DNA of 54,417 bases from a virus (lineage: Duplodnaviria > Caudoviricetes), in the IMG/VR virus record IMGVR_UViG_3300049893_000864, positions 1 through 54,417 of that record. The stretch is one strand, 5' to 3'. The position numbers and the translations under genes are program-made. Positions 1-54,417 of this stretch are shown here, in pieces (positions within the stretch are counted from its first letter, which is position 1; each line of letters begins with the position of its first letter). The notes beneath the pieces are model-generated. The model had not been told where the DNA came from. It was given only the letters and a program-made list of their open reading frames with translations, and did not search any database.

Positions 1-295
1 CGGGCACTCCCCATGCACCATCGCCGCCAACGCCCCCAGCACCAGCAACCACTGATGTACCATCAATGTAAACATGGACAATACTACCAGCAACAAAACT
101 ACCAATCAACAATGCAGGATTATTTGCATTTGAAGAATGAACCACAGTGTTAAGTATACTTAAGAATACCTCTACTGGATAAGCCGGTGATCCACATTGA
201 GAATAAAGATCATATTGATCTAATGTTGTATTTGACAAACTCAAATATCTCACCGGATGGTGAATTGTTTGAATTTGATGTTGTGGAAAAGGCAT
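1..295 (-). CDS. Partial (3' end outside window) glycine-rich tail-fibre adhesin, gp38-like
   Basis: Manually translated open frame from ATG at 295: MPFPQHQ...PALLIGSFVAGSIVHVYIDGTSVVAGAGGVGGDGAWG. This resembles the start of Gly-rich receptor-binding adhesins; it lies directly downstream of a fibre gene. Confidence 0.55.
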   Translation of the reverse strand, partial: MPFPQHQIQTIHHPVRYLSLSNTTLDQYDLYSQCGSPAYPVEVFLSILNTVVHSSNANNPALLIGSFVAGSIVHVYIDGTSVVAGAGGVGGDGAWGVP

Positions 296-312
296 AATTA
301 GTTTTCAGTTCA

Positions 313-1782
313 TTAGGTTAAATTGGTTCCAGAAATAACCCATTCAGATGTTCCTGCTCCGGTGGCTACTTTTACGGCAGTAGCAATACCATATGCAGTC
401 AATGTTCTTGATCCAGATGTAGCAGGAACACCAGCTAGATACATAGGATCATTACATGCAATTGTAAGTATACCTGCACCACGTTGATTGATAAAAGTTA
501 TCGCAGTTCCAAGGTCATAAGCAACAGATGAATGAGCCGGAATTGTAAAGGTGCGAGCAGTTGTATCTGATGTTGGATGAAGAATAATCTTACCAGCATC
601 AGATGCAACTAGAGTATATGCAGTTGATTGAGAGTTCAAACTCATAGAAGCTGCACCACTATATCCAGATGATCCAGATGATCCAGAGAATCCACTATAT
701 CCAGAAATTCCACTCCAACCGCTAATGCCTGAGAATCCAGAGTAACCAGATTTACCAGAGAATCCAGAATATCCACTGATACCAGAGAATCCAGAGTAAC
801 CAGAGACACTACTGAATCCGCTGATGCCTGAATAACCAGACACACCACTCCAACCGCTAATGCCTGAGAATCCAGAGTAACCAGAAGCACCTGCACCAGA
901 AAATCCAGAGTAACCAGAAATACCTGACCCACTGAATCCACTGTAGCCAGAAATGCCACTCCATCCAGAGATTCCGCTAAATCCCGAATAACCACTAACA
1001 CCAGAATAACCAGATGCGGCAGCGGCACCGGGTAGACCACTAAAACCAGAGAATCCTGAGATACCTGAACCAGAGAATCCTGAGATACCTGAACCAGAGA
1101 ATCCTGAGATACCACTGAATCCAGAAATACCAGAGTAACCAGAAATACCACTCCAACCAGAGAATCCAGAAATACCAGAGTAACCAGAAATACCAGAGAA
1201 TCCAGAGATTCCACTGAATCCAGAGATTCCACTGAATCCAGAATATCCAGATTGTCCAGCAAAAGTGATTGAAAACCAAACATAAGTTGGATCAGCAAAT
1301 GGATTGTTTCCAGAATAATCTATTACTGTTCCAAACCCTATAGTTGTTAACGAATCAACAACTGTTATTGATGTAATTGGAAATAATAGGAAAGATTCAA
1401 CGTCCCAAATCTTGTAAATCTTAATCCAACCATAAACAGGACCACCATTAGCTATTAATGAATTCTTAAAGGCTGTATTGAGACTTCCGCCATATAATGA
1501 ATCAATATTGGCTTGAATACCAGTCCAATCTTTTTGATTTCCACCACCAACACCAACAAAAACTCCTGTTACATTATATCCCTGTATTGTATCAAACTCA
1601 TACTTGAAATCAAATGTACCACCAGAAGGTACTTTTGAAATTACTTCATTAACTGCGCCAACTAAACTAGATGTAACTGCTCCTGAAAGAGATGCAGGGT
1701 CTCCCACATTAGAAGAAATGTCATTTGTTTTAGTGCGCCATACCTCAAAGGTATCGCTACGAGCGACTGTTGGTTGAGTCAT
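313..1782 (-). CDS. Virion fibre/whisker protein with a long (Ser-Gly-aromatic) collagen-like repeat
   Basis: N-terminus VARSDTFEVWRTKTNDIS...SLVGAVNEV is typical of T4-like fibre anchors; about 200 aa of SGY/SGF/SGI repeats; C-terminal beta domain (YTLVASDAGKII...WVISG). Confidence 0.75.
   Translation of the reverse strand: MTQPTVARSDTFEVWRTKTNDISSNVGDPASLSGAVTSSLVGAVNEVISKVPSGGTFDFKYEFDTIQGYNVTGVFVGVGGGNQKDWTGIQANIDSLYGGSLNTAFKNSLIANGGPVYGWIKIYKIWDVESFLLFPITSITVVDSLTTIGFGTVIDYSGNNPFADPTYVWFSITFAGQSGYSGFSGISGFSGISGFSGISGYSGISGFSGWSGISGYSGISGFSGISGFSGSGISGFSGSGISGFSGFSGLPGAAAASGYSGVSGYSGFSGISGWSGISGYSGFSGSGISGYSGFSGAGASGYSGFSGISGWSGVSGYSGISGFSSVSGYSGFSGISGYSGFSGKSGYSGFSGISGWSGISGYSGFSGSSGSSGYSGAASMSLNSQSTAYTLVASDAGKIILHPTSDTTARTFTIPAHSSVAYDLGTAITFINQRGAGILTIACNDPMYLAGVPATSGSRTLTAYGIATAVKVATGAGTSEWVISGTNLT
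655..1256 (-). repeat. Low-complexity 9-bp-period coding repeat (Ser-Gly-X)n
   Basis: ccagagaatccagagtaa-type 9-mers repeated dozens of times; Gly at every third residue. Confidence 0.95.
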
Positions 1783-1783
1783 G

Positions 1784-1999
1784 TTAAACCTTTAGCTTTT
1801 GGTTAGTTACCAATAGATTATTTATGCGGTCCATCCACACTTGCAACTCTTTAACTTGAGTTTCAAGTTGTTGAATTCGTTGATCCTTAGTTTCAATAGA
1901 CCGTTTATGTTTTCTATACGCACGTAGTCCATCAGGATCAACATGATGGACTACATTACCATTCTTCTTCCAAGTAGGATAATCTTTTACAGGTTGCAT
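1784..1999 (-). CDS. Small coiled-coil hypothetical protein in the baseplate operon
   Basis: 71 aa; overlaps the stop of the upstream gene; typical position after the VrlC-like gene. Confidence 0.7.
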   Translation of the reverse strand: MQPVKDYPTWKKNGNVVHHVDPDGLRAYRKHKRSIETKDQRIQQLETQVKELQVWMDRINNLLVTNQKLKV

Positions 2000-4900
2000 T
2001 ACGCTAGAGCCATAATTCTGAGATTCTTGATACGAGGAACTGCTGCTTCATTACTTGATCTCATTACAATCTTGATTTGTACTTGATTGAATGATGTGAT
2101 ATTATCAGCAACAAAACGTTCTTCAACAAATGTTACATTGTTTTGGCTTGCCGTCATTGTTGGTGATGCTGTCATTGCAGTCCAAGGAACATCATTCAAT
2201 GAACGGAAGTCATTAGTTGATAGTGTTCTATAGAATACAGTCATTGTTGCAACATCAAAGATGTTAACATCAGCCAAAATATGAAGCGATGATGCTGCTT
2301 CTTCAAGGGTCATTGGAGTTGTAATATATTCAGCTAATGAAGAACTTCCAAACGGTGCATTATCACTCTTATGATTTGTAAGTACGAGAATATCAACTTC
2401 ATCTTGATAGGAAGAAATAATTGCTCCACTTGCACTTACATGGAAGCGATACAATGTAGTACCAATGAATTCCATTTCAGTCACTTCACATACCAAAGTA
2501 TCATTATCACCACCAACATCATCAACTCTAAATGACATACCGACCTTGAGTTTTGCCCAAAGTTCGCTTAACTTGTCATTTGTTGTATTGGTTCCCCATG
2601 AAGTATCACCTTCAATATATCCAACCGTTGGATCGGTTGTTGATGGTACAAAATTGAGAGTAACCGCCGCAGTGTTAGAATAGTCAAATACTGATTCTTC
2701 TGCCACATTAAGAACTGGATCATTAATGATATTACGAACTGCGATCAATGATGCACGATCCTTATCAAACACTGGAGAAATATGACTGTTTGTAGAAGTC
2801 ATAGTCAATTCAACAATCATCGTCTTTCCATTGTTTTGGAAATCTGATGTGATTTGTTGAGGCTTCGTGAAGTCTACATTTTCCTTGTTAACTACAACAA
2901 ATTCATCACTCAATAGTTGAGTATCTGGATCAAATGTTTTCATTGACAAGGTATAGTCAGTATTCTCAAACAATGCAATATCAAAGTTAGGAACAATAGT
3001 TGAGAACAACATTTGGTTACTTGCTTGAACAGAAGAACCACCAAATCTATGTTGAACATCAGTTAAACCAGTTGTTGCGACTTCAACACCTTCACCATTA
3101 TCATCTTTCATTACAAACTCAAAATAAGAAGGCGTTGCTTTTGTAACATCGTATGTGCCACTCAAATATGTACCGCTCAAATATGTACCCAATGCTCCAC
3201 CAACAAAGAATCCCGGATCATCAAAAAGAATACGTGCTTTATCACCAACAACATATCCATTGTTAGGATACAATACTCTAATCGTACTTGATCCATTTAC
3301 TGCAATCATTGGATTTTCAACAAGACCATCATCAGGTAGGTCTGGATTTACGAATGATACCTTACCAGCCGTATTTACAACGAAATCGGCTCTTTCAAGT
3401 TCAAAGGTCAAATCTTCATATTGAGATGGTTCCCAAACACTTCCATTTTGAGATTTGAACAATGATCCAATCGTAGTAATATCTGGTTGAACAGTCAGCA
3501 ATTCGGTTGTGCCTTGTTTTTGTTCACCCATTCTGGCTACGAATACCTTGTATACAACTGAATCTGGTGCCATAACTACAAGAGCATAATCCTTACCCGG
3601 TTCTAGGTATACCAATGAATCAAATGTAAACCTAGTATAGAATCCAATATTGAAAGTAGAACGTTGTGTGACATCATCTGAGAATAATGTCTTCGTTGCC
3701 AATACTTTTGTTGCATCTGGATAACCATTAACTGTTGGACGCAATTCAACTGTTAGATTCTTGCCTGCTTCAACTGCTGATACCCAAATTTTAGCGGCAG
3801 ATACAAATACTCCTTGAGGATATGCAGATTTTGATACAGTGAATGTTTGAGCCAATGGATCATGCCGTCCTGAAACTTGGACTTGATCTGTAACTTCTCT
3901 TGTACTAATAACTGAAATTTTCTTCTCTACAGTAGTAGTATTGATAGCTTGAACTGTACCAGCAGCATAATAGTTTGCATTAGCTTTAGAAGTTGCAGTA
4001 TCGTATTTTTCACCAGACTTACAGAATCGAATATCGACAAATCCAGTAGGGAATTTCAAGTCATCACTATATGGGAACCAAAATAGTCCGGCAGTATTTC
4101 CAAGAGTATCAGTCATAGGACCGGCAGAATAAACACTACCTGTTGCAAATGTAGCGATAAAAGTTCCAGCAAGAGAATCATTGATAATATCAATACCATG
4201 AACACCAAGACTAATTGTTTGAACGGCTGAATTTGAAGGGTGAACAATGTAAAGACGTACTTTACCATTACCAATACTTACCTTCTTCACAACCAATCCT
4301 AGAATTGCGAGTGTGGTTGAATTTCTTGCAACACTACAACGATCAATAAAGAACCTCTTAGTTTTCGCAAAGTTTTCAAAACAACGGACATCACCTGTTG
4401 CAGTATGAGTTCCAGAATATTCCCAAGGATCATCTATTGTGTGAATAGGAATAGTACCACCATCATCGAGAACATCAACATACATCATTTTATTATGTGC
4501 ATCAAAAAATAGCTTGTTATCAACATACATATCATATCTTGTTCTTGGAGCAAGACCATTTGCAAAGAACAAGATTGGGCGTGTACGAATATACTGAGCA
4601 ACCTTTAGGGATGAAACACTCTCTGTTACTGTAGATGTAATAGTATCGTTTTTTGATACATACTTTTGAGTACCATTTGCTTGTCCAGTTAGAACAATAT
4701 TGTAAGAACCACGTAAACCAGACTCACCAAGAGTTTGGTTCCAGAATTGATAGGTAGCAAAGTTGTTGTAAATGAAGTCCCATGCAGTACCGGCAGTCCA
4801 TCTTAATCCAACAGGATTAATTCCTCCAGTAAATACCTCTGGATGTTGTTTCCATACTTCTGTTAGATTTTGAGCCATTCCACCACCGAGAACACCACTA

Positions 4901-7900
4901 GAAACACTTCCTAGTTGTGATCCCCATTGACCCAATCCAGTAGCAGTCCACGACCATTTCCATTGATTCCATGTAGTTGAAACAATAGTTCCAACTTCAC
5001 CAATGTATGCAGAATAATCGACAATACTCTTGGTTGAGTTGGTGCCAGTTTCAATCCATGTATCACTGTTTGGGAAAAGTTTCAATTTGCCTTCAAAAGT
5101 GATGACAGAATATGGGTTTACTGGTTCATCGTGTGTAGCTACAATTTGCGAAATAAATGGGGTTGTGGTATAATTAAGAGTGACCCTTCCATTCTTATCA
5201 ATCTTGTAGTTGTTGTTCAGACGTTGAATATCAGTCTGCAAGAATTCTTTCAAGTTCAAATGATCTTGAACGAATAATGGACGAAGTTCACCGGCAACCG
5301 GATCAATAGTTGATGAGAAGTCTGGATGACTTGTAGATGATACAGAATAGTCTTTGAATGAATCAACCATAATACCCAATTTGAAACGATCAAGACCATT
5401 TTCGTCAATGACACGTTCATCAATTGCTTTCTTTTCAAGCAATGAAAGTTGGATGTAATATTCTACACTCTTCAAACGACGATCAAGCTTGCTAATATCC
5501 TCCATTGTATAGCGTTGATGAGGAATCTTAGTAATAGCATGACTTTGAGGATCAACATATCCCGGCATAACTGCAACATCAGCCAATGCCATACTATCAT
5601 TCGGAACAACTGGGAATGGAAGATTAAAGCTTGGTGTACCTTGAACAACATCAAAATTGTTGTTGTTATGGGTCAAATGAACAATATCCCGGCGAGGTTC
5701 AAAGTAAGAATAGTTGAATTGAACTGAGTTGTTGAACAACATTGGTTCAGTCAAGTCTGCACCGTATGCTGGATCAAATCCACCATTGGTATCAACACTA
5801 GGTCTGAAGTCAAAGCTATCCCTTAATAGTGGAGATATTCTTGTAGGATCAACCCCAATATATGAATCTACGCTAAAGTAGTCACCCGGACTATGTTTGA
5901 AATATGAAAAGACAATACGAATGGTGTTGTTAGGTACTGTTTTTAGTCTCTTGATAAAGGCCAAATCATACTTCGTAGCACCTTGACCGTTGTTCAAGAT
6001 GAAGTCATTGGTGATGTCGATCCATGTTCCATTTTCATCAAAAACATCATAATTTTGACCAGTCAGAGTTCCCGGACCATCTTGTTTATAGACACGAATC
6101 AATTCGAAAACGTCTGGATAACCCAATGAATATTCTTGTCTTAACAAAGTATCAATATTACGAATATCGACATAGGTAGCAGTTAAGGTCTTTGTTTTCT
6201 CACGAGCCGCCGAATCTGTTTTTATAACCACAGCATTCATTGATACATCTGTAATGTCTGTAAATGGTAGAGTCAAAACAAATTCACCAGCAGCATCTGC
6301 TGCGGCAGCAGATGCAGGATTTTTAGTAATGTCCTCAAGTTGAATAGTTTTACCACCATTAGTAATGGTTAACGTATATTCGGTTGGCTTCAAAATCCAC
6401 CAAGGATCAAGGTTGTCATATCTTACAGCAACCAAAAAGCTTGATTGATTAGATGGATTGTCAAATACTTCACCAATTGCAGTTAATGTCAATTGGTTAG
6501 TATCAACACCAGTTGGAGTGAAAAGAAGTTTGCGTTGTACTGCATAAGACATTGTTTGAGAAACATCACCTTCATCACGAATGTTTCTGACAAATGAACG
6601 TGGCAATCTTTGCAGCAATGCGTCTGATGCTACAAAATTGTTGTATACAGCATATACCTTTTTACCTGTTACATCAGCACCAAATGCCTCTACAACTTCC
6701 ATTGATACATTGCTGTACGTATTATACGCTACTGTCTTTTTGAATTGAGTATCTTGACCAACAATAATAGTTTGACCATGCTGGAGTGCTTCTAGGAAGT
6801 TTGTTCCAATACCAGCAATGGTATTAGGTGCTTCAGAGAAATCAACATTAACAAGACCGGGTAATTCAACTACAGTAGTTGTAACATCACCACTAAACAT
6901 ATGATTACCAGATGGGGCATATCTCAATGAGCGAGCATGGGCTTCCCATGTCCAACCTCTATATAGGTTGACATCGAATACTTCTGTACGGTAAGAAGCT
7001 TCTGGTGTACCAAAAGCACCACGAGGATCATCAAATTTATACGCAATGTTTCGGATTCTGCAAGTACCAATCACAACAGGATCGGCAGAAGGAGCAGCAA
7101 TCGTTAATGATCCATTAGAATATCCAGTACCACCAGAAATTATTTTGATTTCTTGAATTTGAGTAGATTGATTAACAACAGCAACAAATTGTGCGCCAGT
7201 ACCACCAGAGGCAGTAATAGTAGGCGGATTATTTGGATCATACCCTTTACCAAAAGCAGTAATGGTAATTGATGTAATTACACCAGTATTAACGGTATAT
7301 GTAGCAGTTGCAGTATTACCCGATGGGTCCCAAGTTGAATTATCAAAAGAATCCCATAACATAACATCAATGACTAGGTTTTCTGAAACGTTTGGAATAC
7401 CACGAACATTATCCAGTTCAACATATGAACCGGCTTCATAATACATAGCTTCATTCTTATGATCGAATGTTAATGCTTTGTCAGTAACAACATCGGTAGA
7501 TGATAGTCTTTCAACTTCATATCCCTTAACATATGCCTTACCTTTAGACACATTGTAGACCATCTTTTTGGCATTATTGCGATCATCTTCAATCAAGGTT
7601 TGTTCATCAACATTAGTACCAGTGTTAAAGTGAGACTTACCTGCCAATATCCATTTCGTTGATCCATCATTATATTCAAAGACAACCAATGGTGTTATAA
7701 CAGGAGCAGTTCCACCGGAAATACCATCCTTGGTACAAACAAATAGATGTTCGACATCATCTGCATCTTGTAATGTAACATAGTCACCGACTAAGAATGA
7801 TTTGTTTGCGACCCATGTTCTATTATTAGAACGATATTCTTTGGCTGTTACATTAAATGGTGTGATTTCATAGTCACCAGATTCATCATATGTACGTTGA

Positions 7901-8778
7901 GCAATCATTTTCATGATTTCAGCGTACTGAGTCTTGTTGTTTTGATAGATGATATTACCGTCCTTGATTTGCATCAAGTCGATAAATGACTCTAGGTTTG
8001 CAGTATTGTAATCGCTAGTTCCAAGAACACGTTGTTCTAAGAGAAGTTCAATCTTGAAACGATGTGCGCCGGGCGCACCATAATTTGGACTGCCAAGAGC
8101 ATTATCATATAAGGTATCATCATCATTTTCGGTAATAATACTCTTGACAATATTCAAACCAACTCTTGTTGTTGGAGTATTGCTGTACTTACTAACAATC
8201 AATGATTGTGTATTGACGGTCGCAAAAATTCCATCGGTGAAGAATAATCCATTACCAATATACACAGAAGCAGCCGGACCTTCATGTATCACTACATTAT
8301 CAGAACTGATAGTTTTGAATGTTGATACGTTATTAATTTCAAGGAGCGAATTTGCTGCAATAACCATATCACCATCATCATTGGCAGAAGTATACTTAAT
8401 GAAAATGGTTGGAGGATCAGCTTCTGTACTTGCTGCATATGATACAATGATAGCCTTACAATTATCTTCATCAACAATTTCTTGACCAATGATAGAATCA
8501 GTCAACAAACTATCTGTCAATGTATTGTTCTGATTAACATCGGTAAGTTTAACGTATCGAAGGGTATTGTCAAAGTAGACATTACCCGGAATGACCATTG
8601 AACCATCTTTGAAAAGATGACGACCTACTCTTGAAACTTGTTCCTGAAGGATAGTTTGAAGTTGGTTAAGTTCTCTTACTTGAACTGGTCTGCCGGGTGT
8701 AAAGAGTACCTTGTAGAAGTCCTTAGATGAATCATAATCATCGAAATAAGGCGCTACATTGAAATTGTTTGTTGTCAT
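1999..8778 (-). CDS. Giant virion structural protein (VrlC-like / DUF4815 family)
   Basis: 2259 aa; N-terminal NFNVAPYFDDYD...KVLFTPGRPVQVRELNQLQTILQ; YIRTR and DPLAQTF motifs; C-terminal VPRIKNLRIMALA. Confidence 0.85.
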   Translation of the reverse strand: MTTNNFNVAPYFDDYDSSKDFYKVLFTPGRPVQVRELNQLQTILQEQVSRVGRHLFKDGSMVIPGNVYFDNTLRYVKLTDVNQNNTLTDSLLTDSIIGQEIVDEDNCKAIIVSYAASTEADPPTIFIKYTSANDDGDMVIAANSLLEINNVSTFKTISSDNVVIHEGPAASVYIGNGLFFTDGIFATVNTQSLIVSKYSNTPTTRVGLNIVKSIITENDDDTLYDNALGSPNYGAPGAHRFKIELLLEQRVLGTSDYNTANLESFIDLMQIKDGNIIYQNNKTQYAEIMKMIAQRTYDESGDYEITPFNVTAKEYRSNNRTWVANKSFLVGDYVTLQDADDVEHLFVCTKDGISGGTAPVITPLVVFEYNDGSTKWILAGKSHFNTGTNVDEQTLIEDDRNNAKKMVYNVSKGKAYVKGYEVERLSSTDVVTDKALTFDHKNEAMYYEAGSYVELDNVRGIPNVSENLVIDVMLWDSFDNSTWDPSGNTATATYTVNTGVITSITITAFGKGYDPNNPPTITASGGTGAQFVAVVNQSTQIQEIKIISGGTGYSNGSLTIAAPSADPVVIGTCRIRNIAYKFDDPRGAFGTPEASYRTEVFDVNLYRGWTWEAHARSLRYAPSGNHMFSGDVTTTVVELPGLVNVDFSEAPNTIAGIGTNFLEALQHGQTIIVGQDTQFKKTVAYNTYSNVSMEVVEAFGADVTGKKVYAVYNNFVASDALLQRLPRSFVRNIRDEGDVSQTMSYAVQRKLLFTPTGVDTNQLTLTAIGEVFDNPSNQSSFLVAVRYDNLDPWWILKPTEYTLTITNGGKTIQLEDITKNPASAAAADAAGEFVLTLPFTDITDVSMNAVVIKTDSAAREKTKTLTATYVDIRNIDTLLRQEYSLGYPDVFELIRVYKQDGPGTLTGQNYDVFDENGTWIDITNDFILNNGQGATKYDLAFIKRLKTVPNNTIRIVFSYFKHSPGDYFSVDSYIGVDPTRISPLLRDSFDFRPSVDTNGGFDPAYGADLTEPMLFNNSVQFNYSYFEPRRDIVHLTHNNNNFDVVQGTPSFNLPFPVVPNDSMALADVAVMPGYVDPQSHAITKIPHQRYTMEDISKLDRRLKSVEYYIQLSLLEKKAIDERVIDENGLDRFKLGIMVDSFKDYSVSSTSHPDFSSTIDPVAGELRPLFVQDHLNLKEFLQTDIQRLNNNYKIDKNGRVTLNYTTTPFISQIVATHDEPVNPYSVITFEGKLKLFPNSDTWIETGTNSTKSIVDYSAYIGEVGTIVSTTWNQWKWSWTATGLGQWGSQLGSVSSGVLGGGMAQNLTEVWKQHPEVFTGGINPVGLRWTAGTAWDFIYNNFATYQFWNQTLGESGLRGSYNIVLTGQANGTQKYVSKNDTITSTVTESVSSLKVAQYIRTRPILFFANGLAPRTRYDMYVDNKLFFDAHNKMMYVDVLDDGGTIPIHTIDDPWEYSGTHTATGDVRCFENFAKTKRFFIDRCSVARNSTTLAILGLVVKKVSIGNGKVRLYIVHPSNSAVQTISLGVHGIDIINDSLAGTFIATFATGSVYSAGPMTDTLGNTAGLFWFPYSDDLKFPTGFVDIRFCKSGEKYDTATSKANANYYAAGTVQAINTTTVEKKISVISTREVTDQVQVSGRHDPLAQTFTVSKSAYPQGVFVSAAKIWVSAVEAGKNLTVELRPTVNGYPDATKVLATKTLFSDDVTQRSTFNIGFYTRFTFDSLVYLEPGKDYALVVMAPDSVVYKVFVARMGEQKQGTTELLTVQPDITTIGSLFKSQNGSVWEPSQYEDLTFELERADFVVNTAGKVSFVNPDLPDDGLVENPMIAVNGSSTIRVLYPNNGYVVGDKARILFDDPGFFVGGALGTYLSGTYLSGTYDVTKATPSYFEFVMKDDNGEGVEVATTGLTDVQHRFGGSSVQASNQMLFSTIVPNFDIALFENTDYTLSMKTFDPDTQLLSDEFVVVNKENVDFTKPQQITSDFQNNGKTMIVELTMTSTNSHISPVFDKDRASLIAVRNIINDPVLNVAEESVFDYSNTAAVTLNFVPSTTDPTVGYIEGDTSWGTNTTNDKLSELWAKLKVGMSFRVDDVGGDNDTLVCEVTEMEFIGTTLYRFHVSASGAIISSYQDEVDILVLTNHKSDNAPFGSSSLAEYITTPMTLEEAASSLHILADVNIFDVATMTVFYRTLSTNDFRSLNDVPWTAMTASPTMTASQNNVTFVEERFVADNITSFNQVQIKIVMRSSNEAAVPRIKNLRIMALA

Positions 8779-8802
8779 ATACTTTCCTAGATTACATCGT
8801 AT

Positions 8803-8810
8803 TATTTATG
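8803..8810 (-). promoter_or_regulatory. T4-type late promoter (CATAAATA)
   Basis: NATAAATA about 25 nt upstream of the giant structural gene; the motif recurs before other late genes. Confidence 0.6.
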
Positions 8811-8811
8811 A

Positions 8812-10278
8812 TCAAAACTCAAATACGATCTTAAGTTCCTCAATTTGCGATTCATTTCTACCAATGGCATGACGATTCTCGAAATAGATGATTTCACCGG
8901 AATTATGTTCTACATCAGGTAGTGTAATTGCGATAATATTAGCAGTATTATTCGTCTCATCACTCAAATTACCTGTACCTGTATGGAAAACTCCAGCACC
9001 ATGATAACTATCACTATTTTCTGTAGCAGTTCTAATCAAACGAACAAAATTACCACCGCTAACGAATTTATCAACCATTATACCAGCAGCATAGACGTTT
9101 ATATCGCCATCAACAGTTGAAATCACTGTGGGTGTAGTATCATGCAAAACAGCATCAACAACAAATGATGAAATTGTACTTACTTCCAATTTTAGTGTTG
9201 GTCGCCCATATGTTGTTGTAAGTGGTAAAGCTGTATTACGTTGTAGTGGATTTACAACAATACCAATCTGGCAATACTGATTCATGATTGGGAAATTACC
9301 ATTTTCATCCTCTGAAAATACCAAATGAACAATTACATTATGACCACACAAATCACGAATAGGATCACTACCTAAACCACCCTTTGGTTGGATGATTGGT
9401 TTACAGATTGCACCAGAACCACCCCCACTGAAGTTTACAGCCGAAACATATGTATATCCTTGACCGGGATCAGCCACATGAATTTGGAGAATCTTACCAC
9501 TACCATCTGTTTTAGCATAACCAATGAAACCAACACCATCACCATTTAAAGTAACGTGTATCTCATTTCCAGCTTGGTCAGGTGGTTGGGTTCTATCTGG
9601 ATTTTTATTTTGCAAATACCCGCTTCCCCCACTATCAATGATAATTGAATTAATCGCACCATCATCACATGCATTTTGGGCACTATATTGATCAACAACA
9701 GCCTGTCCCCCAACATCGTTTTGATAAGTTCTAATAGGTACGTAGTCAAGAGTAGAAAAACTAGATAAATCACTAGCAGTAAACGTAGCAATTCTCTTCC
9801 ATGCATAACCATCATTTGCCCACGCTACATTATATGAATCGTAATCCAAGCTTGGTGAGTTAGGATTAACAGTCGATGGACCATCATTATTATTGATTAG
9901 ACAAACATATACCCAACTGTCCTCATCAACTACATAGAAATTAGCATCAATCAAAGAGTTAATAGTGATGTCATCTCCACCTATATTTTTTCCAACTACA
10001 CCATCACCATAATCATGACGATATGTATTGTAGTAACTACCATCAACCCATATCCGATTCTTGATACCATTTACCATATCACTTGATGCGATCTTTTTCA
10101 TGGCAATCATATTCTGCCAAATGTCAGATGTAGATTGAAGGTTTTCAGTTGGAGAAGGAACTGGTTCCCATTCTATCGGATGACCAATAAAAGCATAGTA
10201 ATAATCATTTCCATTATTTTGGGAAATGAATGAATTTGCATTATGCAAACGAAAGTTGTTAGTTACAATTCCGGCCAC
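8812..10278 (-). CDS. gp8: Baseplate wedge subunit, gp8-like
   Basis: TNNFRLHNANSF, WQNMIAMKKI, FYVV..VYVCL.NN..PSTVNP, DGYAWK, SGEIIYFENR..I.R...QIEELKIVFEF; GTG start. Confidence 0.9.
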   Translation of the reverse strand: MAGIVTNNFRLHNANSFISQNNGNDYYYAFIGHPIEWEPVPSPTENLQSTSDIWQNMIAMKKIASSDMVNGIKNRIWVDGSYYNTYRHDYGDGVVGKNIGGDDITINSLIDANFYVVDEDSWVYVCLINNNDGPSTVNPNSPSLDYDSYNVAWANDGYAWKRIATFTASDLSSFSTLDYVPIRTYQNDVGGQAVVDQYSAQNACDDGAINSIIIDSGGSGYLQNKNPDRTQPPDQAGNEIHVTLNGDGVGFIGYAKTDGSGKILQIHVADPGQGYTYVSAVNFSGGGSGAICKPIIQPKGGLGSDPIRDLCGHNVIVHLVFSEDENGNFPIMNQYCQIGIVVNPLQRNTALPLTTTYGRPTLKLEVSTISSFVVDAVLHDTTPTVISTVDGDINVYAAGIMVDKFVSGGNFVRLIRTATENSDSYHGAGVFHTGTGNLSDETNNTANIIAITLPDVEHNSGEIIYFENRHAIGRNESQIEELKIVFEF

Positions 10279-10299
10279 AATATACTCCTAAGTTTTGTG

Positions 10300-10307
10300 T
10301 ATTTATT
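10300..10307 (-). promoter_or_regulatory. T4-type late promoter (AATAAATA)
   Basis: Motif lies just upstream of gp8. Confidence 0.55.
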
Positions 10308-13300
10308 ACAAACGAATGATACCGCTATATCCACTATAGCCGCTATATCCACTATAGCCACTACCAAAAAAACTACTATAGCCGCTATATCCACTATAGC
10401 CGCTACTAAAACCCCAAACCCATTCGTTTGTTAGTTGATAATCTGTTACTCCTGAATAACCACTATAACCACTTGAATTTGACCAAGTAAGATAAGTGCT
10501 TACTACTTTTTGTTTATGTTGACTATTATCCCAAACATCATTGTCAATTTGTTCTACTGTAACATCTGCAAATTGATCAATAGTTGCTACTGGTTCATAA
10601 TTGACCCAATATAAATTGCTTAATGGATCATCTGACCTATATTGATAACCATAATATTGTTGATATAATTGGAAGCGTTGCGGTGAAAATCGTTGCATGT
10701 CCTGCACTTCAAGACTTCCATGCTGATAACCAAGATAAAGCTTAAAAACATCATTAATTGGATTACCATAAGGGTCTTTTCTCGTAAACAAGTCAACCAT
10801 AAGTTGATCCAACATCAAGCTTTGTAGGTCTTGTTTTCCAAGTAATTTGTAACCTGCTGGATGAAGCATAAGCTTGATAACATCCTTATAATCCAATAAG
10901 GACATCGCATCCCATTTATTAGGATCATCCGATAGTACCGATACAGTCTTGATAGAATATGAGAAATCCTGATATTCATGACCATCTTGTAATCTAATAG
11001 TTGGATTGCTCAACATACCAAAATTGGTGTTAAATACTGAAGATTCATTGAACAAATTGTTGTTATGAGCCAACAAATTTGCCCGTGAATATCTAAGGTA
11101 TTTAGCAGTAGCACCACTTGTTAAGCCTACTAAATCTGCATCATTGATTGCAAAGCTAAACTCGTGAAGAAAGTATACAAATGATGGTTTAACTGATGAT
11201 TCATCAACAATAAGGAATCCATCTTCCGTTATGAAGGTATAACTATCAGTAGCATTTTCAATTTCAAGCGTATTAGTTGCTAGATTAAAATCCTCAACAT
11301 ATCCATGAGGACCGGCAGTATAAGCCACTCCAGAATATCCACTATAACCGCTGTAAGCAGAACCACCACTGTATCCAGAAACACCACTGTATCCAGAATA
11401 CCATACATCATAATTATAGTTTGCGTCATATACCAATTCACCACGCTTCAAATCTCCATTTCCAAATTCAGCAATACCTGTGATACATGGTAATACCATT
11501 GGTGTAATATCGTAGTTAATGCCATTGTTAACAATCTCAATAGATTTGATCTTACCTATACTATTAGAGTAAGCTAGGACTCTACCAGAATATCCACTTG
11601 AACTTGTGATTTGCGTTAGTGGAATCTTATCGTATCCAGTTCCTTTTTTCGATTGAATAACTCTTGTAATGATACCAGAATATCCACTTTCACCAAACTT
11701 CATATTTACTGGTGATAAATGACCAGTTCCAGAATATCCTACATCTAATAGGATAACTAATTTGAATGTAGTATAATCTTCATTGCTAAATGGATTAGCA
11801 GATGATGATGATAATTTTGGTCCTACTGTAATATCGTATGCATATGGACCATCGTTTCCAATTGAAACTATAGGCCATTCAATGTATATAGATGGATCAT
11901 TTAGTTTCTCTATCCTCAACTTATAGTCACATTCAATGTTGTTGTTAACTAATATGAAATAAGGTTCAAATGCTTCCGAATAAAATGCGTATATATTCGT
12001 AATTATATGAGTGAATAACTCTTGATCCCCGCCTCCACCAGAACCCTTCCAATACCCATTATTACCATTCATAGTTGGATCGGCTGATGGTGTATACCAA
12101 GTTGTACGATCTAAATCATCAGAATCTAGTACAAAAGGAACCCCCGAATATCCACTTACAGCAGTGATAACTCCACTAACACCAAATACATCAAATCCAA
12201 TACCTGAATATCCTTCTAGTTCAACATAAGGATTGATGTAATTTGATCCACCATCAAGAACCTCAACCTTCTTGATCCTATATGTTAAATTGACAGTAGG
12301 GGCACCACCAGAATAGCCACTATAACCAGATACAAATTGAGTTGGAAGATGGAAATACGGAGTTGAAGTTACAAATTCTCCTCGGCCACTAAATCCAGAA
12401 TAACCACTATGATTGGAAATATCTACACCAGAATATCCAGAAGCAATCGTTCCTCTAACCTTTGTTAACACCAATCCAGAAGTATCTGAGTCCTTTTCTT
12501 CAATCAAGAACCTATATGTTCCGTCTGATAGGGTATTATATCCTGTTGCTCCAGCATCAAGAATTCCATGTTCATTGGCAGAATCAACATCAAATGTAAA
12601 GTATGGTAATCCTGACGTAATTCCAGAGTAACCACTGAATCCAGAGTAACCACTGAATCCAGATGAATTGAAAACTGTCCTAATTACTGGATCAACATAA
12701 TTTGATCCACCATCAAGGATAGTCATTGTCAATGCTGTACCTAACTTACCAAGAGTTCCAGAAGCACCAACTCCATTGACTTGAACATCAATATCAGAAC
12801 ACTCCATATCAGCGGCAGTTAGAAGTGGAACTGGTACTGGCACATTAACTAAGTGTCTAGCCCGAACTTCACCCTTCGTAAAATAGTAGATTCCAGACTT
12901 AGTGAACATAATGCTTGCGTAACCAAGTTCACTTGTACCACTAACAAGAACCTTAACCAATTTAGTTGAAGCATCAGTTACAACGAAATAGATTTCATTG
13001 CCATACCTATCTGTTATACCAAACAGTTTTAAGACATCATCTGTTGTCCAACCATAACCACCATCAATTACTTCAATGGTATCAATTTCCAAAACAACTT
13101 GTCCAGTTGCACCATCTCCATCTACTACAATAACACCCTCTGCACCAGAACCAACACCATCAATATCTACGTATTCAACAAGGTCTCCGTTGTTGTAATT
13201 TGCTCCGGGAAGTTCAACTATGGTTTCTTCAATTCCACCAGTAGAAGTTTCTCCAACCACACATGTAAACCTTGTACCAGAACCATCAACAGTATATACC

Positions 13301-14016
13301 GTATCACCAGAACTATATAGACTACCACCATCGAGAACTTCAACATAAGCAATAACCTTGATCAACGTTAAATCAATATCTCCATCATTGAGATGAATTG
13401 TTATTGGATATGCCTTGTTAAAGGTATGATTACCATTGTTACGAATGGTAAGTTTCCAATAGTTTGAACTATCAATTAGATCGATGAACACTACATTATC
13501 TACAAATGCCTGAGACTTAGTTTCCGGTTGCGAGATTACATCACCTTCAAGAATTGTTGCATCAAAATCCAATTCTGTCGTAGATACAATCATCTGAATT
13601 GATGAAAAGAAGTCATTATCAGAACCACGGATGATATGATTCTTACCATAATCTAATGATGCATCAATATTGTAGAACTTGTCGAAGATATATTTGAATG
13701 AGTTTTCTGTACCCTTTGCCAAATACAACTCTCTCATGAATTTCAAAAATAGCCGCTCATCAAACGGAACTAACGTATTCTCCATACCAGTTGGTAGAAT
13801 ACGTTTTTCAATCTGCTCAATTGATTCTTCATCAGTTCTATCAACATCAAATCTATCATCTAATTTGCGAAGAACATCCAAAGGATACCCTTCTTGTTCC
13901 AAGAATTGATAGTATGCCTTTAGGAATTTGGCAAAGTTGGGAGCCTCATAATTGATAGCATCAGGTATCTGCCTGATTACAACTGAGGATACTTTAGGTT
14001 TGACTGATAATGTCAT
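10306..14016 (-). CDS. gp7: Baseplate wedge initiator, gp7-like, with inserted SGYSG repeats
   Basis: FLKAYYQFLE, LYLAKGTENSFKYIF, LQDGHEYQDFSY, MLHPAGYKL motifs; lies between gp6 and gp8. Confidence 0.8.
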   Translation of the reverse strand: MTLSVKPKVSSVVIRQIPDAINYEAPNFAKFLKAYYQFLEQEGYPLDVLRKLDDRFDVDRTDEESIEQIEKRILPTGMENTLVPFDERLFLKFMRELYLAKGTENSFKYIFDKFYNIDASLDYGKNHIIRGSDNDFFSSIQMIVSTTELDFDATILEGDVISQPETKSQAFVDNVVFIDLIDSSNYWKLTIRNNGNHTFNKAYPITIHLNDGDIDLTLIKVIAYVEVLDGGSLYSSGDTVYTVDGSGTRFTCVVGETSTGGIEETIVELPGANYNNGDLVEYVDIDGVGSGAEGVIVVDGDGATGQVVLEIDTIEVIDGGYGWTTDDVLKLFGITDRYGNEIYFVVTDASTKLVKVLVSGTSELGYASIMFTKSGIYYFTKGEVRARHLVNVPVPVPLLTAADMECSDIDVQVNGVGASGTLGKLGTALTMTILDGGSNYVDPVIRTVFNSSGFSGYSGFSGYSGITSGLPYFTFDVDSANEHGILDAGATGYNTLSDGTYRFLIEEKDSDTSGLVLTKVRGTIASGYSGVDISNHSGYSGFSGRGEFVTSTPYFHLPTQFVSGYSGYSGGAPTVNLTYRIKKVEVLDGGSNYINPYVELEGYSGIGFDVFGVSGVITAVSGYSGVPFVLDSDDLDRTTWYTPSADPTMNGNNGYWKGSGGGGDQELFTHIITNIYAFYSEAFEPYFILVNNNIECDYKLRIEKLNDPSIYIEWPIVSIGNDGPYAYDITVGPKLSSSSANPFSNEDYTTFKLVILLDVGYSGTGHLSPVNMKFGESGYSGIITRVIQSKKGTGYDKIPLTQITSSSGYSGRVLAYSNSIGKIKSIEIVNNGINYDITPMVLPCITGIAEFGNGDLKRGELVYDANYNYDVWYSGYSGVSGYSGGSAYSGYSGYSGVAYTAGPHGYVEDFNLATNTLEIENATDSYTFITEDGFLIVDESSVKPSFVYFLHEFSFAINDADLVGLTSGATAKYLRYSRANLLAHNNNLFNESSVFNTNFGMLSNPTIRLQDGHEYQDFSYSIKTVSVLSDDPNKWDAMSLLDYKDVIKLMLHPAGYKLLGKQDLQSLMLDQLMVDLFTRKDPYGNPINDVFKLYLGYQHGSLEVQDMQRFSPQRFQLYQQYYGYQYRSDDPLSNLYWVNYEPVATIDQFADVTVEQIDNDVWDNSQHKQKVVSTYLTWSNSSGYSGYSGVTDYQLTNEWVWGFSSGYSGYSGYSSFFGSGYSGYSGYSGYSGIIRL

Positions 14017-15842
14017 TGTGCGATAGTAGATTGAATTAGATTGATTTTGGTATCTTCATCATTGATTTTCAAAATGTTGCTCTGTGCGCTGAATAAATTC
14101 TTGCCGAGAGGAATCATGTAAAGGTTAACTTGATCACCAGAAAAAGCTGTAACGTTCAATGATTGAATAGATACAATACCATTGACGTAATCCACTGTTC
14201 CAACGTTCTTCAATTCAGCAAATGTTCCATCAGTTAGAGTATGACCAATTATCATGTTATTACCAACGTTCTTCAAAATGATGTCTACACCATAACCCAT
14301 ATCGAATTTATCACTGAAAATCGATCCATCTTTCTGTTGAATTTGATTGTTGAAAACGATGGTATAAAGTCTACTCTTATTCACTTCTACCTTCATATCC
14401 TTATACACAACCAAATTGGTATCATTTCCGATAATCGAATTATGTACGCTATCAATCATTGCCTCAAACTTGGAAATCATTAATGGGTTGCCAAATTCCG
14501 ATAGAGTATTGTCACTATAATTGGAAATGGCAGTTCGAATCAATTCTTCAAGATTAATGTTCTTAGCAATAGAAGATGGAGTGAAATAGACATTAGATGT
14601 TACCTTAACGTTTAAGTATTCTGGTTCAACAAAGATCACCCTCATATTCATGACTGACTTCTCTTTCAACAATGTTCTAATTTGTTGCTTTTCAATCTCA
14701 GTTAGGAAGTTTTGGGTAGTTGGCTCAATACAAATGAAAACTGAGTTATATTGGATAGGAACATTTTCTTCTCCACCCCAAACCCGAATAGATTTGATAT
14801 TGTAGAAGTTGTCCATAATCAAACGTTTGTAGTCGAATGCCGTCACCGCCCGGTTTTGAACTGGATAGTTCATAGAAGCATTATAGCGAATAGTTTCAAT
14901 ATCTTCAGGGTCTTTACCACCAGAAGATGCACGACCAGTTGGATTGCTATCATCTATAACCAGTGTTGTTGATGTTCCATTGGGAACTACCTGCATTCCA
15001 TTATCGATTATTTGCTCGGCTAAAACAAAAACTCTTGCTCCATTGCCAATCTTTCCATTAGTAGTCATATATTCAACTGTAACCACCTGTCCCGGAGTTG
15101 GAATAGCACCAGTTGTAGTTCCATTTCCAAAGAAAATTTCAGTCTTGTCATTCTCAGCTTCTTGAGTGAAGAAAACTTGATTATCTTCTTGGATATTCAT
15201 CAGGGTTGATGAGTGGTGGTAAATGTTAGAATTGAATGAATTACCAGTATCATAAACCCGCATAACAATTGATGATACATCAACTTTTGCATTTGGAATG
15301 AGATACTTCAAAGTATGATCAATAACACCCGGATCATCTTCTGATGGGATCATATTCCATGAGAAGGTGAAGAACTCACCTTCGATCAACTCAACATTTG
15401 AAAACGTACATTCGTCGTTAGAGATAGTTGCATAATAGTCATTAGCAGTAACAAAAGTCATCTGCTTATTGTTGATGCTTGTGTTAAATTTAGTTCCACG
15501 CCTCATTCTTAATGAAGTGCCAATATTATCTCCTATAATATCATTGACCTCAACATCTACATATGCTCTTGCACCAAACCATCCTTGTGGGCGATAGCCA
15601 AGTCCTTTAGCGTGACTCAATACACTTGCTCTCTTGATAGCAGTATCAAGGAACATTTCATTGGCGACCATGTTAGCATACACTGAATTGTAGTGTGTGT
15701 TATATGCAAGAACATCGAGCAGATAACTTAATCCTGATGCTTCAAAATCATAGTCCGTGAAGTCAGAATGACTTCGCATCCACTCCTTCAAATTGGCCTT
15801 GATGTCCTCAAAGTTTAATGGGGCTACGTTTAGGGTTGTCAT
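14013..15842 (-). CDS. gp6: Baseplate wedge subunit gp6
   Basis: LNFEDIKANLK, FTDYDFEASGLSYLLDVLAYNTHYN, QNRAVTAFDY, VWGGEEN. Confidence 0.95.
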   Translation of the reverse strand: MTTLNVAPLNFEDIKANLKEWMRSHSDFTDYDFEASGLSYLLDVLAYNTHYNSVYANMVANEMFLDTAIKRASVLSHAKGLGYRPQGWFGARAYVDVEVNDIIGDNIGTSLRMRRGTKFNTSINNKQMTFVTANDYYATISNDECTFSNVELIEGEFFTFSWNMIPSEDDPGVIDHTLKYLIPNAKVDVSSIVMRVYDTGNSFNSNIYHHSSTLMNIQEDNQVFFTQEAENDKTEIFFGNGTTTGAIPTPGQVVTVEYMTTNGKIGNGARVFVLAEQIIDNGMQVVPNGTSTTLVIDDSNPTGRASSGGKDPEDIETIRYNASMNYPVQNRAVTAFDYKRLIMDNFYNIKSIRVWGGEENVPIQYNSVFICIEPTTQNFLTEIEKQQIRTLLKEKSVMNMRVIFVEPEYLNVKVTSNVYFTPSSIAKNINLEELIRTAISNYSDNTLSEFGNPLMISKFEAMIDSVHNSIIGNDTNLVVYKDMKVEVNKSRLYTIVFNNQIQQKDGSIFSDKFDMGYGVDIILKNVGNNMIIGHTLTDGTFAELKNVGTVDYVNGIVSIQSLNVTAFSGDQVNLYMIPLGKNLFSAQSNILKINDEDTKINLIQSTIAQ

Positions 15843-16234
15843 CTAATTCGTTCCAGTTTAACAGTTACTTGTATGATTTGGTTTGGTTTTTCATTGATTA
15901 CAAATGCAATTGTTATGTTAACACCACCCATGAAATCCGGTTGATCGTCTACCACTACATTCGTAACTGTAATTCGTGGTTCCCAACGCTCAAGTTCTTG
16001 TTTCAATAATTTTGATGCCATTATTCTCGTAAATGGCGTTATCAACTCAAATAGGATGTTTTCAACATCTGATCCAAATAACGGGTTGAAAAGCTTCTCA
16101 CCCTTCCTTGTTCTAAGGATGTTTCTTATTGCTCCTTTGATTGCATCCTCATCAAATCGTCTTACAACGTCCAATGAGTTTGGATGCTTCAAAAATTGCT
16201 CATTTAAGTCTGAGTAAATGAATGTCTTTGCCAT
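15839..16234 (-). CDS. gp25: Baseplate wedge subunit gp25
   Basis: AIKGAIRNILRTRKGEKLFNPLFGS...WEPRI. Confidence 0.95.
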   Translation of the reverse strand: MAKTFIYSDLNEQFLKHPNSLDVVRRFDEDAIKGAIRNILRTRKGEKLFNPLFGSDVENILFELITPFTRIMASKLLKQELERWEPRITVTNVVVDDQPDFMGGVNITIAFVINEKPNQIIQVTVKLERIR

Positions 16235-16240
16235 ACGTTC

Positions 16241-16248
16241 TATTTATC
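16241..16248 (-). promoter_or_regulatory. T4-type late promoter (GATAAATA)
   Basis: Immediately upstream of gp25. Confidence 0.5.
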
Positions 16249-16249
16249 C

Positions 16250-19090
16250 TTATGCGACCGATAGCTTACGATCAAACATTCTTTGAAGGGTTGAATCACC
16301 TGATCTTGGATCACCAGCACCAACATACTTGTCATTTGATTGATTAACGTTTGTAGTTGGTGCATTAACAATCGTATTGTTCTGAGTAGGGGCAGTTTTT
16401 GACGATACTGTAGGAACAATCGCTTGTGGATTCTTCATTGGTGAAGGAGCAACAGTTGGAGTACCACTTACACTTGGAGTTGTCAATGATGAACTAGATG
16501 CAGCAACAGGTGTTGGAGCAACTGCATCTGATCTTCCTGTATCAAACTCACCTAATGGCGAAACATTCTTTTCAGGCTCGCCTTGACTACCACCAGAATT
16601 TTTAGATGCTGATGGACTTACAGATTCTTGATTTCCGCCAATAGGTGTTGGAGTTGACATTGATTTCTTATCATCTCCTCCAAGGTCTTGAATTCTACCA
16701 TTTCTTAGGCTAACATTGAATCCTTCATGATTTCTCATTGTTGCCATCAATGCTTCACGTTCTTCTGATGAATATTCAGACATTTTCTTATCAGCACCAA
16801 CGGCATTGATCATCACCTTTTGATATACTTTGGTGTTATTCTCATTCGGCGGTGCCCATTTATGAACAGCTTCACTCAAAGTCAACTTTTGATAGGTTGG
16901 ACCAAAGAACAAATCTTCTTGAGCCTTCTTACCAATTGCAAGAGATGGAAATACGGCAAAACCGCCCTTATCACCACCAACAGCACCATGTTTTGCAGCC
17001 CAGCTATTAGCACCATTATAACGAATGTTACCCGGATTGTTGTTACGCCACGCAACTGTACCAGTTTTACGAATGGTCTTTCCACCCCATGTTTTAACAA
17101 CAATGTAACCTTTACCAGATTCAACGACTGACTCAATAGTGTTCAAATCATCACCAGTTTCGTTTTCTTTTGGAATGATTGCACTAGCAATACTACTACC
17201 ACTTGTCGCCGCCGGTTTCTTCAGATCAGAAGCAGTTTTTGATGATAAATTAATTCGATTGTAGTTAGAAACTACTCCTATACCAGCACCAATAGCGCCG
17301 CCAACAGCACCGCCAACCGCTGCACCAACTGGACCAAGGAACATGCCAACAGATGCACCTAATCCTGCTCCAGAAAGTGCAGAACTTGCAATATCAGTAG
17401 TAGCCGCTTTATTGTTAGCTACACGTTTTTCTTCTTCTGTGGCACCTGATTTATTAGCTTCTTCTTCATAATGCTCAGTAGCTTTATCTAATGCCCATCC
17501 ACCAGCTATACCTAATGCTGCACCAAATAAACCACCACCAACTCTACCAATTTTTTTGAGCCAACTACCCTTACCAGTTGGTTTTGGTTCAACTGGTTGA
17601 CCAGTCTTAGGATCAACTTTTGTTGGTACTTCACCAGCACCGCCCGGAATCGATGGTTCTACAGTTGGACCTCTTGGAGTCCTACGAACTCCCGGTGCAT
17701 CACCGCCCGGAATCGATGGTTCTACAGTTGGACCTCTTGGAGTCCTACGAACTCCCGGTGCATCACCGCCCGGAATCGATGGTTCTACAGTTGGACCTCT
17801 TGGAGTCCTACGAACTCCCGGTGCATCACCAGACGGTGTTCTTCCAGCATTCCTAGTTTCACGTATTCTAGTAGCCCGATCAATCATTCTACCACCAAAG
17901 TTAGTTAATGCTTTGATACCAAATAACTTTCCAAGCATCATCAAAAGTTTACCACCCATCGTTAAGATAGCTGGTACAATCATCATAATAGCAGCTAGAA
18001 TTTTTGATAGGAATCCATCTTCCTTTTTAGTAACTTCCTTACGAGTATTCTTCTCAATTTTCTTGAGAAGATCAAGCATCTTTTCATTCTCACGATTCTT
18101 CTTCAAGATAGTTTCAGTTTGAGACGTTTTTGCTACTGGAGATTCGCTACTACGCTTAAGCCTATTTGCTACAGATTCCTTAAATCTGGCCCATAATGAA
18201 GGTTTCTTTGGTGAAGTTTTAGTAGTCTCTTGGTCTCTTTTAATATCTTGAAGAACTGATTCCTGACCTTCTTGTTGTCCTTCTTCAGCACCTTCAGGAG
18301 AAGATTGTTCTGATCTTTTGTTTTGATCCTTATCCTCTTCTTTTTCCTTTGCTGCCCGTTGTTCTTTGCTATACTGAATAACACCCTTAGTAAACAAAGC
18401 TGCTCCAGCAGCAAGACCAAACAAACTCTTGTGTTGATGCGCTCCCATCAAAAAGGCACCACCTGCGGCTATTGCTGCATTCTTGCCTATTTGCCTTGCA
18501 ATCGATCCCTTCTTTTCAGGCGGTCTTTCAGTTGTAGGTTTCTTATTCTGTTTCCTAATTCCAGATGGCCCTTCATTTGGATTAAAGACTTCTGGGGTTT
18601 CAGGTGAAGATGATTCAGGTAATGGAGCATTACTACTGACTTTATCATCCAGTAATCCAAGAATATCTACCATGACATATTCAGGATCACCATTAGGTGA
18701 CATGAAGTAATTTTTCAAATTATCATATTGTTCTTCCTTCAATGAAGCAAAATTTTGGAAGTGACGAAGAATACCATTCGGTCCTTTATACAACTTATCT
18801 TCCCAAATACTCATCATGTTAACAATAAGTTGTTCCATCATGTTTCGCTTACTGCCCATCTTGAACTTCTTAAAGACAGCAGAATCCATCATATGAAGTG
18901 TTAAGTACTTCTTCACATTCTTTCTGAAGTACGCTTCATATGCTTTTTCAAGCATAGTCTTAGCCAAACCGATTTGTAGTTTACGGTTTGGTTTCATGAA
19001 TTCACCATCTAACCAATCAAAGAAATCAGTAAATTCCTTGCTGGTATAGGTTTCCTTCACTTTCTTAGGCGATTTCTTTGTATTGGTCAT
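16250..19090 (-). CDS. Tape-measure/baseplate-hub (gp29-position) protein with a lysozyme-like RNNNPGNIR domain
   Basis: 946 aa; low-complexity helical/TM segments; AWRNNNPGNIR...FAVFPS...KWAPPNENNT domain; C-terminal NNTIVNAPTTNVN; follows gp51. Confidence 0.7.
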   Translation of the reverse strand: MTNTKKSPKKVKETYTSKEFTDFFDWLDGEFMKPNRKLQIGLAKTMLEKAYEAYFRKNVKKYLTLHMMDSAVFKKFKMGSKRNMMEQLIVNMMSIWEDKLYKGPNGILRHFQNFASLKEEQYDNLKNYFMSPNGDPEYVMVDILGLLDDKVSSNAPLPESSSPETPEVFNPNEGPSGIRKQNKKPTTERPPEKKGSIARQIGKNAAIAAGGAFLMGAHQHKSLFGLAAGAALFTKGVIQYSKEQRAAKEKEEDKDQNKRSEQSSPEGAEEGQQEGQESVLQDIKRDQETTKTSPKKPSLWARFKESVANRLKRSSESPVAKTSQTETILKKNRENEKMLDLLKKIEKNTRKEVTKKEDGFLSKILAAIMMIVPAILTMGGKLLMMLGKLFGIKALTNFGGRMIDRATRIRETRNAGRTPSGDAPGVRRTPRGPTVEPSIPGGDAPGVRRTPRGPTVEPSIPGGDAPGVRRTPRGPTVEPSIPGGAGEVPTKVDPKTGQPVEPKPTGKGSWLKKIGRVGGGLFGAALGIAGGWALDKATEHYEEEANKSGATEEEKRVANNKAATTDIASSALSGAGLGASVGMFLGPVGAAVGGAVGGAIGAGIGVVSNYNRINLSSKTASDLKKPAATSGSSIASAIIPKENETGDDLNTIESVVESGKGYIVVKTWGGKTIRKTGTVAWRNNNPGNIRYNGANSWAAKHGAVGGDKGGFAVFPSLAIGKKAQEDLFFGPTYQKLTLSEAVHKWAPPNENNTKVYQKVMINAVGADKKMSEYSSEEREALMATMRNHEGFNVSLRNGRIQDLGGDDKKSMSTPTPIGGNQESVSPSASKNSGGSQGEPEKNVSPLGEFDTGRSDAVAPTPVAASSSSLTTPSVSGTPTVAPSPMKNPQAIVPTVSSKTAPTQNNTIVNAPTTNVNQSNDKYVGAGDPRSGDSTLQRMFDRKLSVA
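17638..17826. repeat. Three perfect 63-bp tandem repeats (21-aa unit DAPGVRRTPRGPTVEPSIPGG)
   Basis: Units start at 17638, 17701 and 17764 and are identical at DNA level. Confidence 0.97.
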
Positions 19091-19262
19091 TCCTGTGTTC
19101 TTGCTCTTCTTCTTTCAACCGTTGAATCAACAAGGTAACATAAACATCACGCTCCCACGGCATCATTCCCTCAAGTTCTTCAAGTCTCATATTGTGAAAG
19201 TACATCAAATTGAAGTTGGTTCTTACATAATCCTCTAATGTATCATGGGATGATACCATCAA
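19065..19262 (-). CDS. gp51: Baseplate hub assembly catalyst gp51
   Basis: LEDYVRTNFNLMYFH...LEGMMPWERDVYVTLL. Confidence 0.9.
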   Translation of the reverse strand: MMVSSHDTLEDYVRTNFNLMYFHNMRLEELEGMMPWERDVYVTLLIQRLKEEEQEHRNDQYKEIA

Positions 19263-19957
19263 TCGAAAAAATTGTCGATGCCCTCTGTTCTGATGTTAAT
19301 GTCACTCCCACATGATTTACATTTCGCTACATCCTCATATATGATCTTTGGCAATGAATCGATCCATTCACCAATCATAGCAACTTGGCCTTCGGTTAGG
19401 TTATCGAGCCAATCCATTAATTCTGCATGAGTCAAATCCTCTGCGGCAAATACCTTATCCTTCATTGTAATCGACTCAATCATACCAGCAGTTACGGCTA
19501 GTGCAGCATTCTGTTCAGTTGCATCCTTTAGATACCGCACGGTATTAATCGTTGGATGTCTCATAGTCACAATAGTAGTTGTATCGACCTTGATATGTTC
19601 AGACTTCGGTTCAGAAGTGATCTTCGTTTTACTCAAGTCGATAATGTATGGTTGTTCATGATTGCATGATGAACAATTAATCGTAGCTTCAATCTGTGAT
19701 CCAATCGATTGTTCTCTTACCTTAATGAACAAAAATTCAGTATCCGCAATTGGAAGCTTGGCTATATTCACTTTGCCAAATGTGCATAGTTCTAGCACTT
19801 GTGCAATAGCCGTTGAGATTTCCTCAATGTTGTTACCTTCCCTTGCAAGAAGCATGATCTTTTCTTCCCGCATAACGAAAGGACGGTATTTGATCTTCTG
19901 TCCTGAAACTGGAAGTGTCAAATTGTAAGTAGGTAGGGTTGGTGCTGGTAAAGGCAT
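19259..19957 (-). CDS. gp26: Baseplate hub subunit gp26
   Basis: MPLP..TLPTYNLTLPVSGQKIKYRPFVMREEKIML; two CxxC motifs; EGIDNFF end. Confidence 0.92.
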   Translation of the reverse strand: MPLPAPTLPTYNLTLPVSGQKIKYRPFVMREEKIMLLAREGNNIEEISTAIAQVLELCTFGKVNIAKLPIADTEFLFIKVREQSIGSQIEATINCSSCNHEQPYIIDLSKTKITSEPKSEHIKVDTTTIVTMRHPTINTVRYLKDATEQNAALAVTAGMIESITMKDKVFAAEDLTHAELMDWLDNLTEGQVAMIGEWIDSLPKIIYEDVAKCKSCGSDINIRTEGIDNFFD

Positions 19958-19967
19958 ATTATCTCCA

Positions 19968-20537
19968 TTAAGAAGTAACGAGTTCTTCAGTCATTTTTTC
20001 GTATGCAAATGTAATTGGTATGGTCGAAACATTTCCACCTGATGATGCACCAAATGAAACATCACCAATCATTTTCGGCCATGCATTTACTATGGTTACA
20101 TCATATTTACGCTGATCCATTTTGTTCAGTGCGTAAATAGTTATTTTTGGTGCTACATAATCATCAAAGAAGCTAATTCCATGACCCTCAGTTGAGTAAA
20201 TTGCTTTCCACCACTTTGTAAAGTAGTCACGAACCAAGTTCTTTTCGTCCAAGTAGAAAGTCAAGGTAACAGGATCATAACTGATACCATACGGCATTTC
20301 GAATGGTGCTTCTTCTAGTCTAATTGGGGAACTCAAAAGATTGCGGGCAGGAAAACTAACAGACGCACAGTATAATTCAACCATATTAATGTGTTCTTGA
20401 GGAAGAACTGTTGGTGGGTGAAAGAATACCTCATATCTGGTATCAAACTGTGCCCTGTACTTCTTATTGATAGCCTCAGTAAATTTACCCAACGATGAAG
20501 TTGGTTGGGAATTATTAGATGGACCTGATAGCGGCAT
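19968..20537 (-). CDS. gp54: Baseplate tail-tube initiator, gp54-like (tail-tube fold)
   Basis: CASVSFPARNL, PYGISYDPVTLTFY, NAWPK, ITFAYE. Confidence 0.75.
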   Translation of the reverse strand: MPLSGPSNNSQPTSSLGKFTEAINKKYRAQFDTRYEVFFHPPTVLPQEHINMVELYCASVSFPARNLLSSPIRLEEAPFEMPYGISYDPVTLTFYLDEKNLVRDYFTKWWKAIYSTEGHGISFFDDYVAPKITIYALNKMDQRKYDVTIVNAWPKMIGDVSFGASSGGNVSTIPITFAYEKMTEELVTS

Positions 20538-20538
20538 G

Positions 20539-21135
20539 TTATCTTACTTTCCTTGTTGAATCTCGCCAAACGGCTGATGATGTTGCTTTCTGGAATCCTT
20601 CCAATGGTAACATCGTAACCACCGGCCAATCAATAGACGGAATGTGAACGAACTTACTTCTAACATGACTGAATAGATACCGCTTCACACAAGGTTGAAC
20701 TTCACGCAATCGAGATACATGTCCAATCATTTCCCATGAAAAACGAAGGTACTGAACGTTTCCATCACCTTTTGTAGTAACAGCAAAAGCCATTAACTTA
20801 TCGAGTAAGTTTAATCGCATGGTATAACTTAGGTAATGAAGATTCAAACCAATGAAACTGTAACCATCCATGTTGAATGGGAGAACCAACGGGAACTTGT
20901 CATAGTATGGCAACTTCTCTTTAGTCAATGGATCATACATGAATGCATACATGTGACCGGGCATTACATCAGTACTCAAAGTAGCTTTCTTGTCATTCAA
21001 TAATGAACGATAGTTGATTTGTGCAGAACCGATCAATTCTTGGACTTTTGTCCTGAACCACTGAGCAGACCTCCGTGGTGAGTATTGACGATCTTGACGA
21101 ATCGTTTCAGCAATAGATAAAGGCTTGATAGGCAT
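20539..21135 (-). CDS. gp2: DNA end protector protein gp2
   Basis: YDPLTKEKLPYYDKFPLV, FIGLNLHYL, PCVKRYLFSHVRS, LPLEGFQKA..VWRDS. Confidence 0.95.
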   Translation of the reverse strand: MPIKPLSIAETIRQDRQYSPRRSAQWFRTKVQELIGSAQINYRSLLNDKKATLSTDVMPGHMYAFMYDPLTKEKLPYYDKFPLVLPFNMDGYSFIGLNLHYLSYTMRLNLLDKLMAFAVTTKGDGNVQYLRFSWEMIGHVSRLREVQPCVKRYLFSHVRSKFVHIPSIDWPVVTMLPLEGFQKATSSAVWRDSTRKVR

Positions 21136-21161
21136 AATGGATTTTCTGTTGAGTCATAATC

Positions 21162-21169
21162 TATTTATG
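21162..21169 (-). promoter_or_regulatory. T4-type late promoter (CATAAATA)
   Basis: Upstream of gp2, just after the island terminator. Confidence 0.6.
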
Positions 21170-21204
21170 CTTCTTAAAACGCTATTTTTGGGGAATTTTG
21201 GACG

Positions 21205-21230
21205 AAAAAAATGGGCCATTTCTGGCCCAT
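21205..21230 (-). terminator. Rho-independent terminator closing the early island
   Basis: atgggcca-tttc-tggcccat hairpin followed by a U7 tract on the minus strand. Confidence 0.85.
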
Positions 21231-21253
21231 AAGGAAAAATTTAGGATTTGAAA

Positions 21254-21676
21254 TTAGTTTGTGTAGGATTTTACTCCATACTTTTTCAATTCATCTTTTA
21301 CCCGCTTTACTTGGGTTTCAAGATCAGTCAACTCACGTTTCAGTTCCTTGATTTTTAGGATTGAACTATCATCGACTTGAAATATTTCAATTTTCTCAAT
21401 GCGTCCACCACCACCCCAAGTCCAAAAACGATCAAGAGAAACTGCATGCCTGATAACATCATCAAGTTTGCCGGTTACGTGGCCGAGAAGTGGTTCATGG
21501 TGATGACCAGCAAAATCAGGATTATCATCCTCTCCATAAATCATCCACGTTCCAGTTTCATCCCGTGAATGTTTTCCTAGAAGTGTTTTTCCACTGTACG
21601 TAACCGTAGTAAATTGATCGTATGGCGTTTTGCCGTTAATCAGTCTTTCTTTCGTCGGTGTCATTATCTTCTCCAT
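21254..21676 (-). CDS. Hypothetical protein (C-terminal coiled coil)
   Basis: Clean ORF in the co-oriented chain; WMIYGEDDNPDFAGHHHEP motif. Confidence 0.75.
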   Translation of the reverse strand: MEKIMTPTKERLINGKTPYDQFTTVTYSGKTLLGKHSRDETGTWMIYGEDDNPDFAGHHHEPLLGHVTGKLDDVIRHAVSLDRFWTWGGGGRIEKIEIFQVDDSSILKIKELKRELTDLETQVKRVKDELKKYGVKSYTN

Positions 21677-21941
21677 TATCTAATTTCCAAGTTTTCTCTA
21701 TAACCGTAACACCCGGTTTCTTCACTCCATGTTGTTCTCTCCATACCCCAATGAACCCAAGATTCTTTCCACATTTTATACAGATAGCATCACACGACAT
21801 TGTTTCACGGACTTCTTCATGTTTGCAAAACCACGTATTTGCCCATGAAATGAATACCGACAACATGACATATAAAATGATCGATGTAAGAATGATACTG
21901 GCAACAATATCCCCAAGGCTGATCGGAATTACAAACTCCAT
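21636..21941 (-). CDS. Membrane-anchored Cys-motif hypothetical protein
   Basis: N-terminal TM; CKH and CIKCGK motifs; RBS ggag. Confidence 0.65.
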   Translation of the reverse strand: MEFVIPISLGDIVASIILTSIILYVMLSVFISWANTWFCKHEEVRETMSCDAICIKCGKNLGFIGVWREQHGVKKPGVTVIEKTWKLDNGEDNDTDERKTD

Positions 21942-21951
21942 TGGTATCTCC

Positions 21952-22446
21952 TTATTCTATGTCTTGCATTTTTTCGCCGCCTAACAATACATCATAGGTG
22001 ATGGAAAATATTCTGTTTACTTCATCAAATAGTGGTTCAATTTTACTTTTGTCTGGATAGTTATCGCACAACGTAATATGTGGGCGATATTTCGGAAACG
22101 TAGGTTCACAACCAGTCAACTTTATAAGTTGTTCTCGTTCATAGATGTGCCAGTTTTCCGGGCGCTCTAGGAGCAATACCAAAACATCCTTTCCAGTTTT
22201 GCTCTTGAAAAAAGTAAGGCCGGATGGTCTAACAATGACATTGTTATTGTCAAGAACAGGAGTTTCGTTAGGAACCTTCGGTGAATACATTACAGTTAAA
22301 TGTGGTTCGTATTCATTACTACTGAGTGGTGGCAAATTCAACCACCTAGTCAAGTAACGAATCAACCAAAGGAATCCAATAGTTGGAATTACATTTCGAT
22401 AAACATAACAACCATTAGTTCCAGTGTAAGTATTATTCTTATTCAT
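21952..22446 (-). CDS. acb1: 2H phosphoesterase, Acb1/gp57B-like (anti-CBASS nuclease)
   Basis: Two HxT motifs (HLTVMYS, PHITL) plus GCYV and VLVLLL blocks that follow the T4 57B/Acb1 layout. Confidence 0.75.
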   Translation of the reverse strand: MNKNNTYTGTNGCYVYRNVIPTIGFLWLIRYLTRWLNLPPLSSNEYEPHLTVMYSPKVPNETPVLDNNNVIVRPSGLTFFKSKTGKDVLVLLLERPENWHIYEREQLIKLTGCEPTFPKYRPHITLCDNYPDKSKIEPLFDEVNRIFSITYDVLLGGEKMQDIE

Positions 22447-22453
22447 CTTTTAC

Positions 22454-22648
22454 CTATGCGGTAGTAGACAACTCTCTAACTTGCTCCGCTACTTCATCGT
22501 TGTCAATTTGAAGAAAATCATCCATCTCTGGATTATATGCTTCTACCCTATTATCACTATGATAGTACAGAAACACGCCTTTGTTCGTTTCCAAACGGGT
22601 TACGACAATATCATTCTTTTTCACAAGTTTCATTTGTTTCGATTCCAT
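22454..22648 (-). CDS. Hypothetical protein
   Basis: Co-oriented, overlapping chain. Confidence 0.6.
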   Translation of the reverse strand: MESKQMKLVKKNDIVVTRLETNKGVFLYYHSDNRVEAYNPEMDDFLQIDNDEVAEQVRELSTTA

Positions 22649-22908
22649 AGCATCTTACACAAAGAATATCCGACCGGAGTTGCAATCAGCAAACCCCAAC
22701 CACCAAGCAACATAGCACTGAAAAAATCATGGGTAACGAGAGAAACGATTGTACCAACAAATCCCGGCAAGGTAAACACTGCAAACATGAACGATCCATA
22801 GATCAAAGCGATCTTTCGATCTTCACTGAGTTTTGTTGATGCAACAATGAGTGCAGTTGCCATCAATACACCAAAATACCAAAACCAAAACGTTACGTCT
22901 ACAAGCAT
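22630..22908 (-). CDS. Small multi-pass membrane protein
   Basis: Three hydrophobic segments; RBS ggag. Confidence 0.65.
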   Translation of the reverse strand: MLVDVTFWFWYFGVLMATALIVASTKLSEDRKIALIYGSFMFAVFTLPGFVGTIVSLVTHDFFSAMLLGGWGLLIATPVGYSLCKMLWNRNK

Positions 22909-22909
22909 T

Positions 22910-23290
22910 TTACTTACTCCCTAATGCAAGCACAATCAACCCAAGATAGGTTAGCATGTGCAGATATTGATCGAATCCCAACAACCACCAGAATTGTTCA
23001 CTGGTAGTTGGACCCCAATTCAGCTTTCTATTGATATTTAGCTTGGCCCAATCAACATGATAGTGAATCATACCATCCAGAATGGAGAAAAGTACTGCTG
23101 TGCCAAAAGACACAATCGGTGCGAAGAAGAATACGATCAACGTACCAAGACCATGCAGAAAAGCGTGAAGGACACCACCGGGATGACCGTAGGTGCCCTT
23201 ATTCTTGTACTGGTATGGTCCCTGCATCAGGAAGTCAACGATGAAGTGTTTCGTGAAGAACAGAAGAAACAGCAAAAGTATTGAGTTCAT
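22910..23290 (-). CDS. DUF3307-family membrane protein
   Basis: KHFIVDFLMQ, HAFLHG, HYHVDWAK, GFDQYLH. Confidence 0.85.
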   Translation of the reverse strand: MNSILLLFLLFFTKHFIVDFLMQGPYQYKNKGTYGHPGGVLHAFLHGLGTLIVFFFAPIVSFGTAVLFSILDGMIHYHVDWAKLNINRKLNWGPTTSEQFWWLLGFDQYLHMLTYLGLIVLALGSK

Positions 23291-23330
23291 TATTAATCCA
23301 AGGTAGCAGTGTTGGCAAGATGACTACTGT

Positions 23331-23537
23331 CTAGAAAACAATCACTTTAGTACTTCTAAAATCAAGCAACTTACAACGCTTGCACTTCCGTTTTTGTAGG
23401 AATAATCTCCCAATGACTGTAGGATTATGTTTATTGTTCTCATTCTCACGCAAAACATCGTTTTCTGCATGAAGTGACCAATCAGACCAATCGTGAAACA
23501 ATGTACCTCTACACATGTTTACTCCTCCGCTCCCCAA
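23331..23537 (-). CDS. Small Cys-rich hypothetical protein
   Basis: FHDWSDW...RKCKRC; true start probably MCRG near 23516. Confidence 0.55.
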   Translation of the reverse strand: MGSGGVNMCRGTLFHDWSDWSLHAENDVLRENENNKHNPTVIGRLFLQKRKCKRCKLLDFRSTKVIVF

Positions 23538-23830
23538 GTACGGTGCTTTTCAGCAACCCATTCGTTACCACCATATTCATCGATCTGCCATTTAACATCA
23601 GCAGGGATTTCAACAATCCGCAATTCCGCAGCCCGACCGTTTGCTTCCTCACCAAGTGTTTCCACAATTTCAACAAGCAGCGGATCATCCCGCTTCCAAT
23701 ACCAAGAATACTCAGGAACCGGCAACCCGGCATCAACCAACTTTTGTTTGTAAAGTTTTGCCGCTTTCTCAGACAGAGAAAAACCACCATAACAAGCATT
23801 GATTACAACCTTACGAGTTTTCATTTCCAC
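23519..23830 (-). CDS. Conserved phage hypothetical protein
   Basis: KVVINACYGGFSLS...RDDPLLVEIVETLG...IDEYGGNEWVAEKHRTW, a widespread phage family. Confidence 0.85.
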   Translation of the reverse strand: MEMKTRKVVINACYGGFSLSEKAAKLYKQKLVDAGLPVPEYSWYWKRDDPLLVEIVETLGEEANGRAAELRIVEIPADVKWQIDEYGGNEWVAEKHRTWGAEE

Positions 23831-24015
23831 TCCAATCTTTTCAATTCCTCTTCATAATACCGTTGTACTTCCCGAGCGCCGAGATTATTGTTTTCATCGG
23901 TCAATACTCGCACCCTAGCCCGCAACTTTTTTGCCTTCTCTCTTTCTTGCATGAGAAGAACAATCAATTCTTGCTTGGAAAGCTTCTTAAAATCGAGAGC
24001 CATTACATACTCCAA
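23821..24015 (-). CDS. Coiled-coil hypothetical protein
   Basis: Overlapping chain; start probably 24003. Confidence 0.6.
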   Translation of the reverse strand: MEYVMALDFKKLSKQELIVLLMQEREKAKKLRARVRVLTDENNNLGAREVQRYYEEELKRLEWK

Positions 24016-24314
24016 TACAGTTCAGTAGAAGGATCACAACAACGAGGCGTATTAGCCTTGACTTTGATCGGATCACCAAAGATCGTTTTCTTGTCCAGTT
24101 CCTTCTCGATTTCCTTGTAGAAAGTACGAGCGTCGGCAATCGCATAATCCGCAGGATCGGGCATTGCAACACCGGATGCACGACACTGATACTCAAGATT
24201 CGTCAGATGGCGAGTCAACGCTGCTTTCGCAGCACCGAGAGTCTTGTAGCATTCCTTACCCTTTGCACCCTTAACGATTACCGTAGAGTGAACATTGTAG
24301 ACGACGTACATCAT
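24003..24314 (-). CDS. Conserved phage hypothetical protein
   Basis: YKTLGAAKAALTR...NTPRCCDPSTELYWSM. Confidence 0.8.
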   Translation of the reverse strand: MMYVVYNVHSTVIVKGAKGKECYKTLGAAKAALTRHLTNLEYQCRASGVAMPDPADYAIADARTFYKEIEKELDKKTIFGDPIKVKANTPRCCDPSTELYWSM

Positions 24315-24559
24315 GATTGTTTACCATCTCGCATAATGCGATCAACAAAATCGAAATATGATGTCCAACCAACGGCCATCAATATCGCCCCGCATAATCC
24401 AAGCACAAATCCCACAAACAAACCGGCGATATAACCGACAAAGCTTGCGACAAAGCATACAGCAAAGCCGATCAGTGCAGACCACGCAAGAGCGTAGATA
24501 AATGTCAGCGCACCGCCAATGCTGTAATAGATCAATTCATTTCTTAGCTTTGACATCAT
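24311..24559 (-). CDS. Small membrane protein
   Basis: Two TM helices; overlaps neighbours. Confidence 0.65.
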   Translation of the reverse strand: MMSKLRNELIYYSIGGALTFIYALAWSALIGFAVCFVASFVGYIAGLFVGFVLGLCGAILMAVGWTSYFDFVDRIMRDGKQS

Positions 24560-24777
24560 TGTGACCGCTTTCTAATCAAAGGTTTCGCATCATCAGTATC
24601 CCAAGTACTATGAATCATGTATCCGACGACCCAAGTCAGCGGGCCGATCAAACCAGCATACAACCCTATGAAAAGATCAAACAGAAATAGATCATAATCC
24701 CTTATCCACCAGTAGATATAACCAGCAACGCCTGACAAGTACAATGCTACGATCAACAAAATTACCGTAAAGTCCAT
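24556..24777 (-). CDS. Small membrane protein
   Basis: Two TM helices. Confidence 0.65.
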   Translation of the reverse strand: MDFTVILLIVALYLSGVAGYIYWWIRDYDLFLFDLFIGLYAGLIGPLTWVVGYMIHSTWDTDDAKPLIRKRSQ

Positions 24778-24781
24778 TTCA

Positions 24782-25180
24782 TCACCTAGTAAGTTCGCAG
24801 CCGATAATATCGGACAGCGTGATTGAAGATTGTCCCGACTGATCTACGATCATCGCCGGAGAAAAGAACACAGCAAATCGCATTTTACCGATCATTGCAG
24901 ACTGCGCTTGCTGAAAGCATTGTGCGATCACCTGCGAATCTTTGGCGTAGATGCTGACTTGCACAGTATTACTATAACTGACGCCAACCAGTGCCGTGAG
25001 GATAGTGCGGTCAAACGCTTTCGGAAAAGGAATGCCAAAAGCACCATCAGTGAGGCTCTTAACATACGTAACATTTTGAAACTCCACTTCGTAAGTATTG
25101 ACTCCAACCAAATGCGGATTGAACGCACTACAAGCGCCGGAAAGTGCCATCAAAGCGGCACAGAGAAAAGAACGAATCAT
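24782..25180 (-). CDS. Putative exported protein (signal peptide)
   Basis: MIRSFLCAALMALSGACSA-FNP signal peptide; start reassigned to 25180 (RBS ggagg). Confidence 0.7.
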   Translation of the reverse strand: MIRSFLCAALMALSGACSAFNPHLVGVNTYEVEFQNVTYVKSLTDGAFGIPFPKAFDRTILTALVGVSYSNTVQVSIYAKDSQVIAQCFQQAQSAMIGKMRFAVFFSPAMIVDQSGQSSITLSDIIGCELTR

Positions 25181-25401
25181 CAAAACGCCTCCAGCAAAGA
25201 AGTAAGTAGAAAGAAAACAGATGCAGCAAGAGCAATCGAAACTACAACAGACGTTGCTGCGATAACCGCTGCCCATCCCGGCTCACGATAACTGAGTATC
25301 GTTATATCCCGCATGATCCATGTGAAGCAACCAGCGCCCAATACAACACATAGCGGGACGAATAGAAGGTGAATCCAATCAAAGTCCATAAGACACTCCA
25401 A
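25180..25401 (-). CDS. Small membrane protein
   Basis: Two TM helices; RBS ggag before MDF. Confidence 0.6.
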   Translation of the reverse strand: MECLMDFDWIHLLFVPLCVVLGAGCFTWIMRDITILSYREPGWAAVIAATSVVVSIALAASVFFLLTSLLEAF

Positions 25402-25572
25402 TTTTTACAAGCGCCACCAAGATCGCAGCGCACGAAAAGTACAAAGAAAAAAACAAAATTAGCTGCTCGCCAAATACGCTTTGCACTGCAAGTGATCGAA
25501 TAGTATGCGATTAAAGATCGCAAAAGGTAAGGGCCGACGAATCGGCCCGAATGGTCAGAGTGCGTGATGCGA

Positions 25573-25794
25573 TCAAGCGTGAAACCCGCTCCTGTAATCC
25601 GCCACGGGAACGAACTCGCCAACCTGCAATTGCGACACGATGTAATCGAGCGTTGAACTAATCATTAGCGACCCATCAGGATGCCGCAGGGTAGCATAAA
25701 CTTCGTCCCGTCCGGGTTCCGAAGGGCGACGAAATTCGCCAATGTAACAACCGAGAGGAAAGGTTCGTTTCATGTTAACACTCCGTCCGATCAT
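25573..25794 (-). CDS. Hypothetical protein
   Basis: Start probably MKRTF near 25773 (RBS ggag). Confidence 0.6.
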   Translation of the reverse strand: MIGRSVNMKRTFPLGCYIGEFRRPSEPGRDEVYATLRHPDGSLMISSTLDYIVSQLQVGEFVPVADYRSGFHA

Positions 25795-25926
25795 TGAGAA
25801 AACACCATACCTTCAACCGCAGTGGATACAACCTCCAGATTGTCATGGGTACACGACTCAACCAGTCCGCAAAAAATTCTTTGATTCGTTTCATGATTTT
25901 CTCTTGTATTTACCGTATATGATGGG

Positions 25927-26253
25927 TTATTTGATCCGTGCGTGGCCGGAGATTCGTGCGTCGCCAGAGACCCATGCGCTGCCGGAGATTCGTGCGTCGC
26001 CAGAGACCTGTGCGTTGCCGTAGACCCATGCGCTGCCGTAGACCCATGCATCGCCGTAAATCCGTGCGTTACCGGAGACCCCTGCGTCGCCAGAGACCCA
26101 GCATTCTCCCTCTTGCGAGAGATTTTTCTCGGTCTCAACCCATCCACCGAGGTCTCCTGCCCGCACTCCAATTGAAGGAATATCCTTCAAGGCACGGATA
26201 CGACAAAGACCCTGCTCGCTTCTGTTGTCAGTCAGTTCGTATTTCATGATCAA
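25927..26253 (-). CDS. Hexapeptide-repeat (left-handed beta-helix) phage protein
   Basis: RIRALKD...GDLGGWVETEKNLSQEGECWV followed by (V/I)-S/Y-G-D/N/S-A-x repeats; 18-bp DNA period at about 25935-26100. Confidence 0.85.
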   Translation of the reverse strand: MIMKYELTDNRSEQGLCRIRALKDIPSIGVRAGDLGGWVETEKNLSQEGECWVSGDAGVSGNARIYGDAWVYGSAWVYGNAQVSGDARISGSAWVSGDARISGHARIK

Positions 26254-26483
26254 CCCTGCCCAAAAGCGCCGACCGAAATGCCGGTATGCCTGACCATATC
26301 CTCGGCAGCGGCCAGATCAGGGTCATCCTTGCCGAACGATCCGGCGAGCCTGTATCCGATCCACAGGTCATCCTCGGCAATGGCGTAGATAAACAACCCT
26401 TCCCACAGTTTACCGATGTCCCGATACGTGGCATGATGGAACGTACCAGAATCGAGCATCGTGCGAAGTTCGGTCAACGTCAT
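26250..26483 (-). CDS. Hypothetical protein
   Basis: RBS aggag; co-oriented. Confidence 0.7.
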   Translation of the reverse strand: MTLTELRTMLDSGTFHHATYRDIGKLWEGLFIYAIAEDDLWIGYRLAGSFGKDDPDLAAAEDMVRHTGISVGAFGQG

Positions 26484-26498
26484 GATTTTCTCCTGTAT

Positions 26499-26846
26499 TT
26501 ACCGCACCGAGTTGATATAGCCGTAAGGCAGATTGTTGAGATATTCGAAATAACCGACATCATCGGTGCCATCGGCATCCATCAGATACAGCACGGCAGC
26601 CGCACGGTCGCAGTGGCAAACATCCATTACCGAAGCGACGCTCGCCTCGAAACAACGGATGCCCTCTTGCTCACGCTCAGACTCGATCCGCACCGTGCGG
26701 GCGAGTGAACCCAACAGCGAATCCCACTCCGCTTGCTTGTCATCAGGCGATGCGCTTGACCACCATTGCCGCCAGTCATCCGACGGGCGAAAACCGAATG
26801 CATCCTTGTGCAAGTCAGAAACGAGATGGTCGCAGTAGGTATACAT
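26499..26846 (-). CDS. Conserved phage early protein (SDLHKDAFGFRP family)
   Basis: First gene after the promoter at 26874-26902. Confidence 0.8.
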   Translation of the reverse strand: MYTYCDHLVSDLHKDAFGFRPSDDWRQWWSSASPDDKQAEWDSLLGSLARTVRIESEREQEGIRCFEASVASVMDVCHCDRAAAVLYLMDADGTDDVGYFEYLNNLPYGYINSVR

Positions 26847-26873
26847 GATTGCCCTTTGTCAGTGTATGTGTGC

Positions 26874-26902
26874 ATTATAGCACAAGGCGGAATAAATGTC
26901 AA
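26874..26902 (-). promoter_or_regulatory. Sigma70 early promoter P1
   Basis: TTGACA-17-TATAAT, perfect consensus. Confidence 0.9.
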
Positions 26903-27013
26903 CACCCTCGCTCCCAGAGGGAGAAAGGGTGGAATTTTGATCGAATTGATGTCAGTGCGCTACGTCATTCTCTCGCTTCATTCGTTGCCATGCCAACTTC
27001 TCGGATAGGGTCA

Positions 27014-27274
27014 TCAATCGTCATCGCCATCGTCATCGCCATCGTCAGCGGGCCAGTAGATACCGAGGGACTCGTATGTGCATTCGTCGGGCACATTCAA
27101 AACATCGTAATGGAATCCATCGCCGTCGCAACCGCAGTAATCAGGCCCGTATATTTCGCCCCTGTCATATCGTGCTTCTTGCTTTTTGATCCAATCCTCG
27201 TTGAATGTGTATTGAATCGCATACGACCCGTCGCCACAATCCTGCACCAGTAAATACAGCTTTCTCACTTCCAC
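27014..27274 (-). CDS. Acidic hypothetical protein
   Basis: LVQDCGDGSY; C-terminal DDGDDDGDDD. Confidence 0.7.
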   Translation of the reverse strand: MEVRKLYLLVQDCGDGSYAIQYTFNEDWIKKQEARYDRGEIYGPDYCGCDGDGFHYDVLNVPDECTYESLGIYWPADDGDDDGDDD

Positions 27275-27409
27275 TCTCCAGAGGGTTGTTCAATCAGGTT
27301 TTGAGTAAGTCTACCATGATTTGTTCAGACATTGGTTGAACACTGCAAATTTCATTTGCAAGCTGTTCAGGAAAGAATTTTCTAATTCTGTCAATTGCAG
27401 TTTGATCCA

Positions 27410-27778
27410 TTACAAAACTTCCTTAAGAACACGCCAATCTACAAGCATATTATTATCAAATGTGATTTCAACAGGAATACCCTTGAGTTGTGTCACATCA
27501 CAAACCTTGGCATCCTGCATGATTTGATTCACCTTACGCATAGTCTTGGCGAATCCTGCATCACGATCAGCTTCGGTCCACTTGCAATGTTTGTCACACT
27601 TAATATCAAGTGACCAGCCTTCAGAAATAGTAGTTCCAACTCCCCAACCATCAGCAGAAAATTCAAGACTCAAACCAAATTGGCAATCTTGATAACCAAC
27701 ATAACCAAACTTTACTCCTGAAATCTTACCGAGCCTTTTTTCCATTATCTTCTCCATTGTTTGCCGCAATCCTCGCAC
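27410..27778 (-). CDS. Conserved phage hypothetical protein
   Basis: LGKISGVKFGYVGYQDCQFG...LKGIPVEITF...WRVLKEVL; start probably near 27757. Confidence 0.8.
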   Translation of the reverse strand: MRGLRQTMEKIMEKRLGKISGVKFGYVGYQDCQFGLSLEFSADGWGVGTTISEGWSLDIKCDKHCKWTEADRDAGFAKTMRKVNQIMQDAKVCDVTQLKGIPVEITFDNNMLVDWRVLKEVL

Positions 27779-28023
27779 ACACGTTCCTCAATGCGGATCG
27801 GATACCGCATTCTGCCGGCATCGTGATATTCATTGTGAACGATTCTGACGTTATCGTGCGGACACATGCTGCGAATTTCAACGTCAACGGCAATCATCTG
27901 ACGTGCCAATTCGCCCATCTGACGTTCCAATGAACGTTGCGCTTTCTTAAGCGCAGCCTTTGCCGCACGAGCCTCATTGAGACTACGCATATCGACCTCC
28001 GAACAATTCGAACTGAATGTCAC
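27745..28023 (-). CDS. Coiled-coil/Zn-ribbon hypothetical protein
   Basis: CPH...CEDCGK; start probably MRSL near 27990. Confidence 0.7.
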   Translation of the reverse strand: MTFSSNCSEVDMRSLNEARAAKAALKKAQRSLERQMGELARQMIAVDVEIRSMCPHDNVRIVHNEYHDAGRMRYPIRIEERVCEDCGKQWRR

Positions 28024-28222
28024 CGATTTGATTCGCCAGCACCCGGTCGAGCTTCATCGACAACAGAGTATGCCCGACCAATGACCAGAAAAGGCAAACG
28101 TGCATGCTCGCATCCGAGTCACACACGGCCAAGGCCGACAGGTACTCACTATTCGCCGCCTCAAAGGGATGGCGATTATCGAAGTCCAGTCGGGCGGCAG
28201 TAGTCAGAATGGGGGAAGTCAT
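27983..28222 (-). CDS. Hypothetical protein
   Basis: First gene downstream of P2. Confidence 0.65.
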   Translation of the reverse strand: MTSPILTTAARLDFDNRHPFEAANSEYLSALAVCDSDASMHVCLFWSLVGHTLLSMKLDRVLANQIGDIQFELFGGRYA

Positions 28223-28254
28223 GATTTACCTAGTGATTGAATTACGATGATTGC

Positions 28255-28283
28255 ATTATCGCATAAAGGCGATTATTTGTCAA
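28255..28283 (-). promoter_or_regulatory. Early promoter repeat P2
   Basis: TTGACAAATAATCGCCTTTATGCGATAAT. Confidence 0.9.
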
Positions 28284-28296
28284 GCCTATCGGTGGC

Positions 28297-28425
28297 TCAC
28301 TTCCGATTCCGACGAACCGGAGCCGAACGGAATTGCCTACGGAATTGCCAGCACGACATTGCCGCCAGCGTAGCGAACGGTGCGATCACGACTAGCAGGA
28401 TCAGGATCATGATTGAGAAGTTCAT
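28297..28425 (-). CDS. 42-aa membrane peptide (not in ORF track)
   Basis: MNFSIMILILLVVIAPFATLAAMSCWQFRRQFRSAPVRRNRK; RBS ggag; sole gene of the P3 cassette. Confidence 0.65.
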   Translation of the reverse strand: MNFSIMILILLVVIAPFATLAAMSCWQFRRQFRSAPVRRNRK

Positions 28426-28456
28426 TTGATCACTCCGGTTGATTTACGATGATTGC

Positions 28457-28485
28457 ATCATCGCACAAGGGCGATTATTTGTCAA
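28457..28485 (-). promoter_or_regulatory. Early promoter repeat P3
   Basis: TTGACAAATAATCGCCCTTGTGCGATGAT. Confidence 0.8.
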
Positions 28486-28702
28486 CCCCTAGTGCGACAC
28501 GCTTGCTCGCATAGTAATCGTTTCTGATCCGCCGATATTCGAGATCAACATCCGATTCGAACTTGTCGGACGGGACATCATAGGCCCATGCAATCAGGCC
28601 GGAATCGTCAATGCCCAAATCATTCGACCCAGACATGTAAGAGGAAAACATTTGCCGAGCTGCACGGGCGACTACCTCGGTGTATGTACGATAGGGCTTC
28701 AT
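28475..28702 (-). CDS. Hypothetical protein
   Basis: Sole gene of the P4 cassette; ends GVDK* inside the next promoter. Confidence 0.75.
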   Translation of the reverse strand: MKPYRTYTEVVARAARQMFSSYMSGSNDLGIDDSGLIAWAYDVPSDKFESDVDLEYRRIRNDYYASKRVALGVDK

Positions 28703-28732
28703 TTACGATTCCGATTGATTTACGATGATTGC

Positions 28733-28761
28733 ATTATCGCACAAGGGCGATTATTTGTCAA
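28733..28761 (-). promoter_or_regulatory. Early promoter repeat P4
   Basis: TTGACAAATAATCGCCCTTGTGCGATAAT. Confidence 0.9.
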
Positions 28762-28767
28762 CCCCAC

Positions 28768-28801
28768 AAAAGCAAGAGGCCCGCAGTGCACTGCGGGCCT
28801 C
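28768..28801 (-). terminator. Terminator hairpin
   Basis: Perfect palindrome gaggcccgcagtgcactgcgggcctc with a U-rich tail. Confidence 0.8.
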
Positions 28802-28908
28802 AACGACTCTCTAAGATTAACTAAACTGAAAAAGTTACATTAGCCCATCGGTGGCTCACCTCCGTGCGCCTATCTTAATTTGCTAATGATTAGCCTACAC
28901 TAGCGTAA

Positions 28909-29082
28909 TTACTTGCGAGTGCAAGTAATCGCACCACCAAGAACTAACGCTGCCGCCCATGTCCCGATGTTGTACGGAATTGCCAGCATTGGAAACAGCG
29001 TATTTAGCGCCCAAATTGTGGCAATCGGGCCGATTGCGATCAGCAAGATGATCAGCACGATTGCCAAGGTTGTTGCCTTCAT
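28909..29082 (-). CDS. 57-aa membrane protein (not in ORF track)
   Basis: MKATTLAIVLIILLIAIGPIATIWALNTLFPMLAIPYNIGTWAAALVLGGAITCTRK. Confidence 0.75.
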   Translation of the reverse strand: MKATTLAIVLIILLIAIGPIATIWALNTLFPMLAIPYNIGTWAAALVLGGAITCTRK

Positions 29083-29098
29083 TGCGACCCCCTATCGA

Positions 29099-29392
29099 TT
29101 AAAAGTCATCGCCATAATAACCGTAATCCTCGTCGGTGCCCCATCCTGCACTCGCCAGCACGTCGGCATCGGCCTCGGCATCCGAGTTGAACGGATCGAA
29201 CTCGCCGTCGCCCGCATCCATCACTACCTCGTAATTCACCAGCAGCGATTCCGCCAGCACTCGTTTGTACCGGCCCAGTTCATCGGAATACAACCCGTAG
29301 AATTCTCCACGATGATCCGATCCCTCGGCAAGGATTTCCCACTCCATGCCATCACCATCGACGACGATGGTGCCAAGTACGCATTTGCCCAT
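29099..29392 (-). CDS. Highly acidic hypothetical protein
   Basis: Start reassigned to MGKC (RBS ggag); C-terminal DADVLASAGWGTDEDYGYYGDDF. Confidence 0.75.
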   Translation of the reverse strand: MGKCVLGTIVVDGDGMEWEILAEGSDHRGEFYGLYSDELGRYKRVLAESLLVNYEVVMDAGDGEFDPFNSDAEADADVLASAGWGTDEDYGYYGDDF

Positions 29393-29422
29393 TTGTTGCT
29401 CCGGTTGATTTACGATGATTGC

Positions 29423-29451
29423 ATTATCGCACAAGGGCGATTATTTGTCAA
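29423..29451 (-). promoter_or_regulatory. Early promoter repeat P5
   Basis: Identical to P4 over about 45 bp. Confidence 0.9.
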
Positions 29452-29460
29452 GTGGTCCGA

Positions 29461-29703
29461 TCAGGACTGATCGTATACCCATTCGCCCAATTGCGAGGCA
29501 AGTTCCGCCTCACGAGCGGGCCGAGCGTCCCGAATGTACGTTGCGAAGTCAAGGGAAACTTCCACCGTCGGCGCTGCCGTGTTGTCGAACGGGCCGAGGA
29601 CATTCTCGACCGTATCGACCATCGATTGCATCATCGACAGACACCCGCACAGCACGATGAACAATTCACCCGTTTCCCGCATCATGAATGTCCGAACAAA
29701 CAT
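29461..29703 (-). CDS. Hypothetical protein
   Basis: Sole gene of the P6 cassette; RBS ggag. Confidence 0.7.
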   Translation of the reverse strand: MFVRTFMMRETGELFIVLCGCLSMMQSMVDTVENVLGPFDNTAAPTVEVSLDFATYIRDARPAREAELASQLGEWVYDQS

Positions 29704-29735
29704 TTTTTGTACTCCGATTGATTTACGATGATTGC

Positions 29736-29764
29736 ATTATCGCACAAGGGCGATTATTTGTCAA
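29736..29764 (-). promoter_or_regulatory. Early promoter repeat P6
   Basis: Identical to P4/P5. Confidence 0.9.
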
Positions 29765-29767
29765 CCC

Positions 29768-30412
29768 CTAGAATCCCAGCGGGTCAGTCACGACCAATTG
29801 ATTGCCACGGCGAACCATCACATTACCATCGTGAAAGTCGAGATGGCGACCCGTAACACCGGCAATCTTGATAACCAATTGCATCATCTCAAGTTCACTT
29901 GCCGACGGCGTATAACTAGTACCGTAGGCACCATAATTGAACAAGTCCAGCATCGCCCGCTGGACACGCAAAAAATGAGTATACAGAGGGTGCTGAGGCT
30001 TGCGAGAATCCCAGTAGTTGCCATAACCCACAAGCGACTCCAACCGTTCCATCACGGCGATATACACATAACCTCGCACCGATCCGGTATCATCCACAAA
30101 CTCAACAACCCGAATTTCATGGATGCGAGGCAGCATGGGATTACACTTCGCCGTGCCGGTAGAATACACTTCCACGATCCAATTGAAGTAGCCATCGGTC
30201 GCCCGAGCGTTGCCGATCTTGAAAACCACGTTGCTATCTTTTTTGGCCCATGCTGAACCGAAGCAACCGTTTCCGAGCATTTTGAATTTGCTCTTTTTCA
30301 TTTGGCCCATGTAATACTCGTAGAAATCGGTGTTTACGTGGCAAGGCAAATGGACACGGTGTACCGACGTACACTTTTCGATCAGCGATTCAAGGGCGGC
30401 GGAAATTGCCAT
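29768..30412 (-). CDS. Ser/Thr protein kinase, T7 gp0.7-like (copy 1)
   Basis: LGNGCFGSAW Gly loop, VVFKIG Lys, DFHDGNVM catalytic loop, VTDP Mg-binding motif. Confidence 0.85.
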   Translation of the reverse strand: MAISAALESLIEKCTSVHRVHLPCHVNTDFYEYYMGQMKKSKFKMLGNGCFGSAWAKKDSNVVFKIGNARATDGYFNWIVEVYSTGTAKCNPMLPRIHEIRVVEFVDDTGSVRGYVYIAVMERLESLVGYGNYWDSRKPQHPLYTHFLRVQRAMLDLFNYGAYGTSYTPSASELEMMQLVIKIAGVTGRHLDFHDGNVMVRRGNQLVVTDPLGF

Positions 30413-30447
30413 GATGTTTCGGATTGATGTTGAATTACGATGTTTGC

Positions 30448-30476
30448 ATTATGCCGGATATTCGATTATTTGTCAA
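30448..30476 (-). promoter_or_regulatory. Early promoter repeat P7
   Basis: TTGACA-17-CATAAT; IHF-like box at 30485-30497. Confidence 0.88.
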
Positions 30477-30500
30477 CCCCTCCGTAAGTGATTGATCTAC

Positions 30501-30529
30501 AAAAGAAAAGGGCAGGGTCACACCCTGCC
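30501..30529 (-). terminator. Rho-independent terminator
   Basis: ggcagggt-cac-accctgcc followed by a U tract. Confidence 0.85.
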
Positions 30530-30539
30530 AGCTGTCAGA

Positions 30540-31307
30540 TTATGCTACCGGATCAGTAATGACCAGTTGACCATCGGCCCGCATCATCACGTTGCCCCCA
30601 TGAATGTCATTGCCTCGCCGGGTCCGCTTGATAACCGAGACAATCAATTGTACTGCCGCATCGAACGCTTTTTTGTGCTGCTGCATTGACTTCTCAATCA
30701 CAGCCTTGATTTTCTTATTCTGTGGGGCAACTACATCCTGCACTCCCATAAAACCGAGTTTCATCGGTGCAACAGCCCGCACTTTTGGCTTGCGAGGCTT
30801 GCGATTACGGCGAACCCGATCAACCTCGCTATCGATATGCCCGATAACGTCCATCGGATCATAGTCGGGAAATTCAGCGAGCCGTTCCATCACGACTACG
30901 TATCCCGACTCACGCTGGCCGTGAACGATACTGATGGAATGAATGATCGGCAGAAACGGATTGGATTTCGATTTCGGATCGGAAAAGACAGCATAAACCC
31001 AATTCAGGTATCCATCATTCTCATCCGCTCCACCGACCTTGTATACAAGGTTGTTGGATTTGTTCAGATACGCAGTCCCGAACACACCACTACCAAGTCG
31101 TTTGAATTTGAGTTTTCGAATCGTTGAATGGATAGCGTCAGCACCGTACTTTTCCAGCGGGACGTTGAAGTGTTCGATACCATCCCAGAGGAATTCCCGC
31201 CCGCCACGACGTGCCGAGTCGTAAGACCGATCATCTCGCCAATCATATATCTCGCCCCGCTCAATCCTACACTCGGTGCATGAACAATAATTCGAAACGG
31301 TACGCAC
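30540..31307 (-). CDS. Ser/Thr protein kinase, T7 gp0.7-like (copy 2)
   Basis: LGSGVFGTAY, VYKVG, YVVVMERL, DIHGGNVM, ITDPV; GTG start. Confidence 0.85.
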   Translation of the reverse strand: MRTVSNYCSCTECRIERGEIYDWRDDRSYDSARRGGREFLWDGIEHFNVPLEKYGADAIHSTIRKLKFKRLGSGVFGTAYLNKSNNLVYKVGGADENDGYLNWVYAVFSDPKSKSNPFLPIIHSISIVHGQRESGYVVVMERLAEFPDYDPMDVIGHIDSEVDRVRRNRKPRKPKVRAVAPMKLGFMGVQDVVAPQNKKIKAVIEKSMQQHKKAFDAAVQLIVSVIKRTRRGNDIHGGNVMMRADGQLVITDPVA

Positions 31308-31342
31308 GTTTGTTCCTATGGTTATTTGGATACGATGGAAGC

Positions 31343-31371
31343 ATTATGCCAGAGGGAGCATTATTTGTCAA
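31343..31371 (-). promoter_or_regulatory. Early promoter repeat P8
   Basis: TTGACA-17-CATAAT; perfect IHF box AATCAATGACTTA at 31380-31392. Confidence 0.88.
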
Positions 31372-31398
31372 CCCCTCTGTAAGTCATTGATTGTAAAC

Positions 31399-31424
31399 AA
31401 AAATAAAGGGGCCATTGGCCCCTT
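31399..31424 (-). terminator. Rho-independent terminator
   Basis: aaggggccattggcccctt followed by a U tract. Confidence 0.85.
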
Positions 31425-31451
31425 CTCTTGCCGGTAGGTTTTCCGGCGACC

Positions 31452-31583
31452 TTATTGTTTTGTTTCCTCGATTGCGTGAAGGAATTGGTAGTAGTCAACG
31501 AAGTCGAAGCTTCCACCATTTGCGATCACTCGCAGCATGTACGCTGCCAGATCAATCGCTTGCGCTTGAGTTAACTTGCTCAT
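31452..31583 (-). CDS. 43-aa hypothetical protein (not in ORF track)
   Basis: MSKLTQAQAIDLAAYMLRVIANGGSFDFVDYYQFLHAIEETKQ; RBS aagggg; fills the P9 cassette. Confidence 0.7.
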   Translation of the reverse strand: MSKLTQAQAIDLAAYMLRVIANGGSFDFVDYYQFLHAIEETKQ

Positions 31584-31621
31584 TCGTTTACCCCTTGTTC
31601 GTTTACGTTTACGATGATTGC

Positions 31622-31650
31622 ATTATGCCCTAGTCTCGATTATTTGTCAA
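31622..31650 (-). promoter_or_regulatory. Early promoter repeat P9
   Basis: TTGACA-17-CATAAT; IHF-like box at 31659-31671. Confidence 0.88.
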
Positions 31651-31677
31651 CCCCTCTGTAAGTGCCTGATTATAGAC

Positions 31678-31702
31678 AAAAAAAACCCAGCGTTGCGCTG
31701 GG
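31678..31702 (-). terminator. Rho-independent terminator
   Basis: cccagcg-ttg-cgctggg followed by U8. Confidence 0.85.
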
Positions 31703-31748
31703 CTAATGCCGATTCGGCGATTGTCAATCTGACCGACTACGTTTTGTT

Positions 31749-31940
31749 CTAGACAATCGTTTTAGCAGAAGAGTGGATGCGAAGGACGCATTCGATATAC
31801 TTTGCCACAAATTCATCACTCAACGGGCCGGGAATCTTATCCATCTCATCAATTGCCACGTTCATCAGCAATTGACATTCCAGAATGCCACGCTCGGCAC
31901 GGGACAAAATATTCAGCACGTCGGTTTCGTACTTTTTCAT
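31749..31940 (-). CDS. Hypothetical protein
   Basis: RBS aagga; sole gene of the P10 cassette. Confidence 0.7.
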   Translation of the reverse strand: MKKYETDVLNILSRAERGILECQLLMNVAIDEMDKIPGPLSDEFVAKYIECVLRIHSSAKTIV

Positions 31941-31968
31941 TTGAATGATCCTTGTTTACGATGGTGCT

Positions 31969-31997
31969 ATACTAGCACCATCGGGATTTATTGTCAA
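31969..31997 (-). promoter_or_regulatory. Early promoter P10, embedded in an 11-bp inverted repeat
   Basis: TTGACA-17-TAGTAT; cgatggtgcta-tac-tagcaccatcg at 31959-31983. Confidence 0.7.
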
Positions 31998-32722
31998 GCG
32001 GTCACTACCGCAACGGGAAACTTCACGAATCCCGTTTGATCTTTTTTCGCCTTGCCCTTTGCTTTCAGTCCGACGATAACGGGCCGAGGATCAAGGAAAC
32101 GCAAATCCGATTCGTCCCCATCGATAACCAGCAGACCATTATACGATTGCGGCAGACCATTGCCGAAAACCACGGCGACCGACATGCTGTTGTTGATCGC
32201 ATTCGTAACGTCAACGTCATTACCGTCGGCGGCAGAAAAAGTCAGATGGTAGTTAAGCGGCACATTGCGACCGGCAATCTTCGTATAATCGTAGAATTGC
32301 ACATCGGGAAACGCCGTCATGATGTTGCGAAACTCCACGCCATTGCGATAAACCCGAATCTTTTCAAATGCAATGTCTGACGTGCCGTTTAGACGAAAAA
32401 CCGGAGTCAGACCAAGCTTGGCAGATTGGCGCAGCGCCAATTCCACATCCTGAACCAATTGCGAAAGAAACAACGCACGTTGTTCGAAAAACATGCGAGT
32501 CTTGCGGATGCGAGCCTCTTGAATCGCATTAGTGTTTTCACCACGCTTGAACATACCGCCACGTCCGGCAATATTCAGACACGCAGCAGCGCAACCCGGA
32601 GTCGCTTTCGGGCACGTTTGATAGCCCGACAGCGTAGACGGCGCAAGGTGCAGAATGTAGGTATTGAAACCACGCACCATGCCCTTAACCGTTTTCGGAT
32701 TGCCAGTAGAGAGAAGCTTCAT
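31994..32722 (-). CDS. Gp88-family protein (Cys-cluster, radical-SAM-like)
   Basis: TCPKATPGCAAACL, RLNGTSDI, QFYDYTK, NYHLTFS, IDGDESDLRFLD, VGLKAKG. Confidence 0.8.
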   Translation of the reverse strand: MKLLSTGNPKTVKGMVRGFNTYILHLAPSTLSGYQTCPKATPGCAAACLNIAGRGGMFKRGENTNAIQEARIRKTRMFFEQRALFLSQLVQDVELALRQSAKLGLTPVFRLNGTSDIAFEKIRVYRNGVEFRNIMTAFPDVQFYDYTKIAGRNVPLNYHLTFSAADGNDVDVTNAINNSMSVAVVFGNGLPQSYNGLLVIDGDESDLRFLDPRPVIVGLKAKGKAKKDQTGFVKFPVAVVTA

Positions 32723-32755
32723 TTGTTTGTCCGGTTGATTGGATACGATGGAAGC

Positions 32756-32784
32756 ATTATGCCACAGAGGGGATTATTTGTCAA
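32756..32784 (-). promoter_or_regulatory. Early promoter repeat P11
   Basis: TTGACA-17-CATAAT; IHF-like box at 32793-32805. Confidence 0.88.
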
Positions 32785-33005
32785 CCCCTCGGTAAATCAC
32801 TGATTTCATTGAGATTATCAGGCATTGCCCCATGATAATCAATATACTCTGACAATTGATCGGAATCATATGCATCGATTCTCGTGAGATTGATACCGAT
32901 CAATTCCATTATTCTTGATGGCGAGAATCTATGATCCTCTGCTACCAATTGACCGTCGATGTAAAAACCTTGCCAATCATCGGCAACTACTAATGTGTAT
33001 GTCAT
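32781..33005 (-). CDS. Hypothetical protein, probably translated from a leaderless mRNA
   Basis: DDWQGFYIDGQLVAEDH; ATG lies 6 nt after the -10 box of P12. Confidence 0.75.
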   Translation of the reverse strand: MTYTLVVADDWQGFYIDGQLVAEDHRFSPSRIMELIGINLTRIDAYDSDQLSEYIDYHGAMPDNLNEISDLPRG

Positions 33006-33011
33006 GGAAGC

Positions 33012-33040
33012 ATTATGCCACAGAGGGGATTATTTGTCAA
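33012..33040 (-). promoter_or_regulatory. Early promoter repeat P12
   Basis: Identical to P11 over about 40 bp; IHF-like box at 33050-33062. Confidence 0.88.
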
Positions 33041-33070
33041 CCCCCTCTGTAAGTGTCTGATTTACAACGT

Positions 33071-33472
33071 CTATTCCAATGCCCGACGGTATTGTTGCTC
33101 GATGGGCCATGCTGCACGACGTTGATATGCAATCAATTTGCGTGGAGTCGTGGCGATGAAACCCAATTTAAATGCGCTATCGTCGCCCATCAAACCATCC
33201 CATTTACGAAAGAGAATTTTCTCATACCCGAATTGGGTAGCGGTCACGTCAACTACATAACCTTGCACGACACAAAACGCATGTCCACTGTTGATATTGA
33301 CAACAACATCGGGCACACCCGCCGCCTGTAACATTGACTGCAATTTGTATGCACACACGGCACACATGCAGCACATGTCCGACCATGCTCCATACCTGCG
33401 CCAATGAGCCTCGGCCCATTGGCGCACAACCGTAGCGACGCCTCGGACGAATTGCTGTGTTGATTTATTCAT
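33071..33472 (-). CDS. Putative transglutaminase/papain-fold protein
   Basis: Cys (MCAVCA), His (SGHAF) and Asp (VVDVTATQF) in the order of a C-H-D triad. Confidence 0.55.
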   Translation of the reverse strand: MNKSTQQFVRGVATVVRQWAEAHWRRYGAWSDMCCMCAVCAYKLQSMLQAAGVPDVVVNINSGHAFCVVQGYVVDVTATQFGYEKILFRKWDGLMGDDSAFKLGFIATTPRKLIAYQRRAAWPIEQQYRRALE

Positions 33473-33555
33473 CGTTGCGATCCTTCTCCACAGAGTAACC
33501 GTTGTAGCTGACCATCAGTTCAATCATTTCAATGTCCTTGTGTTAGTGTGAGGCT

Positions 33556-33584
33556 ATTATAGCCTCGTCCCGATTAAATGTCAA
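33556..33584 (-). promoter_or_regulatory. Early promoter P13
   Basis: TTGACA-17-TATAAT; palindrome gaggctattatagcctc over the -10 box. Confidence 0.85.
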
Positions 33585-33765
33585 TAGCCTCACACACGCT
33601 CGCCCGCTCAATGGTAAACGTCCATTCACACTTGCCCATGTACGTGTACGCCTCTTCGTTGGCCTTGCGGTAATGTTCCGCAACCGCATACGATTCGCAC
33701 GGTAGCACGAAAAATTCCTTACTTTCAGGCGCATCGCACTTGCCAATCAGCAGATAAATGAACAT
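33574..33765 (-). CDS. Hypothetical protein
   Basis: Sole gene of the P14 cassette; stop lies inside P13. Confidence 0.7.
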   Translation of the reverse strand: MFIYLLIGKCDAPESKEFFVLPCESYAVAEHYRKANEEAYTYMGKCEWTFTIERASVCEAIDI

Positions 33766-33794
33766 TGCTTATGTCCCTGTGTTAGTGTGAGTGC

Positions 33795-33823
33795 ATTATA
33801 GCAGTCGCCCGATTTATTGTCAA
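33795..33823 (-). promoter_or_regulatory. Early promoter P14
   Basis: TTGACA-17-TATAAT. Confidence 0.88.
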
Positions 33824-34095
33824 GCGACTGCGTTGCTTTCGTCGGCAAACCCGAGCATTTTGCTGAAGTAATCCGGTGCCCGATTCCGTACAAGCGCACG
33901 GAAATCCGCATCACTCAATTCCGGTTGCACTTGTGCAACCAGCACGGCCCGTGCGAAAGTTTCCAGCACGTCAGCCTTTATCGAGTACAGATAGTGATAT
34001 TCGCCCTGCTCTTGCACCTGCTTATTCAGTGCAGCAATCTTTGATTGAAACCACTTCTCCCGAACGGCTGGGTCATTGTGTTCAAGCTTGACCAT
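33820..34095 (-). CDS. Hypothetical protein
   Basis: Stop codon is the TGA of TTGACA. Confidence 0.7.
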   Translation of the reverse strand: MVKLEHNDPAVREKWFQSKIAALNKQVQEQGEYHYLYSIKADVLETFARAVLVAQVQPELSDADFRALVRNRAPDYFSKMLGFADESNAVA

Positions 34096-34097
34096 GA

Positions 34098-34292
34098 TTA
34101 ACCCAGCAGTTCATAAGTGATCGCACCGAACTCCGATTCGTGATCGAAGTATGCGAGCGTCTCGCCTCGACTATCAACAATCAAAACCGAGTCACCCTCG
34201 CCCGACTTAACGGATTGCTCCCGAGGGTTCATCACGTTGGCAACATCACGTTGCCAATCCCAATAATTTGTGTATTCCCGAGAGTTAAGCAT
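34098..34292 (-). CDS. Hypothetical protein
   Basis: First gene of the P15 cassette. Confidence 0.7.
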   Translation of the reverse strand: MLNSREYTNYWDWQRDVANVMNPREQSVKSGEGDSVLIVDSRGETLAYFDHESEFGAITYELLG

Positions 34293-34324
34293 GCTTGATT
34301 GATCCTTTACGATTGAATGGGTGC

Positions 34325-34353
34325 ATTATAGCACCTATTCGATTATTTGTCAA
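34325..34353 (-). promoter_or_regulatory. Early promoter P15
   Basis: TTGACA-17-TATAAT; IHF-like box at 34362-34374. Confidence 0.9.
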
Positions 34354-34380
34354 CCCCCTCGTAAGTGCCTGATTTTAGGC

Positions 34381-34406
34381 AATAAAAAGGGCCGCATGCG
34401 GCCCTT
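34381..34406 (-). terminator. Rho-independent terminator
   Basis: aagggccgcatgcggccctt followed by a U tract. Confidence 0.85.
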
Positions 34407-34432
34407 GCTGGTAGGATTGATCCAGCTACCCT

Positions 34433-34675
34433 TTACATGCCCATCGCTCGCACTTGCTTGCGAAGCTTGATTTGTGCGGGGGTGTGTTCAACCTTGATAG
34501 TCTGTCCATCTTTCACGCACCACGCAATGTCGTGCGAGTAGACCGATCCAATCTCAGTCTCGAACCCGTACACTTTTGCGATTCGGGTATTGCCTCGGGC
34601 GTTGTCGAAAATTTCTGCTGTCCAACCATTACTGAGAATGACTTGATCGCCCTTTTTCAGTTCGTTTGTGAACAT
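34433..34675 (-). CDS. Conserved phage hypothetical protein (SH3-like)
   Basis: TNELKKG...DNARGNTR..KVYG..TEIGSVYSHDI. Confidence 0.8.
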   Translation of the reverse strand: MFTNELKKGDQVILSNGWTAEIFDNARGNTRIAKVYGFETEIGSVYSHDIAWCVKDGQTIKVEHTPAQIKLRKQVRAMGM

Positions 34676-34703
34676 CGCTATGTCCTTGTGTTAGTGTGAG
34701 TGC

Positions 34704-34733
34704 ATTATAAAGCAAAAAGGGGATTGTTGTCAA
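34704..34733 (-). promoter_or_regulatory. Early promoter P16, overlapped by a terminator hairpin
   Basis: TTGACA-18-TATAAT; hairpin aaaggggattg-ttgt-caatccccttt at 34716-34741. Confidence 0.75.
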
Positions 34734-34903
34734 TCCCCTTTGTAAGTCCTTGTTTTACCAGCCGATTCGCCGCTTGATTGCATTCACCCTTCGTTTAGCG
34801 CCGAGGACTTCGAACAATCCTAGCGGCTTTCGCTTGCCCGCTTGTGCTATTCGCAGTGCCCGCTTCGCTCGGTCTAGTTGCCCTTTAAGTATCTTCGCCT
34901 TGT

Positions 34904-35191
34904 TCAAACGGCCACCTTTGTCATCTTGATGAACTTGACAGCCCATGCACTAAGGTTGTATTCCTTGCCCGTGCGCTTGCTTGTCATCTTCACGAAACCA
35001 TCGTTCGCCGGTTTCAGTTGGCGAGTGATCATGCGATCACCCACCTTAAGCCGCTTGGGTGCGGCACGTTTCACCAGTTCGACCAGTTCACGGTCCCGGA
35101 CGAATTCCGGGAGTCGCATCACTTCAAACTCCAGCGCCGGTTGTACTTGACGCAAATGATCGAAGTTCGCAGTAAATTCCGCTGCTTTCAT
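34904..35191 (-). CDS. Basic hypothetical protein
   Basis: Co-oriented ORF in the P17 cassette. Confidence 0.7.
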   Translation of the reverse strand: MKAAEFTANFDHLRQVQPALEFEVMRLPEFVRDRELVELVKRAAPKRLKVGDRMITRQLKPANDGFVKMTSKRTGKEYNLSAWAVKFIKMTKVAV

Positions 35192-35193
35192 GA

Positions 35194-35367
35194 TTAAAAC
35201 CCCAATGCCTTGTGAATCGGGAGGAAACGACCAGTGCCTTCTTCACGAAACGCACCATTGACCACTTCGTATTCCACACACTTGCTCGGACGCTTCATCG
35301 CCATCTTCATACCACGAAGCCCCTTACCCACTGCCAAATTCAACGTCTTTTCCTTGCGCTTACGCAT
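35194..35367 (-). CDS. 57-aa basic hypothetical protein (not in ORF track)
   Basis: MRKRKEKTLNLAVGKGLRGMKMAMKRPSK...; RBS aaggag; first gene after P17. Confidence 0.7.
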   Translation of the reverse strand: MRKRKEKTLNLAVGKGLRGMKMAMKRPSKCVEYEVVNGAFREEGTGRFLPIHKALGF

Positions 35368-35394
35368 TTGTTGCTCCTTTTTGACTGTGAATGT

Positions 35395-35423
35395 ATTATA
35401 CCACCGTGGGGATTATTTGTCAA
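35395..35423 (-). promoter_or_regulatory. Early promoter P17
   Basis: TTGACA-17-TATAAT. Confidence 0.9.
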
Positions 35424-35427
35424 CCCC

Positions 35428-35601
35428 TTACAGGCAATTCACAATACGAGGGAAAATATGAAAGCCAAGATGGTTCCTATCACTCTCGAACTTCGCTTGT
35501 TCAGCGGCGAGGGTCGCAGTTGCGTACAAACCAAAATTTACTTCTTCGTCAAAATCATCGTAACCGACAAGTTCGTACACAACCAAATTACGCTTATTCA
35601 T
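35428..35601 (-). CDS. Hypothetical protein
   Basis: Start reassigned to MNKRN (RBS aagga). Confidence 0.65.
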   Translation of the reverse strand: MNKRNLVVYELVGYDDFDEEVNFGLYATATLAAEQAKFESDRNHLGFHIFPRIVNCL

Positions 35602-35710
35602 GTTGATCCTTTTGAAGTTGAACCTTCGCCGCCCGACGTTGCGCCTTGCGGGTCTTACCATGTGCGCCCGCCTTGCGCTTGACGACAAATTTTACTAGAT
35701 AGTTACGCAT
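35594..35710 (-). CDS. 38-aa very basic peptide
   Basis: MRNYLVKFVVKRKAGAHGKTRKAQRRAAKVQLQKDQHE; RBS taagg. Confidence 0.65.
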   Translation of the reverse strand: MRNYLVKFVVKRKAGAHGKTRKAQRRAAKVQLQKDQHE

Positions 35711-35736
35711 GTTGCACCTTATTACAGAACATAAGA

Positions 35737-35829
35737 GATTCACGAAGGTTCGCCTATATTGAATCAATAGGGTGTGGCAGTGACACACTCATCTTGGCCT
35801 TCGCCTTGATGCCTACTTCAACGTGAATC
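35737..35829 (-). ncRNA. Candidate structured leader/small RNA (4-way junction)
   Basis: Closing stem GAUUCACG/CGUGAAUC encloses three hairpins; starts a few nt after the P18 start site. Confidence 0.55.
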
Positions 35830-35840
35830 AATATGGGAGT

Positions 35841-35869
35841 ATTATGCCTTAATTCGGATTATTTGTCAA
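35841..35869 (-). promoter_or_regulatory. Early promoter P18
   Basis: TTGACA-17-CATAAT; IHF-like box at 35878-35890. Confidence 0.88.
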
Positions 35870-35899
35870 CCCCCTCGCAAGTACCTGATTTTAGGCAAC

Positions 35900-35936
35900 A
35901 AAAAAGGGTGCTGGCGATAAAGCGCCTGCACCCTTT
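35900..35936 (-). terminator. Rho-independent terminator
   Basis: agggtgcaggcg-ctttat-cgccagcaccct followed by U6 (minus strand). Confidence 0.85.
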
Positions 35937-36322
35937 CTTGCCCTTCCTCGCACAGCTTGCGATTGTGTGGGTCAGTTGTGAGTTACCAGATGTTCCACGC
36001 TTTCGCTCCCATCCAGCCTCACCTAGAGAACGGCCCCATTCGTCCGCCGGGTCTGCAAACCACTTCAGCCTTGATTCTCTTGCAGGAGAACCACGACCTA
36101 GCCCTATTCATAACTCTTTTTTATTTACTTCCCTAGACTACTTTTTATCATCAACTACGTTCGGGCATTCGCCCTTGCCGATCCTTAGTGCGTATGTTCT
36201 TCGTCAGTGTGAAGTAACCGCTAAAAGCACACCCTCATCAGTTATGGCTTGCCTTCCGCCAAATGCCGCCTACGCAACGGAAACTGGACTTAACCTGCCA
36301 GCACTCAGGTTGTTTCTCAATG
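35900..36322 (-). ncRNA. Candidate ~420-nt non-coding RNA with its own promoter and terminator
   Basis: Bounded by P19 and a strong terminator; the only ATG-started sense ORF of note is 30 aa with a poor RBS; many hairpins. Confidence 0.6.
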
Positions 36323-36327
36323 GTTGT

Positions 36328-36356
36328 ATTATGCCTTAATTCCTATTTATTGTCAA
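36328..36356 (-). promoter_or_regulatory. Early promoter P19 (drives the candidate ncRNA)
   Basis: TTGACA-17-CATAAT. Confidence 0.88.
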
Positions 36357-36615
36357 TAGGTGCAGCTTGGGGTTTGAAGTTTCGAACCTTCAGCTACCAA
36401 GTCTAGTCGCACACTTGTTCGCATTCCGCTCTTGCCCTTGCAAGCCTAGACTCTACACCCTTGTTAGGGCAGGATTGCTCTAGTCAGCTTCGCTCGATGC
36501 GCTCAAGCTTAATGTGCCGCTTGCCATGCCAAGCTACCTGCACCTAACTTGATTGTCAATAGGGGCAGCTTGGGGCTTTCGCCGGGTCAAGCCTTCAACC
36601 CCAAGCTACCTGCAC
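36349..36615 (-). repeat. Two tandem stem-bounded elements sharing 15-nt and 24-nt terminal repeats
   Basis: ccaagctacctgcac at 36529-36543 and 36601-36615; attgtcaatagg(t/g)gcagcttgggg at 36349-36372 and 36552-36575; the two repeats are mutually complementary. Confidence 0.85.
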
Positions 36616-36625
36616 ACATTACACC

Positions 36626-36979
36626 TTAGTCCGCTTGTGCCCACAAGTACAGACCAACGTTCGCATTCTTCGTAAACCCGACCTTGATGTTGTCCTTTCG
36701 CATTTGGAAACACATGGTCAGGTTGCCGTTCACGGGCAGCAGTTCGTAACCCTTCTTGAGGAACACGTCAACTACTGAAGCTTCGGCCTGATGCTGCGCT
36801 TGCCACGATCCTTCGTGCCAAACGGCATCGAAACCCGTCGCAGCTTCACCCTTAACTTCGGCACCGAGACTCAGAAGAGTATCCGCAATATCCATGAGTT
36901 GTTGCTCGGTCTTAACTTCGGCACTCGGTGCCTTTTGTTCGATCAGTTGCTTCGTCACTTTCGTTCCTTGTTCGTTCAT
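36626..36979 (-). CDS. Hypothetical protein
   Basis: ATG 9 nt after the -10 box of P20 (near-leaderless). Confidence 0.75.
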   Translation of the reverse strand: MNEQGTKVTKQLIEQKAPSAEVKTEQQLMDIADTLLSLGAEVKGEAATGFDAVWHEGSWQAQHQAEASVVDVFLKKGYELLPVNGNLTMCFQMRKDNIKVGFTKNANVGLYLWAQAD

Positions 36980-36988
36980 CGTTTGAGT

Positions 36989-37017
36989 ATTATGCCATAA
37001 AGGGGATTATTTGTCAA
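36989..37017 (-). promoter_or_regulatory. Early promoter P20
   Basis: TTGACA-17-CATAAT; IHF-like variant at 37027-37039. Confidence 0.88.
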
Positions 37018-37042
37018 CCCCCTTCGTAAGTCCTTGTTTTGC

Positions 37043-37312
37043 TTACTTAATCAGGCCCAGACTTGCTTCAAGCGAGTCAAACAGTCGCTGGCATTCTACC
37101 ACCAACGACAGCAGTTCTTCGCCGCTGGAAGAGGATTCTTCTGCATTTGCGGCCACTTGGCCCTTGAGGTTCGCTTGAGAGAACTGGAACACTTCATTGA
37201 TTAGCGCCTGTGCTTCCATTACCAGATCAAGAGCATCTGTCAGATTGTCACACGCCTGATCCATTTTCTCCACCTGTTCCCGGATTGCTTCTGCCTTCTT
37301 ATTCATGTTCAT
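37043..37312 (-). CDS. Acidic helical hypothetical protein
   Basis: Co-oriented ORF. Confidence 0.7.
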   Translation of the reverse strand: MNMNKKAEAIREQVEKMDQACDNLTDALDLVMEAQALINEVFQFSQANLKGQVAANAEESSSSGEELLSLVVECQRLFDSLEASLGLIK

Positions 37313-37318
37313 TACCTT

Positions 37319-37657
37319 TTAACCGATAGTGGCAAGTGTTGCCACAATATACGCTTCAATCTGAGCAGTTTCATCTTCAGTGAAGTTTTCGATGCCCACA
37401 CCGAGACGTGCGTTGACTGCCAGCTTGAGCAGCTTGTTCGCATCGTTAACCATGTCGGACACTCGCTTGAACGCTTCAATCACCGCTTGTGCGTCCGCTC
37501 GCACCATGTCATCCTTAGTGCCTTCCTCGTTGTCCTTCGTCGCCTCACTCATGATGCGATCAAGCGTATCACGATCCACCTTTGTCATATATCCCTTCGC
37601 CGTCTTATTGAGCGCATCTTCCACCCATGCGTCAAACGTAGTCAGTATTGTACTCAT
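37319..37657 (-). CDS. Acidic helical hypothetical protein
   Basis: Co-oriented ORF. Confidence 0.75.
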   Translation of the reverse strand: MSTILTTFDAWVEDALNKTAKGYMTKVDRDTLDRIMSEATKDNEEGTKDDMVRADAQAVIEAFKRVSDMVNDANKLLKLAVNARLGVGIENFTEDETAQIEAYIVATLATIG

Positions 37658-37659
37658 TG

Positions 37660-37992
37660 TTAGCCCATCGGGTTTACACGCCGAAGAATGCTATCAACGT
37701 TTTCGAATGCATCGAATTCTGCGTCAGCGTTGAGCGCCGGATCGACATGAAACGTGACATGCAAGGCTTCGTCTTGTTGATCGAACATACACGTAAATCC
37801 CATCGTTCCCATGTGCTCGATCTCTTTGTTGTTCAACGCTTCAATGATAAAACCAATGATAGCATCAAACACTCTTTGCCTTACGACTTCCTTGCGTTGA
37901 TGGAAGAAGTAAATGTTGTTGTCCGCAATGTAGTTTTGTGTGCGTTCCAGTTGTTCCATCGAACAAACAATGCGCCTGTTGCCTTCGTTCAT
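37660..37992 (-). CDS. Hypothetical protein
   Basis: First gene after P21; RBS aagga. Confidence 0.7.
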   Translation of the reverse strand: MNEGNRRIVCSMEQLERTQNYIADNNIYFFHQRKEVVRQRVFDAIIGFIIEALNNKEIEHMGTMGFTCMFDQQDEALHVTFHVDPALNADAEFDAFENVDSILRRVNPMG

Positions 37993-38027
37993 ATCTTAGT
38001 TCCTTCGTTCGTTGTACGATATGAAGT

Positions 38028-38056
38028 ATTATGTCACAATTCGGATTATTTGTCAA
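38028..38056 (-). promoter_or_regulatory. Early promoter P21
   Basis: TTGACA-17-CATAAT. Confidence 0.88.
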
Positions 38057-38288
38057 CCCCCTTAGCTTCCTCATTCCTTGATCCCTTCGGTCGCCCTTTG
38101 GAGGCACTTCGTACACCAATACCTTTGAGCCTTTCGATTATTTCTTCGCTTATTGCATCTTGGAGACACGTCATACACCAATACACTGTTTTGTCCGAAT
38201 CAAGACACACTTCGATCACATAATCTTCGTCGCCACATTCTTGACACTTGGGAGTAACCTTCGTTTCGTTCATATTCATATCACTCAT
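38046..38288 (-). CDS. Small Zn-finger protein (paralogue A)
   Basis: CQECGDEDYVIEV...YWCMTCLQ; ends GVDK*. Confidence 0.7.
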   Translation of the reverse strand: MSDMNMNETKVTPKCQECGDEDYVIEVCLDSDKTVYWCMTCLQDAISEEIIERLKGIGVRSASKGRPKGSRNEEAKGVDK

Positions 38289-38427
38289 CTTCGCCCGCCG
38301 CCCTTTGGAGGCACTTCATACACCAGTACATTACTTCACCTGAATCGAATTCCACTTCGATCACATAATCTTCGTCGCCACACTCTTCGCACTTGGGTCT
38401 TACACTCGTTTTCTCGTTCATATTCAT
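38281..38427 (-). CDS. Small Zn-finger protein (paralogue B)
   Basis: CEECGDEDYVIEV...YWCMKCLQ; start reassigned. Confidence 0.65.
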   Translation of the reverse strand: MNMNEKTSVRPKCEECGDEDYVIEVEFDSGEVMYWCMKCLQRAAGEDE

Positions 38428-38802
38428 CACCTTAAAGTTGTACAATTTTTGTACAGTTGTCATAGACAAACTTGCATTATTTTGAGGGTTTAACAAACCT
38501 TCCACGTAGGGTAGTACCAGAACGTGCAAAAACTCGAGTTTTGCCTTTTTTTTCCCTATGAGAAAAATCTAATTAATCTCGGTTTTGGCCTTTTCCTCGG
38601 GCTTTTCGCCAGCCCTTCGGTCACTTCATGCACCATTTGGGTGCATGTTAGCCTTGTCCGCTTGTGTAGTCCTCCACCGCCTTAACGCCCGCCCGAATCA
38701 GCGGCTTGATCCACTCGTACAGGTTGATTACACCAACGCTTACAACAATCGCAAGTAGCATGCTTACTGTCAATTGTGCCATACCCAAAAAGAATGCATC
38801 GA

Positions 38803-38985
38803 TCACTTCGGTTCTCCCGTATCTTGTCGCCTCTTGGTGTCACTTGTGACCGCACGTTGACGATCACCTTGCCACGGTTGTTCGTGTACGAATGCGATCA
38901 CGCCCGCAAACACGATTGCACTACCTAGCCATAGGTATGCAGTCACCTTTGAAATGTATTCAGTCAAATCCTTGAACGCCTTCAT
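38803..38985 (-). CDS. Small membrane protein
   Basis: One TM helix; RBS aaggag. Confidence 0.6.
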   Translation of the reverse strand: MKAFKDLTEYISKVTAYLWLGSAIVFAGVIAFVHEQPWQGDRQRAVTSDTKRRQDTGEPK

Positions 38986-39034
38986 CGCTTCACACTCCTT
39001 CAGTGCATCTTATACGTTCGCCGCCTTGATGCGA

Positions 39035-39277
39035 TCAAACGTCACAGGGCTTACCATCATCGACCACCTTTTGCGCTTTATGTCGCACTACAATGCGGTC
39101 AACTAGATCATTGATTTGATCGAGCCTGTTATAGATGCGGTCAACCTCGATGTGTGTCTCGCCTTCAACGTTCTCTGCCATTGCATCCTTGATCGCACAG
39201 ATCGCATCATACAGATGCGATGCAGCTTCCCTTAGATACCTTACTTGTTTGCTTGGTGGTTGTGTCATTCGATACAC
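39035..39277 (-). CDS. Hypothetical protein
   Basis: Co-oriented ORF. Confidence 0.65.
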   Translation of the reverse strand: MYRMTQPPSKQVRYLREAASHLYDAICAIKDAMAENVEGETHIEVDRIYNRLDQINDLVDRIVVRHKAQKVVDDGKPCDV

Positions 39278-39501
39278 CCTCGTTGTTTGCCATCGATCAT
39301 TAGACGTGGCGTTAGTGTTCCAGAACTTCCGACGAGATACTCACACTTGGTTTGTGGATCAATGCGGACGTCCACTTCGCCCGAGCGTGTGAACAGCAAG
39401 TATAGTAGATAACACAAAAAGACAAGCAATCCCGCCAAGATGATTGGGATGATTACCGAAAATGCATTATCCATAAAATCAAAAAATCGATTGGTATTCA
39501 T
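39265..39501 (-). CDS. Membrane-anchored DUF6440-like protein
   Basis: TM helix followed by IDPQTKCEYLVGSSGTLTPRLMIDGK. Confidence 0.65.
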   Translation of the reverse strand: MNTNRFFDFMDNAFSVIIPIILAGLLVFLCYLLYLLFTRSGEVDVRIDPQTKCEYLVGSSGTLTPRLMIDGKQRGCIE

Positions 39502-39516
39502 AGTTTACCTCGTTGT

Positions 39517-39774
39517 TTAGACTTGACCCGCTTCTAAATCCCATTGCACTGCCGCCGACTTGATTTCTTCAAGAGAGCAACTTGCTCGCAGGATTTGTTC
39601 ATGTACCGCACGGTTGATCCGCTTACCGTCAAACGTGGTAATATCAACATCACCCTTTTGCCGCCAATCCGGTTGTTCAATCACCACTTCAATTGATGGT
39701 TCCGGTTGATCGTTCCACTTCACGGAAATAAACGCACCAACCTTCACAACCTTCGACAGTTCCTTCTTATTCAT
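39517..39774 (-). CDS. Hypothetical protein
   Basis: First gene after P22; RBS aaggag. Confidence 0.7.
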   Translation of the reverse strand: MNKKELSKVVKVGAFISVKWNDQPEPSIEVVIEQPDWRQKGDVDITTFDGKRINRAVHEQILRASCSLEEIKSAAVQWDLEAGQV

Positions 39775-39800
39775 ATAGACACTCCTTCACGTAACGCCAT

Positions 39801-39829
39801 AGTATAGCATAATTAGCATTATTTGTCAA
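39801..39829 (-). promoter_or_regulatory. Early promoter P22
   Basis: TTGACA-17-TATACT. Confidence 0.85.
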
Positions 39830-40052
39830 CCCCTTCGGCATCGGGTGTAGTGATTGAATCAAGCGCCGCCGCTATGTTTGCGGTGTTTCCATCTTTTATG
39901 TATCGATAGTGTATCACTTGATGCGCTCGGCGCAGCGTTAGTACGATCAAATGATTCATACATACGTCCCAAAACTCTGGTTCATCTTCGTCGTAGAAGA
40001 TTGATGCCCACTCTTTTGCTTCTTCAATCAACTCTTTGCACTGTCTATTCAT
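39819..40052 (-). CDS. Hypothetical protein (paralogue of the next gene)
   Basis: ELIEEAKEWASIFYDEDEPEF; ends GVDK*; start reassigned. Confidence 0.7.
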   Translation of the reverse strand: MNRQCKELIEEAKEWASIFYDEDEPEFWDVCMNHLIVLTLRRAHQVIHYRYIKDGNTANIAAALDSITTPDAEGVDK

Positions 40053-40275
40053 CTTCTTCCTCCCGACTGCTAGTGATTGAATCAATCGCCACTGTTAGAC
40101 TTGGTGCGTTCTCACCTTGCGCTATGTTTCGATCAATTACGTACTTCACATGTTGCAGTGTTAGTTCGATCACACACTTGGCGACTTCATCAATAAACTC
40201 TGGTTCATCCTTATCGTAGAAAACTGATGCCCACTCTTTTGCTTCTTCAATCAACTGCTTTTGCACTTCGTTCAT
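40045..40275 (-). CDS. Hypothetical protein (paralogue)
   Basis: QLIEEAKEWASVFYDKDEPEF; RBS gagga. Confidence 0.7.
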   Translation of the reverse strand: MNEVQKQLIEEAKEWASVFYDKDEPEFIDEVAKCVIELTLQHVKYVIDRNIAQGENAPSLTVAIDSITSSREEEDE

Positions 40276-40285
40276 TTTGATCCTC

Positions 40286-40744
40286 TCATTCTGGCCTTTT
40301 CCCTAGTGCTATACCTAAATCGTATTCATCGAATATGATGAATTCCCAGTTTTGCTTCTTCGCCCACTTTTCTGCTGCTTCCCATTTTGCTTGATTGACC
40401 GCATATTCCGCTGCTTCATTCAAGTATCGTTTAGTCAATCTTGATCGCATCACCGGCACCTTTCGTTTAACCCACGGTTTGACTTCCACTAATGCTGTTC
40501 TTATTCGATTATCTTTGTCTTTCCACTTCATTACGAAATCCACAAAATACCTATGCGGCTTATTATCCAATGGCGATATGTATGGTATTGCCATTTCTTC
40601 AGATGCCCAGTTTATTACATTTGGTGATTCGTCCAACCATATCATTAGCTTTAGTTCCCAAGAACTGCGATATACGATATTATTTGTTGAACCCACATAT
40701 TTCGACGGGTTCTTTGGTTTGAATTTTCCCTGATGGAATTTCAT
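40286..40744 (-). CDS. gp4: Head completion nuclease gp4 (TnsA-like fold)
   Basis: GKFKPKNPSKYVG, YRSSWE, WASEE..IPYISP.D...HRYFVDF, VEVKP, VNQAKWEAA. Confidence 0.95.
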   Translation of the reverse strand: MKFHQGKFKPKNPSKYVGSTNNIVYRSSWELKLMIWLDESPNVINWASEEMAIPYISPLDNKPHRYFVDFVMKWKDKDNRIRTALVEVKPWVKRKVPVMRSRLTKRYLNEAAEYAVNQAKWEAAEKWAKKQNWEFIIFDEYDLGIALGKRPE

Positions 40745-40765
40745 TTTTCTCGTTCCGAAAATGCA

Positions 40766-40773
40766 TATAAATA
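40766..40773 (+). promoter_or_regulatory. T4 late promoter TATAAATA
   Basis: Exact T4 late consensus upstream of gp48. Confidence 0.75.
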
Positions 40774-40817
40774 ATGTACCTAGTGTATGTATTTAACAAC
40801 AACCGATTGGAAAGAAA

Positions 40818-41873
40818 ATGGCATCAAAGTTTCAGCCTAAGTTTAAAGACCAAACAGGACTAACTGGAGCATTTAGATTTGGTCCACCATCACCGGAATT
40901 TGGTGATGCACTTGCTTCACCAACAAACGGTGGCTACACCACGTACAAGTATCCTAGTGATATTGAGAATACTATGAGCAATGTGATGCTGTTTATGTTC
41001 AATTCTATTGAAGATGATCTTGAGATAAAGGGTACAGTTGCTGGATTGCCTCTAAATTGGGATGATTTAGTTGGGGCGGTTGTTGGAGAAGTTCCTATAC
41101 GGAATCGTGCATATCAAGCATTACACCAACAAGGTGAGTTAGACAAGATTATTGGTGCTATCAATAAAATCGACAAGTTGAATTTGGCTGGGTTGAAAAT
41201 GCGAAAATATAAGAGAATCAATAGAGCAGCTTTGTTACCAATGCCGACGGTTCAGGTAAGTTCTAATGCAAGATGGCAGGATATTGATGTCACTAGCGCC
41301 GTAGGTATGTTAGCAAATATTATGTTAAGCGACAAAAGCGGTGGTGATAAGCTTGTTGATACAATGCGTGACATGGGTACAGGATTCATGCATTTTGGTA
41401 TCGATAAAGCTACCGGAACAGAGGGACTTGGTAGTGCATTAACAAAGAGCGTAGGTAATTCGTATCAGGATCAAGCTTTCCAAGGCATGACACGTAGGCA
41501 ATTTCGATTTATTTGGAATTTAGCGCCGAAAAATCAAAAAGAAATGGACAACTTGCAGCAATTAATTGCATTATTTCGATTTCATGCTCACCCTAGTTTT
41601 TACGTTGACCAGAATAATTCCGGTAATTACTTGGTATTTCCAGAACAAATTGACGTTGAAATGTATACCAAGGACGAAAATGACTCATTTATCCAAAATG
41701 GTTGGGTGCCGAAAATTAGTTCATCTGTGATCGAATCGGTTGAAATTGACTACGCACCGAACAATCAATGGTCTTTCATTAAGAATGCGGGCGCACCTAC
41801 CCACTACACACTTACAGTTGCGATCAAGGAAGTATTGCCATTGACCAAAGCTGACATTGCGAGAGGCTTCTAA
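40818..41873 (+). CDS. gp48: Baseplate tail-tube cap gp48
   Basis: YKYPSD, LPMP, FQGMTRRQFRFIWNLAPKNQKE, FRFHAHP, IDYAPN, KEVLPLTK. Confidence 0.88.
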   Translation: MASKFQPKFKDQTGLTGAFRFGPPSPEFGDALASPTNGGYTTYKYPSDIENTMSNVMLFMFNSIEDDLEIKGTVAGLPLNWDDLVGAVVGEVPIRNRAYQALHQQGELDKIIGAINKIDKLNLAGLKMRKYKRINRAALLPMPTVQVSSNARWQDIDVTSAVGMLANIMLSDKSGGDKLVDTMRDMGTGFMHFGIDKATGTEGLGSALTKSVGNSYQDQAFQGMTRRQFRFIWNLAPKNQKEMDNLQQLIALFRFHAHPSFYVDQNNSGNYLVFPEQIDVEMYTKDENDSFIQNGWVPKISSSVIESVEIDYAPNNQWSFIKNAGAPTHYTLTVAIKEVLPLTKADIARGF

Positions 41874-42664
41874 TGGGACTCTTTACAGGCTATCCCGGCA
41901 TCGTTTATCCGTTAACCGACGAAAATGGTGTTGTATTACCATATACCTTAACTGACGTTACTACACGGGTTAAAATCGCCATGAGTCCTGAAGCGGTAAA
42001 GCAAATGACCTTTGCTTACCAGATTAAGGATGGCGAAACACCCGAATCGATTGCATTTGCTCAGTATGGTCAAGTTGGCTTGTATTGGACTATTATGCAC
42101 GTCAACAACATTTTCGACTACCTCAATGATTGGTGTATGTCTGCTGACAACTTGACTGCATTTTGCGAGGACAAATATGGCTTTACTGGCGACGAACCTA
42201 ACTACTTGAAAGTCATGTATTGGGCAGATGCTAATGGCAACTATGTTTTAAATGGCGATTCAGTTGATCCAAATGCAATCGGTGTTAGTGGATATTCAGG
42301 ATTGTTTACATATGGTTATTCTGGACTATCAGGCACGTCAGGCTATTCTGGCTATTCAGGACAGTCTGGTACATCAGGCTATTCCGGTTATTCTGGATAC
42401 GTTCACATTGACGGATTCAGCGGGCATAGCGGGTCTGGAATGAGTCCAAACACAACTGCGTCGCTATTAGAAGCCATGACGTTAGCTTATGTCAACTCCA
42501 CAACTGAAATATTAGATTGGTTCGATACATTACACCCAGTTACATACTTTGAATACGAATCGATTTTGAATGAGAAGAAACGTGAGATTCGATTGATTCG
42601 CAAGGAAAACCTTCGTAACTACGTGATTGCGTTCAACAATCAATTAGCTAGGACTATTCCGTAA
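41873..42664 (+). CDS. gp53: Baseplate wedge subunit gp53 (LysM) with an SGYSG insertion
   Basis: YQIKDGETPESIA...YWTIMHVNNI, VTYFEYE..LNEKKREIRLIR. Confidence 0.9.
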   Translation: MGLFTGYPGIVYPLTDENGVVLPYTLTDVTTRVKIAMSPEAVKQMTFAYQIKDGETPESIAFAQYGQVGLYWTIMHVNNIFDYLNDWCMSADNLTAFCEDKYGFTGDEPNYLKVMYWADANGNYVLNGDSVDPNAIGVSGYSGLFTYGYSGLSGTSGYSGYSGQSGTSGYSGYSGYVHIDGFSGHSGSGMSPNTTASLLEAMTLAYVNSTTEILDWFDTLHPVTYFEYESILNEKKREIRLIRKENLRNYVIAFNNQLARTIP

Positions 42665-43971
42665 TGCCTGACCTACAAGAACATATACAGTCTGCTGGTG
42701 ACATTATTTGGGATCACTGTGCGCTATCTAATGCTGCACAAACTAGACTAGATATTCTTTCGCTTGTTGCCGAAATGCATATCTTCGAAGATATGTTTAG
42801 TCATACCATGCATGGGTCTGCATACATCATCGATACACAAGATGTATTTGGCACCTTTCCTATCATCGGTCAAGAAATCCTCTATGTTAAGTTCAACACT
42901 CCAAAGCTTGAGTCCTTTGAAAAAGCATTTAGAGTTGTAAAGGTTGCCGAACGTTCAGTAGAAGGTAACAAGCAGGTATATCGCTTGTTCTTTGTTTCAC
43001 TTGATGGTTACTTTGATGTTTGCTTTACAGAAAACCGTTCATTGATTGGAACACCAGACCATATCATTGCTGACGTGCATGATAAAATGTGGAACTCATT
43101 CAATCTTGATAGTGACTTCAAGGGTGCATATAAACCAAAGCATCTGTTCAAGACTCCATCCAATGTATTGCGATTGGTATCTCCACAATGGAGTCCAATC
43201 AAGTGTATCAAATGGGCTGAACAACGTGCAGTAAACAAGTATGGCTCAAACGATTGGGTCTACTTTGAAACCTTTAAAGGCATTCACTTTTTGTCATTGA
43301 CTGAACACCTGTTTCAAGATGACAATCTATTCACTGAAAATGATAACATCACCATCGATGGGTTTGTGTACGATCATGCTCCAACAGATGCCGTTGACCT
43401 AGAATCCAGATACCGCAAGATTCATAAGCTTGAATACGTAACTACAAGCGATCAGCTTTCACAGATCATGAATCGTGCATACGGTCAAAAGGTCTACAAC
43501 CACGACCTATTCAACAAGAAGCTTTCGTTTGAAGTATGGCGCAAAGATGATGTATTTGGAACCGAAATCATCAATACTGATGATCTGATTTGGGCCGATG
43601 ACCCGTTCTTCAAAATCACTGATGACGCATATACTACAGTTGCTAACACATACCCAAAACGTCATAACGACATCACAGAGGATAAGGAAGTCTTAATGGA
43701 AAAGACTCGCCTCTCAATGCTTGGTAAGTTAGAGGCACAAAAGCTAAATGTAGAAGTATGGGGTCGAACTGATTTAACGGTCGGCAACAAGGTTCTCATT
43801 TACATTGGTAATTACACTCAACGCAAAGCTGACTTGATTGAAGGCGATGACCTTAGATCAACAGCTTCATATCTTATTACTGCTATTCATCACAGATTAT
43901 CACCATCACAACACAAAATGAGTTTCCAGTGCATTCGTGAGTCTACATTGAAACCATTGAACCCATTGTAA
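42664..43971 (+). CDS. Baseplate hub protein (gp27-position)
   Basis: IFEDMFSHTMHG, FPIIGQE, VSPQWSP, YFET, YLITAIHH; lies between gp53 and gp5. Confidence 0.8.
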   Translation: MPDLQEHIQSAGDIIWDHCALSNAAQTRLDILSLVAEMHIFEDMFSHTMHGSAYIIDTQDVFGTFPIIGQEILYVKFNTPKLESFEKAFRVVKVAERSVEGNKQVYRLFFVSLDGYFDVCFTENRSLIGTPDHIIADVHDKMWNSFNLDSDFKGAYKPKHLFKTPSNVLRLVSPQWSPIKCIKWAEQRAVNKYGSNDWVYFETFKGIHFLSLTEHLFQDDNLFTENDNITIDGFVYDHAPTDAVDLESRYRKIHKLEYVTTSDQLSQIMNRAYGQKVYNHDLFNKKLSFEVWRKDDVFGTEIINTDDLIWADDPFFKITDDAYTTVANTYPKRHNDITEDKEVLMEKTRLSMLGKLEAQKLNVEVWGRTDLTVGNKVLIYIGNYTQRKADLIEGDDLRSTASYLITAIHHRLSPSQHKMSFQCIRESTLKPLNPL

Positions 43972-43979
43972 GGTTAAAT

Positions 43980-45059
43980 ATGCTCTATTTCGGCGTCGTT
44001 GAAGATCGGATGGACCCTGAACATTTGGGTCGGTGTCGTGTTCGTATCGTAGGCGTACACTCAGAAGATAAGGTAGCTTTGCCAACCAAGGATTTGCCTT
44101 GGGCGTGGCCTATTATGCCTCTCAATAGTGCATCGGTCAGTGGTGTTGGTGAAACTCCATTAGGCCCGGTTGCGGGTTCATGGGTCGCTATCATGTTTCG
44201 TGATCCACAAGACATGCAACAACCTATTATGATCGGCACGGTTGGCGGCAAACCATCAGAACGTCCACCAGCAGGATCAACCTTTGCAGACCCTAATGCC
44301 GAGTGGCCTCGTACTGGATACTACCAAAAAAATCAACCAGACACAAATAAACTAGCACGAGCCGAACATATTGAAGATACAATTGTGGCAAAAAAGGCTG
44401 CTAATCGCATGCCACCACGACCCATTCTAAATAGCGGACCACCTTTAGGTGTTTGGACACAACCACCTGCACCATACTTTCCAATCTACCCGTATAATCA
44501 CGTTACAGAAACCGAATCAGGACATGTGCGTGAATATGACGATACACCTACGTCAGAAAGAATTCATCATTATCATAAAGCAGGAACCTTTGAAGAAATT
44601 GATCCAAATGGTTCTGTCGTGCGACGGATTGTAGGAAATGGATACGAAATCATCGACCATGATGGATTTGTGTCGATAGATGGATGTTGCGTAATTCACG
44701 TATCAAAGGATGCTGCTATTCAAGTAGCAGGAGCAGCGCATGTAACAGCGGTTAAAAACGTCAACGTGCAATCGCTCAACGCAAAGGTAAATGTGACTGC
44801 ACCAGAAAAGATCACATTAACAGCAGGATCAGACCTGCAATTAATCTGCAAGAACCTATTGGTTGATGCCAGCGGCAACATTTCAATGAAGGCTAGTGGA
44901 AAGATGGACGTTAGTGTATCTGGTGAAATGAAGCTACAAGCTTCAACAATCTACGAAGAATGTGGTGCCGATCCAACTGATGTTGATCGTAACACTTGGA
45001 CAACATTTGATACTAGCCAACTATGGCAATCACCATTGTATAGGTTTAGATTCGCATAA
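43980..45059 (+). CDS. gp5: Baseplate central spike gp5 (OB fold + beta-helix, no lysozyme domain)
   Basis: GVVEDRMDPEHLGRCRVRIVGVH, LPTKDLPWA, YPYNHVTETESGHVREYDDTP. Confidence 0.93.
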   Translation: MLYFGVVEDRMDPEHLGRCRVRIVGVHSEDKVALPTKDLPWAWPIMPLNSASVSGVGETPLGPVAGSWVAIMFRDPQDMQQPIMIGTVGGKPSERPPAGSTFADPNAEWPRTGYYQKNQPDTNKLARAEHIEDTIVAKKAANRMPPRPILNSGPPLGVWTQPPAPYFPIYPYNHVTETESGHVREYDDTPTSERIHHYHKAGTFEEIDPNGSVVRRIVGNGYEIIDHDGFVSIDGCCVIHVSKDAAIQVAGAAHVTAVKNVNVQSLNAKVNVTAPEKITLTAGSDLQLICKNLLVDASGNISMKASGKMDVSVSGEMKLQASTIYEECGADPTDVDRNTWTTFDTSQLWQSPLYRFRFA

Positions 45060-45062
45060 GAG

Positions 45063-45085
45063 AAAAGGGGCCGAAGCCCCTTTTT
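45063..45085. terminator. Bidirectional terminator between gp5 and gp32
   Basis: aaaaggggc-cgaa-gccccttttt. Confidence 0.9.
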
Positions 45086-45094
45086 CTTTGCTTA

Positions 45095-45949
45095 TTATTC
45101 TTCTGTTTCTTCTGCGAGAGATCGGAAGTAATCCATGTTATCTTCATCAGCAGCAGGTGCCTTATCAACCTTCTTGCCAGAAGTTCTTACTGGACGAGAT
45201 TCCCCATCATCAGTAGCCTTGGCAGGTGATTCGTCCACGACAGCAACGGCCCTCTTGAACTTAACATTCAATTCGTCAAACGTCTTGAATGTGGTCGGAT
45301 CAATATGACCTTGAAGATCGTGAAGTTGTCCAAGGATTTCCTTTTGCTTCTTCGCAGGAATTGCGCTTACAACATCAAACTCTGACTTATCAAAGTTGGC
45401 GAAACCATCAACCTTGCGAATCTTGAGTTTGAAGTTTGCACCTTCAGTCATGTCAAAGATGTCAACCGGCTTTTCATCCACAAACTCGGCTGGCGGTTCC
45501 ATAGTATCAAGCAACTTCTGCATGATCTTCTTGCCAAACTTGAATTTGAATACCTTGCCTTCGTTATCCGTATTCTTCGGATCACTGACTACTAGCACGT
45601 TAGCAATGAATGCCTCCCGACGCTTGCGCTTGCGAACAATATCCTTGTTTGATTCAATACCGGAATTCCAAAGAACACCGTTTGCTTGACAAACTGGACA
45701 CTCTCCACCAATCGTGGTAGGACACTTCTCAATGAACCAACGACCTGATGCACCTTGAAACCCGTGATCATAGACCCTGACAAATGGAAGATCATCTTCG
45801 GTCTTTCCGGGTAGGAAACGGATAATTGCATAACCGTTGCCAGCCTTGTCAAGTTCAGCCCTCCAGAAGTTTTCGTCATCTTGACGATCACCACCACCAG
45901 ATTGCTTCATTGCCTTCATTGCTTCGAGAATTTTATTGAAATTCGACAT
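45095..45949 (-). CDS. gp32: Single-stranded DNA-binding protein gp32
   Basis: LDKAGNGYAIIRFLP, HGFQG, CPTTIG..CPVC, NEGKVFKFKFGKKI, GANFKLKIRKV; acidic tail. Confidence 0.97.
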   Translation of the reverse strand: MSNFNKILEAMKAMKQSGGGDRQDDENFWRAELDKAGNGYAIIRFLPGKTEDDLPFVRVYDHGFQGASGRWFIEKCPTTIGGECPVCQANGVLWNSGIESNKDIVRKRKRREAFIANVLVVSDPKNTDNEGKVFKFKFGKKIMQKLLDTMEPPAEFVDEKPVDIFDMTEGANFKLKIRKVDGFANFDKSEFDVVSAIPAKKQKEILGQLHDLQGHIDPTTFKTFDELNVKFKRAVAVVDESPAKATDDGESRPVRTSGKKVDKAPAADEDNMDYFRSLAEETEE

Positions 45950-46024
45950 CTGTAAACTCCGTTAAACGTTATTAAACGATTGTAATCATAATCAAACATT
46001 CCTCATCAAAACATCATCATATAT

Positions 46025-46270
46025 TTAGCACGAATATGTCCATTTATCACCAACATAACTACACCCACTCAACCAAATCTCTTCAAGAATACCAGCACCA
46101 AATCTCTTAATGGCAGCATCCTTAGTCATCAAAATATCATTTGATGGCATTCGCAATTCCAAGGGATTTCGTTCTTCTCTTACTAAACCAGTGCGAACAC
46201 TATAAATAAAATACTTTGATAGCCTATCATAGTATGATAACTGATTACCGTCAAGTTTGGCAGTATACAT
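46025..46270 (-). CDS. Hypothetical protein (possible degenerate HNH-associated fragment)
   Basis: Co-oriented ORF; IWLSGCSYV end. Confidence 0.5.
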   Translation of the reverse strand: MYTAKLDGNQLSYYDRLSKYFIYSVRTGLVREERNPLELRMPSNDILMTKDAAIKRFGAGILEEIWLSGCSYVGDKWTYSC

Positions 46271-46271
46271 G

Positions 46272-46454
46272 TTATTTCCTCAACAGGTATTTTACTTCTT
46301 CTGCTAATTGAGGATCGAAGTCCTCTGCGTCATCAAGAAGGCTATCATCGAAAAACTTACGATTGATTGCATTCTTACGGGCACGAAAATCATGCGCCGA
46401 AACCTTACCATCAACTTCTTCATCTTGACGATGGGTATTACGCTTGTTGCTCAT
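46272..46454 (-). CDS. Small hypothetical protein
   Basis: Common position after gp59. Confidence 0.6.
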   Translation of the reverse strand: MSNKRNTHRQDEEVDGKVSAHDFRARKNAINRKFFDDSLLDDAEDFDPQLAEEVKYLLRK

Positions 46455-47067
46455 TTGAAACCTCTAACTCCTGTATTGAAGGTTGAATCCGATATGGATC
46501 ATACTTTACGAATGGTGCATACTTCGTTAAGAACATTAACTGGTCTGCAACAAACGGGTCTTTCTTGGCAATATCCATCATGGTATCAAAATATACTGGA
46601 CCCATTTCATTGATGATTATTGCCGTCTCTGGCGTGATGACCTTGCGGACATACATCTGCCAAATTGGTGGGTAATTACCACCGGGCGTAAGATCAAACA
46701 ACGTCGAAAGCGGTTTTTGATACTCTTGCATCAATTCAATGATGTTTGAAACGTCGTCCGCCACAACCTTAGTGATACTTTCCCTAATTCTAGTCCATTT
46801 AAGGAATGAACCATTAGCATTATCAAATGCTTGATATAACCATTTGTCATCACCATGAACAAAATTGGCTATACAAAACTGACCGGCTTTCTTTCTACCT
46901 ATTAACTTATTCGCCCAATATACAAATCGACCTTTATCATTTCTGTTTTCAAATGCTTGAATAGTAACATTCACACGACCACCATAATCAAACACATTGT
47001 AGCGTGGTGAATGGAAATGCAGATCAAGCGCATGATATATCTTGAAGAACTCCCATCCAGTTAACAT
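46438..47067 (-). CDS. gp59: Helicase loader gp59
   Basis: IYHALDLHF...YNVFDYGG, FENRNDK, ITPETAII, KYAPFV. Confidence 0.9.
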   Translation of the reverse strand: MLTGWEFFKIYHALDLHFHSPRYNVFDYGGRVNVTIQAFENRNDKGRFVYWANKLIGRKKAGQFCIANFVHGDDKWLYQAFDNANGSFLKWTRIRESITKVVADDVSNIIELMQEYQKPLSTLFDLTPGGNYPPIWQMYVRKVITPETAIIINEMGPVYFDTMMDIAKKDPFVADQLMFLTKYAPFVKYDPYRIQPSIQELEVSNEQQA

Positions 47068-47301
47068 TTACGCCTCGATTGGTAACTTTCCTTCTTGTTT
47101 CAACAGTCCGATTTCCATACCTTCTAGTTTGATCTGATCTTTGAGCGCACCTTTTATTAAGGGAACAACTTCTTCTACAGCAATTGAATTAGATTCACAA
47201 AAATGGATGATTGCATCAATCAAGCTAACCTCATGTTCCTCGGCCAATTTGCGAATCGTTTTGGTGAACATGTATGGTGTCATAAATTTATCGGCTGCCA
47301 T
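47068..47301 (-). CDS. gp33: Late promoter transcription coactivator gp33
   Basis: SLIDAIIHFCESNSIAVEEV..LI...LKDQIKLE...KLPI. Confidence 0.9.
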   Translation of the reverse strand: MAADKFMTPYMFTKTIRKLAEEHEVSLIDAIIHFCESNSIAVEEVVPLIKGALKDQIKLEGMEIGLLKQEGKLPIEA

Positions 47302-47566
47302 ACTTATCCTTAATTTCCCTTAGGTATTTAAGCACACTCCAAATCGCAAGGTCTTGACTTGTAGCATCACGACGATATTCAGTCCAATCAGAACCATGAT
47401 ACGCTTCTATATTTGCCCATACTTCAAGCTTGCCAGTTTCACTGTTAACCATAACAAAGTTTCCATATCCTAGCATACTTTGCAAATAGTCAACAGCAAT
47501 CTCATGACTTTGTTTTCTTGTTAACTCAATCATTTCAACATTAACGGTCTCATGTCGAATTTTCAT
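47288..47566 (-). CDS. Hypothetical protein
   Basis: Overlapping chain. Confidence 0.65.
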   Translation of the reverse strand: MKIRHETVNVEMIELTRKQSHEIAVDYLQSMLGYGNFVMVNSETGKLEVWANIEAYHGSDWTEYRRDATSQDLAIWSVLKYLREIKDKYGSR

Positions 47567-47757
47567 TTTTTCGCTTTCAAGTTTGCCTTACACACAAATT
47601 TTGGATACTTTGGATTACGTTCATCGAGAATTGCGACGAATTCCACACCATCAATATACTTCACTGCAAAGGGAGTGAACACCTTAACAACATCACCTGA
47701 TGGTTCCAGTTCATATTCAACGGTTGTTAGGTGGTTGCCTTTATAAAATATTTGCAT
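47563..47757 (-). CDS. Hypothetical protein
   Basis: Overlapping chain. Confidence 0.6.
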   Translation of the reverse strand: MQIFYKGNHLTTVEYELEPSGDVVKVFTPFAVKYIDGVEFVAILDERNPKYPKFVCKANLKAKK

Positions 47758-48068
47758 ACATTGTACCTATCTAATAGTTCATGATATAAGTTCCACCCAC
47801 GCCTATCTTTCTCATTCATGGAATATTGCTTGGCTACTTCATCATCATAAATGAACCTATTGATTTCAGATTCAACCTCTAGGAATTCATCATGAACACA
47901 ATTTCGCCACAATCCAACTGAATTGTTCATTCTGGCATTCTCAAATAACTTTGCTTTTCGCTTGAACAACTCAGAACCCTTTTTAGTAAAAAGTTTAAGT
48001 CCAGCCTCCGGTTTCGGAACAATAGATGAAGTACCAGACATGGCAGTTACCACTGTTATCTGATGCAT
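47727..48068 (-). CDS. Hypothetical protein
   Basis: Overlapping chain. Confidence 0.6.
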   Translation of the reverse strand: MHQITVVTAMSGTSSIVPKPEAGLKLFTKKGSELFKRKAKLFENARMNNSVGLWRNCVHDEFLEVESEINRFIYDDEVAKQYSMNEKDRRGWNLYHELLDRYNVCKYFIKATT

Positions 48069-48373
48069 CAGTTAGCCCCCGGAATAAGAGAAGCAAGTAC
48101 AAGGCCAGAAGTAGCCTGAATGTACTTGTTTACCGTATTTTCAGATGGATGTAGAATACGACCCATCAAGCCGCTACGATGCAACTCGATACGATCTAAC
48201 TTGTCATCCGCCAAAAACGAAAAGGGAATCAACTGTCCAGCAGCTTGACCGGACTGTATTCCCTGAATTATGAAGATGCGAGGATTATCCAAAGTGATAG
48301 CCTTGTCATCTTCTGATACGAATCGACCAATGATGTCCTCACCAGTCATAGTCTTATATACACGAATTTCCAT
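48068..48373 (-). CDS. Conserved T4-like Sm-fold protein
   Basis: KTMTGEDIIG...LDNP...YIQATSGLVL; start reassigned to MEIR. Confidence 0.75.
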   Translation of the reverse strand: MEIRVYKTMTGEDIIGRFVSEDDKAITLDNPRIFIIQGIQSGQAAGQLIPFSFLADDKLDRIELHRSGLMGRILHPSENTVNKYIQATSGLVLASLIPGAN

Positions 48374-48384
48374 TTGTTTACCTT

Positions 48385-48687
48385 TCACGAAGCAAAACGA
48401 TTTTCCGACCCAGTAATGATTTCGCACTTGTAAACACCACTACCAAGATCACCAATTCTTGCAACACCACGGAAGTCTACCATTACACTAGACGATCCTG
48501 TTACAATTTCAGAGGGATGTCCGCAGTCAGACAATATACTATCTCCTAGTCTAGCAGTCCCACGATTATTTGTCAAATCATCACTTGATGCAGTTGTGAT
48601 TTCTCCGCCTACCTTTTTGGGTGGATTATGCGAAGGATGATAACATGTACCAAAGGTTCTATCTCCTAATCTAGCGACTCCTCTCAT
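48385..48687 (-). CDS. PAAR spike-tip protein (gp5.4-like)
   Basis: Three VARLGD/TARLGD/VARIGD repeats, CGH, GSSSV; start reassigned to MRGV. Confidence 0.9.
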   Translation of the reverse strand: MRGVARLGDRTFGTCYHPSHNPPKKVGGEITTASSDDLTNNRGTARLGDSILSDCGHPSEIVTGSSSVMVDFRGVARIGDLGSGVYKCEIITGSENRFAS

Positions 48688-48688
48688 A

Positions 48689-49336
48689 TTAACACCTGAA
48701 TGCTCCAATATTATTGACTTGTGCCGCAAAATTAACAGCGGAACCACTTGAAGATGAAATAACACTCAACTGTGCTGCTCCACCAATTCGGCCAAATACA
48801 TCGCTTTGTAAGCCTTTAATAATTGCTGGAGTCATTGGTGCTGTTGGACCCAATCCACTCATTAAGGATTTTGCTGCTGACATTGCATGACCACTACCAG
48901 CAGTTGAAGGATTTGCAATCATTGCAGCAATTGTCGATGTTGGTAGTTTTGCCAATGAAGCAGCAGCACCAACACAAGTGACGGCCTTAACTGCCGTCAT
49001 CATCGATTGAATTCCAGTAACCATTTTGTCAATAGCTGCATTAACAGCAGTATACATGTTGTTAGCTGTCTGCACAATTGATGCAAGCATAGTAAGACCA
49101 GCATCGGTAATCGACCCAACAAATCCTCTGATTGTAGAGATTATGCTAGAGACACCATCACTAATCTTTGTAAGAGCGGCTTTTATATCGCTCCCGGCAC
49201 CACTCACTCCAGAAAGTCCGGCAAATGTTCCCATGATAGCACAGTTGTTGCCTAAATTCATTGCAAATGATACATGGGCATCCTCTAAGTCGGAAAAACC
49301 AGTAACGAGGGAAGTACTGAATGCTTGACATGCCAT
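48689..49336 (-). CDS. Ala/Ser/Gly-rich putative virion protein
   Basis: Small-residue helical composition; adjacent to the PAAR gene. Confidence 0.65.
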   Translation of the reverse strand: MACQAFSTSLVTGFSDLEDAHVSFAMNLGNNCAIMGTFAGLSGVSGAGSDIKAALTKISDGVSSIISTIRGFVGSITDAGLTMLASIVQTANNMYTAVNAAIDKMVTGIQSMMTAVKAVTCVGAAASLAKLPTSTIAAMIANPSTAGSGHAMSAAKSLMSGLGPTAPMTPAIIKGLQSDVFGRIGGAAQLSVISSSSGSAVNFAAQVNNIGAFRC

Positions 49337-49345
49337 AGTGAATCC

Positions 49346-49837
49346 TTAAATGTGATAAAATGAATGGTTTCCAATTGCGGCGATGAACTCCATTTGATTT
49401 GCCCATTTTGGTCTCATATCTGAGCGGTGAAAATTTGTTGCCCTAATTGTGGGCTTCTCACGTCCGCTGATAAAATCCCGAGCCAATTTCATTGTATCCC
49501 TACTGAATCTAATTTGAGTTAAGCCTGTAAATTGAGACTTCTGAAAAACAATACCACAGATTGTATTGGGAAACAGTCTACTTTTCAAGCGATTCATTAC
49601 GACAGAAGCAACTGCTTTCTGTCCTTCAAGACTTTCGCCTCTAGCTTCATGCCAGATCACACTTGCTAAACATTGGTGTGCATCTGGACCCTTGTTTTTC
49701 TTGTCTACCTTTTTTTGCATTGATACATGTTGTTTCCATGCTGAAATTTCTTTGGCAGTGGGTTTCCACGTAATCACTGGTGCGACTGCTTTGAAACATA
49801 TCCCAAACATCATTATAACGATTAGGAGTAATTTCAT
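49346..49837 (-). CDS. Cell-wall hydrolase, SleB/Hydrolase_2 family
   Basis: Signal peptide; CLASVIWHEARGESLEGQKAVASVVMNR, FPNTICGIVFQKSQF, IGNHSFY. Confidence 0.92.
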   Translation of the reverse strand: MKLLLIVIMMFGICFKAVAPVITWKPTAKEISAWKQHVSMQKKVDKKNKGPDAHQCLASVIWHEARGESLEGQKAVASVVMNRLKSRLFPNTICGIVFQKSQFTGLTQIRFSRDTMKLARDFISGREKPTIRATNFHRSDMRPKWANQMEFIAAIGNHSFYHI

Positions 49838-50035
49838 TATAGTCCTTTCGAAAACCCGGTAACGGTTCCGGGTTGACATGCGTTGTCAAAGTAGTTCCTA
49901 TAAGCGCCATGAGGAACTTTCACACGAACGGGATTGGTGTGGCTATGAATCAGAATAGTCTAGTATCTAAGACTGCTCACGATTATATACCTGCCAGTGG
50001 GTGCGAGATACATCGCTTGTTCCTACCCCGATTAC

Positions 50036-51175
50036 CTATTTAGCCATAACTTCTAATCGAGTTGACGCATGGCTAAAATCATAAATGGTATCAATTGGAT
50101 ACCGACGCAGTTCATGCTTCTTCCAGTATTGCTTATAGTTAGGTTCTTGACCCTTGAATTGTTGCATCAACAAGCTAAACAATGCATGACCATTGAACTT
50201 AACTGCGAAATCCTTAACTGAAAGGTGCTTGAACTTCTCGACAATCGCTTCGACTTGCGAACGATAGCCGGCCAATGCTTGCGTCACTTCACGTTCGATT
50301 GCTTCAACACGATCAACTTCCTTACCAATGCTGAACAGAAATGACTTCAGATCATCGATCTTTTCATCGAGAACCATTTCTGCAACATCACGCATACGAA
50401 GTTCAGTAACAGCATGGTGCCGCTTCAAATACCATTCGGTCTTTAACTTTACCCGAACATTACTCTCAGGCCACCAGATTACCCAACCTTCAACACCTTC
50501 AACATTTCGACCATGATCGAGAATGTCATCCAGTGACATATCGGTAATAACGTCGATTGGCTTTACACTAAACCGCTTTGCAAGACCAACCACATCATCC
50601 CAATTCATGTATGAGCCATCGAAATTGTTTCGAACAGCCAACAACACAAATTGTGGAGTGTCACCATAATCGATAACTATTTTGCTGTTAGGCGACGTGT
50701 ATTCAAAGATTGGAGTCCAATCGGTTTTAAGCAAGTACGACGACAATGCTATAACATTGTCATTTGCATTACGATTAGCATCCAATGCAACATCAGAATA
50801 AAATGACTTCTTCGTTTTGAAGAAAACGTGCGATTTACCCTGAGTCGAAACCAATACAGGTTGAATCATCGAACCATCACGTTTATCCATGATGATTACA
50901 GGACCGCCCGGCAAGTTATGTACTTGCGTTTCTTCACGCTCATTCACATTGAAAAACTTCTGGAATGGCGCAGATACGCAGTTACCATACTTATCAAAAA
51001 CAATACCACGACATTCACGGGTATATGGGTTCTTCCAAAAATCAGCATCAGCAACCATATACGAAACAATGGTGAAGATGAAATCCTCACCATTGAAGCG
51101 AACACCTTCACGCTTGAACTTTATCATGTCGTTGTATCGCAACGAATCTAAAGAATCAATATGTGAGGGAAACAT
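50036..51175 (-). CDS. rnlA: RNA ligase 1 (RnlA-like)
   Basis: RECRGIVFD, PFQKFFNVNE, motif I MDKRDGS, FEYTSPNSKIV, EGWVI, KLKTEWY. Confidence 0.92.
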   Translation of the reverse strand: MFPSHIDSLDSLRYNDMIKFKREGVRFNGEDFIFTIVSYMVADADFWKNPYTRECRGIVFDKYGNCVSAPFQKFFNVNEREETQVHNLPGGPVIIMDKRDGSMIQPVLVSTQGKSHVFFKTKKSFYSDVALDANRNANDNVIALSSYLLKTDWTPIFEYTSPNSKIVIDYGDTPQFVLLAVRNNFDGSYMNWDDVVGLAKRFSVKPIDVITDMSLDDILDHGRNVEGVEGWVIWWPESNVRVKLKTEWYLKRHHAVTELRMRDVAEMVLDEKIDDLKSFLFSIGKEVDRVEAIEREVTQALAGYRSQVEAIVEKFKHLSVKDFAVKFNGHALFSLLMQQFKGQEPNYKQYWKKHELRRYPIDTIYDFSHASTRLEVMAK

Positions 51176-51189
51176 TTTGTACCTTTCTG

Positions 51190-52182
51190 TTAATCAAACT
51201 TCAATAAGTATCGTGTAGAGATAGCCTTGAAGTGAATTTCCGGGTTGGTGACGCACTTGAATACAATACCTTCTCTTTCACATGAAGGATTGATAATTGA
51301 CTTTCCTTCTGCGAAGGAAATTACTTCTTCGGCACTTTGAAAGTCAAGATACCCAAGAAAAGGAACATGCTCAACATTGTGAAGTGTTGCAAATTCCAAG
51401 CGGTTAACTAGACTCCACGGTTTTTGGCTACAGATGTCCCAAATGTTGAACAAATAAAATTTGTGACCCTTTTGATTCAACCTATTTCCATTAATGCCTT
51501 CACCAACCAATTCACCTTGAAGTGCTAGTGGCGCACCATGTTTTTTGAGTAGATCAATCAATCCTTGTGCCTTTGCTACCAACCAAAATGTATTATCTTC
51601 AGTTTCCTTCAAATCAAGGTTACGGGAGCATACACCAATATAACTAGAATGGTCACGGTAAACTGTCATTGAACTACCATCAAGTTTTTCAGTTACTTCA
51701 AATCTGAGTCCCCTGAATGAATCAAATTCTCGCACAAGGTTTTGGATACGTTCTTCATCAGTCTTTCTAATGAAGGATGGGAAATAGCCCTTAGTTACAC
51801 CTGCCAATTGAGCAGGAAGTGGCTTTTCATACTTCTTGATACCAAGAGCATCGGTAACATCATCACCTTCATTGAAGGTTCCATTAAGAATGGAAATAGG
51901 CAGCACTAATCCCTGACTGACTTGCCCACGCAACGTCACAGTACGTAGCCGCTCACCCTTAACACCTTCGAATTCCCTAGGAACAGTTCCCTTGACAAGA
52001 AATGGAGCAATCTCCATTGGAATCCAAGAATCAATTTCAAAGTAGACTACAAGATCACCAACCTTGAATTCCCCTTTCTTAACCACTACTCGCCAACCGT
52101 CGATTGTAGCAACTTCAATCTTGTCTGCACCCTCAATAGGATTCAATTCAAGAATCTTACGAATAGAAGCTAACTTTCTCAT
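51190..52182 (-). CDS. RNA ligase, DRB0094 family
   Basis: MRKLASIRKI...PIEGADKIE, LRGQVSQGL, KTDEERIQN, TEKLDGSS, QGELVG, REGIVFK, FKAIS. Confidence 0.92.
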   Translation of the reverse strand: MRKLASIRKILELNPIEGADKIEVATIDGWRVVVKKGEFKVGDLVVYFEIDSWIPMEIAPFLVKGTVPREFEGVKGERLRTVTLRGQVSQGLVLPISILNGTFNEGDDVTDALGIKKYEKPLPAQLAGVTKGYFPSFIRKTDEERIQNLVREFDSFRGLRFEVTEKLDGSSMTVYRDHSSYIGVCSRNLDLKETEDNTFWLVAKAQGLIDLLKKHGAPLALQGELVGEGINGNRLNQKGHKFYLFNIWDICSQKPWSLVNRLEFATLHNVEHVPFLGYLDFQSAEEVISFAEGKSIINPSCEREGIVFKCVTNPEIHFKAISTRYLLKFD

Positions 52183-52206
52183 TTTATCACCCAATATAAT
52201 TAATCA

Positions 52207-53112
52207 TTAAAACCTCACATAAGGGTTGCCGACTTGAAACACCTTCAAGCCGATTTCACGCCACATATCACAGACTTGTGGACGATCATCAATAACACCA
52301 ACAACGTTGTATCTTGGTGCTACATGCTCCCAAAACAATTCATTCTTGACAATTGCATCCTTCCTCATGTCGCCCTTGGTACGCATGATCAATTCATCGT
52401 ATGGAATGTAGTTCTTTTCGAGCCATTCCTTACTTTCATTGTAGCACACACCATCACGACCAGATAGAACAATGATATTTGCTCCAGCTAGGTTCATCGC
52501 ACAAACAAACCCTCGTACTGAGTTATCAACCTTATCCTCACCGACCTTCGCCCAATCATATGCCTTTCGATTTACCGTGTGAGCCAAAGTCCCGTCAAGG
52601 TCAACCATTACGGCAGACACAAGACTCGGATTTGGAACATAAACCTTTAGATCAGGAAATTCCTTACGGAAACGTTCGTATTGTTCAGCGATAACCTTCA
52701 TACCGACACCATTCGGTCGGCGGGCATCACGCTTGAAAGCTTCTTCAAGAGAAATAGGAAAAAGCTTAATGTCAACCTGATAACCAAGACCAGTAAGCTT
52801 GTCAATGAGCGCATCACGACGAACTTTATCAAGATTGGTATCAGCAATGATCAAATCAAGACCAAAGTCAGCCGCTTTCGCAATCTTCAGATCACATTGT
52901 TCAGTGACAAGGGGTTCATCTTTCCAGTTCCACAAATCCCACTGCACACCTTGACGACCAGTATATTGTTCAGCAGGAAAATTAGCCTGAATCATTTCCT
53001 CACGAACATAATCACGGCACACAACATCAATATATGGATTTCGCTTTTGTTCTTGTTCAGCCCAAAAGGTCTTACCAGATGCAGAAATACCGACACAAAT
53101 AGTTGCTTTCAT
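52207..53112 (-). CDS. pseT: Polynucleotide 5'-kinase/3'-phosphatase
   Basis: P-loop GISASGKT; HAD motifs DLDGTLA, SGR, DDRPQV. Confidence 0.95.
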   Translation of the reverse strand: MKATICVGISASGKTFWAEQEQKRNPYIDVVCRDYVREEMIQANFPAEQYTGRQGVQWDLWNWKDEPLVTEQCDLKIAKAADFGLDLIIADTNLDKVRRDALIDKLTGLGYQVDIKLFPISLEEAFKRDARRPNGVGMKVIAEQYERFRKEFPDLKVYVPNPSLVSAVMVDLDGTLAHTVNRKAYDWAKVGEDKVDNSVRGFVCAMNLAGANIIVLSGRDGVCYNESKEWLEKNYIPYDELIMRTKGDMRKDAIVKNELFWEHVAPRYNVVGVIDDRPQVCDMWREIGLKVFQVGNPYVRF

Positions 53113-53138
53113 TGAATAGTCCTTTCACCAATTCGCAT

Positions 53139-53167
53139 ATTATACCAAATTTGGGTTTATTTGTCAA
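53139..53167 (-). promoter_or_regulatory. Sigma70 early promoter of the RNA-repair operon
   Basis: TTGACA-17-TATAAT, perfect consensus. Confidence 0.9.
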
Positions 53168-53586
53168 TACCCTATTTCCAGAGTGATAGGTTCATTTTTC
53201 CCCACTGTAGCCTGTAGAATTTGCATCAAATCACCAAATGCAATCCTTGATTTCATGACCATATCTTCGCTTTTATCGTAGCCAACCAAGATACATCCAT
53301 CAGTATCTTCTGCGTATGATCCATTATGTATTCTGATTCCATCAAATCCCGGCACGTTAACAACTAACGGCATGATCTTCTTGAAGCGATTTGACATCGA
53401 AAGAATGACCTTGTATATACCGGCAGGAATAGCTGTCTTTCCTTTTATCTTCCATTGTGCGACAGGAACTCCGGGAAGTTCCCGGACAACATCTTCCAAA
53501 GTCCAACTAAAGTGTTTGCCATCAATAAGCAGTTCACCAATTGTTGATTTTGCGGATGACTTATTTCTTTTGATTGTTAATTTCAT
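53164..53586 (-). CDS. DUF5675-family protein
   Basis: STIGELLIDG..FSWTLED, TAIPAGIY, GIRIHNG...DTDGCILVG, SRIAF; start reassigned. Confidence 0.85.
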   Translation of the reverse strand: MKLTIKRNKSSAKSTIGELLIDGKHFSWTLEDVVRELPGVPVAQWKIKGKTAIPAGIYKVILSMSNRFKKIMPLVVNVPGFDGIRIHNGSYAEDTDGCILVGYDKSEDMVMKSRIAFGDLMQILQATVGKNEPITLEIGY

Positions 53587-54049
53587 CCCAATCCTCCCAA
53601 ACATTGATAATTGGTTTCTTAACCTTATTGGCATATCTTATGCAATTTGCCGTTCCACCCTTGCTTCCATTCCATAATGCCAACACTAATGCACTATGAT
53701 CTACCATCCATTCATTGCGTAATTGCATCTTATATGGATGCCAATCACCTTCACATACAATTACAACTTCATCAGCCTTTTCCAAATAACTATGGTATGC
53801 TTCCTTCATGCGATCCGGCCATGTTCTTTCTTGACCCTTGAATGGTACAGCAGCAGTTAATGGAATTTGAAGATTCAATGCTGCGACGGCAATCGCCTGA
53901 TCCCAACCTAAAGCCATTCCAGATATAACTCTAGTAGGAGACATCTTAACCAAACAATATGTAGCGAAACAACAAAGTTTTTCCAAATCGAAATTGTCAT
54001 ATCCACCAAGCTTGTCAGGTCGATGACCAGTACCACAAATTGTACTCAT
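53561..54049 (-). CDS. SLOG/YspA (DUF1273)-family protein
   Basis: TGHRPDKLG, ISGMALGWDQ, AVPFKGQ, RNEWMVD, WNGSKGGTANCIRYA. Confidence 0.9.
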   Translation of the reverse strand: MSTICGTGHRPDKLGGYDNFDLEKLCCFATYCLVKMSPTRVISGMALGWDQAIAVAALNLQIPLTAAVPFKGQERTWPDRMKEAYHSYLEKADEVVIVCEGDWHPYKMQLRNEWMVDHSALVLALWNGSKGGTANCIRYANKVKKPIINVWEDWDEINNQKK

Positions 54050-54063
54050 AACACCCCCAAATG

Positions 54064-54086
54064 AAAACGGGGCCGTTAAGCCCCGT
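54064..54086 (-). terminator. Rho-independent terminator
   Basis: acggggc-cgttaa-gccccgt followed by U4. Confidence 0.7.
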
Positions 54087-54107
54087 CCGAACCCACCTCG
54101 GCTCTTT

Positions 54108-54305
54108 TTACTTCTTTGCTGCGGTTGGCGCAGCGGCAGGTGTAGCCTTTACAGCTTTAGCCTTCTTAGCCTTCTTCGCCTTCTTGTCAGCCTTTACGAC
54201 TGTCTTTGCTGCAACGGGAGCAGCAGGAGTAGGTGAAACAACTTGTGCGAAAGCGGCAGTTTGACCAAGTGCTAGACTCAATGCCAATGCCACGATCAAC
54301 TTCAT
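54108..54305 (-). CDS. Secreted Ala/Lys/Pro-rich small protein
   Basis: Signal peptide MKLIVALALSLALGQTAAFA; RBS aggag; late promoter CATAAATA at 54347-54354. Confidence 0.75.
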   Translation of the reverse strand: MKLIVALALSLALGQTAAFAQVVSPTPAAPVAAKTVVKADKKAKKAKKAKAVKATPAAAPTAAKK

Positions 54306-54417
54306 GATACTTCTCCTATAGGGGTTATGATGTAATACTGCTTTATTATTTATGCATTTCTCACGCTCCATTACTGGAGTTTTTGCGTAGCAACAGCAGC
54401 TACGAGATTTCCATCAG

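What the first reader, a model, noticed from the sequence alone, without database searches (positions are those of the whole stretch)
35900..36356. Stand-alone ~420-nt non-coding RNA transcribed from an early promoter cassette
Seen: every other cassette in the island holds a protein gene with an RBS. This one runs from a consensus promoter (36328-36356) to a strong terminator (35900-35936) with no credible sense ORF; the best is a 30-aa ORF, MNRARSWF..., with a weak RBS. The minus-strand RNA is rich in hairpins (AACCUG/CAGGUU, UUCCG/CGGAA, GUGUG/CACAC, GGGC-GAAU-GCCC, GGUUCUC/GAGAAUC, GC-GAAA-GC) around a central A-rich linker. I could not match it to tRNA, tmRNA, RNase P, 6S or group I/II intron signatures. 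Inference: an early, abundant, structured phage RNA, possibly a decoy or scaffold acting against host defence or translation.
Basis: partly seen in the sequence, partly recalled or inferred. Interest (0 to 1): 0.85.

Follow-up and report, generated by a model that had tools for sequence, protein, structure and literature searches.

The report
Gene-less early promoter cassette in phage
One early promoter-to-terminator unit in this T4-like phage fragment carries no gene and should yield a roughly 425-base untranslated RNA, but nothing shows that this RNA is specially folded, conserved or functional.

Summary
The unit is real. It has a near-consensus sigma-70 promoter (36356-36328, minus strand) and about 385 nt with no ORF over 30 aa. 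No codon-usage signal appears in any of six frames. It ends in the strongest hairpin+U terminator of the island (35940-35899, -31.5 kcal/mol). In a 16-kb island with 46 predicted genes, this is the only ORF-free gap over 230 nt (938 nt).

The "hairpin-rich structured RNA" reading is not supported. The MFE z-score is -1.03 with the terminator and +0.59 without it. The hairpin count is 17, against 15.8±3.9 in shuffles. Rfam and ARAGORN found nothing.

No homologue exists in any collection I could search; the phage is a singleton, with best gp4 identity of 58%. Covariation therefore cannot be tested.

The island is built of PeSL-like promoter/stem-loop modules known from T4-type phages. This unit keeps the module's leader, but with a mutated Shine-Dalgarno and no start codon.

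Best reading: a gene-less PeSL cassette that is transcribed and probably a recombination relic (0.40). Rivals are a functional unstructured RNA (0.30) and an R-loop origin or control region (0.15).

The parts
36328..36356 (-). Sigma-70-type early promoter P36356 (TTGACA-17-CATAAT). Predicted start near 36321 (inferred as 7 nt after the -10).
   Evidence: 11 of 12 matches., D1: 84% identical over 37 nt to the next promoter at 35833-35869; aligned with 20 other island promoters.
36342..36360 (-). Palindromic stem-loop CCTATT...AATAGG overlapping the -35. It sits where most sister promoters carry GGGG...CCCC.
   Evidence: D3. CCTATTGA occurs 3 times within 810 bp here, out of 5 in the 54-kb window.
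36290..36327 (-). Vestigial leader, homologous to the canonical leader gcaatcatcgtaaatcaaccGGAGcaacaaATG. Here the Shine-Dalgarno reads TGAG and there is no start codon at the canonical distance.
   Evidence: 21 leaders aligned by eye., D1 (60% identity over 60 nt to 29392-29451).
35941..36289 (-). Untranslated body: GC 50.5%, 60% purine on the RNA strand (figures computed over 35937-36320), with no coding signal in six frames and no excess structure.
   Evidence: No paralogue in the window. No Pfam, PHROG or protein-library hit for read-through frames.
36096..36170 (-). A-rich, purine-rich, AT-rich linker: 24% GC in the 50-mer at 36105, which ties for the lowest in the island.
   Evidence: 99.4-99.6th percentile of island 60-nt windows.
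36019..36111 (-). 30-aa ORF MNRARSWF..., judged not to be a gene.
   Evidence: The anti-SD duplex is -0.9 kcal/mol against a median of -5.8 for 29 island genes. Codon score is -0.204; no in-frame 30-codon window of the island genes scores that low.
35893..35940 (-). Intrinsic terminator: 18-nt arms, 6-nt loop, U-tract. It is the first half of a terminator+promoter module.
   Evidence: -31.5 kcal/mol; I1; z -3.4; 35833-35907 is 84% identical to 34317-34391; five or six sister modules.
35841..35869 (-). Next promoter P35869 (canonical GGGGGTTGACAAATAAT type). It drives a ~125-nt leader, then the 38-aa ORF 35710..35594 and the 57-aa gene 35601..35428.
36357..36625 (-). Upstream ORF-free stretch (3' of the 117-aa gene). 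It holds two exact 15-mers GTGCAGGTAGCTTGG (36615-36601 and 36543-36529) and two 23-mers CCCAAGCTGC[A/C]CCTATTGACAAT (36574-36552 and 36371-36349). The 23-mers are imperfect complements of the 15-mers. The second 23-mer supplies the -35 of P36356; the first carries a decayed promoter (TTGACA-17-TAGCTT).
   Evidence: D2, D5, I4, I5. Fold z -2.39, with 1 of 200 shuffles as good.
35833..36339 (+). Antisense 168-aa open frame. It is on record as a predicted protein but is a composition artefact.
   Evidence: only itself in 5.8 billion proteins. (codon score -0.18, like five other antisense open frames in the island). (no family). There is no SD before its ATG, which lies inside the promoter repeat.

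Best explanation
This is a gene-less member of the phage's own family of early promoter/stem-loop cassettes, which resemble the PeSLs of T4-type phages.

Inferred from sequence: host sigma-70 RNA polymerase starts near 36321 and stops at the hairpin+U-tract at 35940-35893. This releases an untranslated, purine-rich RNA of about 425 nt early in infection.

Shown: the unit has no gene and no more predicted structure than shuffled sequence.

Inferred origin: recombination between the repeated promoter/terminator modules left a promoter with the stump of a coding leader in front of non-coding DNA. On this view the RNA is a by-product, not a folded effector. The terminator is still needed, because it also ends the transcript of the upstream 117-aa gene and insulates the next cassette.
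For: (1) The promoter, stem-loop, leader and terminator all belong to repeated module families of the island.

(2) The first ~24 nt after the -10 match the canonical coding leader at 17 positions (my count on the print). However, the SD is GGAG->TGAG and the start codon at the canonical distance is missing.

(3) Two further decayed copies of the same CCTATTGA-type promoter lie nearby. One is at 36563-36543, with a -10 of TAGCTT. The other is at 35771-35753, with TTGATT and a dead -10, sitting 57 nt before the start of the 38-aa ORF. This neighbourhood therefore shows module turnover.

(4) The promoter is 84% identical over 37 nt to the next one, including an identical 17-mer (GAATTAAGGCATAATAC; my reading of the D1 and one search prints). 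That is as expected from exchange between modules.

(5) There is no excess of RNA structure, no Rfam family, no enrichment of GGA or GGG motifs, and no complementarity to the rest of the window beyond the modules.

(6) In RB49/phi1, crossovers between PeSLs were mapped between the -10 and the ATG or SD. That is exactly where this leader loses its likeness (PMC2839356, passages read).
Against: No frame keeps any codon-usage signal: the maximum is +0.06 against 0.04-0.42 for genes. The stop distribution is random-like. No protein homologue exists for the read-through frame tested or the antisense ORF. So the body is not a recently decayed gene.

The island is tightly packed: 46 predicted genes, and all other gaps are <=229 nt. 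A 938-nt non-coding gap is therefore a clear outlier, and one would expect it to be deleted if useless.

The promoter is 11/12 consensus and the terminator is the strongest of six.

Body GC (50.5%) has not drifted towards the 35-42% of the rest of the record.

The A-rich and purine-rich tract is extreme for the island.

Lack of homologues is uninformative here, because the neighbouring 117-aa protein has none either and no island gene has a match in the 80 relative loci.
Confidence: 0.4

Rival explanations
1. It is a functional early non-coding RNA, carried as the cargo of a PeSL-type cassette. It would act through sequence or single-stranded tracts rather than a compact fold. Examples: a decoy or sponge for a host RNA-binding protein, RNase or RNA-sensing defence, or an antisense regulator of a target in the unseen three quarters of the genome.
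For: It is a complete unit with a consensus promoter and the strongest terminator. It is the only long non-coding gap in a dense island of 46 genes. It has no trace of former coding. Its A-rich, purine-rich linker is in the top 0.5% of island windows. It lies in a host-takeover island with two paralogous matches to the PHROG family annotated as a protein kinase that inhibits host transcription and regulates RNase III and RNase E. Virulent phages are known to make ncRNAs of unknown function: PAK_P3 sRNA1 and sRNA2, and T4 band C and D RNAs (PMC4933390, passages read).
Against: There is no thermodynamic signal, no known family, no motif enrichment, and no complementary target in the window. No homologue exists, so no conservation or covariation can be shown. 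The vestigial coding leader suggests descent from a protein cassette.
Confidence: 0.3
2. It is a cis-acting DNA region, with the transcript as only a means. One version is a transcription-primed (R-loop) replication origin of the T4 kind: promoter, purine-rich transcript, AT-rich unwinding element. Another is a control region whose repeated palindromes and boxes bind a regulator.
For: [quoted passage not shown] T4 origins tend to lie near points of transcriptional divergence (PMC3016281, passages read). Here there is an early promoter and an RNA-strand tract of 73% purine and 70% AT, 170-220 nt downstream. The 938-bp ORF-free region contains three CCTATTGA palindromes, two 15-mers and two 23-mers. 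A divergence point (gp4-like on the minus strand, baseplate genes on the plus strand) lies 4.4 kb away.
Against: The AT-rich tract is not directly downstream of the promoter as in the ~100-bp minimal oriF and oriG. [quoted passage not shown] Cumulative GC skew shows no turn here. The repeats are equally well explained as decayed copies of one promoter module.
Confidence: 0.15
3. The unit encodes one or more micropeptides: the 30-aa ORF 36111..36019, translated from the unstructured A-rich tract without an SD, or the 9-aa ORF 36012..35983, which has a good SD.
For: The ATG of the 30-aa ORF directly follows the A-rich tract. The 9-aa ORF has an anti-SD duplex of -7.9 kcal/mol, in the upper range of real genes.
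Against: The 30-aa ORF has an SD duplex of -0.9 against a median of -5.8. Its codon score is -0.204, below every in-frame 30-codon window of the island genes. No family or homologue was found. It lies 210 nt from the transcript start, whereas 19 of 21 cassettes start translation within about 40 nt of the -10.
Confidence: 0.07
4. The plus-strand 168-aa ORF 35833..36339, which a gene caller has on record, is the real gene.
For: It is the only long open frame, and it is held as a predicted protein in the protein collection.
Against: Its codon score of -0.18 is like that of five other antisense open frames in the island, which score -0.03 to -0.10. It has no SD, and its ATG lies inside the promoter repeat. 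It has no family and no homologue. The plus strand is pyrimidine-rich and therefore poor in stop codons.
Confidence: 0.02

Closest known systems
PeSL (promoter-early stem-loop) cassettes of T4-type phages RB49/phi1, PST and nt-1 (PMC2839356, passages read; PMC4122927, abstract read)
   Same: Strong sigma-70-like promoters are repeated in a hyperplastic region full of ORFans. Stem-loops, often GGGG...CCCC, overlap the -35, lie between -35 and -10, overlap the -10, or lie upstream as terminators. A Shine-Dalgarno and start codon follow at the 3' end. The homology runs over about 60-100 bp, enough for recombination.
   Different: This unit has no ORF. Its stem-loop is CCTATT/AATAGG rather than GGGG/CCCC, and its SD and start codon are lost. 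The modules share no sequence with RB49's, so the likeness is of architecture only. In the passages I read, no gene-less PeSL cassette is described: a term search of PMC2839356 for 'no ORF', 'noncoding', 'non-coding' and 'pseudogene' found 0 occurrences.
T4 replication origins oriF and oriG (promoter plus DUE, R-loop primed) and oriE (early promoter, iterons) (PMC3016281, passages read)
   Same: A promoter-driven untranslated transcript, an AT-rich tract downstream, an early-mode promoter as at oriE, and a location in a T4-like genome near a point of transcriptional divergence.
   Different: The AT-rich tract lies ~170-220 nt from the start, not adjacent to the promoter. There are no 12-nt evenly spaced iterons. 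No MotA-type promoter was looked for. No function was tested. The primary oriE paper could not be read.
Small RNAs of virulent phages with unknown function: PAK_P3 sRNA1 and sRNA2, T4 band C and D RNAs (PMC4933390, passages read)
   Same: Intergenic, ORF-less, strongly transcribed units of lytic phages with no Rfam family.
   Different: Those are ~100 nt, late (PAK_P3), and seen by RNA-seq. This one is ~425 nt, predicted to be early, and known from sequence alone.
phi29 pRNA and the RNase III-processed T7 early transcripts (recalled; no call)
   Same: Untranslated RNA or RNA hairpins made from early host-polymerase promoters.
   Different: There is no match to any Rfam model, which should include pRNA. 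T4-like phages are not known to use a packaging RNA. The irregular long hairpin that could be an RNase III site lies upstream at 36357-36625, not in the finding.

Membership tests
Any Rfam 15 family (riboswitch, ribozyme, 6S, RNase P, group I/II intron, GOLLD/ROOL, CsrB-type, and others) | Score at or above the family's gathering threshold | tested here: not met
   0 matches in the whole window; at E<=10 there were 3 chance-level matches in 35300-37000. None was in the body; one (E 9.6) sat on the terminator hairpin.
tRNA / tmRNA | Cloverleaf or tmRNA detected by ARAGORN | tested here: not met
   0 genes in the window. A T-loop-like GGTTCGAAAC at 36388-36379 lies upstream of the promoter.
PeSL-type cassette (T4-type phages) | Strong sigma-70-like promoter repeated in intergenic positions of an ORFan-rich hyperplastic region | tested here: met
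   21 promoters; 46 small genes; most have no family or homologue.
PeSL-type cassette (T4-type phages) | Stem-loop next to or overlapping the promoter, and/or an upstream terminator hairpin | tested here: met
   CCTATT/AATAGG around the -35. Terminator+promoter modules.
PeSL-type cassette (T4-type phages) | Shine-Dalgarno and start codon of a downstream ORF at the 3' end of the module | tested here: not met
   GGAG->TGAG and no start codon; no ORF.
PeSL-type cassette (T4-type phages) | Demonstrated promoter and terminator activity, and recombination (mini-circles) | not testable with these tools
   This needs reporter assays and inverse PCR on infected cells.
Structured functional ncRNA (generic) | Folding energy below that of shuffled sequence | tested here: not met
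   z -1.03; body z +0.59; hairpin count at chance.
Structured functional ncRNA (generic) | Conservation with compensatory base changes in homologues | not testable with these tools
   No homologue was found in INPHARED, plasmids, IMG/VR, metagenome contigs or genome contigs.
T4 oriF/oriG-type R-loop origin | Promoter with an A+T-rich unwinding element immediately downstream (about 100 bp minimal origin) | tested here: inconclusive
   The promoter is present. The extreme AT-rich tract exists but lies 170-220 nt downstream.
T4 oriE-type origin | [quoted passage not shown] | tested here: not met
   only pairs of 15-, 19- and 30-nt repeats, and no evenly spaced iterons.
Protein-coding gene or recent pseudogene | Open frame with SD, codon-usage signal, or protein homologues of a read-through frame | tested here: not met
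   (no Pfam or PHROG at E<=0.1; the two listed matches have E 0.31 and 0.35). (0 of 1.84 billion representatives at E<=0.001, for the frame with the fewest stops only).

The most novel reading that the evidence does not exclude
A PeSL-type mobile cassette whose cargo is an RNA rather than a protein. On this reading, an abundant ~425-nt early transcript, largely unstructured and purine/A-rich, takes part in host takeover. It could act as a decoy or sponge for a host RNA-binding factor, RNase or RNA-sensing defence, or as the R-loop primer of an early replication origin. That would extend modular shuffling in T4-type phages from ORFans to non-coding RNA genes.
Probability: 0.3. Interest if true: 0.6.

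Novelty: new variant of a known kind. Interest (0 to 1): 0.3.

Why it matters
If the RNA or the DNA region is functional, it would be a rare non-coding element in the early host-takeover region of a virulent T4-like phage. It would also show that promoter/stem-loop cassettes can move RNA genes or origins as well as ORFans. If it is a relic, it is a snapshot of cassette turnover: a live promoter and terminator around dead cargo, with two decayed sister promoters beside it. It also serves as an annotation warning, because the antisense 168-aa frame is on record as a protein. As it stands, the sequence gives no positive evidence of RNA function, and the phage is an uncultured singleton, so the claim cannot be advanced without new data.

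Tried and rejected
Known RNA families: Rfam at gathering thresholds on the whole window and at E<=10 on 35300-37000, plus ARAGORN. Nothing was found.

Alternative genetic code: three frames were inspected with the stop types marked. No single reassignment opens a frame, and all three stops are used by island genes.

Pseudogene test: the three read-through frames (stops as X) were scanned against PHROGs and Pfam. Nothing better than E 0.31 appeared. The frame with the fewest stops was searched against 1.84 billion representatives and gave 0 hits. The other two frames were not searched there.

Antisense 168-aa ORF: no family, only itself among 5.8 billion proteins, and a codon score like other antisense frames.

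Paralogues or antisense targets in the window: blastn with word size 7 and tblastx found only the promoter/terminator modules.

Tandem duplication of the two post-box segments: local alignment score 23 against 22.6±3.4 in shuffles. Rejected.

CsrA-type (GGA) and G-cluster enrichment: 8 against 11.0±2.6, and 8 against 11.7±3.5. Rejected.

None was supported.

Homologue hunting:
- blastn 'distant' against 50,697 phage records and 72,556 plasmids: no match.
- Flanking proteins in IMG/VR: no relative.
- The island's promoter word in IMG/VR (53 stretches, each with one match) and in metagenome contigs (30 stretches, each with one match). None is related to the island by blastn or tblastx. One locus, L026, shares a distant protein match at 45.3-47.3 kb only.
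- The 117-aa neighbour: only itself.
- gp4-like protein: best non-self identity is 58% among 4977 hits. Over 895 kb, blastn gave nothing better than E 0.77, nhmmer gave nothing at E<=10, and tblastx of 24000-40300 gave nothing at E<=1e-5.
- Three exact 22-24-nt probes from the body: 0 matches in IMG/VR and in genome contigs.
The window's own record may be left out of these collections, so there was no positive control.

I did not build a covariance model, because there was only one sequence. I did not use structure prediction, complex prediction, read laying or the protein atlas, because they have no bearing on this question. Supplements of the PeSL and PAK_P3 papers were not seen; they may list PeSL positions or sRNA sequences relevant to the comparison.
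Full report
CONTEXT. The window is one whole IMG/VR virus record of 54,417 b, estimated 26% complete. It encodes T4-type baseplate, hub and tail-fibre proteins, a gp4-like head completion protein, two RNA ligases and a polynucleotide kinase. It is remote from every sequenced phage: 24-34% identity for two baseplate proteins. The best non-self identity of the conserved gp4-like protein is 58% among 4977 hits in 5.8 billion proteins.

Between about 24 and 40.3 kb lies a minus-strand island of higher GC (46-51% against 35-42%). It holds 46 predicted small genes, most without any family. Two of them are paralogues, 33% identical to each other. Both match the PHROG family annotated as a protein kinase that inhibits host transcription and regulates RNase III and RNase E.

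THE OBSERVATION. The promoter at 36356-36328 is TTGACA-17-CATAAT, 11 of 12 matches. It is one of 21 closely similar minus-strand promoters. The terminator has 18-nt arms at 35899-35916 and 35923-35940, 89% complementary, with a 6-nt loop and then a T-run. It folds at -31.5 kcal/mol, the strongest of six such modules, and gives local z-scores of -3.4 and -3.1. The simple terminator scan did not list it; its stem has one A.A mismatch.

Between promoter and terminator, the longest sense ORF is 30 aa. The three frames carry 4, 9 and 13 stops of mixed type, and island genes use all three stop codons. No recoding therefore rescues a frame. A codon-usage log-odds trained on 30 island genes gives +0.04 to +0.42 for real genes in frame. 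It never exceeds +0.06 in any minus frame between 36690 and 35790. With an all-frames background, all six frames of the body score negative.

The 30-aa ORF has a poor Shine-Dalgarno: -0.9 kcal/mol, against a median of -5.8 for 29 genes. Its codon score of -0.204 is below every in-frame 30-codon window of real genes. The plus-strand 168-aa open frame that spans the unit is on record as a predicted protein. It behaves like the other antisense open frames of this pyrimidine-rich plus strand, and it has no family or homologue. So the ORF-less transcription unit is confirmed.

It is also exceptional. 19 of 21 promoters are followed by a start codon within about 40 nt of the -10. The ORF-free gap it sits in (36626 to 35688, 938 nt) is the only one over 229 nt in the island.

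WHAT IS NOT CONFIRMED. There are 17 stems of >=5 bp against 15.8±3.9 in 500 dinucleotide shuffles, and 7 stems of >=6 bp against 5.9±2.5. The body MFE z-score is +0.59. The whole RNA including the terminator gives z -1.03. Only the windows that contain the terminator are significant. Rfam gives nothing at gathering thresholds and nothing meaningful at E<=10. ARAGORN finds nothing.

COMPARATIVE EVIDENCE: NONE AVAILABLE. The region has no match in phage records or plasmids. Its flanking proteins have no relatives in IMG/VR, and the 117-aa neighbour has none in 5.8 billion proteins. The island's promoter word occurs only as single, unrelated hits in IMG/VR and in metagenome contigs. Among 80 loci (895 kb) around gp4 homologues of other T4-like viruses, nothing resembles the region or any island gene. 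Three exact probes from the body found nothing. The read-through of the least-interrupted frame has no relative among 1.84 billion representative proteins.

ANATOMY THAT BEARS ON ORIGIN. The island has the architecture described for PeSLs in T4-type phages (PMC2839356, passages read; PMC4122927, abstract read). PeSLs have strong sigma-70-like promoters. Their stem-loops are often GGGG...CCCC and can sit over the -35, between the boxes, over the -10, or upstream as terminators. A Shine-Dalgarno and start codon follow, and the modules mediate recombination in hyperplastic regions.

Here, many promoters read GGGG(G)TTGACAAATAATCCCC. Others carry different complementary arms in the same places. 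Five or six are preceded by a hairpin+T-run and a conserved linker.

P36356 is a variant in several respects:
- Its arms are CCTATT/AATAGG.
- Its 3' half is shared with the next promoter (84% over 37 nt).
- The first ~24 nt of its transcript match the canonical coding leader at 17 positions (my count), but the SD is TGAG and no start codon follows.
- Two more decayed copies of the CCTATTGA-type module lie nearby. One is 203 nt upstream, as box 36574-36552 with TTGACA-17-TAGCTT. The other is at 35771-35753, at the canonical 57-nt distance from the start of the 38-aa ORF 35710..35594.

In RB49/phi1, crossovers between PeSLs were mapped between the -10 and the SD or ATG. That is where this leader stops resembling the others. 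This is the basis of my preferred reading: a cassette left without a gene by module-mediated recombination, still transcribed.

WHAT SPEAKS FOR FUNCTION. The body shows no remnant of coding, so it is not a fresh pseudogene. It keeps island-like GC. It is a large outlier in a compact island. Its control signals are intact. It has a central tract in the top ~0.5% of island windows for A, purine and AT content. Two functional readings fit these facts.

The first is an RNA that works through unstructured sequence, as a decoy, sponge or antisense. Virulent phages do make ncRNAs of unknown role (PMC4933390).

The second is a DNA-level element. T4 oriF and oriG are a promoter plus an AT-rich unwinding element that holds an R-loop. 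T4 oriE uses an early promoter. T4 origins tend to lie near transcriptional divergence (PMC3016281). Here the divergence point is 4.4 kb away. Against the origin reading, the AT-rich tract is 170-220 nt from the start rather than adjacent, there are no oriE-like iterons, and GC skew shows no turn.

The upstream 269 nt (36357-36625) is more remarkable for structure than the finding itself. Two exact 15-mers and two 23-mers pair with each other in alternative ways. The fold gives z -2.39, with 1 of 200 shuffles as good. This part is transcribed only by read-through from P37017.

VERDICT. The odds are: gene-less PeSL-type cassette, transcribed and probably a relic, 0.40; functional unstructured early RNA, 0.30; cis-acting origin or control region, 0.15; micropeptide, 0.07; plus-strand gene, 0.02; something else, the rest.

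The promoter, terminator, absence of coding and uniqueness in the island are shown. Transcription, timing, abundance and any function are inferred. Relative to what is known, it is a new variant (no ORF) of a known kind of cassette. Interest is moderate to low (0.3), because every positive test for RNA function that could be run came back at chance, and the decisive tests need data that do not exist in the collections searched.

Noticed in passing
window 36357-36625 (minus strand): Two exact copies of GTGCAGGTAGCTTGG (36615-36601, 36543-36529) and two copies of CCCAAGCTGC[A/C]CCTATTGACAAT (36574-36552, 36371-36349) can pair in alternative combinations. The stretch folds with z -2.39. It could be an RNase III-type processing hairpin, an attenuator-like switch on the read-through transcript, or duplicated promoter modules.
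   Followed up: partly
window 26874-39829 (minus strand): 21 near-identical sigma-70 promoters carry complementary arms in varying positions. Five or six hairpin+T-run+promoter modules sit at 35940-35841, 34406-34325, 31704-31622, 31425-31343, 30529-30448 and about 28800-28733. The hairpin sequences differ but the flanks are conserved. This is a PeSL-like architecture in a phage far from RB49.
   Followed up: partly
window 35753-35771, 36342-36360, 36543-36563: Three copies of a palindromic motif CCTATTGA...TCAA..TAGG lie within 810 bp; CCTATTGA occurs only 5 times in 54 kb. They could be operator-like sites or decayed copies of one promoter variant.
   Followed up: partly
window 35594-35834 (minus strand): Promoter P35869 has an unusually long leader (~125 nt) with a 12-aa upstream ORF. 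A very basic 38-aa ORF follows (35710..35594, SD AAGGTG), and its end overlaps the start of the 57-aa gene 35601..35428.
   Followed up: partly
window 33005 and 36979 (minus strand): Two cassettes appear leaderless or nearly so. The ATG of the 74-aa ORF 33005..32781 lies 6 nt after the -10 of P33040. The ATG of the 117-aa ORF lies 9 nt after the -10 of P37017.
   Followed up: no
window 29768-30412 and 30540-31307 (minus strand): Two adjacent paralogues, 33% identical to each other. Both match the PHROG family annotated as a protein kinase that inhibits host transcription and regulates RNase III and RNase E. Each has its own promoter.
   Followed up: partly
window 35833-36339 (+); also 35212-35682, 37648-38223, 28913-29470, 29732-30256 (+): Long antisense open frames arise on the pyrimidine-rich plus strand of the island. 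The one over the finding is held as a predicted protein in the public protein collection, which is a likely mis-annotation.
   Followed up: yes
window 38143-38411 and 39848-40285: Tandem duplications: 124-nt units 75% identical (38143-38266 and 38288-38411), and two adjacent 76/77-aa genes with 80%-identical 91-nt segments (39972-40062 and 40195-40285).
   Followed up: no
window 50036-53112 (minus strand): A cluster of RNA ligase 1-like, RNA ligase 2-like and polynucleotide kinase genes, which is the T4-type tRNA repair set.
   Followed up: no
window 36379-36388 (minus strand): A T-loop-like GGTTCGAAAC sits at the tip of a hairpin just upstream of the promoter. It is the only copy in the window, with 0.09 expected by chance. 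ARAGORN calls no tRNA.
   Followed up: partly
window 24000-40300 against the rest: There is a sharp GC step: 46-51% in the island against 35-42% elsewhere. This suggests the early island has a different history from the structural modules.
   Followed up: no
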